From positions 1 through 64,000 of the IMG/VR virus record IMGVR_UViG_3300033067_000628: 64,000 nucleotides of DNA, one strand, 5' to 3'. How positions within the stretch are numbered: position 1 is the first letter of the stretch; the number at the start of each line of letters is the position of its first letter. This stretch comes from a virus (taxonomy: Duplodnaviria; Caudoviricetes). The position numbers and the translations under genes were made by a program. Of the stretch, positions 1 through 64,000 are shown one piece after another. The notes beneath the pieces were generated by a model, which saw only the letters and a list, made by a program, of their open reading frames with translations, had not been told where the DNA came from and did not search any database.

Positions 1-13
1 TTGTTACAGCCAT
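1..13 (-). CDS. 5' end of a gene truncated by the window edge (starts MAVT)
   Basis: ATG at 13..11, preceded by AAAGGGGG (SD-like) just after the stop of the 145-aa gene. Only 4 codons are visible. Confidence 0.4.
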
Positions 14-30
14 GGTTAGCCCCCTTTAGG

Positions 31-468
31 TTACCTGGTATAGAATGCACGTAAGTTAGACCCGGATTGAGGAGCATTACTTGCATCCAAAGTAATGGTC
101 GCAGAGCTCAATACGTAATCATTTCCTGCGCCTGGACTCATTATAAGGCCGTCACGAAAAAGCATGAGGCTGGTCGTAGGGTTAGGAGCAAAGGCTAGAC
201 TGAATACATTATTTGATCCATCTATAGCCCCTCCTGGTATTTCATTATAAACAGCAATGGCCCCTGTCTGTACGTTAATACCTGCAACTGATAGGCTCAA
301 TACCTTACGGTGTAGATCATCTACTAACGTTCCTATCTGTCTAAGATAGGAGTCTATAGAATTGAACCTACTAGAATTAGAAGTAGCTAGATTAGAAAAG
401 TCATCGGCATTAGGCAATGCCAATACATCCTTCTCAAGCTCCAGTACACGTCCAGATAGATCAGTCAT
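31..468 (-). CDS. Small tail/baseplate-associated protein (coiled coil plus beta-sandwich module)
   Basis: The N-terminus is heptad-like. The C-terminal NEIPGGAIDGSNNVFSL...NDYVLSSATITL...APQSGSNLRAFY pattern is typical of small beta modules in phage tail proteins. TAATG-coupled to the upstream gene. Confidence 0.55.
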   Translation of the reverse strand: MTDLSGRVLELEKDVLALPNADDFSNLATSNSSRFNSIDSYLRQIGTLVDDLHRKVLSLSVAGINVQTGAIAVYNEIPGGAIDGSNNVFSLAFAPNPTTSLMLFRDGLIMSPGAGNDYVLSSATITLDASNAPQSGSNLRAFYTR

Positions 469-1799
469 TAGACAACGTTATTTTGAGTAACCGTAAAGGC
501 TAAGCCCAGTCCTTTTGCTGTAGGAGTTGTACCAACGGGGAATGGAGACTGATATCCACCAGAGCTCTTTATGTACTGTAGAGTATATATTGCATATATA
601 CTTGAAGCACCATTCATACTAATGACACCACCAACGCCAAGCTGCTGTGGTAGCTGATTAGCTGAAGAGTCCCATAAGACTCTAGTAAAGTCTGGTGTAG
701 TTGACAGTCTCAATCTAACGTGTCTATTAGATGCATCTTCTAAGAAGAAGTTTGGATTAGGATCTATCCGATATAGGTTAGCAAACCCGAATCCTGTTGG
801 TGCATCTATTTTAACTATTGCCGTAATAGCTTGTCCAAACGATTGGTCTGCTGATAGGGTCTTGTCATAGTCTACAAGCTTAAGTCCTAACTCTTGCATT
901 CCATAGATAAAGACTTTCTTACCGTCTATCTCACGCCAGTTGCGTGAACGCAGTCTTATCTTGATCTGTTCCACGTCCCGTGGAGAGAAGTGATATCTAG
1001 TTGCTACAGCGTTATTGATTGCTGCAAAGTTATCTAACGTAGTAAAAGAAGTAGACACATCAGAAGCTGTAGCTAGCTGTATGATATCTACAGAGCCTTC
1101 TGGGAAGGGTACAACTTCTAATAGGTTAGCTTGTGCTGACACACCAGCGGGGACAACTGCTGTGACTTGGCACTCTACTTCTTCAATAGGAGAATCAATA
1201 GGGAACGTAACAGTTCTTACCCATATAGATTCATTCAAACCATTGAAAGCATTCTCAGGTATACCTTCAGAAACTTCGCCACCGTATTCGTAGTTCTTAA
1301 TACCATTACCATCTACCTTGTCAAAGGTATTAGTAACTGTTACAGAGAAGTCATCTGGGACTACAATCTGCCCGTTACGTAGAGAGATATTATAGAACCT
1401 ATTATCTACACCATTAGCTGGCAAGAAGATCTCACCAAACTCAGAAGCGAATACGGCCCGCTTACTGTCAGATATAGATGAAGAGAATATGATACCGGAG
1501 GTATCGTGGAAGTCAATATAACGATCCACAATACCACCGGCTTTACCTATTACAAACTCACGGTAGTTGTCAGTCTCTTCCAAAGAAGAAACTCTACGCT
1601 TGAGATACTGGTTATCAGATTCTATATTCCTAATGGTATGCTGAAGTTTGTTATACAAAGTATTAACAGACTCAGACATAGACATTATATCATGGAATAC
1701 AGCATCTTGAAAATCATTATATTCCGTTGAAGATAGAGGTCCACGTAGACGAGCGGGAGCTCGTTTGATCGTAGGTTGTATAATCTTTAACTCGTCCAT
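468..1799 (-). CDS. Virion appendage/baseplate protein, paralogue family member (coiled coil plus discoidin-like domain)
   Basis: N-terminal SSTEYNDFQDAVFHDI plus coiled coil, central AFNGLNESIW (discoidin/F5-8-like motif), C-terminal TTPTAKGLGL. These motifs are shared with the 990, 729 and 907-aa genes. GAGGA SD upstream. Confidence 0.55.
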   Translation of the reverse strand: MDELKIIQPTIKRAPARLRGPLSSTEYNDFQDAVFHDIMSMSESVNTLYNKLQHTIRNIESDNQYLKRRVSSLEETDNYREFVIGKAGGIVDRYIDFHDTSGIIFSSSISDSKRAVFASEFGEIFLPANGVDNRFYNISLRNGQIVVPDDFSVTVTNTFDKVDGNGIKNYEYGGEVSEGIPENAFNGLNESIWVRTVTFPIDSPIEEVECQVTAVVPAGVSAQANLLEVVPFPEGSVDIIQLATASDVSTSFTTLDNFAAINNAVATRYHFSPRDVEQIKIRLRSRNWREIDGKKVFIYGMQELGLKLVDYDKTLSADQSFGQAITAIVKIDAPTGFGFANLYRIDPNPNFFLEDASNRHVRLRLSTTPDFTRVLWDSSANQLPQQLGVGGVISMNGASSIYAIYTLQYIKSSGGYQSPFPVGTTPTAKGLGLAFTVTQNNVV

Positions 1800-1821
1800 G
1801 TGGTTCTATCCTCAGTATAAC

Positions 1822-2157
1822 TTATGCCTCAGAGCCGACTATCTTAACGTTGAAAGAATCAACTTCAGTTAGCGGTGCAAGAGCCGTAATCGTCGCTGTA
1901 ACAGTGGCAGATTCGGATGGAGCAATTGAGACAGAAGACATGTCCAGTACAACACTAAGTTTACTGGAAGCGTCATCGCCAAGAGCACCAACAGCGAGAG
2001 AAAGGTTAACGGGTCTCGGTAGGATGTTTTGGATAGAAAAGCGAAAGATCTTTGCTTCCAACCCTGCCAGTTTCATGATGAGTTCATCGAGAGCAGTTAC
2101 CGGTAGAACAACCGGATCTGCACCTTGAACAGTTAAATTGACTTCAAAGTTTGCCAT
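1822..2157 (-). CDS. Small Ig-like beta-sandwich protein
   Basis: Alternating beta pattern ending SVSIAPSESATVTATITA...FNVKIVG (CARDB/NEW3-like). AAGGAG SD at 2163-2168. Confidence 0.5.
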   Translation of the reverse strand: MANFEVNLTVQGADPVVLPVTALDELIMKLAGLEAKIFRFSIQNILPRPVNLSLAVGALGDDASSKLSVVLDMSSVSIAPSESATVTATITALAPLTEVDSFNVKIVGSEA

Positions 2158-2166
2158 AGTATCTCC

Positions 2167-2862
2167 TTAGGATTTGATAATAGCGTCGTGGGTCTTTTCC
2201 AATTCAATCTTATCAGCAACAGCACGAAGCTGTTCTGGTTCTTCTAATGAGTGTTCAAGACCAATAGCCTTCTTAGCAGAAGAGTATGCAGCCTTAACAT
2301 CTACAGTCCCACCATCTAACGGGTTAAGATTAGATATTACATCAGCAATATGGCCACGAGGTCTCTTCTTTAAGAGAAGGGCAAGAGCATAGCCAATGGG
2401 AAGTATGGCTTCTCTTACACCTGGAGGCAATAGAGCTTCAGCAGCAGGAACGAGTTGACCAGCTACAGCCCAGAAGTCTGGCTTACCTTCGGCATTGGGT
2501 GGAGCTGTTACAGGTATAACCTGTGGAGCAGGGATAGCAGGCTTATACTCATCTATGTCAGTTGTCTTAGGGTCATCCATAACGCCTGGAACGCCTGGCT
2601 TGACGTGTTCCATGGTAGTTACGACTACAATGGTAGCGTCTGGAAGAGCCTTCTTTACAACCTCTTGTAGGGCCTTAGGAAGCTTATCAACTTGAACGGG
2701 GGCTGCTTCCTGTGTTGGGCCTGGAGTCAAAACAGTGCCAGTCTTAAGGTCTTCTTGCTTAACAATAACTGCCTGAGACATGGCATCATCAGATACACAA
2801 GCAGCTACAAACGTGAGTGGGACAATAGCAAGTATTGTCAAAAGAATGTGTTTCATCTTCAT
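2167..2862 (-). CDS. Putative lipoprotein, function unknown
   Basis: Basic N-terminus, hydrophobic core (ILLTILAIVPLTFV) and lipobox VAA-C22. Pro-rich middle and a hydrophobic segment (AILPIGYALALLL). Confidence 0.6.
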   Translation of the reverse strand: MKMKHILLTILAIVPLTFVAACVSDDAMSQAVIVKQEDLKTGTVLTPGPTQEAAPVQVDKLPKALQEVVKKALPDATIVVVTTMEHVKPGVPGVMDDPKTTDIDEYKPAIPAPQVIPVTAPPNAEGKPDFWAVAGQLVPAAEALLPPGVREAILPIGYALALLLKKRPRGHIADVISNLNPLDGGTVDVKAAYSSAKKAIGLEHSLEEPEQLRAVADKIELEKTHDAIIKS

Positions 2863-2863
2863 G

Positions 2864-5836
2864 TTAATATCCTATCTTTAAATAGTAGTTCATAACTTTG
2901 GGTGTTATATTCCCATCAAGGTTACTCGCTCTACTTAGTATAGCCTTCACTATTACCCTGGTAAAGGCGCTTTGCGACTCTCTGGAAATCCATACTAGTT
3001 TCCACTCTTCGGAGTGTGATACCATTCCCGAGCTAGACACATCGGCAGAGAAGGAGTATAGCTCTTCAGTTTCATTAGGCTGGAAGTTAACCACAGCCTG
3101 GTATTTAATACTGTCTCCTATTAGCTGACTTCTAATAGCAAACTTGCTATGATCATCTTTCAGTATATTAGTCTTTAGGTATGGCAGGCTAACTTGCTGC
3201 ATTGGATCCCTAATGGCAGTTAGCTCATTAAAGTATTTGCCACCTTGTACAAATATGTAATCATTATTACGATCCTTCAAAAGAATGACTTGCTCTATTA
3301 AAGAAGTCTTAGAGGAGTTAATCAGTTCTTCTGGAGGTATAGACTTGACTATGAACTGTACCCAGCCTTTAAGCTTAGGCCATAAGATAGCGCTGGTAAG
3401 GTCTACTACGCCAAGACCTGGTATGTTGGCACTTACAGACTCACCACGATCCTTGTCTGGCATCAATACAGTTTGATCGTTAATGGAGTTGGCACCTAAG
3501 GTCTTTACTTCTATCTGCTTACCATTGACATCAGACACATAAGCCCACATAAAGAATTGATGGAGTGCCTTAGAGGTGTCATTAAATTTATAGTCAATGA
3601 AGATATCTGAGTTAGAAGGTATAGTGCCAGTAGTAAGTCTTTGTACCGTACCTGTACCTGTATCAAAGATATAGTCTATACCCTGTCTATAGATACGGGT
3701 CGTAGGTGAGTTACCAAAAGAAGCCTTGACTTTAATAGAGGACTTGATAACGTTACTAGGAACATATCTGTACTTGATAGTAACCTGTTGGTTAGTAAGA
3801 AGTTGAAGTGTCTGAGTATTTAAGAACTTAAAGAAGATCTGCCCGTTCTTGATATCTGATATGAATCTAGTTATGTTGTCATCTATAGTGTAATAGATAT
3901 TGATTCTACTAGCACCATTAAATAGAGGACCGTTAGCTATCTTGCTACCATTGGTAAGTAGTATCTTACCAGTAGGATAGCTATTAGAGTCTAGCTCTAC
4001 GATATAGTCTATACCATCTACGAACTCCTGTACGACCTGTCCTGTGACTTGGCCAGCACCTGGATTGTATATAACATCCTTGATAGAGATATCTGCCTTA
4101 GTCTTGTATACGATATTAGGTTGACCTAAAGACTCATTACTACTAGAGAAAGTAACTCCTGTCTTGACTGTAGCTACCGGGCCAACAGACAGGGCCGCTG
4201 AGTAGATTGCGTAGTTAGGAGCTGTATCTTTATTAGTATCTAATGAGAATGGCGGGACTAAGAAGTGTCCCTTGCTGCTTTGATATAGAGGCGTATTGTT
4301 TAATAGACAAACTCTATCCTCTAAAGAAGAAGATATCCCCTGTAGCAAAACTACTTCTTGTGATATAGTATATAGGTTTTGAACATCACCCTTGCTAAAA
4401 GGAATGAAGTTATCCTTCACTTGCAATGGATTGAAGTTACCCTGACTATCACGGAACCAAGATCTGCCACCACGATATAGCTTAGCTGTACCAAATATAG
4501 GTTCAGAATCTAAAGTAGATATACTATAGAAGTCTATATTGCTAAACGTCATTACGTTAGCATAGGTATCTGATGAGCTTACAATCAGCCGGCTATTTGT
4601 AATAGTATCTTGTACAGATATTATCTTGGGTGGACCAGAGTTACTAGATCTAGACTCTGGAGTAATTGGCATAAGAGAACCAGAAACTTCCCCGGCATCA
4701 TTTGCCATTGCTACAAACCATTGTATGTTTGTATCAACAGGAATAGATTCATCTACGCTAATAGAAATCTTGCCAATAGCATCCAGGTCAGAACCAAAGT
4801 CAAATGGCTTAGACTGATAGGTGGCTGTCTCAGCTCTACCACTTATATAGAGACTAATGTTCTTTAAGCCAAAAGTATATTGGAAGGTAGTAGCATTATC
4901 AGAAGTAACAGAGCTATCTGCTTCAGACTTGGCTAGAGTAACATGCACATACTCGGTAAGGGTATCTGCAAAGTCAAGAGAAACTAAAGCACCTTGATCT
5001 GATAGCTTAACACCAGAAGCATATTCAAGGATCTGCTTCTTGTTATAATTGTCTACGCTAGTAGATATAAAAACTGTCTGTGGCTTATCACCATGATGGA
5101 TAAGAGTTATTCTATTGATGAACTCTTCTGTTTGTAGCTTAAAGGTAAAGCTAACAGAGACAGGGCCATTGGTATCTGACTCTAGTAAGAGACCCCATGG
5201 ATAGCCCGAGTCTTTAAATATATTGCTAAAGGCTGTTCCTGGAACATTGCCCTTAGATAATACAGTTGCCGGGCTTAGGGTCACATTAGCATTAGCTGTA
5301 TCATACAAATGACTAAGTGATATCTTCTTAGTACCCTTACGACCTATTGGCAAAGACAGAGCACCCTCGTGCGTGTCAACAACATTAGGTGTGCTAACAT
5401 CTAGATCTACATTAGTAGTATCAGTAAAATTTTCATTGCTACTGAAGAAGTTATCATCTGCACCTTGCAGAGTAAACAATAAAGAGTCGAGCTTTTTATC
5501 AAGCTTCTTAAGTTCATAAGAGTGAACGTTATGATATAGGTCAGCATATAGCATGCGCTGTAAGCTAGCTATCTCTATATCTGTTAGTTCACTAAATAGA
5601 ATCTTTAGATCAGACAGTATGTTATCTACTGCTTTGTTGTAATTGATGATATCAAAAACAGAACCCTCGCTCTGGGGGATGTATTCAAACCCAGGAGTAG
5701 CGGGCCGATCTGGGGATGGCAATCTATTACCAGCACGTTGAACTACATCTTCAAACGTAGGTACCTTACCCTCTTTGAGTATCTCAAGAAGGAACCTATT
5801 GTAGTTGTACTGATACTGTTTAATAGATATGGCCAT
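2864..5836 (-). CDS. Large virion appendage/baseplate protein, paralogue family member
   Basis: 990 aa and beta-rich. N-terminal IINYNKAVDNILSDLKILF motif, two GIDYI tail-module repeats, C-terminal ITPKVMNYYLK. Confidence 0.6.
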   Translation of the reverse strand: MAISIKQYQYNYNRFLLEILKEGKVPTFEDVVQRAGNRLPSPDRPATPGFEYIPQSEGSVFDIINYNKAVDNILSDLKILFSELTDIEIASLQRMLYADLYHNVHSYELKKLDKKLDSLLFTLQGADDNFFSSNENFTDTTNVDLDVSTPNVVDTHEGALSLPIGRKGTKKISLSHLYDTANANVTLSPATVLSKGNVPGTAFSNIFKDSGYPWGLLLESDTNGPVSVSFTFKLQTEEFINRITLIHHGDKPQTVFISTSVDNYNKKQILEYASGVKLSDQGALVSLDFADTLTEYVHVTLAKSEADSSVTSDNATTFQYTFGLKNISLYISGRAETATYQSKPFDFGSDLDAIGKISISVDESIPVDTNIQWFVAMANDAGEVSGSLMPITPESRSSNSGPPKIISVQDTITNSRLIVSSSDTYANVMTFSNIDFYSISTLDSEPIFGTAKLYRGGRSWFRDSQGNFNPLQVKDNFIPFSKGDVQNLYTISQEVVLLQGISSSLEDRVCLLNNTPLYQSSKGHFLVPPFSLDTNKDTAPNYAIYSAALSVGPVATVKTGVTFSSSNESLGQPNIVYKTKADISIKDVIYNPGAGQVTGQVVQEFVDGIDYIVELDSNSYPTGKILLTNGSKIANGPLFNGASRINIYYTIDDNITRFISDIKNGQIFFKFLNTQTLQLLTNQQVTIKYRYVPSNVIKSSIKVKASFGNSPTTRIYRQGIDYIFDTGTGTVQRLTTGTIPSNSDIFIDYKFNDTSKALHQFFMWAYVSDVNGKQIEVKTLGANSINDQTVLMPDKDRGESVSANIPGLGVVDLTSAILWPKLKGWVQFIVKSIPPEELINSSKTSLIEQVILLKDRNNDYIFVQGGKYFNELTAIRDPMQQVSLPYLKTNILKDDHSKFAIRSQLIGDSIKYQAVVNFQPNETEELYSFSADVSSSGMVSHSEEWKLVWISRESQSAFTRVIVKAILSRASNLDGNITPKVMNYYLKIGY

Positions 5837-5837
5837 A

Positions 5838-8027
5838 CTAGTCTCGTGGGCTCATTATAATACGATATGACTTTAGCAATGGTGTAGTAGAAGAGTTGTC
5901 AGCACCTGAAGGTCTAGACAGTACAGCTCTGAATCTAATCTTCTTAACTGGGCTAGCTGTATAGTTATACTTACTTTCCGAAGCAACTGAAGTAGGTTTC
6001 GGTATATTGAAATTTACAATCCTTGGTATGATATCCCCAGCATCATTAAATTTTGTTGGGGTATTCATTGGATTGATTTGAATCCATTCCGTATCACCTT
6101 CTGGTTTGATATAGTACTTAATCCATTGGGTATGGTTATCGTATGCTGTTGGTATATACTCATCAACATATACGTTTATCTTAATTATCTCTTTTGGTGA
6201 GAGATATGGTATTGATATTATTTCGGATGATTCAGCAAATATATATTGTGCTACTACTAGCTCCCGGATTCCTATTGAGTATCTGATCCGATCATATTGT
6301 GGTTCAAGCCATTGGTCTTTTAGTTTAGCACCAGTACTGTTGAACTTTACCTTAGTAGTTGTTTTGCCAAAACCAAATAGTGAAGCTATCGTTCCTATTG
6401 GATTGACTACTGTAGTTCTAATTGCGTCTGTCAGACTTAGGTTACTCTTCTTGATAGTACTAGCATTTACAACCTCTTGAGTCTCCAGGCTCTTAGGGTC
6501 AAATAGATTCTGTGAGAAAGCTAATGTCTCTAGGTAGGTAAGCTTAACAATAGAATTGGTCACTTCCTTAGTGTTAGTCTTCTTGGTAGAAGAACTAAAT
6601 AGACCCTTCTTCTTTTTAGATACTTCAGTATTAGTTATCTCTTGGAATAGAAGACAGAGGCGTTCGTATATTGCCGGAGTTGGATCCTCTACCAATAGAG
6701 TGATACGAACCTTCTGAGCGAATCTTACTGGGAAGGTAAATACACCTATACCAGAATAAGAGAAGGCAGAAGGAGCAAATGACTTAGCCTGAATGTCATC
6801 AGGCAATACCTTATTAGCTTCCGGGGTTAGTATCTTATCAAAGGCCTGATTGGCAAAACCATCTACAGTTTCAAAGTCAGCGTTCGTAGCAGAGGTTGCT
6901 ATATCTGTTACTTTAATAAAGGAAGAGGTGCCTGACACTACAGGGTTAATCAGTATAAAGTTAATAGGTACTACTGTACCGAAGTCTATGTCTAGATTAA
7001 CTTGCAGATCTCTACCAGAGTAATCGAACTTCCTTGCAAGATCTTCAGCTGTCTTGGCATCAATTGTTATAGTAGCATTAGCATTTTGAGATGCATCTAC
7101 TGTGTCAGATATGTCAACAAGGGGCTCAGTACGATATACAAACTCACACTCCCAGTACGTATCTGGGTCACCATCAAACATAAGCGCACGCTTTGTACGT
7201 TTAGCTTCTTCAGAAGAAGGAACAATAGCAAAGAAACCTTTGTTAGTTACGTCATCTATAGCATTATTGCCAGATACAACAGTAGTACCAAGCTGCGGGA
7301 TATCCTTAGGATTGACAACGTACTTAATATCAAGCCTGCCACCTTCTGGGTTCTGCTGGCCTATAAATGAATAGTACTTACCTTCATAGAACCGTTCAAG
7401 GTTATCAGGTGTAGCATCTGTAGTGACCTTACCATCAGGCCCAGCGGGCTTAATAGGAGAGATCGATATAGTTGTGGTAGGAGAAACTATAGACTTAGAG
7501 TCTACACGGCTAAGAGATAAAGCTCCACCGTCTTGTATAGCTTCAGCCCTAGACAATCCAGTAGACTCTTTGTCAATCTTATTAGCGTTACTAAAGTCAT
7601 CACCAGCAACTAAGACAGCACCTTTGGTAAAGCCATTAAGTAAGTTAAGGTCAAGAACCTTAGATGCAGATATGGAAGCGCTATTGACTATTTCTTTATT
7701 GACTACAGTAGAGTAGTTGAATGCAGCAAGTGCAGTATTAGAAGCAGAGCCTAAGTTAGTATAAGCTTTATTTAGATCTTGATTCAACGTTTTGAGCATT
7801 TCATTATATAGCTCAGACCGTGGAGTGTCAGAAGTTAAAAACTTATTAGGAGTAAAGTATGGTCTACCATATCCTAAAAAGAACTTATTGAACTCTTGTG
7901 TAGCAGAGTTTACAATAACAGATAGCTCAGAGTTAGAAGCTTGAGACTCTTTGATAGTATCAAGATGCTGACTAATCTTATCAGCATCAGAAGGATCTAT
8001 CTTTACAACTGAATATAGGTCGCTCAT
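5838..8027 (-). CDS. Large virion appendage/baseplate protein, paralogue family member
   Basis: 729 aa. RSELYNEMLKTLNQDLNKAY, discoidin-like MFDGDPDTYW, C-terminal TTPLLKSYRII. Confidence 0.6.
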   Translation of the reverse strand: MSDLYSVVKIDPSDADKISQHLDTIKESQASNSELSVIVNSATQEFNKFFLGYGRPYFTPNKFLTSDTPRSELYNEMLKTLNQDLNKAYTNLGSASNTALAAFNYSTVVNKEIVNSASISASKVLDLNLLNGFTKGAVLVAGDDFSNANKIDKESTGLSRAEAIQDGGALSLSRVDSKSIVSPTTTISISPIKPAGPDGKVTTDATPDNLERFYEGKYYSFIGQQNPEGGRLDIKYVVNPKDIPQLGTTVVSGNNAIDDVTNKGFFAIVPSSEEAKRTKRALMFDGDPDTYWECEFVYRTEPLVDISDTVDASQNANATITIDAKTAEDLARKFDYSGRDLQVNLDIDFGTVVPINFILINPVVSGTSSFIKVTDIATSATNADFETVDGFANQAFDKILTPEANKVLPDDIQAKSFAPSAFSYSGIGVFTFPVRFAQKVRITLLVEDPTPAIYERLCLLFQEITNTEVSKKKKGLFSSSTKKTNTKEVTNSIVKLTYLETLAFSQNLFDPKSLETQEVVNASTIKKSNLSLTDAIRTTVVNPIGTIASLFGFGKTTTKVKFNSTGAKLKDQWLEPQYDRIRYSIGIRELVVAQYIFAESSEIISIPYLSPKEIIKINVYVDEYIPTAYDNHTQWIKYYIKPEGDTEWIQINPMNTPTKFNDAGDIIPRIVNFNIPKPTSVASESKYNYTASPVKKIRFRAVLSRPSGADNSSTTPLLKSYRIIMSPRD

Positions 8028-8029
8028 GT

Positions 8030-10753
8030 TTATACTATCGTTGTATTCAAAAGAAGTCTATACTCATTAACCTGAGGAGTTACAGTAGGTGACACCACCT
8101 TATTAGATCTTAGAGTACAATTCACTTTAACATACTTTGTAATCCACTTATAGTTAGCTTGTATATCAGAGCTACCTATCTTTTGATTGAAGTATATAGT
8201 ACGTCCATCATGGATATACTCATACTCACCATCATTGAACTCAGTAACATTAAATGCCGGCTGCTCTAGGGATTGATAAGACGTAATGTTCTTTGCTTTG
8301 ATACCACCAACAGTTATACTGATTGGTTCATATACTAGGTTATCAAACCCATAGACTTGATCATTAGACGAGTATACTACCTCTAAGGTATATGGCACTT
8401 TTACATAGCCTGAAGGCGGGGCACCTGTAAGGCTACCAAAGAATCCAGTCTGGACTATCTCGTGACCAATAGAACCGGTATAAAGAACCGGGACATCTTT
8501 TAAGATAAGACCGCTAGCTCCATTGAAAGAGCTAACTTCAAATACAGCACCAGGAAGATTTGTTATCTTTAAGTAGTAACGATATGGATCTGTAAGATAG
8601 ACATTACTAATACCTTGACCGGTCCAGTTTGTACCAACACCCGAGACGTGTGTATCACCACTTATACCAGTTAACAAGCTACCATCTTCTTTAACCCACT
8701 CAGGCCATATAGTAGCTAGACCAGTAGCATAAGCACCAGTAGGTGGTATATACTGATAAGCATTGTATATATCTGAATAGACAAAGTTCTCAGAGTTAAT
8801 TATGTTATAGTTAACATATGGGAAAGTAGAAAGCTTGATCTCATTGTTAGTACCAGTATCAGAGAACTGATCTGGAACTGGCAAAGCTTTATCTTTAAAG
8901 ATAGACAATACATCTATTGACTTAGATGTAGGATCTGCATAATAGTCTATTGTATAGATCTTGTTTTTATCAAAGGTAGAAGGCGAGATCGTGATCTGAA
9001 GGTGGCCATCGTAGTCACCATTCCAGCTAAGGCTATAGCCATCATTAGCTAGAAGAGGTATATCATTCTCGCGGACTACGGCATATCCTATATAAGATTT
9101 GAATCTACTAATACCTACATAGGTATATAGATCAACCTGTAATAGCTCACCAAGAACTGGAAGGTATCCATTAACATCAAAGTTAGATGGATAGATAGGA
9201 ATTTTACGATCTTCTGCCAGTTCAACTTCCCATTCAGTAGAGGTCTTAACGTACTCACCGAACTCAGAAGTAAAGGTCGAATGTCTCTCATCTACTTCTA
9301 GTTCTATATTGGATATAGTAGAAGCAGGCTCAAACCGTTCTGATTCGTAATAACCTACAGGAGAATAGACAACGTAGTTAGTCTCGACTTCCCTACAGCC
9401 AATTATATACTCCAACCTATTGATAGTCTCGATCTGTGAGTCTACATTCCTTGGGAGCTGCTCAGTATAAGAAGAGACTTCATGTAGCAAGTTCTTGAGC
9501 TTAGGATTAAAAGCAGTGAGTGCTTCGCCAATAGAAAGTACAGACTGTCCTGCGAGATCTACTTCTGTAGTAGGAGTCTTGTCTAGTTCTTTAAATGAGA
9601 ATAGATTGCCCAGATCTGCAATCGCTTCATCATATATACCCTGACCGCCACCAAGGTCTACAGCTGTCAGATCTGGGATGTCATCTATCTCAGCCTGTCT
9701 GTCTTGTTGCAATCTAATGAGGAAGTCTGTGGCATATAGTATGTTCTTAGGAACATGAACTATTAGCTGTCTATAGTTAGACTGACTAAGGACAATTTCT
9801 ATATCAGATGTATAGACAGTATCGAAGTTAAACTCTACCCAGTCCAAGCTTTCTTCAACAGAGAATCCTTTAATAGGATATCTAATCTTAGAAGAAGACG
9901 TAGGACGATATGTAATTTCTAATACTTTAACTGGTGCATTAGAAAATGGTAGAACTTTGATTTGATTAATAGCCTCAGCACCACTGAAGCTAAGTCTAAG
10001 AACTACAATAGGACCGTTAACTAATTCAGATATCTCACCATCTGCATTAGCGCCCCATCGGTTGTAGGTAGTTTGGATAGGGACATCAGAATAGATAACC
10101 TCAGACCAGAAAGTTTCTGGCTTAGAGTCAACAGCTTTCTCAGCAGTAAACTGCTTACCTAGCTGACCACGCTGTCCATTGAGAATGGTTGCAGTAACAG
10201 TTGTAGTTCTATTACCACGATTCAATAGGTGAGCTCTACGCTTCAAGACATAAGGAAGCTTAAGGAGTCTTGAGTCTCCATCGATTACAGCGGATGGAGA
10301 TCTAGTAGAAACGTTCCTAGAGATGTTAAAATTTACAAGCTTGACATCATCAAACTCAGGCATCCTATTGCGAATAGCAAAGACCCGGGCATCGTTGATC
10401 AGCTTTAAGATAGCTGCACGAGATTTACTATACTCATCGTCTAAGGAAGACTTATACTGAGTCTGAAGATTGCTAAGTAGATCAGTCTGTTTATATAAAC
10501 CTTTTAAGTCTATATAGGCAGATTCCATATTTGAGTTATGGTCCGCAGAACTGATCTTTGATTCTTTGTCAGCATACTTTGGATTGAATACCTGTTTACC
10601 GCTAGAAATCAAAGATACCAATCTCTTGGCTTCGAACTCAATAGCTCTAGAGGTTCCTATTTCAGACCTCTTACGCATTATGTTGACAATAGACTTTACA
10701 GCTTCTGTATGGCCTACTCCAACGATATTAGCAATTTTATCTAAAAGATTCAT
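8030..10753 (-). CDS. Large virion appendage/baseplate protein, paralogue family member
   Basis: 907 aa. SSADHNSNMESAYIDLKGLY, discoidin-like AVDSKPETFW, C-terminal VTPQVNEYRLLL. Confidence 0.6.
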   Translation of the reverse strand: MNLLDKIANIVGVGHTEAVKSIVNIMRKRSEIGTSRAIEFEAKRLVSLISSGKQVFNPKYADKESKISSADHNSNMESAYIDLKGLYKQTDLLSNLQTQYKSSLDDEYSKSRAAILKLINDARVFAIRNRMPEFDDVKLVNFNISRNVSTRSPSAVIDGDSRLLKLPYVLKRRAHLLNRGNRTTTVTATILNGQRGQLGKQFTAEKAVDSKPETFWSEVIYSDVPIQTTYNRWGANADGEISELVNGPIVVLRLSFSGAEAINQIKVLPFSNAPVKVLEITYRPTSSSKIRYPIKGFSVEESLDWVEFNFDTVYTSDIEIVLSQSNYRQLIVHVPKNILYATDFLIRLQQDRQAEIDDIPDLTAVDLGGGQGIYDEAIADLGNLFSFKELDKTPTTEVDLAGQSVLSIGEALTAFNPKLKNLLHEVSSYTEQLPRNVDSQIETINRLEYIIGCREVETNYVVYSPVGYYESERFEPASTISNIELEVDERHSTFTSEFGEYVKTSTEWEVELAEDRKIPIYPSNFDVNGYLPVLGELLQVDLYTYVGISRFKSYIGYAVVRENDIPLLANDGYSLSWNGDYDGHLQITISPSTFDKNKIYTIDYYADPTSKSIDVLSIFKDKALPVPDQFSDTGTNNEIKLSTFPYVNYNIINSENFVYSDIYNAYQYIPPTGAYATGLATIWPEWVKEDGSLLTGISGDTHVSGVGTNWTGQGISNVYLTDPYRYYLKITNLPGAVFEVSSFNGASGLILKDVPVLYTGSIGHEIVQTGFFGSLTGAPPSGYVKVPYTLEVVYSSNDQVYGFDNLVYEPISITVGGIKAKNITSYQSLEQPAFNVTEFNDGEYEYIHDGRTIYFNQKIGSSDIQANYKWITKYVKVNCTLRSNKVVSPTVTPQVNEYRLLLNTTIV

Positions 10754-13700
10754 TAGAGCCTAGGCGCTATCTTTCCAGTTATTGCAGAGTATTGATCAAC
10801 AGTCCATGACCCCGTATAGGCTGCTAGCAGAGAAAGATATCCCATAAGAGGTACAGACCCAGGATCACCAGCAGGGGAAATAGAATATACCGGATTATAA
10901 GGATAACCACCAGACAGCGAATAAAGAGCTTCAGTTGTTCTGAAGAGTCCTTCTGCAATGCTAGTCCACTTCCTAGCCTGAATAGTGTTACCTGTTAGGG
11001 TATAGTACTCTATGGCTTTAGCACAAGCACTGAAGAGTTCTGATGGGACAGATCCAGAATATGGTGCCTGTTTGTTTTTAAACGAACCACCTTCTATTAG
11101 TATTCCGTCTTGATTGAGACTGCCTTTTAGTACCGCAGCCATGCTAGTTTCAAAGGTACTTACTAGTCTGTCAGTATCAAAGCTAGTAAACATTGGGTCT
11201 TGTTTAGCTTTGTGAATTGGAAGCCACATCAAATTCTTGATAGCAGTTATAGAGCCTGGTGGGAAGATACCACCACGAGCAGCGCCTACTGTTAAGTAAG
11301 GTTCTATAGTCAGCTGGTTAGAGTACACACCAGATATAGCCAATGGGAATAGATCTGTCATGGTTCCATTAGAACCATTAGGCCAACTAAGGATATCAGT
11401 TCCCCAAGACAAGTCGCCACTTAGGTTGAGATCTGGACTAAAGGTCTCTTCATAATAGATAGGGTCTTTGGCTTGATAGCCAGTATACCCAGCCCAACAT
11501 CTATTGCCATAGTAGAGATCATCCATAGCAGTACAGACATTGTCAAAGTGATGAGCTGCAAGCTTAGATATACGGTTGTATTTTGTAAGCCAGGTATCTG
11601 GAAGAGCAGTACCAGTATAAGTAGGGCTGTCAAAGTAACTATCAAAGTAATATGTAGCATTACTTATGCCCGAGAAAGCAATGGTCTTCGGGTTATAGTT
11701 GACGTTCATTCCAACTCTACCGCTATATAAAGCCCCGTTGACTGGGCTAACTTGCATAGAGTACATAGCAGCAAAAGACTTAATGTATTCTGTATTAAGA
11801 TACTGGTTATTGCCAGTAGAGATCTCAGAGTTAGAATAGCCAGTAAGGATCGGGACTACTGAATCAGTAGATGGAATATAGTATACAGGTATGACATCGC
11901 TATTGATAAGCGAAGATCCACTAAATGGATTAAGGTTCATAACCTTATTAGCTATCTTAATAGCACCAGAGTATGCATTAAGAGCAGTAGCCCTAGTAGA
12001 AGTATTGAGCCATGAAGCAGCGCCAGTCAAGTTAATAGCTTGTGTGTTAGAGCTGAATAGATCTAGACTTTCATTTACCTTATGCTTAGCAAACGTAGAG
12101 TACAGATAGATATCTCTTAAGGCATTATATTGTCCAGTATAAGGTGTATCATAAGCAAAAGTATTATAGTTCTGGCGTCTTGGGAAAGTAGCTGTACCAG
12201 TTAATCCACCATAAGTAGCAAGCATTTGACCATTGGCTACTATATAACCAGTCATTATATTCTTAGGATACATTGAGCCATAGTATTTATATATAGGCTC
12301 AACTAATGGAGTAGTGCCAACACCAGAGATTGCTGGAGCTGTAATAGCAGTAGTAACGTCTGGTATGTAACCAGTAAATAGTCTTGTTTGGTTACCAGTA
12401 GTAAGCTCTTTAGCAAACATCATTATGCTAGAAGTGCTATATACCAGATCATCCCAGAATGTACTTGATGGTACATATGCAGCCAAGCCTGTAAAGTTTC
12501 GTATCTCTTTGTAGCCATACTGAGAGTCTATAGATACAGAGTTAGCACTGAGCTGACCAGTACCTACTACAGTAGTGTCACGAACGGTAACTTGATTCCA
12601 CTGGCCGTCTTGAGTACGTTCTTCATAAGAGAAGATTGGCTCAGGAGAAGAACGGATATAAGTATGCTCAAACTTTTGACCAGGGCTTAGCTTAAGGACA
12701 TTGCCTTCGGTATCTGGATTGGATAAGAAACTAGTACCACTATATATACCAGTAGTATATAAGCTATCTGGCAAAGCCATAGAAGGATTAATCCAACCTG
12801 CTGCTTCGCCAGAGTTACCAAAGACAGATATGTCACCAGAAGCATTGGACTCTGCTATTGTATAGCTAGCTAAAGAGATATCAGCTGTATAGTCTGTAGG
12901 TTCAAACTGAGAAGTGTATTCATTAGTATTGAATCTAAAGATTGGATATACACCAGCAGCTATAAATTTATTAGCCCTATCTTTAATGTCACTTACAGAC
13001 ATTACTTCTTTAAGCTCAGAAGGTAACTCAACTACTATTGCTGCAGATCCTGGATATGGTATACCATCGATCTTACCAATATCAAAGAAGTATTGTGACT
13101 CTTTAAACTTCTTCTCTGTAGCTTGACCAAGTTCATCTTCTCTTAAGCCACCGCCATAAGATCTTGTGTCAGTAACATTAACAGTGTCAAGGCCACCAAA
13201 TGGCTTAACGTTAACGGCACCAAGTATTGCTATTGGCTCAAATGGATTCTCTACTTCTATTTTAAAGATAGCATCTTCTATTGAAGATCCAATAGAGTGA
13301 TATATAGACCTTGATCTATTAATGCCAGAGTTGCTCTTATATGGCAAGGCATAGAATAGAACATACTTATCTAATACGAACGGGTTCTGTAAGAAGTGCC
13401 CATTGAGATTTATATCTTTATAGACTAAGCTATTCTCAAGATAAGTATAGTAGACAAACGAATCTTTAGGAAGCTGTATACCTTCTTTGATATATACTAT
13501 TCCATTGATAGTATCAACATCTTTAATAATAGAAGATGGATATACCTTATCAAAGCTAGAGCTAAGGAATTGTATATTGTTATTCTTGAATAGAACTGGG
13601 AATCGAGATAGCTGTATTGAACTCTGAGTTATAAAGTTAGCAGGCTCACCTTCTACATCAGCAAAAGGTTTGCCCCATAAAGAAGACCAAGTCTGGTGTA

Positions 13701-14232
13701 TATACTCAGGAATACCAAAGTGATATATGATACCTTTGTAGGTCTGTAAGAAGGTACCGTTAGTTATAGGAGCCCACCAAGGTAAGGCTGCACCTTCAAG
13801 ATAAGGAGCCTTGACTCCAATAGAAGAGGTCTTGTTATAGACAGCGGACCATCTTGTGCATCTAACTATTACAGACTTGCCGTCATTAGATATATCCTCG
13901 ATATCAAACGATGCAGGTATAGAAGTACCAGAAGCCTTAAGTTCGTCAGCGACTAAGTTAGAAACTTCAGCTAGCGAGATGATATCAATAGGATACGGCG
14001 AGTTAGATAGCTCTAGTGCTACTTGCCTTACAGACTTACCTACATAGGTAATAGTATATGGTGTAGTACCATTAGTTATACCAACAGTAGTAGATGTAAG
14101 AACCAAACTATAAGTTACAGTAGTATCTGGGTATAGTCTATTCTTGAATAGCAATACACCAAGCGGCCTGGCAGTTTGAGTGCCAAGCACACCTCTCATG
14201 AACTCAATAGTTTGTTTAGATAAGTTTGACAT
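10753..14232 (-). CDS. Baseplate/tail-associated protein with possible C-terminal alpha/alpha-toroid (six-hairpin glycosidase-like) region
   Basis: 1159 aa. The N-terminal half is structural (DTRSYGGGL...FFDIGKIDGIPY). The C-terminus has ACAKAIEYYTLTGNTIQARKWTSIAEGL, reminiscent of six-hairpin helices. Confidence 0.45.
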   Translation of the reverse strand: MSNLSKQTIEFMRGVLGTQTARPLGVLLFKNRLYPDTTVTYSLVLTSTTVGITNGTTPYTITYVGKSVRQVALELSNSPYPIDIISLAEVSNLVADELKASGTSIPASFDIEDISNDGKSVIVRCTRWSAVYNKTSSIGVKAPYLEGAALPWWAPITNGTFLQTYKGIIYHFGIPEYIHQTWSSLWGKPFADVEGEPANFITQSSIQLSRFPVLFKNNNIQFLSSSFDKVYPSSIIKDVDTINGIVYIKEGIQLPKDSFVYYTYLENSLVYKDINLNGHFLQNPFVLDKYVLFYALPYKSNSGINRSRSIYHSIGSSIEDAIFKIEVENPFEPIAILGAVNVKPFGGLDTVNVTDTRSYGGGLREDELGQATEKKFKESQYFFDIGKIDGIPYPGSAAIVVELPSELKEVMSVSDIKDRANKFIAAGVYPIFRFNTNEYTSQFEPTDYTADISLASYTIAESNASGDISVFGNSGEAAGWINPSMALPDSLYTTGIYSGTSFLSNPDTEGNVLKLSPGQKFEHTYIRSSPEPIFSYEERTQDGQWNQVTVRDTTVVGTGQLSANSVSIDSQYGYKEIRNFTGLAAYVPSSTFWDDLVYSTSSIMMFAKELTTGNQTRLFTGYIPDVTTAITAPAISGVGTTPLVEPIYKYYGSMYPKNIMTGYIVANGQMLATYGGLTGTATFPRRQNYNTFAYDTPYTGQYNALRDIYLYSTFAKHKVNESLDLFSSNTQAINLTGAASWLNTSTRATALNAYSGAIKIANKVMNLNPFSGSSLINSDVIPVYYIPSTDSVVPILTGYSNSEISTGNNQYLNTEYIKSFAAMYSMQVSPVNGALYSGRVGMNVNYNPKTIAFSGISNATYYFDSYFDSPTYTGTALPDTWLTKYNRISKLAAHHFDNVCTAMDDLYYGNRCWAGYTGYQAKDPIYYEETFSPDLNLSGDLSWGTDILSWPNGSNGTMTDLFPLAISGVYSNQLTIEPYLTVGAARGGIFPPGSITAIKNLMWLPIHKAKQDPMFTSFDTDRLVSTFETSMAAVLKGSLNQDGILIEGGSFKNKQAPYSGSVPSELFSACAKAIEYYTLTGNTIQARKWTSIAEGLFRTTEALYSLSGGYPYNPVYSISPAGDPGSVPLMGYLSLLAAYTGSWTVDQYSAITGKIAPRL

Positions 14233-17200
14233 TATACAGAGCCAGTCCAGCCAGTTGTATCACCATGCCATATATTGATATCATATGATCTTAGTGTGGC
14301 GTTTAAGTTCATGCTATACCATCCTGACTGTCCAGAGAACTTACCATCAGGATAGACATCATCATAAGACACCTGTTTCATTAACGGTATCGGATTATAT
14401 ATTTCAGTATCTTGTAGATTGACTACCGAGTTATCATATGATAATGACGGATAGTTAATAAAGACTGTCTTACCTATTGTTTGATATGGCGAGATTAGTA
14501 TTGAGGTATATACTCTATCGGTATTGACTAACCCAGAATTAATTACTGTATTGAATCCATAATAGTTAGATACACCAGTAAGAGGTATAGAAGGATTATA
14601 TGGGAAGGATACTATACGATATGGGAACTCGTCGTATGTCAAGTTATTACCTTGAGCATCCTTGATTACAATAGCCTTGTCAATCTTTGTTAGATTGTTA
14701 TGGTACTGATCATAGTCACCAGTAACCTGGCTGTGCGGTAGAGCATTAGGTACATAGATGCCTTTTGATTCACCACCTATAAGGTGCATGAAGTATCCTA
14801 CATAAGAATTGGCATTGTCATTCCATACTGGGAACGAGCTGAGTCTTATGTCTGTTGAGTCAAACTGACCAGTAGCTCTGATACCTTGACCTGATGGATT
14901 GTAGATAAAAGTTCGAGCAGTGAAGTCACCATAGAACTTGTTAGTTATGTTAGCATAGTTTTTATCAGATAGATCGAATGCTACAGTAGAAGAATCACTA
15001 GTCCATTCTTTATTATTGATAAGGGCTAGGTTAACACCTTCAGGTGGAACATTACTACCTATCTGTATTGGGCTATCAGTAGAACCAAACGATTGAGTAG
15101 CGCTATCGTTCTCATACATTGCATAGTATGACTCAGCATTGATAAAGACTGATTCATCAAAGAGAGCCAGGCCAGCCTTGTTGAGACCTTCATAGTCATT
15201 ACCCATATTGGATGTACACCATAACAGGTGCTCACCAGCACCAGTGAATGGAGTAGCAGGATAATGAGCTATACCGTAATAGGGCTGCTGTGTGGGTGTA
15301 CCAGTACCAACAATGTAATCGATTATTGTATCTGTGTTCTTAACAGCTACGTCACTTAAGCCAGAGAAACCAGAAGCACCAGTATGTGCTAGTTGCTTCC
15401 ATGGCCATATATAGCCAGAGAATGGGAAGCCAACAAAGAGCTCGCTGACACCAACGTCAAAGTATCTAAAGGACTGAGCCGCTGATATAGAGGCATCTCT
15501 AGGATGCTCACCACCAAATATGAAGTTGGATCTATTAGTAACGTTATTCAAAGAGCTGCCAAGCAGGCCCTGATAACCTACGCATCTACCAGTTGTAGAG
15601 CTAAGCCAGCCGGTCTCTGTTAAATAGACTGGAGTATTTGAATCAAGATCCCCAGAGATATATGACTTAAGATAACCAGAGCCGAGTCCAAGATTGGCAT
15701 CTATGCCGATGTGACACCAAGAGCCAGTAGGAACAATGCCACCCGTGAAAGGGCCAACTACATATTGACTAGTAGTACCTATGCCTTCTCGTGTACGACG
15801 AGTGCCATATACTAATTGTGCACCAGAGTTAATACCAATATAGGCGCTAGCTAGTGCATAGCTATTGATACCATTTACTTCTTCATAAGATACTAAGTCT
15901 GCAACCTCAAGAGCTCCAGTTGGCAGGTTAAAGATCTTAAAGAAACCACCAGCAACAAACCGAGAGTTTGAGTTAGTACGCTGATAACCACTTAAGCCAC
16001 TAGCCCATTTGTCTAGGTTAGCATGCGCAAAGGCAGAGTTGTTAGAGTAATATCTATCACCGGCATTAGCTACACCAGCTTGTGTCATCGATGCAGAGCC
16101 AGTACCATTAAAGATACGCTCGTCATATGCAGAGAATGGTATTACTAAATTAGCTGAAGGACCAAGGCGCCTAGCGTATCTACCCTTAGGACCAATTATC
16201 TTTTCAACAAAGAGTTGATGTGTCTTAATGCCACGACTAGAAAGCTCTTGTGTTACAGAGGCATTGTTAGGAATCTTAAGATGGGTTATACCAAAGCCTT
16301 CATCCCATTCAAACGCATCTTCTTGTGCATCAAGTCTGTAGATGTGTGACCACTGTAAGTGATTATAATCACCAGTAGATGGAATAGGAGGCTTAATGGA
16401 ATTCCAAGGAGTAAAGGTTGGAGGAGAAGTTTTAGCTCCAAACACAGAGCAAGAAGCTCTAGCATCTACTCTATCGCGTATACCAAATCGTAAGTGGTCC
16501 ATGTCACATAGAACATATTGACCAATTGTAGTTTGACGTGAGGTACCAGTTAAAGCGTAAGATGGAATCTTAGGCCAGGTATTGACATAGGTAGTAGAGG
16601 CAGGATAAGATGCAGCTACAGAGCCAGCCAAGAATCCAGTCTCTCCATATGGATCAATTGCAAGACCAACTGAATTGACTGGTCTACCGTTGATTTCTAA
16701 AACCAATCTAGATGTACGTGCACCGTGATATATCTTATCACCAGCTGCAACCAAAGGCTGATCTGATGCAGTCTGTATATCACCAATAGCTCTAGTATCT
16801 TGGTAGACACCAATGTGATTCCAGTTACCAAAGCTAAGTGTATTGCTCTCAGAGGTAACAGAAACCTGACCGCTTCTCCCGGTAATCACAGAACCATTAG
16901 TTCTAGGCCCGGCAACTTGCCAGCTATCTCCTGTGATACCCATTGCAGAAGAGTGAACGTTTAAATCTATAGTAGCTCTAGGCTCACCACTTCTATTTAG
17001 ATATAAGAAGAGACCACGACCATCAGAAGACACACTCTTTAGTAGCTCTACTTCAAAGCCTGTAATTGTGCTAACGAAGCCATGTGGCCTTATCCATCCT
17101 TCGAATAGCACTGAGCTTCTAGAGACAGGACTATATGGAACAGTGTCATATACATCATAGTCTCTAAGTGGAGAGCTATTTCTAGATATAGCACCAGTAG

Positions 17201-19415
17201 AAGTATACTGTACGAAGTTATGGTCTACGATAGAACCAGTAACAGAGTATAGAATAAACTCATCTACGTCTTCGTTAAGAAGCTTTTCTTTCCAGCTACC
17301 CCATCTATTAAGGATCAAGCCAGAAGGCTTAGTAAGTCTTGGCACAGATCCGAATGATATAGTTGTATCTGATCTATCGCCAGTATAGGTAACAGCACAG
17401 CTAAACGGCTTAGGCTGTCTATATTGATAACCATCAAGGTAGTATCTAGTGCTAGTAGATGTATCCTTCAGAGTAACCATTACACCAGGGCCGCGAGGTA
17501 TTTGTATTACACCCTGTATTACACCAATCTTAAGTTGGCCTGTAGGCGGTTTGATACCAGTCATGCATATACCGATATCTTGAGTACTCGAAGAACTATA
17601 CCAGCTATCAACTACAACTCTCTGTGCAAAGATAGTAGAGTTATCAGGAGTAACATATGGCTCTACAATATACTGAACAGCAGCTATACCTGTGGCAGCA
17701 GTAGGAGGGCTAGCTGGATATGGTGAGTATGTACTTAGTAGTTCACCATAGAATATATTGCCAGTAGCTAATAAATTACCAGTCATCAATGGAGATGAAG
17801 CATTAGTACTCCATACACCAGAGTATGAATCTTGTATATTGAAGTTACGCCAAGCATTACCATAGAAGCCATCTTCTATTCTTACCAAGCCTTGGCCTGT
17901 ATAAGATGAAGATACCAAACCTGGGAATAGGTTTGTCTCTGGTGCTGGGACATAAGAACCAACAGCGACCCGTGGTATAGAAAGCTCGTTGTGTAGATAG
18001 ATCTCATCCTGATAGTGAGGAGGAGGTATTAGAGCTTGGTGCTTATCTTTGTCTATAGCAAAGAATATATCTTTAGGAAGAGATGACATCTTCCAGTTAG
18101 GAGTGATGTCAACTAATGTATAGCTACTCTTGGCTATTGTAGTTATATCATCTATCTCAGGCACATTGCCACTAAGAGAATTGGCTGTGAGCTTAAACCT
18201 TATTGCGTTTGGTATACCATTAAAGACTGGTATAGAAGATAGATCTATGTAGCTTGTAGGGCTTTGTGTGCCATTGAATGTTAAAACTGGAGCAGCAGAA
18301 TCTTGCCATGCTGTAGATCCAAAGGACCCAGATGGCGTAGCATACTGTACAGCAACTGTGGTACTACCACCATTGTATTGGTTAGCTTTAACAACAGCAC
18401 CAACATAGTTAGATATAGAGTGGCTAGGATACCACGGAGCTGTATAGATACTCTTAGAGCCACTAGGATATGTAACAGCATATCCACTAGGATAAGATAC
18501 AGCAGACAGTCCAAAGGTTATCTTAACGTCATCCCAAAGGACAGTACCTTCATAGCCAGCTATGCCGGTTAAGCCTTTAGAGTCATAGAAGAATGGAGTA
18601 CCAGTATTACTCTGGAAGAATCCGTTAGTACCAGTAAAGTTAGCACCACTGAAGAAAGGTGGAGCACCGAAAGCAATGTATCTACAAGACTGTGTAAATG
18701 GTAAAGCTGACTGGCCAGATGGAACATAGAGACTTGTATTGTCATCAGCTTGAATGGTATAAGAGTTAACCTCTTTAACCAATCTAATACGTCTCATCCT
18801 AGATGAGTAATCACCAGGAAGAATAGCGCCAGTTGTGCCGTGAACTTTCAACCCAGACGGGTGGACTTCTATAAAGCCCCAGTTAACTGTATTACCAAAG
18901 TATATACCATGGCATGTAACGCCACTAAGAGACTCTGGACCAAGCTGGTGTGTTACGCCTTCAGGTAAAGATCTCACACTAAGCTCAATGGTCATCTTAC
19001 CATATTGCAAAGTAGTCTTACTAGATGCATTATAAACAAAGCAGCTATGGTTGCCGCTAACCCAATTACCATTAGCACCAGTAACAGGCGTTGTTGTAGA
19101 TGTAAAGAACGCCGTTTGTGAAGTATCTCCAGTGTTACCATAGATACCAAGCGAGGTGCTTTGGTAACCAGTAGCAGTAACAATAGAGAAGTTACCAGTA
19201 ACTATAGGTATAGAGTCAAGAGTGTTATTGACATCCCAAGTAGTAACTGGTGGCCATGGTGCATCGAATGAATATGTTTGTCCAGAGAAGTAGGCGGGGA
19301 GCAACTTAGCTACCCCGTCTACTATCTCATATTCACCGGTATTGGTGTATATAGCACCATCAGAGCTAGAAAAATCATCCTTAGCCCAGGTGCTATACTG
19401 CGGTAGAAAAGTCAT
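14232..19415 (-). CDS. Tail fibre/adhesin with two LamG (concanavalin A-like) domains
   Basis: 1727 aa and G/S/T/Y-rich. LamG-like signatures VLFEGWIRP...GNWNHIGVY...LEINGRPV (about 16480-17120) and GGFFKIF...GSWCHIGI...SYISGDL (about 15425-15960). Confidence 0.65.
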   Translation of the reverse strand: MTFLPQYSTWAKDDFSSSDGAIYTNTGEYEIVDGVAKLLPAYFSGQTYSFDAPWPPVTTWDVNNTLDSIPIVTGNFSIVTATGYQSTSLGIYGNTGDTSQTAFFTSTTTPVTGANGNWVSGNHSCFVYNASSKTTLQYGKMTIELSVRSLPEGVTHQLGPESLSGVTCHGIYFGNTVNWGFIEVHPSGLKVHGTTGAILPGDYSSRMRRIRLVKEVNSYTIQADDNTSLYVPSGQSALPFTQSCRYIAFGAPPFFSGANFTGTNGFFQSNTGTPFFYDSKGLTGIAGYEGTVLWDDVKITFGLSAVSYPSGYAVTYPSGSKSIYTAPWYPSHSISNYVGAVVKANQYNGGSTTVAVQYATPSGSFGSTAWQDSAAPVLTFNGTQSPTSYIDLSSIPVFNGIPNAIRFKLTANSLSGNVPEIDDITTIAKSSYTLVDITPNWKMSSLPKDIFFAIDKDKHQALIPPPHYQDEIYLHNELSIPRVAVGSYVPAPETNLFPGLVSSSYTGQGLVRIEDGFYGNAWRNFNIQDSYSGVWSTNASSPLMTGNLLATGNIFYGELLSTYSPYPASPPTAATGIAAVQYIVEPYVTPDNSTIFAQRVVVDSWYSSSSTQDIGICMTGIKPPTGQLKIGVIQGVIQIPRGPGVMVTLKDTSTSTRYYLDGYQYRQPKPFSCAVTYTGDRSDTTISFGSVPRLTKPSGLILNRWGSWKEKLLNEDVDEFILYSVTGSIVDHNFVQYTSTGAISRNSSPLRDYDVYDTVPYSPVSRSSVLFEGWIRPHGFVSTITGFEVELLKSVSSDGRGLFLYLNRSGEPRATIDLNVHSSAMGITGDSWQVAGPRTNGSVITGRSGQVSVTSESNTLSFGNWNHIGVYQDTRAIGDIQTASDQPLVAAGDKIYHGARTSRLVLEINGRPVNSVGLAIDPYGETGFLAGSVAASYPASTTYVNTWPKIPSYALTGTSRQTTIGQYVLCDMDHLRFGIRDRVDARASCSVFGAKTSPPTFTPWNSIKPPIPSTGDYNHLQWSHIYRLDAQEDAFEWDEGFGITHLKIPNNASVTQELSSRGIKTHQLFVEKIIGPKGRYARRLGPSANLVIPFSAYDERIFNGTGSASMTQAGVANAGDRYYSNNSAFAHANLDKWASGLSGYQRTNSNSRFVAGGFFKIFNLPTGALEVADLVSYEEVNGINSYALASAYIGINSGAQLVYGTRRTREGIGTTSQYVVGPFTGGIVPTGSWCHIGIDANLGLGSGYLKSYISGDLDSNTPVYLTETGWLSSTTGRCVGYQGLLGSSLNNVTNRSNFIFGGEHPRDASISAAQSFRYFDVGVSELFVGFPFSGYIWPWKQLAHTGASGFSGLSDVAVKNTDTIIDYIVGTGTPTQQPYYGIAHYPATPFTGAGEHLLWCTSNMGNDYEGLNKAGLALFDESVFINAESYYAMYENDSATQSFGSTDSPIQIGSNVPPEGVNLALINNKEWTSDSSTVAFDLSDKNYANITNKFYGDFTARTFIYNPSGQGIRATGQFDSTDIRLSSFPVWNDNANSYVGYFMHLIGGESKGIYVPNALPHSQVTGDYDQYHNNLTKIDKAIVIKDAQGNNLTYDEFPYRIVSFPYNPSIPLTGVSNYYGFNTVINSGLVNTDRVYTSILISPYQTIGKTVFINYPSLSYDNSVVNLQDTEIYNPIPLMKQVSYDDVYPDGKFSGQSGWYSMNLNATLRSYDINIWHGDTTGWTGSV

Positions 19416-19418
19416 TTT

Positions 19419-20717
19419 TTAGTTGCCGCTAGAAATCAAAGCAGTCATGTTGTCTAAGATATCTTGGTATATGACTACCTGATCCGGGGTTAATGAATCA
19501 ATTAAGTTATTGACTTCAGTAGGATCGTCATCAAGCTTATAAAACTCTTGAGCTGAGCCAGTAACTATTAACTTGTAAGGCCATTTGATCATTGTCTCTG
19601 CAGAAGAGGTATGAGGTACTAAACCAGATGGCTTAAACATTTGAGCAAACAAATACTGACGTGGAAGTATAGAGCTTGTATCTTGAATAACAGGCATGAT
19701 GTCCATACTATCAAGATGTCTTGTAGCTGTTACAATGGCTGTATTAGCTCCTGTGCATTCAGCAATAAAACCAAACAAGTCAACTACAGATACAAGCTGA
19801 TTGGTGAATCTACCTGGATTAACTACAATAGGACCAGATATAATTAGTGGTACTCTAATGCCACCTTGGTATACACTTCTCTTGTACTTACTTGGATCAG
19901 CAGGCGGCTCTACTGCACTAGACTCAGTACCATTGTCACCTACGATAATGAATACTGTATTAGCAAGCTTGACTGAGTCCATCTCAGACATGATCTGACC
20001 TATCAAAGTATCAACTGATTCTAGGTTAGCATCATAGTAAGAGAAGATCTGCTCTGGCGTAGTAGGTAGAGTGCCAGGTGCTGGTAACCCAGCTACTGTA
20101 TGCAAAGTAGATGGCGGTACGCTATAGTCAGCATGAGGTGGATTAAAACCTACATAAGCGAAGAACTTATTAGGTTGCGCATTGATCCAGGTTACAGCAT
20201 CACGTTTAGCATGTGAGGCAGACCAGGTAGTCTCATCATAAGGCGGGGCAGATATGTTAGTAGATACGCCATTATTTACCTTACGCCATATCCAGTGGCT
20301 AGGAAGGTCATTAGACATACAGCCATGGAATTCATGGAAGCCATTACGCAATGGATGTAGGTCATCACTTGTAGCTGTACCAGAGTGCCACTTGCCAAAA
20401 GCACCACATTTGTATACGCCACTAGATGTGGTACGACGTATCATCTCAGGTATTAGAATCTCTGAGTCAGGAAGCTCATATTCATTAGCAACTATATTGC
20501 AGCCATGGCCATGTCTAAATGGGTTTCTACCAGTAAAGAGACTGGTTCTAGTTGGGCCGCATATAGGCATAGCATAGGCATTACGGAAGACAATGCCATT
20601 AGCTGCTAAGCTATTCATTACAGGGGTATTAGCGCATACTGTGTCTTCTTCATAGAATGACAACTTGCTAGGGCTAATATCATCGAGCACTATTAGGACA
20701 ACATTATATTGAGTCAT
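19419..20717 (-). CDS. Formylglycine-dependent (Cys-type, S1 family) sulfatase
   Basis: All canonical motifs occur in order: NVVLIVLDD, CGPTRTSLFTGR (catalytic Cys codon 20559-20561), GKWH, GFHEFHG, PPH, GDNG, KRSVYQGGIRVPLI, EFYKLDDDPTEVNNL. The true start is probably the ATG at 20717 overlapping the upstream TGA (ATGA); the ORF track starts at 20738. No signal peptide. Confidence 0.93.
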   Translation of the reverse strand: MTQYNVVLIVLDDISPSKLSFYEEDTVCANTPVMNSLAANGIVFRNAYAMPICGPTRTSLFTGRNPFRHGHGCNIVANEYELPDSEILIPEMIRRTTSSGVYKCGAFGKWHSGTATSDDLHPLRNGFHEFHGCMSNDLPSHWIWRKVNNGVSTNISAPPYDETTWSASHAKRDAVTWINAQPNKFFAYVGFNPPHADYSVPPSTLHTVAGLPAPGTLPTTPEQIFSYYDANLESVDTLIGQIMSEMDSVKLANTVFIIVGDNGTESSAVEPPADPSKYKRSVYQGGIRVPLIISGPIVVNPGRFTNQLVSVVDLFGFIAECTGANTAIVTATRHLDSMDIMPVIQDTSSILPRQYLFAQMFKPSGLVPHTSSAETMIKWPYKLIVTGSAQEFYKLDDDPTEVNNLIDSLTPDQVVIYQDILDNMTALISSGN

Positions 20718-21733
20718 TCTATTGATACCTCTGTCCATGCGGACATTTCACTTAGTTCACCAAACTCACCTTGGAATCGTACAGCGTAGCCGTAACGCCT
20801 TCCACTCCTTATATTTCTGTCATACATTGTTTTCCAAGGTTCAGAAGTCCAGTCTTTCCAAACCTGAACATTATCGACATTATTTTCATATCTTAGTACT
20901 TGATATTTAACCTTTAACTTGTCTATTAAAGCATTGTTCTTACTAAGATAGTACATCGAAACCTGGACGTGTCTAGGATCAGACATAACTAATACAGAAG
21001 GAGAAGCAGGTACAACATTAACCATAGCATGTATATTCAACATACTTTGATTACCAATAGTATCTGCAAAGGTTACAACTACATCAGTAGGGTCACCAAA
21101 GATAGAGTTGGCAGTGATAGATATCTCTTGTATCTCATCTTCACAAACAGTTAGGCTGAAGTCATCTGTAGTAGGCGTAGTGCAATTTATTGCACATAGA
21201 CATGGCCCTGTGCCAAGGTCAGAATATTGAATCTTAAGCTGTTGGGTTACGCTATAAAAGTATATCTTATATGGAGTAGGCAGTAAGCCCTTCTGTAGAG
21301 TGTACTGTGCTGATGGGTTAGAGCTTACAAAGACATTAGCGTCTTGTATTATACTACTGAAGTTAAGATTACCAAGCGTACCAAACAACTGTAGGTCTAG
21401 ATTTAAAGAAGCTACGCTGGCATAGTTATCGATCAATGAGCCAACTGAGTAGGCAAGCACGATAGCTTTAGTAGAGCAGTTAGTTACTATAGGGAACTCA
21501 GCAACGCCGATTCCTTTATACTCAGGTATATATCCTGCGCTAACATCTACACCATTTATCTTAAGCACAGGTACGTAATCATATACGCCAGTAATGACAG
21601 CTCTGACATAGACAATGTCGAGGTTGTCTCTATCTTGGCAGCACTCTACTATATACAAACTCTCAGGTACAACCACGCCACCAACGTTAGCTGCTAAGCA
21701 AGAGAAGTTACTGTCATCGATTTCTGTAAACAT
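20714..21733 (-). CDS. Cys-rich virion protein with C-terminal fibronectin type III-like domain
   Basis: 8 Cys (including CC and CLCAINC). The C-terminal PASPSV...YQVLRY...SGRRYGYAVRF...SEMSAW is an FN3-like pattern. Confidence 0.55.
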   Translation of the reverse strand: MFTEIDDSNFSCLAANVGGVVVPESLYIVECCQDRDNLDIVYVRAVITGVYDYVPVLKINGVDVSAGYIPEYKGIGVAEFPIVTNCSTKAIVLAYSVGSLIDNYASVASLNLDLQLFGTLGNLNFSSIIQDANVFVSSNPSAQYTLQKGLLPTPYKIYFYSVTQQLKIQYSDLGTGPCLCAINCTTPTTDDFSLTVCEDEIQEISITANSIFGDPTDVVVTFADTIGNQSMLNIHAMVNVVPASPSVLVMSDPRHVQVSMYYLSKNNALIDKLKVKYQVLRYENNVDNVQVWKDWTSEPWKTMYDRNIRSGRRYGYAVRFQGEFGELSEMSAWTEVSIE

Positions 21734-24210
21734 TATGTACCCTTAATCCAAACTATAGTCCTCTGTGCCAATGACACAGACTGCGGATTTCTTAGTGCTA
21801 CACCTATATATGAATACCTTGGACATGCAATTGAAGTTATCAAGAACCCATTAGATATAGTAGTTCCAGCAACTTCTACTGCATCAGTAGGTGTAGACTT
21901 GTCAGAACCAGCATGGTATATCGACATATCAGTAGTATAGAATGGCGTAATCAAACTAATAGTATATGAGTTAGTAGTAGCGTTATAGCTCATACTATAA
22001 ACAGATATATCATTATAGGTTAAGTCTTTACCTATATATAGCGTTAGAGAATTGACAATAGGAGCAGTAGAGGATATCTTCAATATAGTGTCATTAAGAT
22101 CAGCACGCTTACTTTGATAAGACATAAGAGCACAGTAGTCTCCTACAGGAGAAATACCACCTTCTGTAATCTTACCAGTAGAATAATACTTAACAACATT
22201 GCCATCCTGTAAGCTAATAGAATGCGTGATATCTTTATTGTCACATACAGTCATAGCTGTTAGATTGATAACTTCACTTGTACCAAGATAGCTAGTGATA
22301 AGCTTAATAGAATAGTCTGGCTCACCAAGAACCAATCTCATGGACTTATTAGGATCTACAAGACTAAAGACTGAGTCCTTATACGGTGCAGCCGTTGCAC
22401 TAGAGATATTAAGAACTCCACCACGAATCGTGCCGCTGTCTAAGAACTTAATAGGTACCTTGACTACACCTTCGATATCACCTTGTTCAGTATAAGCTAT
22501 AGCCATTAAGTAGCCTACACCAGGCTTATACCGTATAGGGAACTTATCTGCAATCTTAATAGACCCAGCTCTGCTAATCGTTTTACTGGTACATAAGAGG
22601 TCGAGGCTAGAGTCAGTCTTAAGAAGGACAGCTAACGTATAGCGATATACTTTTGATGTACGTGGAGTTAGATAGCATTCAAAGAATGCAGCATCCCCGA
22701 CTCTAACATTCTGTTGAGACTTAATATCAAATTTGAAGTTAGCTATGAAGTCATCTGTGTTCTTAGCATAGTCTACATTGGCTAAGATCTTACGTATTAC
22801 ACCAGAAGGACTTCTATTGCCAGCAGACATAAGACCTAAGTTGGAGTCTACACCTATTGGCCTGGCTTGAGCTAGACCTCTTGAAGATTGTGACTGTATC
22901 TTATTGCCAGGATCTATAGATATTTCTTTTGGTGCAGCAACACTGATATGGTTTAATACATCATTCGATCCGTTTATGTTGATACGTGAACGTAAATTGT
23001 TACTGGATCTTATATAGACATTCTGTCCGACTGTCGTAATTGAGTCCATTACCTTAGTGCTTGGACTTACTGTCTTGTCTGCATTAGGTGTAATGTTTAG
23101 AATAATGTCTGGCTTGTCCGGACTTCTAATACTATTGGGAGAAAGATTAAGCTGACTAGCTGTTGCACGCTTATTAATGATAGCATTGTTTTGGCTTAAG
23201 AACTCTCTAGCTTTAGCTGCTACCTTGGCATTAAGAGTACGTGACATACTTATCGAAGCACTGGCGCCTCCGTATGTAGTTCCTTTTAGCCTACCATGAA
23301 AGACAGTACCAGGACCATATAGGCCTTCACTAGAAGACGCACCCAGAGTTCCGAATTCATATGAGTATATATTTTCTAATGGCGATAGAGCTGGATAGCC
23401 AAAGACATTAGTAGAAGGCACACCACCAGGGCCTTCTGGACCAGGAGTAATAACAACCTGGCTTGGTTCGTCACCTGGCTCAAATGAACTAAAGATAAAG
23501 CTAGGAGTAGAAGGACCAGTCAATGGACTACTTGGGAAAGTAAATCCTGATGTACCAGTACCTATAGGACCGGTACCAAATACACCAGTCCCAGTAGCTA
23601 GGCCACTAGAGGCGCCACCACTGTGAGGAGTGCCAGGACCTGTACCATTGCTTGGCTGGCTAAAGGTCCAGCCGCTATCAGGTTGGCTAACTCCATCGGA
23701 TCCAGTAGGCGCATGATACTCACAGTATAGGCAACCGTTACTATCACTTCTTAGTATATAGTTAGGGCCACAGTTGTTGCTAGTGTTAAATGAATCACCA
23801 GATGTATTAACAGTGCCCTGAGGTGCTTGCCCGTACTGTGTAGTATAGTGAGCAGTACCACAAGGATCTACATAAGAACATGTAGGATCTGAAAGAACTA
23901 GCTGAACTAAATAAGAATGATTAGAGTCAAAGTCAGCAGGGCTCAAACCCTCTAGGCCGCCATAGTCCCATACAAACTTATAGTTACCAGCATACTTAAT
24001 CACAGTAGAGTGAAGAGGATGCTGCGTATTGGGAGTCATTGTTATCCAGCTAGAAGAGCATACACTTCTATAGCCGCAATCTTCTAACACGAATTGCCAA
24101 GACCCAGCATCTGGATTAAAACAATCCTGACGCAAGTAGAAAGATATAATCAATCTACGCGCCCATGGTATGTTCTCTATAGAAGTAATATCTATCTTAT
24201 GAATAGCCAT
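21733..24210 (-). CDS. Multi-domain virion protein: Cys-rich N-domain, G/S/T/P linker, C-terminal beta domains
   Basis: 825 aa, with 8 Cys in the first 163 residues, followed by a low-complexity linker. Coupled on both sides by TAATG. Confidence 0.5.
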   Translation of the reverse strand: MAIHKIDITSIENIPWARRLIISFYLRQDCFNPDAGSWQFVLEDCGYRSVCSSSWITMTPNTQHPLHSTVIKYAGNYKFVWDYGGLEGLSPADFDSNHSYLVQLVLSDPTCSYVDPCGTAHYTTQYGQAPQGTVNTSGDSFNTSNNCGPNYILRSDSNGCLYCEYHAPTGSDGVSQPDSGWTFSQPSNGTGPGTPHSGGASSGLATGTGVFGTGPIGTGTSGFTFPSSPLTGPSTPSFIFSSFEPGDEPSQVVITPGPEGPGGVPSTNVFGYPALSPLENIYSYEFGTLGASSSEGLYGPGTVFHGRLKGTTYGGASASISMSRTLNAKVAAKAREFLSQNNAIINKRATASQLNLSPNSIRSPDKPDIILNITPNADKTVSPSTKVMDSITTVGQNVYIRSSNNLRSRININGSNDVLNHISVAAPKEISIDPGNKIQSQSSRGLAQARPIGVDSNLGLMSAGNRSPSGVIRKILANVDYAKNTDDFIANFKFDIKSQQNVRVGDAAFFECYLTPRTSKVYRYTLAVLLKTDSSLDLLCTSKTISRAGSIKIADKFPIRYKPGVGYLMAIAYTEQGDIEGVVKVPIKFLDSGTIRGGVLNISSATAAPYKDSVFSLVDPNKSMRLVLGEPDYSIKLITSYLGTSEVINLTAMTVCDNKDITHSISLQDGNVVKYYSTGKITEGGISPVGDYCALMSYQSKRADLNDTILKISSTAPIVNSLTLYIGKDLTYNDISVYSMSYNATTNSYTISLITPFYTTDMSIYHAGSDKSTPTDAVEVAGTTISNGFLITSIACPRYSYIGVALRNPQSVSLAQRTIVWIKGT
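23380..23710 (-). repeat. Low-complexity Gly/Ser/Thr/Pro-rich coding segment (GTG-rich)
   Basis: Encodes PTGSDG...GTGPGTPHSGGASSGLATGTGVFGTGPIGTGTSG...PGPEGPGGVP. The DNA has imperfect accagt/accagg repeats. Confidence 0.7.
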
Positions 24211-27200
24211 TAGAATTCAGAGCTCAGGAATTGGTTTTCAAACTGAGACAGCTTGGGGTTCTGTAGTATGATTGGGAATGTAGCAACGAACTCTCTATTG
24301 AGTGGCTCACTGACACGAACCTCAAGCGCAAGTTCAGCATCGTAGTCTACTTGTATTGCACCAGAGTAATCATTGAATACTTGGTTGTGATGGAAGATAA
24401 TCGTATTCTTATTTACAGGATCAGGGTAAGCATACTTAGGTCTATACTCTACATAGAAAGTAGAGTCAATAGTACCAGCAGGAAGTTCTATCTGCCCATA
24501 TGAGTAATTGATTCTATACTCATTAGACTGAGGATCAACCTGAGTCTCAGAGAAATTAATAACGCCAGCTTTAACTTTGACACTACCATTACAAGGCGGA
24601 TAGCCTAATGTGATAATAGACTTATCACCATTGCTTTCGGCTACATATAGACCTGTTAAGGCTGTATCTGATAAGGTCTTATGTTGTTTACCGCTAAGAC
24701 CAACGACTGTTATATTACCATTGTTCTCTGTGCTTACATTGTATCTTGTAGAGATATACGATAGACTATCTACAACTCCTGATAGTCCACTTACGCTGAG
24801 CAAGCTACGAGGAACACTACCAACGTAAGACACCAAATGAGCATCAGGACATACAAAGCCACAAGAAAAACTGCCATTGCTATTAAGTGAGCCATAGATA
24901 GTAGAGCCTAACTGTTCTTTTGCACCATAGTGTTTTTTAGAAAGCCAGCCAGGGAAGTTCCCATTAGGATCGTATACATGTGCAACGTAGTTCCTGAGGC
25001 TGTAGGGATTATAAGAAGTATCCAATACTTGGACACTTAGACCTTCGGGAAGTTCTGCTTCTTGTGAGACTCTTAATACAGAAGGGCTCATTACAGCCTG
25101 TGCTGCATTCTTAGGGAATACATATGGAGAGATAATATTCTGAGGCTCACCAATTGTATCGCTATCAACAGAGCGTTGATGTAGCTTATCTTTACCGTAG
25201 AGTCTAGCCCAAGGAAGAACGCTCATTCTGCCATGAGGCCAGCGATACTCATGCAAGGTAGTGACTTCAGGATCTGAAGGACCACCCCATATGGTAGCAG
25301 GCATATCAGCTATATACAAGAACCCATTTGGGTTCTCGTTAAAGACCGGGCTAATATTCATTCTCTTGTCAATAAATATACCAGACTGATCAGTCTCAAA
25401 CTCCACAGTCATATCAGTGAAGCTAGGCTTAGGATGGTAATAGCTTGGCTCAAGAGAGTACTCGGCTTGTACTGCATCAAGTGCAAAGAAAGCACCTGTA
25501 GACATTAGTCCAGAATAGTTATAGCCAGATAGAGTTAACTCAACCTTAGTAACGTTATCATCTAGTACTGCTGCACCAGTCTTAAGATAAACTAGAGGAG
25601 CACTAGCGAGTCCCGGCTGTGATAGATCTATTATCTGATCAGCAGGACCAAGAGGTAGATAGTATCTCTGATAGCTAGGACCTACAACGAAGTCACCTTC
25701 TATACGAGCTGGGATCTCTTCATCATAGTTATTAAATTGAGTTACTATATACTTACCACTAAGGCCTGTAATAGATTGACCATTAGTACCAGTGATACCA
25801 GTAGGCAACATAGCATGCCAAGTAAAGCATAAGTTCTCATTGCTATGTATATCTATTTGTGGAGACGTAATAAAGCCTGGGTCTGGAGATACAGACAAGC
25901 CTACAGCTTTATCACCCCAATATGAGAACTGATTCCATAGTATAAATACAGACCTAGGGTTGCCTTGAATCTTAGAGATCCAATCTCTAGGTGTATTACC
26001 AGAATAGCTATAGCAGAAGTCGCTGTTCTCTAATAGGTTAGAGTTGCCACCAAATTGTATATGACTCTCGTGAGTCTTATGATCTAAGACAACTTGGAAG
26101 TCTCTATATACAGCATCAATAGGATTAGTAAATGCAATTCTGTCATCAGTAATAACTACAGGGGCACCAGCTTGATAAGACTCTGGTAAGATAAAGCTAG
26201 TAATACCATCTTTAATCTTAAAGACATAATAGGCATTCTCATTAGTGAATGAGTTGTCATACCATTGACGTACCTTACCCAGGATTTGAATCTCATCATT
26301 ATATGATGTGATGTTGTTATTCCTATGGTAGATAGTTAAGTTCATACCAGAAAGGTCCCAGTCCTTTTCGGATATCTCTTTATCTCTAATACGAATAGAG
26401 AGTGGCTGCTTTGTATCTAAGATACCAGGAAGCTTAAGAACTGTCTTAGCAAGATAGCCTAAGTTAAAGGCACCCTTCTTGCCATATAAATAGAATGGTC
26501 TTTCATGAGACCAGAAGTATCCAGCTTTGATAGCAGGATAGGTCATAGTCAACTCTTGAGCTGATATAACATCAAGAGGATCTATATTACATTTCTTAGA
26601 TGGATCAAGCTCTAGTGGGGACGTAAAGATATCTTGACCAAAAAAACCATTAAGAGACTTCTTGTCGTTAGCACCAATAGCAGTTAACGGGAACTGTCTA
26701 GTGTTAAGAAGAGAGTCTACAGATATAAGTGTGGTGTTAAAGTCAGATGGTATATAGAAGCTATCAGAGCTATAGAACCATGAGGGAACTTTACCGAGAA
26801 GCGGGCTATTATCTATGATATTCAGATTAACAATAGACGAAGATGTATTGCTTAATAGCGATACGTTCTGTATAAACACTGGGTGTATAGATACAGAGTG
26901 CTGATCAATTAAAGCTGCATTGCTAGAACCAAGAGGACCCGCTTGTCTCCAGTCTAGTATATTGACATAACTTTTTCTTACTATCTCCTGCTCATCTTGC
27001 GGGAGAGTGGCATTGTCAGAACGTAACTGAACAGGGCATGTTTGAGAATAGAAGTCATTATAGTCACTGAGCAATCTATTGTTCTTAAGATCTTCTTCAT
27101 AGAAGATTGCAGCAGGACATCCAATTGTATATACTAAGTTACCAAGGCAGTAGACTGTGCTAGGATTGGAGTTACCATATGTACGTTCGCCCTGGAGTAT

Positions 27201-27857
27201 TAGACCAGCCTTGGAAGCTCCATTGAGAGCTGTAAGACCATCAAGGAAGATAGTATTGTGATAGCATCTAATATTCTTTACATACTTAACAACGATACCA
27301 TACTCACCACCAACTATAAGGTTATTAACCAGATAGAGGCCTTCTATATTGTGAATATAGATCTGAGCATTCTTATTGTTAGTAACAAAGCATCTATTGA
27401 TATATAGATTATGACAGTTAAAGCCAGCTGATATACCAATCAAAAAGCTTTGAACTCTTATACCTTGTATCTTAACATTAGGATTATTAGATCCTATATC
27501 TATACCTATTAGCCTATTGGAGATATCTTGATCACCAGATTGATTCGCTGCAGGTGTGATTACTGGTAAAGCATCAGATATTATGTTACCATTATCACCT
27601 ACGTCTTGTCGTCTAATAACAAGATATCTCCCTTGTGCTTTAATAGGAGGTGTTAAGTTATCTGGTATCTTAATAGCAGAAAACTTATCATTGCCAACAA
27701 GTACTATGTTAACATTCCCACCATCTGGAGCAGAGGTAGAAGGTAACTGATAGTTACCACCTTGCAATAGTGTAGCTATTGCATTGATGGCTTGGTTAAC
27801 AGTAGCATAGGGTTGCCCCTTGCCAACATAGTAATTGTTTTCAATCAATAAAGACAT
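24210..27857 (-). CDS. Tail spike/depolymerase candidate: pectin-lyase-like right-handed beta-helix plus CBM-like domain
   Basis: Parallel beta-helix rungs (NVKIQGIRVQ...NLYINRCFVTNN...GLYLVNNLIVGG...NIRCYHNTIF) at about 27000-27520. Later NLLENSDF...DAVQAE resembles a galactose-binding/CBM4-9-like module. Confidence 0.65.
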   Translation of the reverse strand: MSLLIENNYYVGKGQPYATVNQAINAIATLLQGGNYQLPSTSAPDGGNVNIVLVGNDKFSAIKIPDNLTPPIKAQGRYLVIRRQDVGDNGNIISDALPVITPAANQSGDQDISNRLIGIDIGSNNPNVKIQGIRVQSFLIGISAGFNCHNLYINRCFVTNNKNAQIYIHNIEGLYLVNNLIVGGEYGIVVKYVKNIRCYHNTIFLDGLTALNGASKAGLILQGERTYGNSNPSTVYCLGNLVYTIGCPAAIFYEEDLKNNRLLSDYNDFYSQTCPVQLRSDNATLPQDEQEIVRKSYVNILDWRQAGPLGSSNAALIDQHSVSIHPVFIQNVSLLSNTSSSIVNLNIIDNSPLLGKVPSWFYSSDSFYIPSDFNTTLISVDSLLNTRQFPLTAIGANDKKSLNGFFGQDIFTSPLELDPSKKCNIDPLDVISAQELTMTYPAIKAGYFWSHERPFYLYGKKGAFNLGYLAKTVLKLPGILDTKQPLSIRIRDKEISEKDWDLSGMNLTIYHRNNNITSYNDEIQILGKVRQWYDNSFTNENAYYVFKIKDGITSFILPESYQAGAPVVITDDRIAFTNPIDAVYRDFQVVLDHKTHESHIQFGGNSNLLENSDFCYSYSGNTPRDWISKIQGNPRSVFILWNQFSYWGDKAVGLSVSPDPGFITSPQIDIHSNENLCFTWHAMLPTGITGTNGQSITGLSGKYIVTQFNNYDEEIPARIEGDFVVGPSYQRYYLPLGPADQIIDLSQPGLASAPLVYLKTGAAVLDDNVTKVELTLSGYNYSGLMSTGAFFALDAVQAEYSLEPSYYHPKPSFTDMTVEFETDQSGIFIDKRMNISPVFNENPNGFLYIADMPATIWGGPSDPEVTTLHEYRWPHGRMSVLPWARLYGKDKLHQRSVDSDTIGEPQNIISPYVFPKNAAQAVMSPSVLRVSQEAELPEGLSVQVLDTSYNPYSLRNYVAHVYDPNGNFPGWLSKKHYGAKEQLGSTIYGSLNSNGSFSCGFVCPDAHLVSYVGSVPRSLLSVSGLSGVVDSLSYISTRYNVSTENNGNITVVGLSGKQHKTLSDTALTGLYVAESNGDKSIITLGYPPCNGSVKVKAGVINFSETQVDPQSNEYRINYSYGQIELPAGTIDSTFYVEYRPKYAYPDPVNKNTIIFHHNQVFNDYSGAIQVDYDAELALEVRVSEPLNREFVATFPIILQNPKLSQFENQFLSSEF

Positions 27858-28202
27858 TTATTTTACTTTACGTTCTAGGTCCAATAGTCTAGATTGCATC
27901 AATAGGATTTCTGCTCGCATTGCCGAATCACTTTCTTTTAAGTGACTTATCTCTGAAAGATAAAAAGACTTATCAGCATTAGCCTGTGTGCCAGTATATC
28001 TATCAGCGCTAGCAACCTTGAGCTGTTCTTTTACAGCATCCATATTAGCGTTTAAGACTGCCAGACTAACATTAGTCTGCATTGAATTGCTACCAATCCA
28101 TCCTATAGATCCAACGATCAATGCTATAAATAACGTAGGTGCCACCTTCGCTAAAAAGGCAATGACCCAGTGTCTTCCATCTGTAGTTTCTTGCTCAGCC
28201 AT
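27858..28202 (-). CDS. Small single-pass membrane protein with coiled coil (holin/spanin-like candidate)
   Basis: One hydrophobic helix (WVIAFLAKVAPTLFIALIVGSIGWI), a heptad-like C-terminus and an AGGGGA SD. Confidence 0.45.
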   Translation of the reverse strand: MAEQETTDGRHWVIAFLAKVAPTLFIALIVGSIGWIGSNSMQTNVSLAVLNANMDAVKEQLKVASADRYTGTQANADKSFYLSEISHLKESDSAMRAEILLMQSRLLDLERKVK

Positions 28203-28211
28203 ATAGTCCCC

Positions 28212-30203
28212 TTATATGTTAACTGCAATATCTTGTATTGCATCTGTTGTAAAGTCAATCAAATCTTTAGCATCAACAACAATAGGATTAAGATTAACTC
28301 TACTCGTAGCAGATGATACAATATTAGATGAAACAGAAACTACGCAGTCTCTCTTATATCCAACACCAGATCTAAATGCATTTTGAGGGAATCCTATGTT
28401 CTTGATAAGATTTTGATTATAGTAATATCCCATTCTAAAAGCTTCCCATGGATCAAATTCTTGATCATGATTAGCAATTGGAATAGAGGTTACGAATCTA
28501 GAAAGTCTAATATCAAAGGCCAATGGTAAGCTATTACGGCCATACCATTCGGCGTCTATTGTATCCCAATAGTCCTTATCAGCAATCACAAACCCCCACT
28601 CGATATTAGTCTTGCTCTTTAACTCCAAAACGAATTCGTAGAACTCACTGTCAAAGAAGGTAGAGTCGTCATTAGAAAATGACCACTTGTATTCTTCATC
28701 AGCTATTGAGAAGAGTCCTACACGGGACCACCCTAGAGAGGCCTTAAGGTTATTTTGGTTAACAGAAAAAGAGGTTTTATATATCAGCTTAGAAAGCTCT
28801 GACCCAGACATAGTTCCATCGAGTGTAGCCTTGACAACAATGAGGCCTGATGGGTTAGCCAAAGTATTCAGTTGATATACGACATCAATAACAGTGGGAT
28901 ACTCAGAATAGTATATGTCTTCATAGTATTGATAAGTTATCTTTACTATGCCAACATAACTAGGATCAATGTATATTTCATTACCTGACAGGCTAGGATA
29001 GCTATCATGCAATTTGTATTTAGTGACAGGCAGTTCTGTATTAGACTCTGTCTTGATTGAGATAATTTCTTTGATTCTTTTAGATACTGTAATTACATTA
29101 TAGTATACATCTAGGTGAGCTATCTCATCATAGATGACAAAAGAAGGAGCACTAACACTAGTTCTAGTATGGGTGCTAACTACATCAAGGGATGTTTCTA
29201 TTGGCTGTGTATTGGTGCCAACGGCTCGTTCTACTTGTATAGCATTGTCTTTACGTCCAAGGCCAAGCTCTCTATTGATACCGTTAATAAGGCCAACATA
29301 ATGTGTGCCACCCTTATTTGTAAAGGCATCTATAATACGAGACTTAAGGCTTGCATTAGTTTCATTAGGGAGTCTTTGTAAGCTAGCAAGTAAAGCAAAC
29401 CCATCGAATGCATTCCATACGTGGGAGCTGTATTGGTTAGCAAGATTATACTCTAGCGATATAGGATAGGTGGCTATTGCAGAACCACCTTCGTCAGTAG
29501 CAATTATATTGAATACGATTTTAGGTCTATCGATATTGAATATAACTTTCCAGGTTGTATTAGTCTGTTCGACTATTATATTAACATCATTAGCTGCGCT
29601 GGTACTTACACTTACTCTAGAGTTCTTAGTACCAGAGATAACCTGTATAGCCTTATTAGTTTCTTTGACAATAGGATCTACAGTGAACTGTAGCTGTTCA
29701 ATACTAGACACCCATGTGAAAGAAGCAGGCAGACCACCAAGGCCGGGATTGCCTTGAGCCCAGGGGACAGCACGCCATAAATAAGACGGGAACTGATCTA
29801 TTACAGCGGACTGTATCTGCCCACTTGTGAGCGTAACATATACAGAGTTATCAGCATTATCAGTAAGGGTACCATTCTCTATAGAGAAGGGACCTAAGTT
29901 CTTAAGGTGAGGGTTATGAATGTTTGGATTCTTACTCTCACCAAACATAGACATAACATCATGCCAACCAAGATCTGGTGTTATCTGCAACAGATAATAG
30001 TCTGGCATTACAAAGTCTAGGACCGCACCAGATTGAACAGTAGTCAAGTCTATTGAGACTTCACCCCATCTAAAGACACGATCATTAATACCACGTTGGC
30101 TAACGTTCTCAGAATACAAATAGTTATTGACCGGGGGCACCCAGTCAATTGAAGAGTCTCCATACAAGGAGACCCAGTATCCAGGAAGTTGACCACTTAC
30201 CAT
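28212..30203 (-). CDS. Baseplate wedge protein (P2 gpI-like region)
   Basis: FDGFALLASLQRLPNETNASLKSRIIDAF...GLINGINRELGL resembles wedge/tail protein I motifs. The position downstream of baseplate J fits. Confidence 0.55.
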   Translation of the reverse strand: MVSGQLPGYWVSLYGDSSIDWVPPVNNYLYSENVSQRGINDRVFRWGEVSIDLTTVQSGAVLDFVMPDYYLLQITPDLGWHDVMSMFGESKNPNIHNPHLKNLGPFSIENGTLTDNADNSVYVTLTSGQIQSAVIDQFPSYLWRAVPWAQGNPGLGGLPASFTWVSSIEQLQFTVDPIVKETNKAIQVISGTKNSRVSVSTSAANDVNIIVEQTNTTWKVIFNIDRPKIVFNIIATDEGGSAIATYPISLEYNLANQYSSHVWNAFDGFALLASLQRLPNETNASLKSRIIDAFTNKGGTHYVGLINGINRELGLGRKDNAIQVERAVGTNTQPIETSLDVVSTHTRTSVSAPSFVIYDEIAHLDVYYNVITVSKRIKEIISIKTESNTELPVTKYKLHDSYPSLSGNEIYIDPSYVGIVKITYQYYEDIYYSEYPTVIDVVYQLNTLANPSGLIVVKATLDGTMSGSELSKLIYKTSFSVNQNNLKASLGWSRVGLFSIADEEYKWSFSNDDSTFFDSEFYEFVLELKSKTNIEWGFVIADKDYWDTIDAEWYGRNSLPLAFDIRLSRFVTSIPIANHDQEFDPWEAFRMGYYYNQNLIKNIGFPQNAFRSGVGYKRDCVVSVSSNIVSSATSRVNLNPIVVDAKDLIDFTTDAIQDIAVNI

Positions 30204-30204
30204 C

Positions 30205-32940
30205 TTACTTTTGCTTTCTCATTATTACACGGATATAGCCAGCCTTGCGGTTGCCTTTACCGAGGAATTCATTTGTATCACCATCAACGTCTATACTCAA
30301 AAGGGCAAATCTTGTATCAATATATCTCAACAGTACGAACTTAGATATATCTTTCAAGAAGCCTCTAGTGCCAACTTGCGGTGTAGACGCAAAGGAGTGA
30401 GCACTAGCTACAGTGTTATACAGAGCTGAATGAGGTGTCCACAAGTTCTGTGCACCTTGTGCTTCTGATCTAAACGTAGAGCCACCATATGCACCAGTGA
30501 TAGCTGGGTTAAGGTCAAAGTTATTAGTACCATAGTTGGCAATATATACCTTGATGCTCAAGTCTCCCATGTTCTGTATAGGGCCTAAGTTATGTTCAAC
30601 ATAGAACTGATGATCATAAACATCAGGCTCGTTGTCGTAAGCATTAGAAGAAGAGCCGCCCTTAGTGCTACCGTAGAATGGTAAACATCTTCCAAGATCA
30701 GAAGGTATGCTAGTTCTGATATAGTCTACCAATGGAACCCAGCATGAATCGTACATGCCGTTCTCTCTATAAGACACTGACTCTACTTCGGCCCAGTTAA
30801 CACCATCAGAAGTAGATGCTACGATCTCACCTACAGCTATATGCTGACCAGGTACGATATTAGGTGTAGCAGTCTGGACTCCTGCAGAGGCAATGCCAAA
30901 CGGCGTTGGTGAAGCCTTGAGGAAGAAAGACTTCTCTCTTGTAGCGTATGTAGGATCGCCTACCATGTAGATATAGGCAACACCAGTTGTAGCAGCTGCT
31001 GGTGGTGTAGCACCAGTATAGCCAATATTCTTTTGAAGTGCCTCAGTGATTACGCATGCTATAGTAGCTTGAGGAAGGGTTCTCTTGATTAGAGAGTTGT
31101 TATTTGATACGTTGTTACCACCAAGCCAAGCTCTTTCTGTAGAGATAGCGAGAGAAGTATTAGGATAGTCTGAAGAACTGAAGTTACCAACGTGAGCAAA
31201 TGGAGCACTAGATACTGTGAAGTTACCAGTAAGGTGCTGCATAGGAACGTTACCAGGCTGGTATAGTCTATAGGTCTTACCAGCAACGCTGCTCTGTAGA
31301 GCTGCATCGTCAGCAGCTACATAGACATTCAACCCAGTTAAGTTACCACCAGAGCCAAAGTATGGCTTATGGTAATAGATAGGATATGAATAAGCATCAG
31401 CAGCAGAAGCAGACTTGATCTCTATAAAGGTATCGCCGGGGTTAAACAAGCCAGTAGCATAGTGGCCATATGGCAATAGACCACTACCAAGTACAGAGCC
31501 ATTGGTTGTGCTGTTTGTGCCTACACCGCTTATGTTTGTATTGAGTAGGAGAATGTTCTTGTCGTTACCAACCTTGGCGGCTTCGTATGCAATAGTACCT
31601 GTATAGGTCCAACCACCAAGCATTGGATACATCTTATATCCATATAGCGGGTGAGACTTAGCACCAGAGACATATGGACTTCTATGTTGTGTAGAAACAC
31701 CATAGCGTACAGACTGGATTATACATCCATCAACAGGGAACGTTTCTACAACTGCCTTAGCATAAGACGGGTCTAGACCATCTATCTTAGCAGGAGTAAA
31801 GTCTGGCTTATCATTTAAAGTAATGTCATTGTTAGTATAGAAGTAGCCAGGATAAGAAACACTAGTAGGACCATTAGCAGCTACAGTACCATTGAAGGTT
31901 GCAGCATTGCTAACAGTTAAAGTAGTAGCCAATAGCGCGCCTTCTACGTCTACTGCTTCACCGCTAGTAACTATAAAGGTTACGCTACCATTACCAGACA
32001 AGCCACTACCGAACCATATACCACCATGGACAGCAAGCATTGCACCAGAATAGAAAGCAGCTGCACCAGTTGGAACTGCAGATTGGTACTGACCTAAGGC
32101 ACCACCAACCATGCCTATTACTGTTCTGGATGCAACAGTAAGGTTACCAGACATATTGACTGCATCACCAGTACCATTGCCTATTACATATAGGCCACCA
32201 ACAGTACCGTTAGTTGTGGCAAGTGTAAACTGATCGGCATCGATCCATACGTTGTTACGTGTTACTGCACTTGGATTACCAATGTAGAGTGTAATACCAG
32301 TAGTACCATACCCAGGTATGCCGGCTACATCGCTACTACCTAAGTAGTAATTGGAGCTAAGGTGTGCAGGCAAAACTATGTTTGGCAATATAGCTTGTAT
32401 AGCACTAAGCTCTGCTGCTGATTGAGGATCGAAGTTAACAAAGATAGGGAAGCTAACCAGACCCGAGCCTAATCCACTGACTGGAGTCTTAACTCCAAGC
32501 GTGCTCTGTATTGCCATTACAGTATTTTGTAAGGCATTAATGTGGCTATCTTGTACCTTATCGGCTACAGCATTATAAGATATAGTGAATGGTGAAGAGC
32601 TAGGAAGCGTTGTAAACTGAACAGTACCAGCAAAGACATCAGTCTGAGCAGGATCTATTACACCACCATTAGAAATAGAAAATGAACTTATACCACCAGT
32701 GGTATCAACACTAGGTCTATGATCAAGATAAAGAGTTGATCCAACAAACTGACCCAGTGTATGCTGTTCTATTACAGAGTATCCACCAAGTGAAGAGTTC
32801 TCCTTATTAACGAAGACATCAAACTTAGTAGGGAATTGAGCATCTTCAGAAGATGTTGAGGCACTATTACTAGATACCCTATGCTTGATATCCTCTGGAT
32901 ATCCTGAAAATGCATTAAGAGAATATTGTTCGTAGCTCAT
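30205..32940 (-). CDS. Tail fibre-like protein
   Basis: 911 aa, G/T/S-rich with a beta-spiral-like middle. The N-terminal FPTKFD...SHINALQNTVMAIQSTLG anchor motif is common in fibre proteins. Confidence 0.55.
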   Translation of the reverse strand: MSYEQYSLNAFSGYPEDIKHRVSSNSASTSSEDAQFPTKFDVFVNKENSSLGGYSVIEQHTLGQFVGSTLYLDHRPSVDTTGGISSFSISNGGVIDPAQTDVFAGTVQFTTLPSSSPFTISYNAVADKVQDSHINALQNTVMAIQSTLGVKTPVSGLGSGLVSFPIFVNFDPQSAAELSAIQAILPNIVLPAHLSSNYYLGSSDVAGIPGYGTTGITLYIGNPSAVTRNNVWIDADQFTLATTNGTVGGLYVIGNGTGDAVNMSGNLTVASRTVIGMVGGALGQYQSAVPTGAAAFYSGAMLAVHGGIWFGSGLSGNGSVTFIVTSGEAVDVEGALLATTLTVSNAATFNGTVAANGPTSVSYPGYFYTNNDITLNDKPDFTPAKIDGLDPSYAKAVVETFPVDGCIIQSVRYGVSTQHRSPYVSGAKSHPLYGYKMYPMLGGWTYTGTIAYEAAKVGNDKNILLLNTNISGVGTNSTTNGSVLGSGLLPYGHYATGLFNPGDTFIEIKSASAADAYSYPIYYHKPYFGSGGNLTGLNVYVAADDAALQSSVAGKTYRLYQPGNVPMQHLTGNFTVSSAPFAHVGNFSSSDYPNTSLAISTERAWLGGNNVSNNNSLIKRTLPQATIACVITEALQKNIGYTGATPPAAATTGVAYIYMVGDPTYATREKSFFLKASPTPFGIASAGVQTATPNIVPGQHIAVGEIVASTSDGVNWAEVESVSYRENGMYDSCWVPLVDYIRTSIPSDLGRCLPFYGSTKGGSSSNAYDNEPDVYDHQFYVEHNLGPIQNMGDLSIKVYIANYGTNNFDLNPAITGAYGGSTFRSEAQGAQNLWTPHSALYNTVASAHSFASTPQVGTRGFLKDISKFVLLRYIDTRFALLSIDVDGDTNEFLGKGNRKAGYIRVIMRKQK

Positions 32941-32942
32941 GG

Positions 32943-34637
32943 TTATATTAGTTGAAGGTGCCCGTTCTTCTTAGTATAGTTTTCTCTGCAGTATACTTTA
33001 CGATTGACGAAGTCAGCATAGTAGTAGTCAAAGAAAAGCTCAAAGTATAATCTTCTATTAAGTGTAGTGTCGAGATATATTGTCCTCGGTACGTTCTTGC
33101 ATATACCTATGCGGACTATGTCTTCATCTTCTGCGTCAATACCAAAGTTCTGACCAAGATCTATATCAAGCTCAAGGTCGCTTAAGCAGGGAAGATACAC
33201 AGAAGAATAGTTAACCCTAATAGGTCTGACTAGCTTAAGATAGTATTTACTCTTGCTTGCATAAGTTTCTTTAGTAACAACATAAAGAAGGTTGTCTATT
33301 ACAGACACAGCCTTAACTGAGATTTGATTTCTATTGATTAGGTACAAGTCTAACTTAAGATCACCAGAGTCATCAAGTATAAGATCGGCAGGATATCTCA
33401 TACCAAAGACATCTGGAGACGTAAGAGACGATTCTGATATAGCTCCATTAGAAGCTTTCCAGCTTGTAGGGAAGACTGTATTATAGAAGTCTATCTGTCT
33501 ACTGTAGGAGTTATTGATTGTGTTTCTGGCAGGAGCTAATACTGTTGATGGCGCTATACGTGTTGGTATACCAAGGTTCTTAAACTCTTGCTCAGTACCT
33601 AATGGGAATAGCTCAAGCCGCTTAACTGGCTCAGAGTCTAGTGTATCAAAGAGAACTTGTAGCCCAGTAACAGTCTTGCTAGGCATATTAGAGTAGGGAA
33701 GAACATCAGACTGGCTTGGAGACCACTCACCTAATACTTGAGATACCTCAAGTAGCGGGCAGTCAACTACATAAGAGACAGCCTGGCGATTAACTATCAT
33801 AGCAGTAATCTCAGCTATCTCATTGGTAGCACTTACGCTCAATGAAGCTCTTGCCCATTTGCCAAGAGTATTCATAGGGAGCCCAACACCAAAGCTTGCT
33901 ACAGAATTATCTGCATATCTTATAGATAAGATAATCCCAGAAATATTTACATCATAGCTTTCAGATGTAGATAAGCCCGTGTCTGTAGTAGTCTTAACAA
34001 AGATAGAATAGGTTAATGGTGATGCTGGTATTGCCACAGAGCGTGTTTGCTTAAGGTCTACAGGCCCTGTTAGGACTACGCCATGGTTGCCAAATATAGA
34101 GTTCTCTGGATCAAAGGTCAGAGCATCAATTGAGTTTCTATTAACAGTCCATCCTAATGGCTTCTGATATCTCTTAGGAGCAAGCATTGAGAAGGACGAG
34201 TTAAACAGTATGTTATCAAGGTGAGGAGAGTATACCTTATTGCTATTAGTAGACAGCTCAGATACTGCTAACTGAATATCATAATACTGATCAGCAGTTG
34301 AAAGGAACTGATCCTTACGTACTGTATTGTATAGCTCTATTAAAGATTCTAGTTGTGCTCCCCATGCATTAACTAACTGACTACCGACAGAAGTATAGTC
34401 CTTCCGCATGTTCATCCACATAGGGAAGTTGTTTAGTATCTTCTGAGTACTTGCCGCCTTAGTAAAAACAATAGGAGAAGTGTAGTCAGAATCATTAAAT
34501 GAATCGACATAGGAGTAACCAAAATCTAAGTACTCAATAACTGGATCAATCGTATTGTAGGAATAGAGTATCTCTATCCCTTCAGCTATTGTAGATGAAA
34601 AGCTATACGATTGAAATAATGAAGACAGATCACTCAT
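32943..34637 (-). CDS. Baseplate-associated protein with CBM-like (galactose-binding fold) domain
   Basis: NILFNSSF...GWTV...LTYSIFVKT...VDCPLLEVSQVLGEWSP resembles CBM4/9-like modules in tail proteins. The context is baseplate. Confidence 0.45.
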   Translation of the reverse strand: MSDLSSLFQSYSFSSTIAEGIEILYSYNTIDPVIEYLDFGYSYVDSFNDSDYTSPIVFTKAASTQKILNNFPMWMNMRKDYTSVGSQLVNAWGAQLESLIELYNTVRKDQFLSTADQYYDIQLAVSELSTNSNKVYSPHLDNILFNSSFSMLAPKRYQKPLGWTVNRNSIDALTFDPENSIFGNHGVVLTGPVDLKQTRSVAIPASPLTYSIFVKTTTDTGLSTSESYDVNISGIILSIRYADNSVASFGVGLPMNTLGKWARASLSVSATNEIAEITAMIVNRQAVSYVVDCPLLEVSQVLGEWSPSQSDVLPYSNMPSKTVTGLQVLFDTLDSEPVKRLELFPLGTEQEFKNLGIPTRIAPSTVLAPARNTINNSYSRQIDFYNTVFPTSWKASNGAISESSLTSPDVFGMRYPADLILDDSGDLKLDLYLINRNQISVKAVSVIDNLLYVVTKETYASKSKYYLKLVRPIRVNYSSVYLPCLSDLELDIDLGQNFGIDAEDEDIVRIGICKNVPRTIYLDTTLNRRLYFELFFDYYYADFVNRKVYCRENYTKKNGHLQLI

Positions 34638-34638
34638 G

Positions 34639-35100
34639 TTAAACTATCGTACCCAATACTCTAAGCTGGAATGCTACGAAGTCATCGTCACCAGCACCGG
34701 CGGGAATAGTTTGTTTAATCCAAACAGGTATTATACTACCCGATGTTGTTACACCGTCAAGCGTTACATTGCCAGTGTAGTTACCACTAAAGGTAACACC
34801 TGCAGGTGCCACTGTAGATGATGCAGTAGAACTACCAGAGGTACCAGTACCAAATGATATATAGCCTGAGTGCTCTACGTTAACCATTTGGAGTGTGACT
34901 CCAGTAAAGGTTACATCATATATCTGTTTGATAAAGAACTTTCTATACTGAGTAGTATCTATACTATCAGATACAGTGGCATTGCAGAATAAGGTATTAA
35001 GTCTGGGCAATAGTATATCATTACTAATACCACCACCTACCGTGGTAGCTAACCCAGTAGGTGTGAATAAAGCCTTATAGAACTTAAAGTATTGGGCCAT
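34639..35100 (-). CDS. Small virion structural protein
   Basis: 153 aa, with the LNTLF...TTQYRKFFIKQ...PVWIKQTIPAGA pattern seen in phage structural proteins. Coupled on both sides. Confidence 0.5.
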   Translation of the reverse strand: MAQYFKFYKALFTPTGLATTVGGGISNDILLPRLNTLFCNATVSDSIDTTQYRKFFIKQIYDVTFTGVTLQMVNVEHSGYISFGTGTSGSSTASSTVAPAGVTFSGNYTGNVTLDGVTTSGSIIPVWIKQTIPAGAGDDDFVAFQLRVLGTIV

Positions 35101-35303
35101 TATCTTCCGCGTCTTGTGGGAGAGTATTGCTGCATACGCTTATGGTTCATGCCCATTTGGTGTACTGGCATTCTCTTGCCCATCATATGAACTGAAGAGC
35201 TAGTGCCCTTCATTGCTTTAAGTGAGTTCAGATATGAATTAGCATTGTTGCTTCTAACGTTCATCATCTGTTTAGGTGACTGATTACGATTCATTCTTTT
35301 CAT
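35100..35303 (-). CDS. Small basic Met-rich peptide, function unknown
   Basis: 67 aa with 14 K/R, 11 Met and no D/E. It exactly fills the gap between its neighbours (1-nt gap upstream, TAATG overlap downstream). Confidence 0.6.
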   Translation of the reverse strand: MKRMNRNQSPKQMMNVRSNNANSYLNSLKAMKGTSSSVHMMGKRMPVHQMGMNHKRMQQYSPTRRGR

Positions 35304-35304
35304 A

Positions 35305-36432
35305 TTACACCACCTGTATTGCTTCTATATCCTTATTATTGTCTGGAGTAAAAAGTTCAGTCGACTTGAGTTTGTAGTTCCTAATGACATGGGGTCTATC
35401 ATTTAAACATAGCTCAAGTATCTTGATGTCCTTGATTTCTGGTGGCAAAGCATTTATAATCTCTGCTCTAAGCTTATTGATTATAAGCTCATCACCAAGA
35501 CGTAAGCCATCAAAATACGACGTAACAGCGTTCTTAGTTCTGATTATAGCTGAGTCTTTAGTACCAGCACCTGTACCCGATTGTGGGATAAGCTGAATAG
35601 TTATTCTAAACCGTACATAGTCTGGCTCTCTAACCTTAGAGGATATACCAAAGGCCGAGACGTTTTCAATAGAACGCTTAACTAACTCAGCAGTCCTAAA
35701 GCTAACAGTATTACCAACAGGAACTAATAGCGCATCAAAGGTACCGGCTCCTCTGGCAAACTCTTTAAGTACAACGTTAGAGATATCATTAGAACTAACG
35801 ATTGCTAACTTAACAGCTATCTCATTACCAGTAGGACGAGAGGCTACGGAGTTTGTTAGCCTATAGCGATACAAGGCATCGGTCTCAACACCGGAGCCAT
35901 TAGAGATAGGCTTAAGGTTAGTTACAGATACACCAGCAGGGCCGCTGTGTGAAGTAAGCCTACTTCGTCCTACGGAGTATTCAGATCCAGTACGGTCAGC
36001 CAATACAGGAACGAAGACTTCTTTAAGGCCTCGTGGGAAGTATACATTCTGAGAAACCTTATAAACAATACTACCGTCATCGGTAGTAACTGATAAGCCT
36101 TCTGGAATCTTGCCCTGGTTAAGATTACCAGGATCTGGGAAGTAGTCAGACAAAGATCCAGTAGCAACTGAGAACTGAACGTTCTGATCTTCAGCAGAAG
36201 AAGACGCAGCACCAGCGTTCAATCTTCTGACACCAAGCATTTCACCTATTAGATCTAGATATATCGAGCTAGCGCTGTTAAGGAAAGTGTTAGCATAGCT
36301 TGAAGAGATATAGTCCTGAACTCTAGAGATCTCAAGGTTGGTAGCTTCTACTAAACCCCTAGCTATACCACCTTCGGATAGGTATGTAATATCCGTATTC
36401 TCTGCAAGATATTGCAGAGAGTCACTATTCAT
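35305..36432 (-). CDS. Baseplate J-like wedge protein
   Basis: DITYLSEGGIARGLVE...ASSIYLDLIGEMLGVRR, SGVETDALYRYR, RGAGTFDALL, SAFGISSKVREP are baseplate J/gp6-like motifs. Start uncertain: no SD, and the frame is open upstream to 36477. Confidence 0.85.
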   Translation of the reverse strand: MNSDSLQYLAENTDITYLSEGGIARGLVEATNLEISRVQDYISSSYANTFLNSASSIYLDLIGEMLGVRRLNAGAASSSAEDQNVQFSVATGSLSDYFPDPGNLNQGKIPEGLSVTTDDGSIVYKVSQNVYFPRGLKEVFVPVLADRTGSEYSVGRSRLTSHSGPAGVSVTNLKPISNGSGVETDALYRYRLTNSVASRPTGNEIAVKLAIVSSNDISNVVLKEFARGAGTFDALLVPVGNTVSFRTAELVKRSIENVSAFGISSKVREPDYVRFRITIQLIPQSGTGAGTKDSAIIRTKNAVTSYFDGLRLGDELIINKLRAEIINALPPEIKDIKILELCLNDRPHVIRNYKLKSTELFTPDNNKDIEAIQVV

Positions 36433-36446
36433 CTGAGGTAAGGACT

Positions 36447-36545
36447 TTAAATCTCTAATGTTGCACCTCTTAAGATCTTACTAAGATCTGATAAAGGTAA
36501 AATTTGCTTACAGTGAGTACAGGATTTTAAAGCTAAGTCACGCAT
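36447..36545 (-). pseudogene. 32-codon micro-ORF resembling the CxxC N-terminus of an HNH/EndoVII-type homing endonuclease (probable relic)
   Basis: Hand translation gives MRDLALKSCTHCKQILPLSDLSKILRGATLEI*. It begins 3 nt after the gp25-like stop. A tandem AGATCTTA repeat lies where similarity ends. Confidence 0.45.
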
Positions 36546-36548
36546 CTA

Positions 36549-36995
36549 TTAGCCTCCTAATAGTCTAGGCTCACCCTCAGCATAAGGAAATACGTAGGTT
36601 AAAACCTCGGGTCTGGGGTCTGGATCTAGCAAATTTCCGCTTGTAGAAAGGAAGTCTCCGCCTACGACAGCAAAGACACCTGCGTCATTTGGACTCATTG
36701 GAATGACATGGACATTGATGTCTGATCTATGCATTACGAATCTCGTAACATTATCCAGGACAGTATGTTCCATCGCTATCTGTGTAGCTTCATCGTTTTG
36801 CTTTCCAATGAAAGCTCCAAGATCACAGCCTACTCTTTTGTCAGGAGCATATTCGCCCTTATCGGTCCTGATCAAAAAATTGATAGCTGCCTTATGTGAC
36901 TCATAGCTATTGCCTATCTTGATATCTCCCTTGGCATCTACTTGGATATCACCTGAGAAATTAGTATAGATATCTTGTGCAATGTATATACTCAT
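36549..36995 (-). CDS. gp25-like baseplate wedge subunit (sheath initiator)
   Basis: GDIKIG...INFLIRTDKGEY...GCDLGAFIGKQND, 148 aa, located between the spike candidate and baseplate J. AAGGAG SD at 37001-37006. Confidence 0.8.
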   Translation of the reverse strand: MSIYIAQDIYTNFSGDIQVDAKGDIKIGNSYESHKAAINFLIRTDKGEYAPDKRVGCDLGAFIGKQNDEATQIAMEHTVLDNVTRFVMHRSDINVHVIPMSPNDAGVFAVVGGDFLSTSGNLLDPDPRPEVLTYVFPYAEGEPRLLGG

Positions 36996-36997
36996 AG

Positions 36998-38122
36998 TTA
37001 CTCCTTGAATAGGAAGTCGCTAGTTTTTTGACGATCGACTATATTGGTTGTGTTCTTATAGATGTAAGTGTACTTAGAGCTGTCGTGCTTAAACAAGAAG
37101 CCCGCTATTCCTATTAGAGCACCAATGTAATTGATATCTACAAGGATCCTAGGACCAGCTAGGACTGAGCTATTCCAGTCCGGGTGTGGATGGAAGGAAG
37201 AAGATGGATAAGCTGGATTGGCATTTCTAGCATAGCCATCTAAAGTAGATTTCCTAATCGTACCATCTTGTATGGTACTAGCTGTATTGGTAAATCTATC
37301 GTTTCCTATTTGGGCAGCAGGTGTCTGTCTTGTATCCCCTTGTGGAATGAATGACATAACACCATCCTGATTTACTAGATTACTTTCAAGTGGTAGTATA
37401 TCAGCCGTAGCTCTTGAGTCTGTACCATATCTGTCCCTAGAGGTTGGGTCATAAGGAGCAAAGAGATTGTCTAGAGCTGCTTTGGATTCAGCCAAGACGG
37501 GGCGCTTAGGATTGCCTATATCTTTACTACGCTGCTGTATGGAAGAAGTCTTAACAAGCTCAGGGTGAGAAGCTGGAAGCTTGTGAGGAGCATTAGGCAA
37601 AGGTACAGATCTAACACGTACAGATCCTGCTAGTGCAGAGTATTCTTGGGTTAAGATGTGAGTAGAAGGATCGTTAAGATGCTTTTCTTTGAACAGAGAT
37701 ATACCAGATCTGCCAACAAAGAATTCATATGGCTCAGCTAGGGCTACGTTAGCAGCCAAGGTATCAGCTATAACAGATATCCTCTTAGATATATTCTCAA
37801 AGCTATTATTCTGAATGCCATTTATATTAGACCAGACATTGCCATACTCTAATAGGAAGGCATGCATCTTGGCTATACCTTCTTCTCTTGATAAGAGTAT
37901 TCTAAAGGTACCAGCATTATGAAGTGTGCAGATCCCAGTAGCCGGATCCCAGTCTACTGTATCACCAATGTTTTTACTAAGCTGTCCTAAGATCTTATCC
38001 CTAAGACCTGGATGGAAGATATTGTCGAGTATGTCCTTAGGCAATGGTGACCATACGACAACTCCTAGGTTGTCATACCTACGAGCGGGATTACCTTGGT
38101 TTTGTTGTGATACGGGTTTCAT
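36998..38122 (-). CDS. Candidate central spike (gpV/gp5-position) protein
   Basis: Syntenic position between hub and gp25-like. It has an HxH (FHPHP) motif near the C-terminus. No clear family motif was recognised. Confidence 0.35.
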   Translation of the reverse strand: MKPVSQQNQGNPARRYDNLGVVVWSPLPKDILDNIFHPGLRDKILGQLSKNIGDTVDWDPATGICTLHNAGTFRILLSREEGIAKMHAFLLEYGNVWSNINGIQNNSFENISKRISVIADTLAANVALAEPYEFFVGRSGISLFKEKHLNDPSTHILTQEYSALAGSVRVRSVPLPNAPHKLPASHPELVKTSSIQQRSKDIGNPKRPVLAESKAALDNLFAPYDPTSRDRYGTDSRATADILPLESNLVNQDGVMSFIPQGDTRQTPAAQIGNDRFTNTASTIQDGTIRKSTLDGYARNANPAYPSSSFHPHPDWNSSVLAGPRILVDINYIGALIGIAGFLFKHDSSKYTYIYKNTTNIVDRQKTSDFLFKE

Positions 38123-41100
38123 TATTTCTTATCTATCCCCAAAGAGCGTAGGGCTGTTTGTTGTGCTATCGGGCTCTTGTCACCGAAGATACCAGCAATA
38201 TAATTAGTCCAGTTATCTATACCAGTAATTAGATCTTGGTATCCCCATTGTATTTTAGAGGTTAAAGACCAATAAGAATTTTCCTGCCCATTGAGTCCTG
38301 CTTCAAAAGGGACACCTTTAAACATCAAAGGACTAATAAGAACCGGAGTCGTAAGATCTGCTACACCAGCATTCATATAGAAGTACCTAGTAAAGGCACC
38401 AGCTGCTATATCTGCAGTCTGGGTATACTGGAATGCTTTGAATGTAGTAAAGCCGTTAGTAGCCAAGATCTGACCAAGGGTACGAAGCTTAGCAGTAGTA
38501 AGCTGTTCTGTTGCTAACTTCTGGGCAAGTTTCTCGCCTATCTTTGTTTGAACACCCTTAGATACGAATGGCAGAATACTACGCTCTAAGGCAAACTGAC
38601 CAGCCTTACCAGCAGCAGCACCAGCAAGACTAAAGGAAGCACCAAGTGTTGGTATAGCTGTCATAACAACAAGGCCCCACAGTGTGTAGTCTATTATAGA
38701 ATAGATCTTGTCCATTCTATTATTAAACACAGCCACCTGCATCATAGAGTTGCCCGGGTTAGCATGGCACAGAGCATGAGGTATAATGTTAGTTACCCAC
38801 CCGGCGCTTACGCTATAGTGATGTACAACATTCTCAACCTCAATAGGGCCATTCATGTCAATATACTTATCATCAAGATAGATAACGTCCCATGGCTTGA
38901 TAGCTCTACCTGTAAGCAAGATGTTATTACGATACATAGGACGTATCTGCTTAGCCATTATATTTGTAGCAACCTTAGCAGCTTGATCTCTACGTCTAAC
39001 GTTCAAGTCAGTATGGACATACATCTTCTTATTCTCAAGAGAGATATGTTCATTAAACTGGAAGCCCATGTGGTCTGTCTCTTGCTTAGTAGGGAAGATA
39101 GTCCACTCAACATCTTCTACTACACTCTCATCATAGTCTCCTTGGAATAAGCCGACCTTATACCAGGTATCATTATCAGTAGTAATAGAAGCTGGGTATC
39201 TAACCAAAATAGTATTGCTCATCTCACGGACTGATGCACCTATATTGTTCTTAATGATATCGACACCACTAGAGATATAATGATAATCCCTAAATGGTTT
39301 CATATTAAGAGCTGGTGGGAATTGACCAAAGCCACTATTCTTAATATCGCTAATACGATCCTTAACATTGATATCAATAGCAGAAGCCTGAATGTACTCT
39401 CTGAAGAAGTGCACATATGCTCTGAAGTATACCAATGAATCTATTATATAGTTGACAATATCGTCCTTCAAGAAGAATGATATGTTATGTATATCAAGGT
39501 GTAGCCTATTAGCCATTGCCTGGAAGATAGGATCGAAGACAGTTTGAATATTGACTGCATCGCCAACAGATGATATAGACTTAGATATAGAACCTAAGTT
39601 AAACTTAGCTTGATTAAGCAGGAAGTTAAATCCATCTCTAGTCTTAAGCTTAGCAACAATCTCTTCTTGAGTCTTGCCAAGCTGTGCCAGTATAGATGGA
39701 TACGCAGCAACTGCTTCAGTTAGTGCAGCAATAAAACGATCTGCCTTATTACGTTGCTCAAAGTTTAAACCACCTTGGAAGGTAAGGCCTTCAAAGAATT
39801 CTGACACATCATCTATAAAGCTAGACTTCTGTGTAAAGCCTACAGAGGTTAGCGTTGTAACTGGTTCATATGTATTGAATACCATATCAGCTACAAGCCC
39901 ATCATTTAGATTATCTAGTAAAGACTTAGCGGCAGTAGAATCTATATTGGCTCTAGTAAAGATCTCATTACCACGATCGACATTGTCTAATGGTGTAATG
40001 CTTTCAATGAGAGATATTCTAAACTTATTAAGCTCTTGATTAGGCAATGGGCCTGTTATTGTATCTATAGTATCCATCAAAGGAGAGAAGTTCTTAGATA
40101 GATAGTCTGTAGAGAACCCATAGAACGAGGCTATCATTAGATAAGCAGCCTTGTCTTTATTACCTAAGACATTGGATATGTAATCCATATCGTCTTTAAA
40201 TGACCTAGCGTAGTTGGCTTTAATAGCCACCGCACCACCAACTCCTTCTGTAATAGAAGCATAGCTACTGGTATTTACATTTGGATGCACAAGAAGCTTG
40301 TACCCTAGATAAGAGAATCCTTCAGGATCGATTGTAACTAAATTGCCAGCCTTCTTATTTTTGACAATCAATGGCTGAGTTATAAAGTCTTGATCTTTTG
40401 AAACTGTAACTATATTAGGGTCACCAAGAATCAAGTCCATAGAGTTATTACCAAAGTAATAACTAGAAACGAAACCATCAAAGACCCTTTGGAAATCTTC
40501 TACGACTTCCTTCTCTTCTTTTGCTAGGACTTTTCTATACTCATAGTTTCTCTTAGGAGATCCTTTAGTGAAGTAATACAACTGGTCAGGCTTCCCATAG
40601 AATAAAGTAGCTTCACCGTCATAAGGAACTACTTGACATATATAGTCCCATGTGTAGTTTGTTGTATTGGCTAACAGATCCCAAGCTGGCTGTAGCGGTA
40701 TTACCCAGCTACGAGCTTCCCATCCTGTAGTGTCAACATCTGCTATTGGATTGAACCGTGACTTGTTAACATCGGGTACCCATATATTCTTTAGACGTAA
40801 GTCAACACCAGCTTTACGGTTACCTAAGAAGTTCCAAGTACCAGCTAGTGTCAAACCTTCACCACCAGCATAACCAGATTCACCACCGAGTGTACCGTAT
40901 TGGTTCTGTATAGACTTAGTAAGTGCACCGTCTAGTGCAACGTTTGCAGATACCTTTAGGAGCTCATTAGTTTCTTCTTGTGATAGTACCTGTCCCATAC
41001 CGGCAGGATTGGCATCACGTATAGTTCTAACTACCAAGTCTTTGACAGAGCTATTCTCTATGCTGCGTAGTTCAAATGATACTTGTTTACCAAGTAGCTC

Positions 41101-44100
41101 TGCCTTCCAGCCTTGTGCTACAACAGTCACAACATCACCATAGATGACTTCAGCCACACGACCAGTAAAGACAATGTCAAGGTTCTCAGCATCAGCAGAA
41201 TAGCCTGCACGTATCTGAATCTTCCTACCTTGCTTTAGCTCTAGTCTAGACAAGAAGTTATTAGAGGTAAGATCATCACCAGAGTTTGGAAGCACTAAGC
41301 CATTAACTTGGCCTTTATTCCAGCTAATCTTGTCACTGAAAGAAGAAGCCTGTAGAAGCTGTAGCGGATCAGCTATTCTAATAGTAGCTAAGTCAGCATC
41401 GTTTTTGTCAGACATAATGTCAATAGACTCTATAGCATTATAGCCATAGAAGTTATCTCTGACAAATATTCTATCTCCAGAGTTATACTCTATTAGATAT
41501 AGCTTAAAGACAGGGAATGCTCTAATCATATCATGACGAAGGTCAGACAAGCTCTGTGTAATCTTCAGCATAGTATTCTGAGATTCACCATATACAGAGT
41601 TAGATATTGTGACACCATCATCAAGACCAGCAGCGGCTTTAGTGATAGCATCTGTCATTACCTGGTCCCAAGTCTTACCAGATATTTGTGCAGACAGATT
41701 GATTGCTGTTCTAAATACAGCGCCACCTTGCAGTCCGTGGTTTCTCTTATAGGTAGCAACCTCTTTACCAAGGTGAGTAGTCTGAAAGATAGGAGTATTA
41801 AATGACAGGGTATCAAGTCCATATGCATAAGATAGGAACTTAGTCTTCTCAGATCCATTACGCTTTAGTATTTGGACGAGCTCTGTGTCACTCATCTCAT
41901 TGTATATACCATTAGAGTAAGTCTTCTTAGCTTGCCTAAAGGCAGCTATGCTAAGGTCCTCACCTGCTTTACGAACAACTTCATTATTGAATACAGTGTT
42001 GTTACGTATATAGCTAGGCATGCGTTCTATAATAGAAGCAAGAGTAAGCTGGTCTATTTTCTTGATAGACTCTACTGTCTTCTCTGTTACTTCATACTGA
42101 CCAGAAGAATTTAATTCAGTAACTCTAGACTTAAGCTCACCATTAAGTCTACCAGCTTCTGTAACTAAATATTCTACGTCATACGGTATATTGATAGTAA
42201 CACTATCAAGCTGTGCAAACCATTCACTATACTCTTTACTTAGGTTGTTTCTAAGGTCTTCCAGTTCTCGCTCTCTATAGAAGAAGACAGCAGGAGATAC
42301 AGGGGAGTTGGCCTTAGTGATTAACTCTAGCTGTGCACGTTGTACGTTATTATCCTTGAGAGATTCAGTAGGATCGTTAGAGTAGTCAGCAATATTAGGA
42401 TTGATTATACCATAGTCATGATAGGTATAGGCAAACAACTTCCAGTAGTCATCAGGGAAGTTAGGCTCTACAAGATCGAACAGCTCTTCGTATGTGATAT
42501 AGATAAAGTCAGGATAGCAAGTGGCTCTCTTCTTAGTTGTAGTAAGAGTGCCATCAGGTCCATAGGTAAGGGTATCGTCATTAGATCGACTCTTATCCAA
42601 GGCGCTGTTAGCATCCTTATTGATAATATCACCCTTGATTTCGATAGCACGTTCTAATGCATCAAAGGCATTAGCAACACTAAGTCTGCTATAGAGATAA
42701 TCAGTTACTGGAACCTTACGCTTGTTTACTATAGTAGCAAATAAATGCTCAGCATATAGATTCTTTAATGTTACATCTCCATTGATTAGTTTATTATGGA
42801 GAATAACATATAGGTCTCCTCTACTGAATTTGTTTGTAATCTTTTTGAATAGACCAAAGATTTGTTTCTTTTGTTCTTCGGTTACATTAGAGGAGAATAC
42901 TAGCATGCTGTTCATTAGCGCACCAGCTGTCTCATCATCTAATGTCATACCATTAAAAGTCTCTGAGTCTGCAACACCTAGTGAGACCAACTCTTTGAGT
43001 ATATCTAAACCTACAGAACCAAGCTGATCCAATGTAGGACCTATACCGATATTGGCAGACTGTACCTTACCACTAATAACCTTATCTTCAAGTATAGCCT
43101 TTAGGAACCTAGTAGCTACACCAAGCGGGTCTTCTACGAATGTACCTGTAGAGTCAGCACGTCCACCTTTAGAGTAGACATCTGGCTCTAGCAAAGCAGC
43201 GATCATTGTATCAGGATTGAGTATACTGAACTGCTCATCATCAGCACCTTCACCATAAAATACAAACTGTGAATAGAAGTCATCTTTATTCTTTGAGTTC
43301 TCAAACAGAGAAGCAAAGAAATCATGAGCAATAGTAACAGTAAGGCCATTGCTTAAGATAACAAACCCATAGTCAGTAAAGAAGTTCGGAGAAGTTTCTG
43401 CAAAGTTGATAGTAACATCTCTACCATTCGGTATCTCAGATACAGTAGAAGTTACAAAGCTCAACGGATAGAATAGCTTACCGCTATTAGATATCTTCTG
43501 ATCTATAGATAGATTATACTCTTGATCATTAAATAGATCTGTAACAATAGATCTTAGCTTCCATCCATTGAATCGTGTAGACCTATCTGATGCTCTGACA
43601 AAGAAGTCAGCAGCAGACTTATAGGTATTGATATCACGGAACATTTCAAGGTCATTAGTACGCAAGCTGATAGTTGCATTACCAGAAGACACGCCCATGT
43701 GCTGGGCAGTAGGATAAGACTCTCCCTGAAGACGCTTGAAAGAGAACTTGTTCCTAATAGAATATGACAACTGAGTTACAGAAGTGCCAGTACGGTCATC
43801 TTTAAAGATATCATTTTTAGGATTAAGGTTTAAGTCTACTAGCTTTTCATAAGCAACAAAGTACTTAAGCTGTAAGTCATCACCTTTAAATGACAAGGTC
43901 ACATCTGGTGTAACAAAGAAGTCTCTATAGTATCTATCCATGTACATAGTAATAGCTCTATTAAGCCAGAAAGCACGACGTGCATCCGGTGTAGCAGTGT
44001 TCTTAATAGATCTATACTGTAGAGAATTTCGTAGATAGTTTGAAACACTAATGCGCTTAAGTGTCAAGACTACTATTACAGAGTTAATAAAATCTGGATG

Positions 44101-44895
44101 GCTAGATGCTTGTATGCCAACGAAAGCAACAGGAACGTGGCCTGTATTGTCATAGTTCTTTATACCATCAGCTAAAGTAGCTTCAGTAGCAAGTCTAGAA
44201 TCTAAGTTGGCAACATCAGAAGTTTGAATAGCTAGCTTACGTGCTAAGTTAGCTTGCCATTCGTCATAGGTACTTTCTTTAATATCAGCTCCATAAGACT
44301 TAGCTAAGTTAAAGTCTTCAGGACCAATTGGACCAACGCCACCAATGACTTCACGTATCTCTTGGTTGGCTTGAGCTATAATAGATTCATTAGCAACTCG
44401 TATAGACTTTTCAATCAAAGCCTTATCAGGAGACTTAGCATTGTTCTCTGTGAACTTATTATACAGAGCATCATTAATTACATTATTCTGAACAGATGTA
44501 ATAGGAGATACTCTAAAGAGCGCTATTAAAGGGAGCAGACCTTTCTTGATATGCTCAGTGCCACTGAATAGCATTGTGACTTGTATGTCAGCATAACCAG
44601 TACCATCATCGGTCAAGAAGTCTGTACTTGTTCTAGCACCTTGTACGGCTATGACAGCCTTACTTTCAAGTATCTTAATGTCCTGTACTTCACCACCGTA
44701 TATGTGAGGACCTATCTTAAACTTAGTAGACTCAGTAGACTTAGAAGTATAGATATGTCTATTATACTTCCTAATGAGAGACTCTTCATCAAGACCAGAT
44801 ACAGTATTAGCGTTATCACTCTTTGGGTTCCAAAGGTAATTAACGAATGATGTTACATCTACATCAGATGTATCGTCAGTATATTCTAGAGTCAT
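38122..44895 (-). CDS. Giant baseplate hub protein
   Basis: Hub-like segments LKQGRKIQIRAGYSADAENLDIVFTGRV...VVAQGWKAEL and GRAIKPWDVIYLDD...IEVENVVHHYSVSAGWVT (gp27/gpD-like). It follows the tape-measure locus. Confidence 0.7.
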   Translation of the reverse strand: MTLEYTDDTSDVDVTSFVNYLWNPKSDNANTVSGLDEESLIRKYNRHIYTSKSTESTKFKIGPHIYGGEVQDIKILESKAVIAVQGARTSTDFLTDDGTGYADIQVTMLFSGTEHIKKGLLPLIALFRVSPITSVQNNVINDALYNKFTENNAKSPDKALIEKSIRVANESIIAQANQEIREVIGGVGPIGPEDFNLAKSYGADIKESTYDEWQANLARKLAIQTSDVANLDSRLATEATLADGIKNYDNTGHVPVAFVGIQASSHPDFINSVIVVLTLKRISVSNYLRNSLQYRSIKNTATPDARRAFWLNRAITMYMDRYYRDFFVTPDVTLSFKGDDLQLKYFVAYEKLVDLNLNPKNDIFKDDRTGTSVTQLSYSIRNKFSFKRLQGESYPTAQHMGVSSGNATISLRTNDLEMFRDINTYKSAADFFVRASDRSTRFNGWKLRSIVTDLFNDQEYNLSIDQKISNSGKLFYPLSFVTSTVSEIPNGRDVTINFAETSPNFFTDYGFVILSNGLTVTIAHDFFASLFENSKNKDDFYSQFVFYGEGADDEQFSILNPDTMIAALLEPDVYSKGGRADSTGTFVEDPLGVATRFLKAILEDKVISGKVQSANIGIGPTLDQLGSVGLDILKELVSLGVADSETFNGMTLDDETAGALMNSMLVFSSNVTEEQKKQIFGLFKKITNKFSRGDLYVILHNKLINGDVTLKNLYAEHLFATIVNKRKVPVTDYLYSRLSVANAFDALERAIEIKGDIINKDANSALDKSRSNDDTLTYGPDGTLTTTKKRATCYPDFIYITYEELFDLVEPNFPDDYWKLFAYTYHDYGIINPNIADYSNDPTESLKDNNVQRAQLELITKANSPVSPAVFFYRERELEDLRNNLSKEYSEWFAQLDSVTINIPYDVEYLVTEAGRLNGELKSRVTELNSSGQYEVTEKTVESIKKIDQLTLASIIERMPSYIRNNTVFNNEVVRKAGEDLSIAAFRQAKKTYSNGIYNEMSDTELVQILKRNGSEKTKFLSYAYGLDTLSFNTPIFQTTHLGKEVATYKRNHGLQGGAVFRTAINLSAQISGKTWDQVMTDAITKAAAGLDDGVTISNSVYGESQNTMLKITQSLSDLRHDMIRAFPVFKLYLIEYNSGDRIFVRDNFYGYNAIESIDIMSDKNDADLATIRIADPLQLLQASSFSDKISWNKGQVNGLVLPNSGDDLTSNNFLSRLELKQGRKIQIRAGYSADAENLDIVFTGRVAEVIYGDVVTVVAQGWKAELLGKQVSFELRSIENSSVKDLVVRTIRDANPAGMGQVLSQEETNELLKVSANVALDGALTKSIQNQYGTLGGESGYAGGEGLTLAGTWNFLGNRKAGVDLRLKNIWVPDVNKSRFNPIADVDTTGWEARSWVIPLQPAWDLLANTTNYTWDYICQVVPYDGEATLFYGKPDQLYYFTKGSPKRNYEYRKVLAKEEKEVVEDFQRVFDGFVSSYYFGNNSMDLILGDPNIVTVSKDQDFITQPLIVKNKKAGNLVTIDPEGFSYLGYKLLVHPNVNTSSYASITEGVGGAVAIKANYARSFKDDMDYISNVLGNKDKAAYLMIASFYGFSTDYLSKNFSPLMDTIDTITGPLPNQELNKFRISLIESITPLDNVDRGNEIFTRANIDSTAAKSLLDNLNDGLVADMVFNTYEPVTTLTSVGFTQKSSFIDDVSEFFEGLTFQGGLNFEQRNKADRFIAALTEAVAAYPSILAQLGKTQEEIVAKLKTRDGFNFLLNQAKFNLGSISKSISSVGDAVNIQTVFDPIFQAMANRLHLDIHNISFFLKDDIVNYIIDSLVYFRAYVHFFREYIQASAIDINVKDRISDIKNSGFGQFPPALNMKPFRDYHYISSGVDIIKNNIGASVREMSNTILVRYPASITTDNDTWYKVGLFQGDYDESVVEDVEWTIFPTKQETDHMGFQFNEHISLENKKMYVHTDLNVRRRDQAAKVATNIMAKQIRPMYRNNILLTGRAIKPWDVIYLDDKYIDMNGPIEVENVVHHYSVSAGWVTNIIPHALCHANPGNSMMQVAVFNNRMDKIYSIIDYTLWGLVVMTAIPTLGASFSLAGAAAGKAGQFALERSILPFVSKGVQTKIGEKLAQKLATEQLTTAKLRTLGQILATNGFTTFKAFQYTQTADIAAGAFTRYFYMNAGVADLTTPVLISPLMFKGVPFEAGLNGQENSYWSLTSKIQWGYQDLITGIDNWTNYIAGIFGDKSPIAQQTALRSLGIDKK

Positions 44896-47800
44896 TAGTA
44901 TAGGTCTCCCATGTCTGGGTGTGTAAAGTCACTGTTCTCATATGCGCTAGCTAGTCGATCTTGGACCCAGCCATTTCTATAAGTCCTGTCGTCCTGGATA
45001 GTTATACTACCATAGTTAGGAGCATAGACAGATGTAGCTATTTCATCACGGATGTCTTGGGTATTGACAGAAGCATAGCTTGCATTAGTTTGAGTATAGC
45101 TTGCACCTGGAGAGGCAACCCGAACAGTAGGAGGCCTCATGTTAATAGGATTGATATACGAGTTGTCATTCTCCTGAGTAACCATAGGCTCAGGAGGCAA
45201 CGTAGTAGATCTCATTCTAAAGGCATTAGAAGACTTAAGTGATGGCCTGTCTAGTTCATCAGAAGTGAACATACTAGACAAGGCACGTAAGCCTACTACA
45301 GCAGCACCAACACCAGCTACTAGTTTCCAATTCTTCTTAAACCACTGCTTTGACTTGCCAGCTACTTCACTAGTAACTTCAGCAGCTTTACCTTCTACTT
45401 GAGCAGCCTTAGCCTTAACAGCTTCGTTAGCTTTAGCAATCTGGTCTTGCATAGAAACCCGGCTATCTCCCTTAAGGAGCTTAGCAGGATCAATACCTTC
45501 ATGCTGGAACATCTCAGTTATCTTCTCTAGGTCACCAGGACCAGAGGTAGCTCTACGGTAGATATCAGGGAACGAGCTAGCATTCTTTAAGCCTTCAGGT
45601 GTAAAGATAGAAGCTCTCATGTGTGCCATAGCACCATAGATACGACCCACCTGTTGGCTCATTGTTTCGATAGCTTGTTCTGGTGTAGCTACTTTAGGAC
45701 CATAGTAACGCAGCTTACCAACTTCATTCATCTTAGTGAAGAATCTTCTAGCAGAGCTAGTGGCTTCTTCAACTGCCATCTCTGGCGTATAGGCATCACC
45801 AAGCTTATCAATTTGTTGCTTGACTCTATAGCCTACACCAAGGTAGTCTTTAACTAGCATCTCAGCTAAGTCACCACCCTTTTGAATTGGTGCTTGCAGG
45901 ATGTTATGTTGGAATAGGGATACGTTACGCATCAATACTTTCTTATCGATGCCACCATCTGATAAGATTTTTTGATACTTAAGTATGTCACTCTCTGTGA
46001 AGGATTGCCCAATAGGGCGCTTCTTAAAGTTACCTTTGTTCTTTAATAGCTTGTTGAGATTATCAGCTATAGTCTTAGGATGAGCATCAGACATTAGCTC
46101 ATGAGAGAAGCCGAAGGTAGGATACTCAACCATGTAAGACACAGCAGGAATCTTACCGAAGCTAAAGAACTTCATGGCATATTCCATCGTGTTCTGATGA
46201 GATAGCTTCTGCTCTTTCATGAAGTCAGTAAGCAACATATCCTTGCCACTCTTCTCAGCAGCAGCCTGTAGCTCTTTTTGGTAAGACTGATATTCTGCAG
46301 AAGCACCTTTTATTTGTGCTTGGAAGAACTCATGCATAGCAGCATCATCTGCTTCACCATACTTCTTAGGATCCATCATTAGTTCGATAGTATCCTTGTC
46401 GTTGTCTCTATGCATTCTCCATGTCAAGAAAGAGCCAACCAAAGCACGGGGTTCATGCAGAGCATTAATGCCAGTCTTGGTTACTTGATCTTCTGCCATT
46501 GGATCAAACACCATCTTAACAACGTTAACGTGACCACCACCGTGTGTAGGGTTAGGGTATGCTACGCCCCAGATAGGCTCACCAGCTAAGAACTTGTCAA
46601 GTGTTTCTTGTGCAGCCTTCTCAGTATAGCCAGATCTATTAGGCATCTTAGAGAAAGCTTGTCTAGCCATATTCTCGGATATACCAACAGTGAAGTCCTT
46701 CTCAGTCAAGTTAGATGCAGACTCCATAGCTTCTGATACAGTCATACCTTTAGGCATTGGTCTGACTCTCATGCCACCAGGCATTGAAGCTGAAGATAAA
46801 ACGTTCTTCTTAAGGAAGCCTCCGCTCTTACCAGTTCTAGCGTACTCTCTATATACACCTTGAACATATTGTTCTAGTGTACCTTTAACTGTACCCTTTT
46901 CACCAGGCTCATTACCAAGTGCAGATATAGCACCTAGTGTCTTGTACTCTAACGTATCAGAGCCTATACTCTTAGGAAGACCTGGAGTTAGATTCTGTAA
47001 TGAAGGTGCAAAGTTTTTACCAATAGCCGGGACTGGAAGATATTTAACCTTAGCAGCATTCTCTGGCATGCCTGGTTCTTTAACCTTACCAAGCAATGGA
47101 ACATGGACCTCTTCACCAAGGTCTATATAGAATCCCTTTTGCAGATGTTGAGGACGATTACGTGAGCTGAATAGTTTACTATTGCTAAGCTGTTCTTCTA
47201 AGAAAGTACCTCTAGTTAAGTCCATTGAAGTGGACAGATCGCCAAAGGTTTCCATTGCTTCTTTACGAGACAAGACAGGAAGGCCTGTAGCCTTAACGGC
47301 ATCATCTCCAAGTAGAGGAGCAGTGATCATCCTGAAGTGACTATCTTTAGCAACACTCAAAGAGTTACTAGTAATGAATCCAGTATCAAAGAAGTCTTTA
47401 TCAATATTGAAGCCAGTCTTATTCTGCCACCAGCTAGCCATACGCATAAAGATAGGATTGTCCTTTGGCTTGATACCAGTCAACGACTCCATACCAGATC
47501 CATATCTCTTGATAAGGTCTAGTCTTACACGGAAGGCGTTTTGTTGCCGCATGATATCGTCTGTTTCAGCAGCACGTTCCCATAGAGAATCTATAAAGGT
47601 TCTAGCACCAGGAGTGATACCAGAATCAGAATAGCCTAATAGGCTAGCCATACCTTTCTCAGAAGGACTATCAGTTGTGTATCCCTTAATCTGTCTGCTA
47701 GTGAAGCCCATCTTTTTAAGAGCTACATCACTAACCTTTTCAAACTCTGGTATGAAGTCCATATCTTCATACGGAGTATTTGGTATTAGATACTCTAACC

Positions 47801-50282
47801 CATCTTCTGACTTCTTTAGAATGAGCTTATTCTTAATGCCCATTTCTGAAGCTGCCTTCTCATATTCTCTATAGAACATAGAAGGACCAGATCCTTCACT
47901 AGAAGGAACAGACAAGCCAGCTAAGCCAGTACGGTGACCGAATATCTTCTCAGCATAAGCTTGAGAAGTTAAAGATTCTTCACTAGATATAATATCAGAG
48001 AAGTCAAATATACTTGTACCTTCAAGTACATCTTTACCAGGATTGAGCAAGCTAACTCTTTGATTGCCATGGTAAACAGATACAGAGGTAGGCGTACCAC
48101 GAGCAGCAAAGTTAAGAGTTACATTGTCATCAAAGCTAGAGAAGTCAGCGCTAGTAAGGTAAGCAGCATGATATGGCAAGCCTTTAAAAGCTTTGCCAAG
48201 ATTCTTGTATTGCTCTGGGTTAATCTCAATACCAAGGCCAGGAGCTTGATATCTCTTGTTTTTATTTAGAGACTCAAGTATATCAGCATAAGGTGTATCA
48301 GTCAAATCATCAGAGCCGGCTAGAGTTTTAAATACCTTCTCTAGGGATTGCTTACTAAATGCTTTCTTTAGGTTAGTAGTAGGACGTATAACATCCTTAA
48401 ACAACTCTGCTCCACTATGCGTAAGTATAGCACCAGCATCACCAAAGAGATTTTGGTTAACACCTAAACCAGCAGATGGAATATAGGTTGATACAACTGG
48501 TATTTTGGTAATAGGATTGACAAGACCTCTACCGAGTATCTTACCTTCTGCACCTCTAGTAGCCTTAATGCCTGCTTCATAGGAGCGGAAGTCTCCCATG
48601 CTCATGCCTACAGTTTGAACTCTGGCTTCGCCAAATCGCTCTACTCTACTAGCAGCTATACGCTGTATACGCTCAGCATCTGTAATTTCACGAGGCTTAC
48701 CAAATTGAACGCCCTTCTTGCGCATAGCAGAAGAAGTGCTGCCAGGTATTAGATGCTGTTCTATTCCTTCAAGAGGAACCGTGCCGTCTTTAGGTTTAAC
48801 TAGCCAGTCATAAGGGGACACACCTTGTGCCCGCATATCTAAGGCTTGCTGTGTAGCTTTCTTATATGCTTCCCATATAGGCTCAGGGTCAGTCATATTC
48901 GAACCAGCAAAGATAATATCTCTGATGGCATTATTACGACCAAGCATCACACCAGAGTCTATTGCCTCGTAAGACATATAGAAGCCCGGCGTCATCGCTA
49001 CTTCACCTCTAGAGCTAGGTGAGCTTAGCAGATTACTTAAAGACTTACGAGATCTATTTCTGCCAGTCTTAAGAGCTATTGGTATATTGCGCCTACCAAG
49101 ACCAGAGTAAGGATCGAGTACACCCTTTTCAAATTCACTAAGTGCTATCTCGGCAGCAGGTACAACTTTATGATCAACTACCTGTTGCTTGGCAAGTCTA
49201 AGTCTATCACTGACATTAGCTGTGCCTCTTCTAAAGCCCCACTTGGTTACGTCTTCACTTACGTTCTCAGCATAGATAGGCTGGAACGAATCAAGCAAAC
49301 CATGTTGACCAGCGTATATACCACCAGTCTCTGATATAGTAAACGCTAGGTTTTCACCACCAGCAGCAGACAGCTTATTGACTGTAGCTCTAAACCGTTC
49401 ACCATATTGTTCACCCCAGAAGTTCTTAACTCTACTAATGAACTCTTCAGGGCTAGCACCAGCTCTGGTGCCAGAAAGATAATAAGACTTAGAGTCCTTG
49501 CTGATACCTTTGAGAATAGTACTGATACCAAATGGATCAGACTTAGATCCAACTGTATCCGCTAGTACATCAAGACCCGTGACGCCTGCTCTGTTAAGGA
49601 TCTGTTTGAACTCAGGAAGTCTTCCTTCAGAAGCAGCCTTCTCATATGTAGCTTCGAAGACACCTTGTATCTGCTGAGCAACATTAAGTTCAGTAACGGG
49701 CTTGCCAAGTCTTTGGAATGACCTATTAAGGAAGTCAACAGTAGTGCCAGGCTTAGCTGTCTTACCTACGAGACCTACTATATCTTCAAGCTTAGTACTT
49801 GGTACTAGATCATTAAGGTCTGTAAAGAAAGCTCTAGACAAAGACTTAACATCAACGAAGCCAGCTTCATCAGCCCTGAACGCACTAGGGCCAGGACCTT
49901 CTCTAAAGGTAAAGCCCTTAGTCTTGGCAGCGTTCCAAGACAAGATAGCATTGCTTGTATCTGGGGAGTTCATACCCCAGCGCTTGGCTAGATAGTTTAC
50001 AACCTTAGGATCTCCAATGAGACCTTGATCAAGCATACCTTTGCTTGCTCTAAGAGGTTCATCACCAGTCTTCTTAAGAGTTGAGAATGGTAATCTATAT
50101 AGCTCAGAGGTTTGTAAGGTAGCACCAAGTGCTAGTTGGTCTCCAACCTTATCACTCTCAGCAGCTAGACCAGGAGTATGTGGTAAATGAACGAAGCCCA
50201 GCTTAACAGTCTTTTGACGATTGAGCAAAGAACCGAAAAGGTCCTTCATCATTTGCTCTCTAAACTGCAGCGGCTCTTCCAT
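44895..50282 (-). CDS. Tape-measure-locus protein containing a two-barrel (DPBB) RNA polymerase-like region; putative virion RNAP or pseudo-RNAP
   Basis: Collinear motifs: FGDAGAIL (about beta FEDSIL), YHGNQRVSLLNP (about beta RHGNKGVISKINP), GKSGGFLKKNVL (about beta' GKQGRFRQNLL), TVGISENMARQAF (about QCGLPKKMALELF), AYPNPTH (about NRAPTLH), RDNDKD (about ADFDGD; 46392-46406). The C-terminal hydrophobic helix WKLVAGVGAAVVGLRAL is typical of tape-measure/ejection proteins. Confidence 0.65.
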   Translation of the reverse strand: MEEPLQFREQMMKDLFGSLLNRQKTVKLGFVHLPHTPGLAAESDKVGDQLALGATLQTSELYRLPFSTLKKTGDEPLRASKGMLDQGLIGDPKVVNYLAKRWGMNSPDTSNAILSWNAAKTKGFTFREGPGPSAFRADEAGFVDVKSLSRAFFTDLNDLVPSTKLEDIVGLVGKTAKPGTTVDFLNRSFQRLGKPVTELNVAQQIQGVFEATYEKAASEGRLPEFKQILNRAGVTGLDVLADTVGSKSDPFGISTILKGISKDSKSYYLSGTRAGASPEEFISRVKNFWGEQYGERFRATVNKLSAAGGENLAFTISETGGIYAGQHGLLDSFQPIYAENVSEDVTKWGFRRGTANVSDRLRLAKQQVVDHKVVPAAEIALSEFEKGVLDPYSGLGRRNIPIALKTGRNRSRKSLSNLLSSPSSRGEVAMTPGFYMSYEAIDSGVMLGRNNAIRDIIFAGSNMTDPEPIWEAYKKATQQALDMRAQGVSPYDWLVKPKDGTVPLEGIEQHLIPGSTSSAMRKKGVQFGKPREITDAERIQRIAASRVERFGEARVQTVGMSMGDFRSYEAGIKATRGAEGKILGRGLVNPITKIPVVSTYIPSAGLGVNQNLFGDAGAILTHSGAELFKDVIRPTTNLKKAFSKQSLEKVFKTLAGSDDLTDTPYADILESLNKNKRYQAPGLGIEINPEQYKNLGKAFKGLPYHAAYLTSADFSSFDDNVTLNFAARGTPTSVSVYHGNQRVSLLNPGKDVLEGTSIFDFSDIISSEESLTSQAYAEKIFGHRTGLAGLSVPSSEGSGPSMFYREYEKAASEMGIKNKLILKKSEDGLEYLIPNTPYEDMDFIPEFEKVSDVALKKMGFTSRQIKGYTTDSPSEKGMASLLGYSDSGITPGARTFIDSLWERAAETDDIMRQQNAFRVRLDLIKRYGSGMESLTGIKPKDNPIFMRMASWWQNKTGFNIDKDFFDTGFITSNSLSVAKDSHFRMITAPLLGDDAVKATGLPVLSRKEAMETFGDLSTSMDLTRGTFLEEQLSNSKLFSSRNRPQHLQKGFYIDLGEEVHVPLLGKVKEPGMPENAAKVKYLPVPAIGKNFAPSLQNLTPGLPKSIGSDTLEYKTLGAISALGNEPGEKGTVKGTLEQYVQGVYREYARTGKSGGFLKKNVLSSASMPGGMRVRPMPKGMTVSEAMESASNLTEKDFTVGISENMARQAFSKMPNRSGYTEKAAQETLDKFLAGEPIWGVAYPNPTHGGGHVNVVKMVFDPMAEDQVTKTGINALHEPRALVGSFLTWRMHRDNDKDTIELMMDPKKYGEADDAAMHEFFQAQIKGASAEYQSYQKELQAAAEKSGKDMLLTDFMKEQKLSHQNTMEYAMKFFSFGKIPAVSYMVEYPTFGFSHELMSDAHPKTIADNLNKLLKNKGNFKKRPIGQSFTESDILKYQKILSDGGIDKKVLMRNVSLFQHNILQAPIQKGGDLAEMLVKDYLGVGYRVKQQIDKLGDAYTPEMAVEEATSSARRFFTKMNEVGKLRYYGPKVATPEQAIETMSQQVGRIYGAMAHMRASIFTPEGLKNASSFPDIYRRATSGPGDLEKITEMFQHEGIDPAKLLKGDSRVSMQDQIAKANEAVKAKAAQVEGKAAEVTSEVAGKSKQWFKKNWKLVAGVGAAVVGLRALSSMFTSDELDRPSLKSSNAFRMRSTTLPPEPMVTQENDNSYINPINMRPPTVRVASPGASYTQTNASYASVNTQDIRDEIATSVYAPNYGSITIQDDRTYRNGWVQDRLASAYENSDFTHPDMGDLY

Positions 50283-50289
50283 TTATAAC

Positions 50290-53200
50290 CTATCTTAAAG
50301 CATCCTGGTAGAACATAAATCTATTGTTTTTCCGTTGATCTGAGTAATGACCTTCATACCAGTCAATACTTTGATCACTACCTCTTTGAGAGAATTTAGT
50401 AGCTGACCCAAATGGGTTCTTAGTATTAAACATTGCCTCTAGATTTAGTCTTACGCTAGCAGCTGTAGGATCAGTTATAGACACAGCGGGACTGGTAAGG
50501 CCCGGGAACCTCAGGTCAGCCTCTCTCGCTTGTCCTGGGTAATAGCCGAACCTGTGGAGGTTATCTGATACACCATTGATACCACCCTGTATGGCTTTGA
50601 TTCTAATAGCTGTATCAGGGACAGAAGGATTCCAGCCCATCCAATCTTCTGCTGGTAGGCTGTGCTCCTTAAAATAATCAAGTGTAGTTTGGTCTGCTAC
50701 CATCTGTGCATTAGTACCGGTATCACCAGCATTGTTTTGCCACACTGCCGATAAGACTTGCTTCATTCTGTCAGGCACTACAGCAAGGATCTTCTGTCTC
50801 TTATCGGCAGGAGCATTAACGAACTCATCATAGAATGGTCTATCGTATCTATTGAGTGTAGCTTTGTATCTAGTGTCATCACCAGTAGCCTGGAACTGAG
50901 CTAAGCCATAGACCTGAGTTCTCTTTGCTTCTCTAGAATAGATCATAGCAAGCTTCATGTTGCCTTGCTTCTCCGCCATATCTTGTAGAGATCTATCCTT
51001 TACATACTTCAAGTAATCAAAGTAATCCTCTGTCTCACGTTCCTTCTTGACATGCTCAGGAACAAATCCATGCTCTAGTGTACCAGTAGACACTGCTCTA
51101 GCAGTAGACCCTGCAAGACCTATCAATCCAAAGACAGCAGTTGTAGATGCAGGGTTATCCTTTAATGCAGGGAATGGACTTAAGAAGCTAGCAAAGTTAC
51201 TAGTGGCAATACTACCAATAGCTAATGCCTTGGTGGTTGCCGTTAATGGGTCTTGGCCAATAACATCATAGAAGGCAGGACGTACAATGCTTTCGTATGG
51301 ATTATCCCAGTCAGCATATGTCTCACCCTCAACTCTATTCTTGACATAAACTCTATATGGATCTGTGAATGGGAATAGCTTAGATCCAAGTATTGGCTTC
51401 TCTGATAAGAAGCCTTGAGTTACTTTGTTCCATCCAGTTCGGACTGTAGTAGTGAAAGCGTTTTCGTTTGCTCTAGCAGCTTGTTCTTGTGAGCTAGGTG
51501 TATAGCTCTTGAAGTTAAACTCATTCTCTTTAGCAGCTCTTTGCTCTGTAGCCTGTGCTACCTTACTCTTCCAGTAAGGAGACAAGTCCATCTGATTTAC
51601 CTTTTGCTGATAAGCAAAGTATGCAGATGAATAAGGAGCTACGTCAGATAGAATTAAGAATCTATCTACGTCACTATATACTCCAGTTATACCAGACTCT
51701 AGCCTGTTAACTGATTCATATCCAGCACCAGGGAGTCTATACTCACCACCAGGTATCTTAGTATAGCTATCACCTTTAGTGAAGTCAGTAAAGTATGTTC
51801 TATCAGCTTCAAACTCAGAAGCACTACCAGGTAACCAAGTGGGTTGCGTATTACGTATAGGGTTAATCTGTTGATTGATCTTAGATGCAACACCATAGTC
51901 TGATAAGATAAAGCGTCTTAGGAATTCAGTCTCACCAAGCAAACCACCTAAGTTCATATCATAGAATGATCTACTATAGCTTGCCATGTTAGTGGCATCT
52001 GCCATCTTATAGCCTTGATCAAACTTGATACCGAATAAACCTAATGCATACTTCCAGACACCCGACGGTTCTAGTGCTACGTTAGTCCACTTATCTACTC
52101 TGTCTCTAATGTTATCTGGTCTATTATATGGTACTAAAGACTTAGGGACATCAGAGATACCAAGCTCTTTTGCAGCTGTTATTGGTATACTTTTATCAGC
52201 TATATTAGAAGCAACAACTGCATCAGTTTGTTCTTCTATATGCATCTGCTTAGTTGGCTTAATAATTTCACCAATCGTATCTGCTAGAACAGGTCCAAAG
52301 ATAGGGACCTCTTCAAACATCTTAGCAGTTACAGGATATGGTCTATCGTAATAAGTCTTACGCTCTAATGCATATGGGTCAACAACATTACGTAAGCCGA
52401 ACCAGTTACTGAAGTTAGGAAGCATAGAGCCATACTTCCAATAGCCTTCTTCAGAACCATAGAGGTTTGTATTATATGGCTGTGCCTTAAGTTTAGCATA
52501 CCAGCTAGGCTCATAGTGATCTATAGCTCCACCTTCGAAAGGTTGATAACCTAATGTCCACCATCTACTTTTTTTGATAGGGACCTTATCCTCACCAGAG
52601 TATTCTCTTTTGAGAGATTCAGAAGACTGTCCTGGTTGTGGACCACCAACAGCAGCATATATAGAAGCTGCAAAGGCAAGACCTTTGCCGACTTTGCCAG
52701 TCTTCTCCCAAGCACCTAGTGCTTTAACACCAGCAGCAATAGTACCAACTACACCAACACTAAGTCCTGGTGTAAGATCATTCTCAACATAATCAACAGC
52801 TTTGGTAATACCAAGAGATTCACGAACCTTCTGTTGACCTACTCTTAGATTAACATAAGCATCAGCAGCTAACTCAGATGGTTTCTCTCCTATTACTTTG
52901 CCAGCAAGATAGTCAGTATACTTGACTGCTTCTGTGCCAAGCATGTATGCTGTTGGTATAGCAGCTACACGTAAGGTATTAGCTAATAGGTTACCAGATG
53001 GTTTAAATCCTATCCCTAACAAGCTAGCACTGGCTAGCTTATTGAGACGGATCATCATATAGTTAGTAAAGTCGTATGCCTTATCTAGATTAGATGCACT
53101 AGCAGCATAATGCTTAGGACGTATATTAAAGTCCTTATCGCCAGTGATTGTAATACCAGTAGGACCATCAGATGGCAATCGCTTACCAGCAGTAGTCTCA

Positions 53201-54696
53201 AGGCTTTGAATACCACCTCTGCCGAAGCCAGCATATAGATCGCTCTTATCGATCTTACCTTCAACACCGGCACCCTTGTTTACAAGAACAGCATCTTCAT
53301 TAGTGCCAGTGTAAAGCTGGAATCTGTTCCACCATCCACGTAGACCTTTAAAAGGTCCAGTCTTAGGTGTAAGCTCACTAATGTCAATTATCCCTTGACC
53401 CGAGTAACTACCTTTGGTTATCTCTTTACCAGAGTCTAATACAGTCTCAGGTATTACAGGAGATAAGATACGACTATAGAATGAGTCGTGGGTATACTTA
53501 TAGTTCCTAGCATATACCTCAGCGTCACCTCTACCAACAGCACCAGAGTTCTTAATACCCTGTAAGACAGTCTGTATAAATCCACCACGCTTCTCGTGGA
53601 ACTTAGGACCTACACCAGTCTCGTCTTGTAGAGTTTGGAACCATGTCTTATCAGGAACAGGTTCGCCCTCTTTAGGTTCTCTAACCTTAGGAGGTTCTTC
53701 TCTTAGCTTAGCTGCAACGAATCTAGCATCATTAACTTCGCCAAGCGTTTTGCCTGTTGCTATCTTCTCTACATTAGTACCAAGAGATTTGTATACATCT
53801 CCACCAATGAATATCTTCTGTGCAGCAGTACCAGACTCAACACCAAGAGAGGCGACCTTTCTTGGATTCTCAAAGAAAGATTTAGCTGTACTTAATAGGC
53901 CAAACGGGTTAAAGGTTTGAGATACAGTATCAAGGAAATCATATGGCCTTGTTATTCTAGTATCTATTAATCTGCCATCTTTAGCCTTGAATAGCTTAGA
54001 GTCAACTATTTGATCAGTCTTAACAAGACCTTGATCAAGAGCTCTTTGTACGATACCAATCTCAAGACCACCACTCTTAACAGGGCCTGCAGCTCTGCTA
54101 ATGAAGTCACCTTGTCTAGCTATTAACTCACCAAAGGTAAGAGGAGTTAAGTCCTTCTGTAAGAAGCCTAAGCCCGCTTGCTCTGGGTTACTGCGATATA
54201 GCTTATCAAGATTACCCTTAAATAGTCTTTCAAGGTTAGGCCTATTAGTAGCATTACGTGGATCGTATATAAAGCTTAGAGCAGAACCTAAGTCTTGTAT
54301 ACTAGAATAGCTATCGAGTCTAGCAGAACCCTGGGCCGTTTGTATTACAGCTCCACCAGAGTCTTTAGGCAATGACAGTAGCCTATAAAGACCATCTGCT
54401 ATCTCAGGCTCTATGTTTGCTTTAGACCCTTGCTTACTGAGACTACCTAAGAATCTAGCCCCAGATCCAGCTAGCTCTGAGAGTTCACCAAATAGGTTTC
54501 TATTAAATTGCTTGCCTAGTATCTGTGCGCCAATGGCAATGACACCAAGCTTAGCCATCCATTCAGAATCTCTTCTGTTGGATTCTTCTACTGACTTTTG
54601 ATATACCTGTTCGCTATTGTCACGACTAAACGAAGACGGTGCTATATACCGTTCTGGTAAAGGGCGTGACTGTTCACGATCTGGTATATCAGTCAT
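50290..54696 (-). CDS. Tape measure/ejection protein
   Basis: 1468 aa, directly after the tail chaperones. Several Gly/Ala-rich hydrophobic helices (GLSVGVVGTIAAGV, GLAFAASIYAAVGG, AVFGLIGLAGS). Confidence 0.6.
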   Translation of the reverse strand: MTDIPDREQSRPLPERYIAPSSFSRDNSEQVYQKSVEESNRRDSEWMAKLGVIAIGAQILGKQFNRNLFGELSELAGSGARFLGSLSKQGSKANIEPEIADGLYRLLSLPKDSGGAVIQTAQGSARLDSYSSIQDLGSALSFIYDPRNATNRPNLERLFKGNLDKLYRSNPEQAGLGFLQKDLTPLTFGELIARQGDFISRAAGPVKSGGLEIGIVQRALDQGLVKTDQIVDSKLFKAKDGRLIDTRITRPYDFLDTVSQTFNPFGLLSTAKSFFENPRKVASLGVESGTAAQKIFIGGDVYKSLGTNVEKIATGKTLGEVNDARFVAAKLREEPPKVREPKEGEPVPDKTWFQTLQDETGVGPKFHEKRGGFIQTVLQGIKNSGAVGRGDAEVYARNYKYTHDSFYSRILSPVIPETVLDSGKEITKGSYSGQGIIDISELTPKTGPFKGLRGWWNRFQLYTGTNEDAVLVNKGAGVEGKIDKSDLYAGFGRGGIQSLETTAGKRLPSDGPTGITITGDKDFNIRPKHYAASASNLDKAYDFTNYMMIRLNKLASASLLGIGFKPSGNLLANTLRVAAIPTAYMLGTEAVKYTDYLAGKVIGEKPSELAADAYVNLRVGQQKVRESLGITKAVDYVENDLTPGLSVGVVGTIAAGVKALGAWEKTGKVGKGLAFAASIYAAVGGPQPGQSSESLKREYSGEDKVPIKKSRWWTLGYQPFEGGAIDHYEPSWYAKLKAQPYNTNLYGSEEGYWKYGSMLPNFSNWFGLRNVVDPYALERKTYYDRPYPVTAKMFEEVPIFGPVLADTIGEIIKPTKQMHIEEQTDAVVASNIADKSIPITAAKELGISDVPKSLVPYNRPDNIRDRVDKWTNVALEPSGVWKYALGLFGIKFDQGYKMADATNMASYSRSFYDMNLGGLLGETEFLRRFILSDYGVASKINQQINPIRNTQPTWLPGSASEFEADRTYFTDFTKGDSYTKIPGGEYRLPGAGYESVNRLESGITGVYSDVDRFLILSDVAPYSSAYFAYQQKVNQMDLSPYWKSKVAQATEQRAAKENEFNFKSYTPSSQEQAARANENAFTTTVRTGWNKVTQGFLSEKPILGSKLFPFTDPYRVYVKNRVEGETYADWDNPYESIVRPAFYDVIGQDPLTATTKALAIGSIATSNFASFLSPFPALKDNPASTTAVFGLIGLAGSTARAVSTGTLEHGFVPEHVKKERETEDYFDYLKYVKDRSLQDMAEKQGNMKLAMIYSREAKRTQVYGLAQFQATGDDTRYKATLNRYDRPFYDEFVNAPADKRQKILAVVPDRMKQVLSAVWQNNAGDTGTNAQMVADQTTLDYFKEHSLPAEDWMGWNPSVPDTAIRIKAIQGGINGVSDNLHRFGYYPGQAREADLRFPGLTSPAVSITDPTAASVRLNLEAMFNTKNPFGSATKFSQRGSDQSIDWYEGHYSDQRKNNRFMFYQDALR

Positions 54697-55301
54697 TATA
54701 TCTTACCTATCTCATCCCAGTCTATTTGATCTGCAGACATCATATCAGTGATGTCATCAGTAGAAGACATACCAGGCGCTACTGGGTATACTTCAGGATT
54801 GATTAGCTTACCAAAGTCAATAGGCTTGCCAAGTGCTTCTTCTGCTTTAGCAAACAATTCTATCTGTTCTTCCAGTGTCATCTTCTGTACATCAGAAGGA
54901 GTATAGGCCCTGAAGGCTGTACATATATAAATCTCTATTATAGTTTGAGCTTGTTGGGCAACTTGTCTTTTCTCTTCTAGTACCTTAAGGAAAGTTTCTG
55001 CATTTTGGAATCCAGACAATACCAGTATATGTTCTGCTATATGATCTGCATGGATTGCTTTGCTATGAGATAAGTAGTAGTCTAATCCTCTTGGTGCATC
55101 ATTATATAAGGTTGCTATTCTAATAAGAGTATCATTGATAGTCACACCATCTAGATACTTCTCTAATGATATCACTGTATTGTACTCATCAAAAGTAAGG
55201 GGCCTGACTATGAAGTCAAGGCCCTCTACTTGTATCAAATACAGAGACTTATAACCATCAGCTTTAAGGCTGATTATCTTGTCTATTGTATCTACCTTCA
55301 T
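54696..55301 (-). CDS. Tail assembly chaperone-like protein
   Basis: FIVRPLTFDEY...IAEHILVLSGF, acidic C-terminus. Located between the tube genes and the tape measure. Confidence 0.6.
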   Translation of the reverse strand: MKVDTIDKIISLKADGYKSLYLIQVEGLDFIVRPLTFDEYNTVISLEKYLDGVTINDTLIRIATLYNDAPRGLDYYLSHSKAIHADHIAEHILVLSGFQNAETFLKVLEEKRQVAQQAQTIIEIYICTAFRAYTPSDVQKMTLEEQIELFAKAEEALGKPIDFGKLINPEVYPVAPGMSSTDDITDMMSADQIDWDEIGKI

Positions 55302-55304
55302 TCA

Positions 55305-55667
55305 TTATAGCTTCACTGGTTCTGCATCAAGGCCACCGAAGCCTGAGGCTACGAGAATGGCATCACTAATTAGCTGTACGGTACCAGCGGGGAGTTTCTC
55401 TATTGGATCTGTTGAATAGATCAGGCAGACTTCAAGAAGACTCTCTATTTCTTTCTCAGCTACTTCAAGCTTAGCTTGATCATCAATAGCTTGAGCCATT
55501 GCTTCGTTACGAGCTTTAAGCAAGGTACGCCATTCAGATCGTTCTACGAATCGATAGACGAATTCCTTACCAGCTATTTTAACGTATAGCGGTTCATAGC
55601 CTTGTTCTTTGGCACCTGCTGATGCTGCTAAGGCTGCTTCACTCGGACCTTTAACTTCTGTATTCAT
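55305..55667 (-). CDS. Tail assembly chaperone
   Basis: 120 aa, FVYRFVERSEW...ISDAILVASGF. Typical TAC size and position. Confidence 0.65.
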   Translation of the reverse strand: MNTEVKGPSEAALAASAGAKEQGYEPLYVKIAGKEFVYRFVERSEWRTLLKARNEAMAQAIDDQAKLEVAEKEIESLLEVCLIYSTDPIEKLPAGTVQLISDAILVASGFGGLDAEPVKL

Positions 55668-55668
55668 A

Positions 55669-56448
55669 TTATGGATATCTCTCTACAACTAAATCTCTTG
55701 CAACGAATGGGTAGACTTCTAAAATAGGCTGGGAGCTGGATGACATATCGCCACCAACTCCAGCCGACGCACTTACTGTTTCGCTTTCACCAACGATAAA
55801 ACAGTCTTTAAACGTTCTAATATATCCACCCACAATGTTTTGAAATCCGTACCGAACTGATAAATTGAAAAATTGAACATCAGGCTCATCGAGTACGGAT
55901 CTATAAAATTGATCGGCAGTATTTTGTCCAGTATCAGGTATACGTTCTTCAACCGGTATGCTGCCATTTATTTTCCGCATATCTGACTTGAGCTGGGATA
56001 TTAAAGTGTTGACAGATCCAGCCTTGGCGTTGACACTCTTATTGACGTTGTTATTGTTTTGAGATCTAACTATCTCATTAGCCAATAGCTTAGCTTTCTC
56101 TTCTAATGATACAGAAGATATAGTTTGAAAGAACTGCAATGTTCTTTCGGTACCATCTGCTGCATTCATTCTATCGTCAACCATCTTCTTGGTTTCTTTA
56201 CCAGCTATGCTAGGCTTGACTATTACGTTACGTAGATAGCCAGGATACCGATAGTTGATTATAAGGTTGCCACTTATGATCTGCTTGCCTTGAGCAACAA
56301 AGTCAAAGTTCTTACTGTCATAGCCCCAGATGGGCTGATCAGTCTTACGTCTTTGGAAGTCTACCCTATACATATCATCAATTAAGATGTCTCCTATGTA
56401 ATAGGTAACACTAGCAGGCGTAGGATAGAAGCGTACATTCTGAGCCAT
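55669..56448 (-). CDS. Tail tube-like protein (tube initiator, T4 gp48/gp54-type role)
   Basis: YYIGDILIDD...DQPIWGY...GKQIISGNLII and LEVYPFVARD align with the tube protein motifs. Confidence 0.7.
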   Translation of the reverse strand: MAQNVRFYPTPASVTYYIGDILIDDMYRVDFQRRKTDQPIWGYDSKNFDFVAQGKQIISGNLIINYRYPGYLRNVIVKPSIAGKETKKMVDDRMNAADGTERTLQFFQTISSVSLEEKAKLLANEIVRSQNNNNVNKSVNAKAGSVNTLISQLKSDMRKINGSIPVEERIPDTGQNTADQFYRSVLDEPDVQFFNLSVRYGFQNIVGGYIRTFKDCFIVGESETVSASAGVGGDMSSSSQPILEVYPFVARDLVVERYP

Positions 56449-57212
56449 TATGGGAGTCTTTCATTAGGAGTCCAGATACCTGGGGCTTGTTTATTCTTAT
56501 CTATCTCAGTAGCTAAGCCATAAGGTACACTAGGATCTGTATAGCCTGCAGACTTCCAGGAGACAAAGGTCTCACCTCTATTAGGCGTAGGTAAGCTACC
56601 AAAAGAAAGCTTATGACGATCTACAGTAGATAGCTTATCTGGGAAAGCTAGATCATCCGGCGTCTTAGTCTTAGGGAAGTTAGCCAATAGCTTCTCTACA
56701 TTAGAAGCTAAGAAAGGGGTGACGCTTTCTGCTACGTAAGTATATGTATACTCTTGATACATATCATCTACGGAGTAAGCAGTACCCCAGTTGATTATTC
56801 TGACACCTTCAATTACTTGCGCAGCTACTCCACCTGTTTCATTTTGAGCTGTGAGTATTATATCAAAGGCAGGCATACCATCTATATGCCAAGTGTCATC
56901 TTGTGTAGAGGAAGAGCTTAATGCGTCCTGAGCGAAGATCTCAGCAAAGGGATCCTCTTCAGCTACAATAAAGATGAGTGTACCTGCTACTGTTCGTGCA
57001 CCCTTACCAAAAAAGCGGGGCCTTGATTCGCCACATCGTCTTACAGGTGATATAGAAGCAGTAGAGCTTACGGTTATAGTGTGTACGTTACTTGATAGCT
57101 TGAATGGCTTTCTAGCTATAAGCGTAGGTTCAGATATAGGTATACTAAATATAACACCTATATCAGTACCATTAAAGGTCTGTAACTCAGAGTTCTTGGG
57201 AAGGTTAGCCAT
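56448..57212 (-). CDS. Tail tube-like protein (tube initiator)
   Basis: TFNGTDI...RFFGKGARTVAGTLIF and FDIILTA...IINWGTAYSVDD...TYVAE are paralogous to the tube. Start moved to 57212 (MANLP) because the longer start lies inside the terminator hairpin. Confidence 0.75.
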   Translation of the reverse strand: MANLPKNSELQTFNGTDIGVIFSIPISEPTLIARKPFKLSSNVHTITVSSTASISPVRRCGESRPRFFGKGARTVAGTLIFIVAEEDPFAEIFAQDALSSSSTQDDTWHIDGMPAFDIILTAQNETGGVAAQVIEGVRIINWGTAYSVDDMYQEYTYTYVAESVTPFLASNVEKLLANFPKTKTPDDLAFPDKLSTVDRHKLSFGSLPTPNRGETFVSWKSAGYTDPSVPYGLATEIDKNKQAPGIWTPNERLP

Positions 57213-57218
57213 AGGTAT

Positions 57219-57252
57219 AAAATAAAGGCAGGGTGGCAAGAACCACCCTGCC
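57219..57252 (-). terminator. Rho-independent terminator after the tail tube gene
   Basis: Perfect 10-bp stem GGCAGGGTGG-TTCTTG-CCACCCTGCC (57227-57252) followed by TTTATTTT on the minus strand. Confidence 0.85.
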
Positions 57253-57286
57253 CCACTATGAGGTTACAACCAAGGTAGCGGCCCTA

Positions 57287-57958
57287 TTAGGGCTTGTCGG
57301 CCTGGCCGATTGTAAAGCCAGGTATTTCAACTGGAGCAAACGCTTGCCATGGTGTGATACCACGAGCGATGAATGTGCAGGCTTCATCTGTAGTGATATC
57401 ATCAATGCTCATACCAGAGCCACAGTTGAGTATTTCTACTCCGTGGACTCTCATTACGGCATTGTTACCATACTCGCTAACAGCAGTGATAACTATCTCG
57501 AATGGCAGGATCTGGTCATGGTACATAGGACGAGCTAGTACCTTGTCCAGGCTGATTTGATTAAGACCATTGTTGCCAATGGCAGAACCGAATGTACCTG
57601 CAAGAGATGTTAAACCACTGACAGTAAGGGCAGGGACAGTTGCTCTTACACCAATCGTATCTGCTAGGATACCTGCTGGTTCGTTTACCCAGGCGAGGAA
57701 GCCTGTGTCACCGAATGCATCAAGCATTGCTGATCTATCAAATACCATGAAGATAAGAGAGCCGGCTATGCCTCTCTTACCTCTTGAGAAAGAACGAGGG
57801 TCAGCAGCACCCATTGTGTAGATCGGAGCCTTCTCTCTCTGAACAGTATAGCTGATCCCCTGGATCTCACCAACAAGGTGGCCACCGAGAGTGACCATCA
57901 TGTCTGTGCCAGAGAAAGAGTTATATGTCTTAGAGAAGCTCGACATTGTATTAGTCAT
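57287..57958 (-). CDS. Major tail tube protein
   Basis: SFSGTDM...GEIQGISYTVQREKAPIYTMG...RSFSRGKRGIAGSLIF tube motif. Directly after the sheath, with a strong SD, and followed by a terminator. Confidence 0.88.
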   Translation of the reverse strand: MTNTMSSFSKTYNSFSGTDMMVTLGGHLVGEIQGISYTVQREKAPIYTMGAADPRSFSRGKRGIAGSLIFMVFDRSAMLDAFGDTGFLAWVNEPAGILADTIGVRATVPALTVSGLTSLAGTFGSAIGNNGLNQISLDKVLARPMYHDQILPFEIVITAVSEYGNNAVMRVHGVEILNCGSGMSIDDITTDEACTFIARGITPWQAFAPVEIPGFTIGQADKP

Positions 57959-57964
57959 ACTTTA

Positions 57965-57970
57965 CTCCTT
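57965..57970 (-). promoter_or_regulatory. Shine-Dalgarno site (AAGGAG) of the tail tube gene
   Basis: AAGGAG 6 nt upstream of the ATG at 57958. Similar sites occur at 59514-59519, 37001-37006 and 2163-2168. Confidence 0.75.
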
Positions 57971-57977
57971 TACTAGC

Positions 57978-59507
57978 TTATAGTTCCTTGGCTAGTGAGA
58001 TATTAACGTTAATATTGGTAAGCTCGAATGCCGGAACGAGAGTCAAGTCTACCGTGGACTCACCCAAGACCTGTTGGTCTGGTGAAGCCGAAACGAAGAA
58101 TCTATAAGCTGTGATAGCTCTAGCTTGCTTCATTTGTCTAAGTGCCTTGTCAATTTCAGCTGACAAAGCATTGCGTGATGGAGCAGTGTTTGGCTCACCA
58201 ATAAATCTATCACCAATAGAACGTATGATCTCGATAGTAGCATCTACGATACGTTGTGTTGATAGAAGATTAAAGTCTGAGCGTACGTACTTGCTAACAT
58301 TGTGAGCACCAGTTACACCCTTAGACACAACGAAGCCGTTTGATCTTGTTTGGAAACAAGTTAAACGTCTACCAGTCAATCTGTTGCACTGTGATGCAGA
58401 CAGGTTATTGGCAGGAGCAAGGTTTGGAATTTGCTTGTTCGTTGTAGCTGATTGAGGTGGAAGTGTGCTAATCAAGCCAGCATAAGCTGCAGCACCGTTT
58501 GTGTTATAGCGTGTTTCATCTGCACCAGCACCAAGAGTCAATGCCATTCTTGGTGTTGTTACTGAAGCTGTCTTCAAAGGTGAAGCAATAACGACGAGTC
58601 TGTTACCAGCATCGACTCTATTGTTTCTTTGGTCAACTACTGGAGAGCCAGCAGTATCCTTACCTTGGAAGTATGTCCAGTAAGCAGAGTTAACTGCAGT
58701 AGCAGAGTTGGCTAGGGTTAGCCAAGACTGATAACTACCATTGGTATCTTCTGATCCAGCTAAGAAGCCAGAGAAGGTTGGTATAGCAGCCAAGCTAACG
58801 AGAGGTGTGCCGCCTGTTCTTGTTAGATACCTTTCCCATTCTGCAACGAGTGCAGTAGAGGTATCACCAAAGAACAAGGTAGAGTTAGCTGTGTTGAGTG
58901 CAGTTACCTCACCGCTCAGTGCAGCAGAGATAGAAGCACTACCTGTTAGTGTGGTCTTGTATGTTGCAGCCCAGTGTATTGGAGGCATTACACCTATTAC
59001 ACCAATGCATGGGTTGTCTGTGTTTGAAGCAGCACCATAGCAGAACTGTGCAAGTTGATCAGTGAACTTGCCAGACACACCAGTCGCGTCTGCCCATGCG
59101 TTAACAGGGACAACTACGTCTAGAGGTCTGTCTGCTATTGCGTCGTATGCCAAAGCTAAGTCAGCGTAACGTAGAGAAGCACCATTGCCAACTGGACTGA
59201 TATATGAGTCCAGAGCAGCACCACTATAGTTACCAATGACTACAACTTCAACAGTACCAGCACCGGCCCCGTATGCTTCTTCAATTGCAAGTGCGAGCTC
59301 ACCAGGGAAGACCCCAGAAGCACCACTAAAATATAATGCAGCAGCGGCTGCTCCTACGTTTGACACTATCTGAGGTTCTCTCAGAGCTATACCTGTGTTA
59401 GAGGTAACACCAAGTAGTGTAACTTTAGGACCAGCGGGAGGCGGTGCAATCTGTAAGCCAAGGTCATTGAGTGTTACCGCAAGACCCGGAATGTTCGGAT
59501 AAGCCAT
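57978..59507 (-). CDS. Tail sheath protein
   Basis: C-terminal sheath domain LLSTQRIVDATIEIIRSIGDRFIGEPN...RNALSAEIDKAL...VDLTLVPAFEL. AGGAGA SD. Confidence 0.92.
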   Translation of the reverse strand: MAYPNIPGLAVTLNDLGLQIAPPPAGPKVTLLGVTSNTGIALREPQIVSNVGAAAAALYFSGASGVFPGELALAIEEAYGAGAGTVEVVVIGNYSGAALDSYISPVGNGASLRYADLALAYDAIADRPLDVVVPVNAWADATGVSGKFTDQLAQFCYGAASNTDNPCIGVIGVMPPIHWAATYKTTLTGSASISAALSGEVTALNTANSTLFFGDTSTALVAEWERYLTRTGGTPLVSLAAIPTFSGFLAGSEDTNGSYQSWLTLANSATAVNSAYWTYFQGKDTAGSPVVDQRNNRVDAGNRLVVIASPLKTASVTTPRMALTLGAGADETRYNTNGAAAYAGLISTLPPQSATTNKQIPNLAPANNLSASQCNRLTGRRLTCFQTRSNGFVVSKGVTGAHNVSKYVRSDFNLLSTQRIVDATIEIIRSIGDRFIGEPNTAPSRNALSAEIDKALRQMKQARAITAYRFFVSASPDQQVLGESTVDLTLVPAFELTNINVNISLAKEL

Positions 59508-59517
59508 ATCTTATCTC

Positions 59518-60600
59518 CTAAGAAAGATTGCCATCGTTTATTGTTAAATCACCAAATAAGTAATTGCCATTAGAGTCTCTGAACAACGCATTGTATTCTT
59601 GATCTGAGATCGGGCCAGCAATCTTTTGATCAGCAATATAACGTTCGGTATCATCACTGATACCTTCTGAAAGATCAATATTATAATCTATCTTTGTCAA
59701 ATCTCTACGAACAACTTCATCAATTTCTTCGGTTCTAAAATAGAACTGTACCGTTCTTACTACGAGATCTTGCCTCCACTTCGAAACAGTAGCATCTTTC
59801 AGGCGCTGCCAATAGATAATCTGCTGGACGCCATTCTTCTTCAGGACCCATTGATAAAGATTCATAAACTTCTCAAACCAATTAACCAGACGATTGGCAG
59901 TGAAGTTATCGAGCGTGCAGCAGTCGAACTGCACTAGGTTGTCAAAAGATTGTGCGTATATCTCTACAGTATGAGCTGGGTTAGAGTCAAACTTAACAGA
60001 TTCACGCAATCTCTTTCGGTAGTCTTTTTGAGGACCAAAGGGTGTTTTCCCGATGCTCCCAGGTTCTTTCCGTACTAAAGAATATACTATTGTGGGCTGC
60101 ATAGGCCCCTTGTCAATCATTATACCAGCAGAGGTTTGGCCTTCATTGCCAACCATGTTAGGTGACTCTTCAGTGAAGCGAACTCTATGAGTGCTATCTA
60201 AGAGCTCAAGCTTTTCAGACTTAAGAGTCTCTGGCGGTGTGATACAGACAAGACGTACTAAGCCTTCCCATTTCTTTGTAATGGGATTGACTATTGTTTC
60301 TTTAACGGTATAGATCTCGCCTGTGGTTTGGTTTTTAATACGTTCACCAGGCTGAGGTTCATGAAACAGATTAGGCATTAACAATAATGACTTATCTGAC
60401 TTATTAGTAACGTATGTTGATTGATACTTATTAAGCAGTATAGAGATGAGTATCATTGACTCATCAAAGTTAACTACCCTATCAGCCCGCATCTTGCGTA
60501 GTGGGTAGCTATAATGTGAACTTACCCTGTAGGCTGCAATGAGATCTACAGGGTCTTCTAAGTTAGAAGGTCTACCAAAGCTATCGTTTGATTGTGACAT
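59518..60600 (-). CDS. Neck/tail-terminator-like protein
   Basis: RKEPG...QSFDNLVQFDC...ANRLVNWFEKFM...YFRTEE, located immediately upstream of the sheath. Confidence 0.55.
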   Translation of the reverse strand: MSQSNDSFGRPSNLEDPVDLIAAYRVSSHYSYPLRKMRADRVVNFDESMILISILLNKYQSTYVTNKSDKSLLLMPNLFHEPQPGERIKNQTTGEIYTVKETIVNPITKKWEGLVRLVCITPPETLKSEKLELLDSTHRVRFTEESPNMVGNEGQTSAGIMIDKGPMQPTIVYSLVRKEPGSIGKTPFGPQKDYRKRLRESVKFDSNPAHTVEIYAQSFDNLVQFDCCTLDNFTANRLVNWFEKFMNLYQWVLKKNGVQQIIYWQRLKDATVSKWRQDLVVRTVQFYFRTEEIDEVVRRDLTKIDYNIDLSEGISDDTERYIADQKIAGPISDQEYNALFRDSNGNYLFGDLTINDGNLS

Positions 60601-61091
60601 TAAGGCCTTTGAAAGTTCTTCTCTGATACATTACAATGCCAATACTCTATACGACCATTGTTATCACCAGGCATTGGCAATGCATTCTCTATCTTGAAAG
60701 AACGTATAACTTTGAATGGCTGTACAGGTTGGTTATTGGCATTAAGCTCTAGCTCTAATATCCAATCAGTATTCTTTGGCTCTGCTTGGTACTGTAGTAT
60801 ATACACCTGTACTTGGGTATTGATTATACCAACAGGCGTTCTGAAATCAACCCCAGGCTGTAATTCAAATCGATAACCTTGTACTAAGTTATCAATGAAG
60901 CTATAGCCTATATTCATACAGGACTTGCAAGTAGCCCGGGGCTGATTATGAAACTCATCGTTAACCTGGGTACACTCAGTGCATGGTTTCGTTAAGTCAG
61001 CTATTCTAATAGCTACCCAACGATGGTGCAAGCCTAGCTTCTGAAGAAGCTTAAGCTCTTTCCTAAAGTCTATCCAAGTTAAACGAGTCAT
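60600..61091 (-). CDS. Head closure/stopper-like neck protein with Zn-finger insertion
   Basis: CTEC...CKSCMNIGY four-Cys motif followed by a beta-barrel-like C-terminus. Neck position. Confidence 0.55.
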   Translation of the reverse strand: MTRLTWIDFRKELKLLQKLGLHHRWVAIRIADLTKPCTECTQVNDEFHNQPRATCKSCMNIGYSFIDNLVQGYRFELQPGVDFRTPVGIINTQVQVYILQYQAEPKNTDWILELELNANNQPVQPFKVIRSFKIENALPMPGDNNGRIEYWHCNVSEKNFQRP

Positions 61092-61291
61092 TACTGAGCA
61101 GTCTTACCTAAGATTTTAATCTCTGGTGTTAGAGGTGCTATGCCAACTCTCTCTTTGTTAAGAGGATTGATTGGAGCAACAAAGCCTTGAGGACCGCCAG
61201 GTTGGCCTGCTGCTTTATTTTGATTCATCTCTTGCATGACCTGGTTAATTATCTTGAGATGTTCTGGATTATTTTGTGATTGTGGTATCAT
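61091..61291 (-). CDS. Small hypothetical protein
   Basis: 66 aa, Q/P/N-rich, fills the gap exactly (2-nt gap upstream, TAATG overlap downstream). Confidence 0.55.
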   Translation of the reverse strand: MIPQSQNNPEHLKIINQVMQEMNQNKAAGQPGGPQGFVAPINPLNKERVGIAPLTPEIKILGKTAQ

Positions 61292-61293
61292 AG

Positions 61294-62652
61294 TTACATT
61301 GGGTATTGGTAAGGGACATTGGAAGCCTGACGGTTCAATAGCGTATTAGACATAGGTATGTTTTCTTGCCAGTACTTAAATCTAATATCACATATAGCAG
61401 GGTGAACACCATGCCACAACCGATCAGGCGTATATGGTATATAGATTGCATTATCTATACGAGCTATAAGCTTCTTAACAGCATCAATAGCATCCAATGC
61501 ATCTTGTGCTTCTTCTAAGGCACGCTTGTACTTAAGAGCTTGCTGACCTACTAAGTAGTCTATAGATATATCAAAGTCACCAAGGCGTCTTCTAGTACCG
61601 GCAACTAAGGCTTTCTCTAGCTCCTTATCGTCAAGGATATCAAGTATAGTTTGGTTAACTACATACTTGTATGCTATATACTGTGGAGAGCCAGGATTAA
61701 AAGCGGGCCATCTTTGAATGACTATGATTGTGTTCTTCAAAAGCAATGATGCAATATACTCATCATTGAGCTCATCAGATGCAGCAGACAGTTCATTCCT
61801 TAGGTAGTTAGGTCCAGATATCTTAGGATATCTATCAGTAGTAAATGAAAGCTTATAAGCATTAGGGCCTAGCTGTGTGCCAGCAGTAGAGGTTATACTC
61901 TCACTGAGCTTTACTTGAACAGCAGCATTCTTTGGAATCTCTGCATCAAAGTTAATATACAGATACTGTCCTGATACAGACAAGCCTGTCATATTAGGTA
62001 TGGTACCAGTACCAAAGGTTGTACCACTAGCAAGGTACAGATCCATATCCATCATTGGATATACATTGACTGAAGCCCAGTCCTGTGTAAGGCCAGATAG
62101 AGCTGTATTAAACTTTATGTAGCATTGGTTATATCCATTAATGCTACCGGATACATCTGCTGTATGGTTCTTAGGAAAGCTAGTCTCTACTGCTAGATCT
62201 CCAAGAGCTTTTACGTTAACTGGTAACCTTAGGTCACCTTCAAGAGAAAGGTCGGCCGAGTCTTTATCTACTCTAGAGTCATCTATATAGATTCTAGTAC
62301 CAGTAGTAAATAGAACTTCTAGTGTATCAGTAAGTACATCACCAGAACCAGATTCAGTTATAACGTAGCTAGAGCTGATAGCAGCATCAGTACCAGGGAA
62401 CCGTATTGAATAGACTGTATTCTCAGCTAATACACTTAGCTGTGTAATAGTCACAACTCTAGTTGTGGTATTATAAGATACATCTATAGGTACTACACTT
62501 TGTGTAGCTACATTATATAGCTGTACAGAGTTAAGGGTAATTGAAGAGGATGTCAGTCCTGGAGAAGCAAACGTAACATACAAAGGAACGTTAAGGAAAA
62601 CGTCACTAGCGTTTGCTAAAGGATTGCTTGTAGAGATTACAGGTACTGACAT
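61294..62652 (-). CDS. Head-tail adaptor with N-terminal Ig-like (Big_5/SbsA-type) domains
   Basis: PVISTSNPLANASDVFLNVPLYVTF...LAENTVYSIRF...FTTG is Ig-like, with a second Ig-like unit after it. The C-terminal helical adaptor-like region contains RRRLGDFDISIDY. Confidence 0.6.
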   Translation of the reverse strand: MSVPVISTSNPLANASDVFLNVPLYVTFASPGLTSSSITLNSVQLYNVATQSVVPIDVSYNTTTRVVTITQLSVLAENTVYSIRFPGTDAAISSSYVITESGSGDVLTDTLEVLFTTGTRIYIDDSRVDKDSADLSLEGDLRLPVNVKALGDLAVETSFPKNHTADVSGSINGYNQCYIKFNTALSGLTQDWASVNVYPMMDMDLYLASGTTFGTGTIPNMTGLSVSGQYLYINFDAEIPKNAAVQVKLSESITSTAGTQLGPNAYKLSFTTDRYPKISGPNYLRNELSAASDELNDEYIASLLLKNTIIVIQRWPAFNPGSPQYIAYKYVVNQTILDILDDKELEKALVAGTRRRLGDFDISIDYLVGQQALKYKRALEEAQDALDAIDAVKKLIARIDNAIYIPYTPDRLWHGVHPAICDIRFKYWQENIPMSNTLLNRQASNVPYQYPM

Positions 62653-62661
62653 CGTTTAGCC

Positions 62662-63318
62662 TTATGCTCCGAGGAAGTCGTCTATTGCTTTATTCTTTTG
62701 AGCAGCAGTAAGAGGAGTTTCTATTTCAGATATATCTTTACCCTTACCTTTGCCTTTTCGTTTATCAGCAGGACGGCTATCACTCTGGATAACTTTTGTA
62801 GTTGGATCTATTGTAACTACGTACGCTTCTGGGTCATCTTCACGATCTTCTACTACATAGTCTGGACCTTCATATGCACTAAGGCCAGCTTTAAGGAAGG
62901 TAATCCAATCAGCCCGGTTTCTTACCTTCTGCTCATCAGCTATACAAGCTGAGAGAATCTCTTTAGCAGAATAGTTGCCTTCAGACTTCTTATGTACAAG
63001 ATCAATAAATGGTGCTTTGTTAGGAGGAGTTAAAGTGCGTCTCAATAGGGCTAGATACTTTGGTATCGTATTGTCATCCTTTTGCTTAGCAGGTATATAT
63101 ACCTTACCCGGGACGAGAGTGCCAGTATTGATTGCACCTTGAAGCTGCATTGCTTCAGTATCCGTAAGGCCTTCTGGAATCACAAGGCACCAAGCCTTTG
63201 CCGTAAACCATACCTTAGGCTGCTTATCGCCTATACCAAGTATAGATGCCTTACGTTGATCGAGGGAAAAGATGGCACCTGCAAAGTTTTTAATGTTACC
63301 TAGTTTTTGTTCAGTCAT
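62662..63318 (-). CDS. Hypothetical protein following the major capsid gene
   Basis: 218 aa, with a charged C-terminus including RKGKGKGK. No family recognised. Confidence 0.6.
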   Translation of the reverse strand: MTEQKLGNIKNFAGAIFSLDQRKASILGIGDKQPKVWFTAKAWCLVIPEGLTDTEAMQLQGAINTGTLVPGKVYIPAKQKDDNTIPKYLALLRRTLTPPNKAPFIDLVHKKSEGNYSAKEILSACIADEQKVRNRADWITFLKAGLSAYEGPDYVVEDREDDPEAYVVTIDPTTKVIQSDSRPADKRKGKGKGKDISEIETPLTAAQKNKAIDDFLGA

Positions 63319-63330
63319 AGTGTTAACCTA

Positions 63331-63376
63331 ATAGAAGAAAGCCCCTGGGAGGATTTCCTCCCAAGGGCTACTTTTT
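63331..63376. terminator. Rho-independent (possibly bidirectional) terminator after the major capsid gene
   Basis: 13-bp stem at 63340-63369 (one G.U pair on the minus strand), loop AAAT. It is followed by TTCTTCTAT on the minus strand and by CTTTTT on the plus strand. Confidence 0.85.
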
Positions 63377-63401
63377 ACGTTACTCTATGTCAGCTCAGGG
63401 C

Positions 63402-64000
63402 TTAGTAGGTTGCGTTGAACAGAGCAGACTGGTTACCACCATAATCACCAGTGAAGCTATTTGTGAGACCAGTGAGGTCAATATTGGTTTGAACGTTGTG
63501 ACCGTAGTCGAAGTTCTTACCGAGGTAAACACCTTTGATTATACCCATACCTTGACCGTTATTGATTGCAGCCATGCCATAACGTTCACGAAGTTTTGTC
63601 TTCATGATATCATGGGCTGGATCGTTCCAGGTTTCTGTTTGGACAGTCTCGTCAACTACTAGCACACCCATTTCATTGGAATTGCACAAGATCATGTCTG
63701 TGACGTTTTGTGTAGCGTCATATGGCATGTAAGGTGAAACAACAATTCTGAATGGATATGGGAACATAGACGGCATATTGGTATATGTCGTGGCTAGTTG
63801 CTGTGGTGCAGTAACCTGGGTGTTTTGGAGTAAACCATTCATTCCAGAGCTACGCCACTGAGGTGCATTACCTGGCATACCTTGCATATGACTCCACATG
63901 GCCCCGCCATTATGGAAGCCGAATACTCTTTGGAGAGCTTCGTCTGCGAAGATAGTCCAAGCGAATGGGTTCATGATGAGAGTATCAGGAATGAACCCTC
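63402..64000 (-). CDS. Major capsid protein (HK97 fold), 3' part; gene extends beyond the window
   Basis: The frame is open to the edge (GFIPDTLIMNPFAW...). It contains RIVVSPYMPY and TETWNDPAHDIMKTKLRERYGMAAIN, typical of the MCP P-domain C-terminus, and is followed by a strong terminator. Confidence 0.85.
   Translation of the reverse strand, partial: GFIPDTLIMNPFAWTIFADEALQRVFGFHNGGAMWSHMQGMPGNAPQWRSSGMNGLLQNTQVTAPQQLATTYTNMPSMFPYPFRIVVSPYMPYDATQNVTDMILCNSNEMGVLVVDETVQTETWNDPAHDIMKTKLRERYGMAAINNGQGMGIIKGVYLGKNFDYGHNVQTNIDLTGLTNSFTGDYGGNQSALFNATY

Follow-up and report, generated by a model that had tools for sequence, protein, structure and literature searches.

Evidence for a two-barrel RNA polymerase-like core in a tape-measure-slot protein of a contractile-tailed phage

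The analysis supports the presence of a hidden two-barrel RNA polymerase-like core in a protein coded at the tape-measure locus of a contractile-tailed phage, as had been claimed in a first-pass annotation of this DNA. The 1795-residue protein, very probably a homologue of the two-barrel RNA polymerases, is a very diverged one-chain relative of cellular RNA polymerase with conserved catalytic residues. The window referred to below is the whole stretch of DNA that was analyzed (64,000 nt).

Results

The gene, its homologues, and conserved motifs

The gene and the positions of the motifs in its translation are as follows.

44895..50282, minus strand: polymerase-like gene (P0001), 1795 aa, in the tape-measure slot (from the ORF list and its translation)
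48663..50282, minus strand: N-terminal region, residues 1–540, with collinear conservation in the homologues
48423–48446, minus strand: motif FGDAGAIL, residues 613–620, including D615
48039–48074, minus strand: motif YHGNQRVSLLNP, residues 737–748, including H738
46791–46832, minus strand: motif GKSGGFLKKNVLSS, residues 1151–1164
46653–46691, minus strand: motif TVGISENMARQAF, residues 1198–1210
46542–46580, minus strand: motif EPIWGVAYPNPTH, residues 1235–1247
46392–46448, minus strand: motif RALVGSFLTWRMHRDNDKD, residues 1279–1297, ending in D1293/D1295/D1297

A search of 1.84 billion representatives yielded 26 homologues. Conservation was examined in an alignment of 19 full-length metagenomic homologues, which are 21–34% identical to the query, and it is even over the entire protein. 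G614, R742, R1174, P1245, H1247, R1292, D1293, D1295, and D1297 are invariant in this alignment, and K1296 and H1251 are almost invariant. The three Asp residues are kept in 19–25 homologues at ~25% identity, together with R1292, R1174, P1245, H1247, R742, and an acidic residue at position 615. Because the key columns are invariant among homologues of such low identity, the motif match goes beyond chance. All six motifs listed in the first-pass annotation are present in the ORF at the places given there, with one correction: H738, the residue marked there in the second motif, is not conserved, and the invariant residue there is R742. The homologue alignment confirmed that D1293, D1295, and D1297 are invariant in all 19 sequences. 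Since the DxDxD loop is thus conserved, the loss of conservation that had been named as an argument against the claim is not seen.

Sequence models did not recognize the protein. Pfam, PHROG, NCBI-type, and PDB sequence models were all without a match to the whole protein or to the family profile, and Pfam gave none to the protein at E values up to 0.1. PF00623 (RNA_pol_Rpb1_2) had no match anywhere in the contig at E values up to 10, whereas it matched 14 of 14 control genomes. Residues 1–540 were without a sequence match in Pfam, PHROG, and the PDB. No match to the protein was found in 50,697 phage records (tblastn) or in viral contigs (single-protein pattern search), and nothing usable came from a search of the ESM Atlas with a language model.

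Structure and sequence of the β′-like half

The features of this half are given below.

45483..47315, minus strand: β′/Rpb1-like module, residues ~990–1600 (Foldseek and VIA-align)
46314..46838, minus strand: β′-type double-psi β-barrel, residues 1149–1323, with the motifs GKxGxL...R1174, PxPTHGxGH, and NRDxDKD
46392..46406, minus strand: candidate metal-binding triad D1293, D1295, and D1297 (DNDKD), invariant in 19 homologues

The AF2 model used for the structural searches spans residues 540–1600 (pLDDT 71.9, pTM 0.57). All of the top 50 Foldseek matches in the PDB were largest RNA polymerase subunits (β′/Rpb1-type), with AR9 (7s01_d) at the head, at weak E values of 2e-3 and worse. VIA-align returned 268 chains at a Z score of 8 or more; scores of 8–10 are only moderately over the stated background of this program. 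The chain of Pol IV (8xmb_A) was aligned with Z 10.0 over 369 aa (rmsd 5.4), and the ASFV, Pol I/II/III, vaccinia, archaeal, and AR9/phiKZ polymerases showed Z scores of 8–9.3. The resemblance extends beyond the barrel to an Rpb1-like architecture from the clamp core to the funnel/cleft: 345–429 residues were aligned with Z scores of 8.7–10.0, and the Rpb1-type alignment runs from model residues 420–452 to 1037–1060, against chain residues ~15 to 1400. Isolated double-psi barrels fit model residues 625–784 (residues 1164–1323 of the protein, bearing NRDNDKD) with Z scores of 7–8 and rmsd values of 2.3–2.9 Å.

A relationship was also detected at the sequence level. When the family was compared with eight jumbo-phage β′-N subunits by hhalign, 148 columns were aligned (Prob 78.5%, E 1.7e-5), covering the whole β′ barrel with the three β′ barrel motifs collinear and NRDxDKD placed on β′ NADFDGD. 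Significance was reached only with this eight-sequence profile; the E value against AR9 g270 exon 1 alone was 0.041, and the best local alignment with E. coli β′ alone was the catalytic loop, at a nonsignificant E value of 0.22. The β′-like module proposed earlier is therefore borne out both by the fold, using Foldseek and VIA-align, and by the profile–profile comparison. A tie between the DNDKD loop and the "DxDKD" AR9/BpSp non-virion entries (Supplementary Data 4, PMC10770324) was also considered and rejected: the AR9 string is located at residue 49. The true catalytic motif of AR9, GDYDG, is at the end of exon 1, where it is interrupted by an intron.

The candidate first barrel

47403..48515, minus strand: candidate β-like (first) barrel region, residues ~590–960, with FGD (G614, D/E615) and R742

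Single-chain polymerases were aligned across both halves of the model, from residue 2–70 onward. In VIA-align, QDE-1 and RDR2 showed Z scores of 8.0 and 6.8, respectively. P74-26 gp62 (8f5m_A; Z 6.2, 205 aa) and P23-45 gp96 (8h2m_A; Z 6.1, 97 aa) were placed below the β′-type matches. ESM Atlas clusters that carry PF00562 (Rpb2_6) and PF00623 (Rpb1_2) in one chain were aligned with model residues 2–808, 17–1057, and 37–809. In BFVD, crAss polymerase segments matched the model over ~1200 columns at a weak E value of 1.4e-3, and other phage proteins were also matched. No isolated-domain structural match was found for the first barrel, and the confidence of the model is low at the R742 loop. In hhalign comparisons, the family gave nothing at the expected place against a seven-sequence β C-terminal profile and nothing against E. 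coli β. Of the two barrels claimed in the first-pass annotation, the second thus stands on fold and sequence, whereas the single-chain matches spanning both halves are what points to the first.

The surrounding tail module

The genes around the polymerase-like gene are listed below.

57978–59507, minus strand: tail sheath (phrog_16991, E 4e-54)
57287–57958 and 56448–57239, minus strand: two tube-like paralogues (both phrog_9206)
54696..55667, minus strand: two small genes, 201 and 120 aa, where 0305phi8-36 has its tail chaperones ORF143/144 (by position only)
50290..54696, minus strand: giant gene upstream, coding for a 1468-aa homologue of the virion structural protein ORF145 of 0305phi8-36
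38122..44895, minus strand: downstream giant gene, 2257 aa, baseplate hub (gp27-like), homologue of 0305phi8-36 ORF147
36549–36995, minus strand: gp25-like sheath initiator
35305–36432, minus strand: baseplate J (PF04865 Baseplate_J, E 2.5e-16)
Within the baseplate genes at 35305..38122, minus strand: 374-aa protein

The tail is of the contractile type, as had been supposed, with sheath, tube, gp25-like, and baseplate-J genes flanking the polymerase-like gene. The phrog_9206 pair corresponds to the tube and the tube paralogue of 0305phi8-36, and the baseplate genes (35305..38122, minus strand) also include matches to phrog_6 and weak ones to PF10934 and phrog_261. In tblastn, the 1468-aa protein matched 0305phi8-36, Moorella MTATph1, Acinetobacter ME3, and Bacillus WH1/Edson. 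The 2257-aa protein matched ORF147 (BLASTP E values of 5e-18 and 1e-14) as well as phrog_20474 and phrog_8809. No PHROG or Pfam family matched the 201- and 120-aa proteins.

The polymerase-like gene is separated from the 1468-aa gene by a gap of 7 nt, and it overlaps the hub gene at a TAATG stop/start. Its position, after the genes at the chaperone place and the ORF145 homologue and directly before the hub, is kept in three other contigs and hence in four of the four examined. It had been described as lying between a tape-measure/ejection gene and the hub. The hub side of this description holds, but the upstream protein is the counterpart of ORF145 and not a demonstrated tape measure; in the related cultured phage, it is the place of the polymerase-like gene itself that is annotated as tape measure. 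There was no excess of promoters or terminators around the gene and no tRNA gene in the window. The contig represents a structural module only, and the genome size is estimated to be ~190 kb (73.7 kb at 38% completeness), which makes the earlier designation as a "jumbo" phage borderline.

The C-terminal module and its counterpart in 0305phi8-36

44898..45383, minus strand: C-terminal module, residues ~1634–1795, with one hydrophobic helix (~1651–1675) and a conserved tail

The hydrophobic helix was found by a hydrophobicity scan, and the tail following it shows the highest conservation of the protein. The C terminus is weakly homologous to that of 0305phi8-36 ORF146 (hmmsearch E 3.8e-6 in a single comparison; hhalign E 0.0019), and the match falls at the expected place. 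ORF146 is annotated as "hypothetical tape measure protein" and was detected in virions by mass spectrometry (PMC2147016). According to Hardies et al., only the last 60 residues are conserved among its counterparts (PMC2147016). The two proteins share a slot, located after the ORF145 homologue and before the hub, but the C-terminal membrane helix and tail are all that they have in common; ORF146 consists of 2537 residues and has no DxDxD or PxPxH motif. DxDxD is likewise absent from the middle protein of Moorella MTATph1. Because these two proteins lack DxDxD, the polymerase core is not general to the slot, and this possibility was rejected. Elsewhere in its genome, 0305phi8-36 carries a fused single-chain enzyme, orf99 (PMC2147016).

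Discussion

Proposed role of the protein

We lean, by a small measure, toward an active polymerase that is carried in the virion and transcribes early genes. The protein would be a single-chain two-barrel RNA polymerase, in which a β-like half (~590–960) is followed by a β′/Rpb1-like half (~990–1600), and the NRDxDKD loop of the second double-psi barrel would hold the catalytic Mg ions. The polymerase may be embedded in the tape-measure-slot protein of a 0305phi8-36-like contractile tail module, keeping the C-terminal hydrophobic helix and tail of the slot. It would be produced late, together with the tail proteins, and would be incorporated into the virion through the C-terminal module. Contraction of the sheath would expel it before or together with the DNA, it would become anchored at the membrane, and it may then transcribe the first phage genes without the host polymerase, as P23-45 gp96 and crAss gp66 do. 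The link to the virion consists of the slot of the virion protein ORF146, the flanking homologues of ORF145 and ORF147, and the C-terminal homology to ORF146. A globular polymerase of ~1000 residues cannot sit folded in the lumen of the tail tube and must be unfolded or located elsewhere; this raises the question of how such a protein passes through, or sits in, a contractile tail.

Alternative explanations

A chance resemblance, in which an ordinary tail protein has no polymerase ancestry, is extremely unlikely. The blank result with standard family models and the nonsignificant comparison with E. coli β′ alone would fit it, but hundreds of polymerase chains, and nothing else, head the structural lists, the motifs are collinear in the significant profile–profile alignment, and both the Atlas and BFVD yielded polymerase families. 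The fold could instead have been exapted as a catalytically dead structural component, such as a tail-lumen, tape-measure, or channel protein. The motifs are noncanonical (NRDxDKD instead of NADFDGD and PTHG instead of PTLH), the first barrel has a single invariant basic residue, and the tape-measure slot, the membrane helix, and the absence of DxDxD from ORF146 in the same slot agree with such a role. We nevertheless consider it improbable: the Asp triad and its flanking residues, kept in 19–25 homologues, form a constrained active-site pattern, and a scaffold would not need an invariant metal triad.

The conserved active site and the polymerase fold would also suit an active two-barrel enzyme that is made late in the infected cell and not delivered by the virion, acting for example in late transcription or priming, with its coding among tail genes being incidental. 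This explanation is unlikely because the gene is part of a tail operon with tight coupling, where it takes the slot of a 0305phi8-36 virion protein, and the ORF146-type C-terminal helix and tail are kept, as is the position in all four contigs. Moreover, little would be left to transcribe for a polymerase that appears only when the last structural genes are expressed. An active enzyme with another main job seems rather unlikely, and this explanation overlaps and is compatible with that of an injected polymerase. Such an enzyme could be a membrane-anchored motor that pulls the genome in by transcription, or a polymerase that is RNA-dependent or makes primers, as with QDE-1 and RdRPs. QDE-1 and RDR2 are among the matches spanning both halves, a location of the enzyme at the entry pore would agree with the C-terminal membrane helix, and for the P23-45 enzyme, a coupling between transcription and DNA translocation has been put forward by its authors (PMC10770324). 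On the other hand, the strongest and longest matches are DNA-dependent largest subunits, the only significant sequence match is the jumbo-phage β′, and Hardies et al. regarded polymerase-driven entry as slow for a genome of such size (PMC2147016).

Comparison with known polymerase systems

A close parallel in arrangement is gp96 of Thermus phage P23-45 (also in P74-26, G20c, and TSP4), a two-barrel RNA polymerase of the virion that is fused to the tape measure (PMC10770324; PDB 8h2m and 8h2n). Like gp96, the 1795-aa protein would be a single-chain two-barrel polymerase coded where the tape measure is expected, with an element that spans the membrane and a proposed injection and transcription of the first genes. 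P23-45 is a siphovirus, however, whereas the phage here is contractile-tailed. In P23-45, the polymerase takes up the N-terminal 1200 residues of a protein of 5002, which also contains a long ruler and a metallopeptidase; in the present protein, most of the 1795 residues belong to the polymerase, and the core is followed by ~200 residues with one hydrophobic helix and no Pfam peptidase. The catalytic loops also differ (NRDxDKD here and DFDGD in gp96), and the best structural and sequence relatives of the 1795-aa protein are β′/Rpb1-type subunits, not gp96. The family lies outside the motif filter of the P23-45 authors' survey, [RK]xP...DxDxD (PMC10770324).

The gp66 protein of the crAss-like phage phi14:2 is a large single-chain two-barrel polymerase, as is proposed for the 1795-aa protein, and is likewise undetectable by standard sequence models (bioRxiv 10.1101/2020.03.07.982082); gp66 is packaged in the virion. 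The crAss-like phages are podoviruses, and gp66 (motif DFDxD) is carried as cargo rather than in a slot of the tail tube. No similarity in sequence was found between gp66 and the 1795-aa protein. The multisubunit polymerases of jumbo phages (phiKZ, AR9 non-virion and virion; PDB 7s00, 7s01, 7ogp, and 8que) provide the only significant sequence relationship, that of the β′ barrel with β′-N. These enzymes consist of four or five polypeptides with detectable PF00623 and PF00562 and are coded outside the tail module, whereas the protein here is one chain and blank in Pfam. Fused β–β′ single-chain polymerases of phages and bacteria (ESM Atlas) and YonO/QDE-1-type proteins have in one chain the barrel order that is proposed here. 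They are recognized by Pfam and are 690–1000 residues long, and they have neither the N-terminal 540-residue extension nor the C-terminal membrane module.

Novelty and implications

To our knowledge, experiments have demonstrated injected two-barrel RNA polymerases in only two cases, the crAss-like podoviruses and the siphovirus P23-45. Searches of open-access papers yielded no account of a polymerase at the tape-measure slot of a myovirus. If our reading is correct, the protein represents a third, independent lineage, located in the tail module of large myoviruses, and the carriage of a phage's own polymerase would be recurrent across all three tail types. The annotation "tape measure" would then hide enzymes.

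More tentatively, there may be an undescribed broad class of contractile-tailed phages in which the tape-measure-slot protein is replaced by, or merged with, a membrane-anchored single-chain RNA polymerase. In this class, the polymerase would leave the phage through the tube and transcribe the genome during entry, coupling DNA entry to host-independent early transcription, and it would have arisen from a β–β′ fusion independently of the P23-45 and crAss enzymes. The class could include the cultured Acinetobacter phage ME3 (ME3_36, DHDQD) and Microcystis phage MaMV-DC. In hhalign, the ME3_36 family showed nonsignificant alignments with the query family (E 0.08, at the DxDxD region) and with the β′ profile (E 0.053, at another place), and ME3_36 may be regarded as a lead that rests on a BFVD structural match, A0A172Q021, its presumed entry; the MaMV-DC entry is A0A075BUT7. 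The structural matches to proteins of these two cultured phages would allow direct bench testing. The closeness of the 1795-aa protein to β′/Rpb1, and not to the QDE-1/YonO clade, bears on how frequently β and β′ have been fused in evolution.

Tail module and gene organization

The 1795-aa protein encoded by 44895-50282 (-) is very likely a homologue of RNA polymerase (RNAP) that shares its fold. The IMG/VR viral contig is 73.7 kb long with an estimated completeness of 38%, and the window covers its first 64 kb. Every gene lies on the minus strand, and the content is one long structural module; early genes are absent from this 38% complete contig. The main features are as follows.

Beyond the window (-): terminase, portal, and major capsid protein
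57978-59507 (-): tail sheath
56448-57958 (-): pair of neighbouring tube-like paralogues of 223 and 263 aa, each with a phrog_9206 match
Same module as the sheath and tube-like paralogues (-): several small genes
50290-54696 (-), 44895-50282 (-), and the gene downstream (-): three giant genes of 1468, 1795, and 2257 aa
Following the giant genes (-): a 374-aa gene, then a gp25-like sheath initiator and baseplate J
About 35 kb (-): fibre and appendage genes
28212-30203 and 32943-34637 (-): weak PHROG matches to "virion structural protein"

The sheath, tube-like, gp25-like, and baseplate J genes therefore indicate a contractile tail, in agreement with the first-pass annotation. The stop codon of the upstream giant is separated by 7 nt from the start of the 1795-aa gene, whose own stop codon runs into the start codon of the downstream giant (TAATG, 44895-44899). 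Promoter-like and terminator-like sites showed no excess over shuffled sequence, and the tail genes, including the 1795-aa gene, form a single late operon. No recognizable Shine–Dalgarno sequence was found in the 7-nt gap at 50283-50289 (ggttataa ATG), and there are no tRNA genes in the window. The gap without a Shine–Dalgarno sequence and the TAATG overlap would fit a host using few such sites.

Sequence conservation of the polymerase-like family

Searches of PHROG, Pfam, and PDB sequences with the 1795-aa protein gave no match, nor did tblastn against 50,697 phage records. When 1.84 billion representatives were searched exhaustively with HMMER, 26 homologous proteins were retrieved, most of them 1700-1890 residues long and 24-36% identical over residues 560-1500. 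To assess conservation, 19 full-length members sharing 21-34% identity with the query were aligned. The six RNAP-like motifs recognized in the first-pass annotation are all where it had placed them, with the Asp1293/Asp1295/Asp1297 triad at 46392-46406. These three aspartates of the DxDxD loop are invariant in the alignment, and the invariant columns also include Gly614, Arg742, Arg1174, Pro1245, His1247, and Arg1292; Lys1296, His1251, Gly1155, and Val1255 are nearly invariant. His738, to which that annotation had given weight, is variable, and Arg742 is the conserved residue of this region. The family consensus reads, in order, FGDaGa..T..G, R742-x-T-A, G-K/R-x-G-x-L ... R1174, F-x-V-G-i-S, P-x-P-T-H-G-x-G-H-x-x-x-V-K, and N-R-D-x-D-K-D. 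Conservation is uniform over the full protein length and peaks in the C-terminal 45 residues.

The β′-type barrel

The structure of residues 540-1600 was predicted from a 25-sequence alignment (mean pLDDT 71.9, pTM 0.57). The best E value of Foldseek against the PDB was no better than 2e-3, and all of the best 50 matches were RNAP largest subunits (non-virion enzymes of AR9 and phiKZ, bacterial β′, archaeal Rpo1, Pol III, and ASFV). The same family led the list of a second, independent structural aligner run on 48,161 representative chains (Z 7.5-9.2, 236-416 residues aligned, model residues 437-1061), namely Pol IV, Pol I, vaccinia, AR9, Pol II, plastid, archaeal, ASFV, Pol III, phiKZ, and M. 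tuberculosis β′. When the Foldseek top 1000 were rescored, 268 chains reached Z >= 8, led by Pol IV 8xmb_A (Z 10.0, rmsd 5.4 Å over 369 residues). The rescored alignments span chain residues ~20 to ~1400, and such long alignments indicate that an Rpb1-like module of ~600 residues (protein 990-1600), beyond the barrel alone, is matched. Isolated double-psi barrels, including CDC48-N, VAT-N, and designed barrels, fit on model residues 625-784 (protein 1164-1323, ending in NRDNDKD) with rmsd 2.3-2.9 Å and Z 7-8, a frequent best score even for unrelated models according to the aligner's own warning. The case for the fold thus rests on the unanimity of the lists, the alignment length, and the agreement with the sequence.

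Against E. coli β′ alone, the family profile scored a non-significant E of 0.22, yet was placed exactly on NADFDGD; against exon 1 of AR9 g270, it covered the entire barrel (E 0.041). A β′-N profile built from eight jumbo-phage subunits (phiR1-37, PALS_2, phiKZ gp55, PhiEaH1, Simmy50, AgentSmith, RP12, and AR9) matched over 148 columns (Prob 78.5%, E 1.7e-5), protein 1149-1309 aligning with template 277-435. The motif pairs are collinear: GKxGxL...R on KxGxIRK...R, PxPTHG on NRNPTL, and NRDxDKD on NADFDGD. At the sequence level, this match is the sole statistically sound link, and it bears out four of the six motif equivalences proposed in the first-pass annotation.

The probable first barrel

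The remaining two equivalences, of β type, are without sequence support, since comparison of the family profile with seven β C-terminal subunits produced no alignment in the predicted position (E 0.79). Single-chain two-barrel enzymes cover both halves of the model: QDE-1 (7y7p_A, Z 8.0, model 52-1039), RDR2 (Z 6.8, 50-1054), P74-26 gp62 (Z 6.2, 70-1037), and P23-45 gp96 (Z 6.1, 70-769). Segments of crAss-like polymerases in BFVD matched over ~1200 columns (E 1.4e-3). The nearest three cluster types in the ESM Atlas are phage or bacterial single chains of 690-1000 residues that carry PF00562 (Rpb2 domain 6, the β barrel) and PF00623 (Rpb1 domain 2) together; they align on model 2-808, 17-1057, and 37-809 with 464-496 residues and a target-normalized TM of 0.35-0.49. 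In its predicted order of secondary-structure elements, model 55-227 appears to mirror the second barrel: strand, helices, strand, helices, strand pair, long loop carrying the invariant arginine, strand. The structural case for the first barrel is consistent though indirect. Of the two-barrel fold, the β′ barrel with DxDxD is matched; the β-like barrel, whose Arg742 loop has a pLDDT below 50, is rated as probable.

The tape-measure slot

Searches with the terminase and with the 1468-aa protein retrieve one small set of related cultured phages: the Bacillus phages 0305phi8-36, WH1, Edson, and KLEB27-3, together with MTATph1 and ME3. In 0305phi8-36, the annotation runs from sheath, tube, and tube paralogue through ORF142, the two chaperones ORF143/144, ORF145 (virion protein), ORF146, and ORF147 (baseplate hub) to gpV-like and gpJ-like genes. 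Its tube and tube-paralogue pair is mirrored by the two phrog_9206 genes of the window. The 1468-aa protein matches ORF145, and the 2257-aa protein ORF147 (E 5e-18 and 1e-14), so that the downstream gene encodes a baseplate hub, as had been claimed, and the polymerase-like gene is the positional counterpart of ORF146. ORF146 is annotated as "hypothetical tape measure protein" and was found in virions by mass spectrometry. It contains no DxDxD, and its likeness to the polymerase-like protein is confined to the C-terminus, where a hydrophobic helix is followed by a conserved tail with an I-x-D-x-R-like end (hmmsearch E 3.8e-6 in one comparison; hhalign E 0.0019). Hardies et al. reported that the last 60 residues of ORF146 alone could be aligned with its counterparts, and based the tape-measure assignment on the length of the tail (PMC2147016).

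The gene order sheath ... ~1450 / ~1790 / ~2300 aa ... ~380 / ~146 / ~380 aa is kept in three more metagenomic contigs, whose polymerase-like homologues are 22-34% identical. In one related contig (L003), the homologue of 50290-54696 (4299-10004) is interrupted by a ~425-residue intein that includes a LAGLIDADG endonuclease (PF14890, PF14528, Hint). The intein sits at the equivalent of residue 922/923 of the 1468-aa protein (~51928-51933), after ...NLGGLFGE, in a stretch that is 55-57% identical. Because inteins usually occupy conserved functional sites, this position hints at an important conserved site in the ORF145-like "virion structural protein". In Moorella phage MTATph1 (19780-27136), the middle giant lacks DxDxD and is apparently split by an insertion element (transposase CDS0028 and IstB-like ATPase CDS0029); the module of C-terminal helix and tail is encoded apart from it, by the 313-aa ORF CDS0031.

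In the cultured A. baumannii phage ME3, ME3_36 (18367-23178, 1603 aa) fills this tail slot, flanked by homologues of ORF145 and ORF147. It has five homologues, an invariant R-E-P-A-Q-G ... G-D-H-D-Q-D motif pair, and a C-terminal hydrophobic helix. The best hhalign alignment with the query family was non-significant, falling twice on exactly these motifs, and ME3_36 may belong to this class of protein in a more diverged form. An uncharacterized ME3 protein in BFVD, A0A172Q021_2, matched the model over 760 columns (E 2.8e-4, prob 1.00). Further BFVD matches were A0A075BUT7_2 of Microcystis phage MaMV-DC (E 2.6e-4), the "Minor tail protein" A0A8S5SD80_1 of uncultured Siphoviridae sp. ctnpt50 (E 7.5e-9), and A0A7R7G2L5_2, these three over 950-1250 columns with E values of 2.6e-4 to 2.2e-9.

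Proposed mechanism

The protein combines a polymerase fold and a constrained active site with a place in a late tail operon; its slot and its C-terminal module are those of a virion protein. The predicted polymerase is probably catalytically competent. The C-terminal helix and tail may guide the protein into the phage tail at its hub end, like the C-termini of tape measures. Upon contraction, the polymerase-like protein would exit ahead of the DNA or together with it. The hydrophobic helix could anchor it at the inner membrane, and the leading genes would be transcribed by the phage polymerase without the host enzyme. In its folded state, the ~1000-residue core cannot fit the tube lumen. We lean slightly toward this injection scheme as a whole; the same scheme has been proposed for P23-45 gp96 (PMC10770324).

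Comparison with known polymerases

By function, the closest enzymes are P23-45 gp96 and crAss gp66. By descent, they are probably the β′/Rpb1-type enzymes and the fused β–β′ phage proteins, not the QDE-1/YonO/gp96 clade. Membership in the Pfam Rpb1 family was rejected because PF00623 had no match in the contig at E up to 10; 14 of 14 control genomes matched. The missing long ruler and peptidase and the weak structural match argue against a place in the gp96 family, and the crAss polymerase family was rejected because motif and virion type both differ. In the open-access literature, no account was found of a myovirus with a polymerase in its tape-measure slot, and the filter of a published survey of viral two-barrel enzymes, [RK]xP...DxDxD, would miss the query family. 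The "DDDKD" given for AR9 g270 in Supplementary Data 4 of PMC10770324 lies at residue 49, probably a spurious hit of the regular expression. In this gene for a non-virion β′ subunit of Bacillus phage AR9 (20344-22521), exon 1 ends in ...SGDYDG, and the HNH-bearing intron thus splits the catalytic loop itself.
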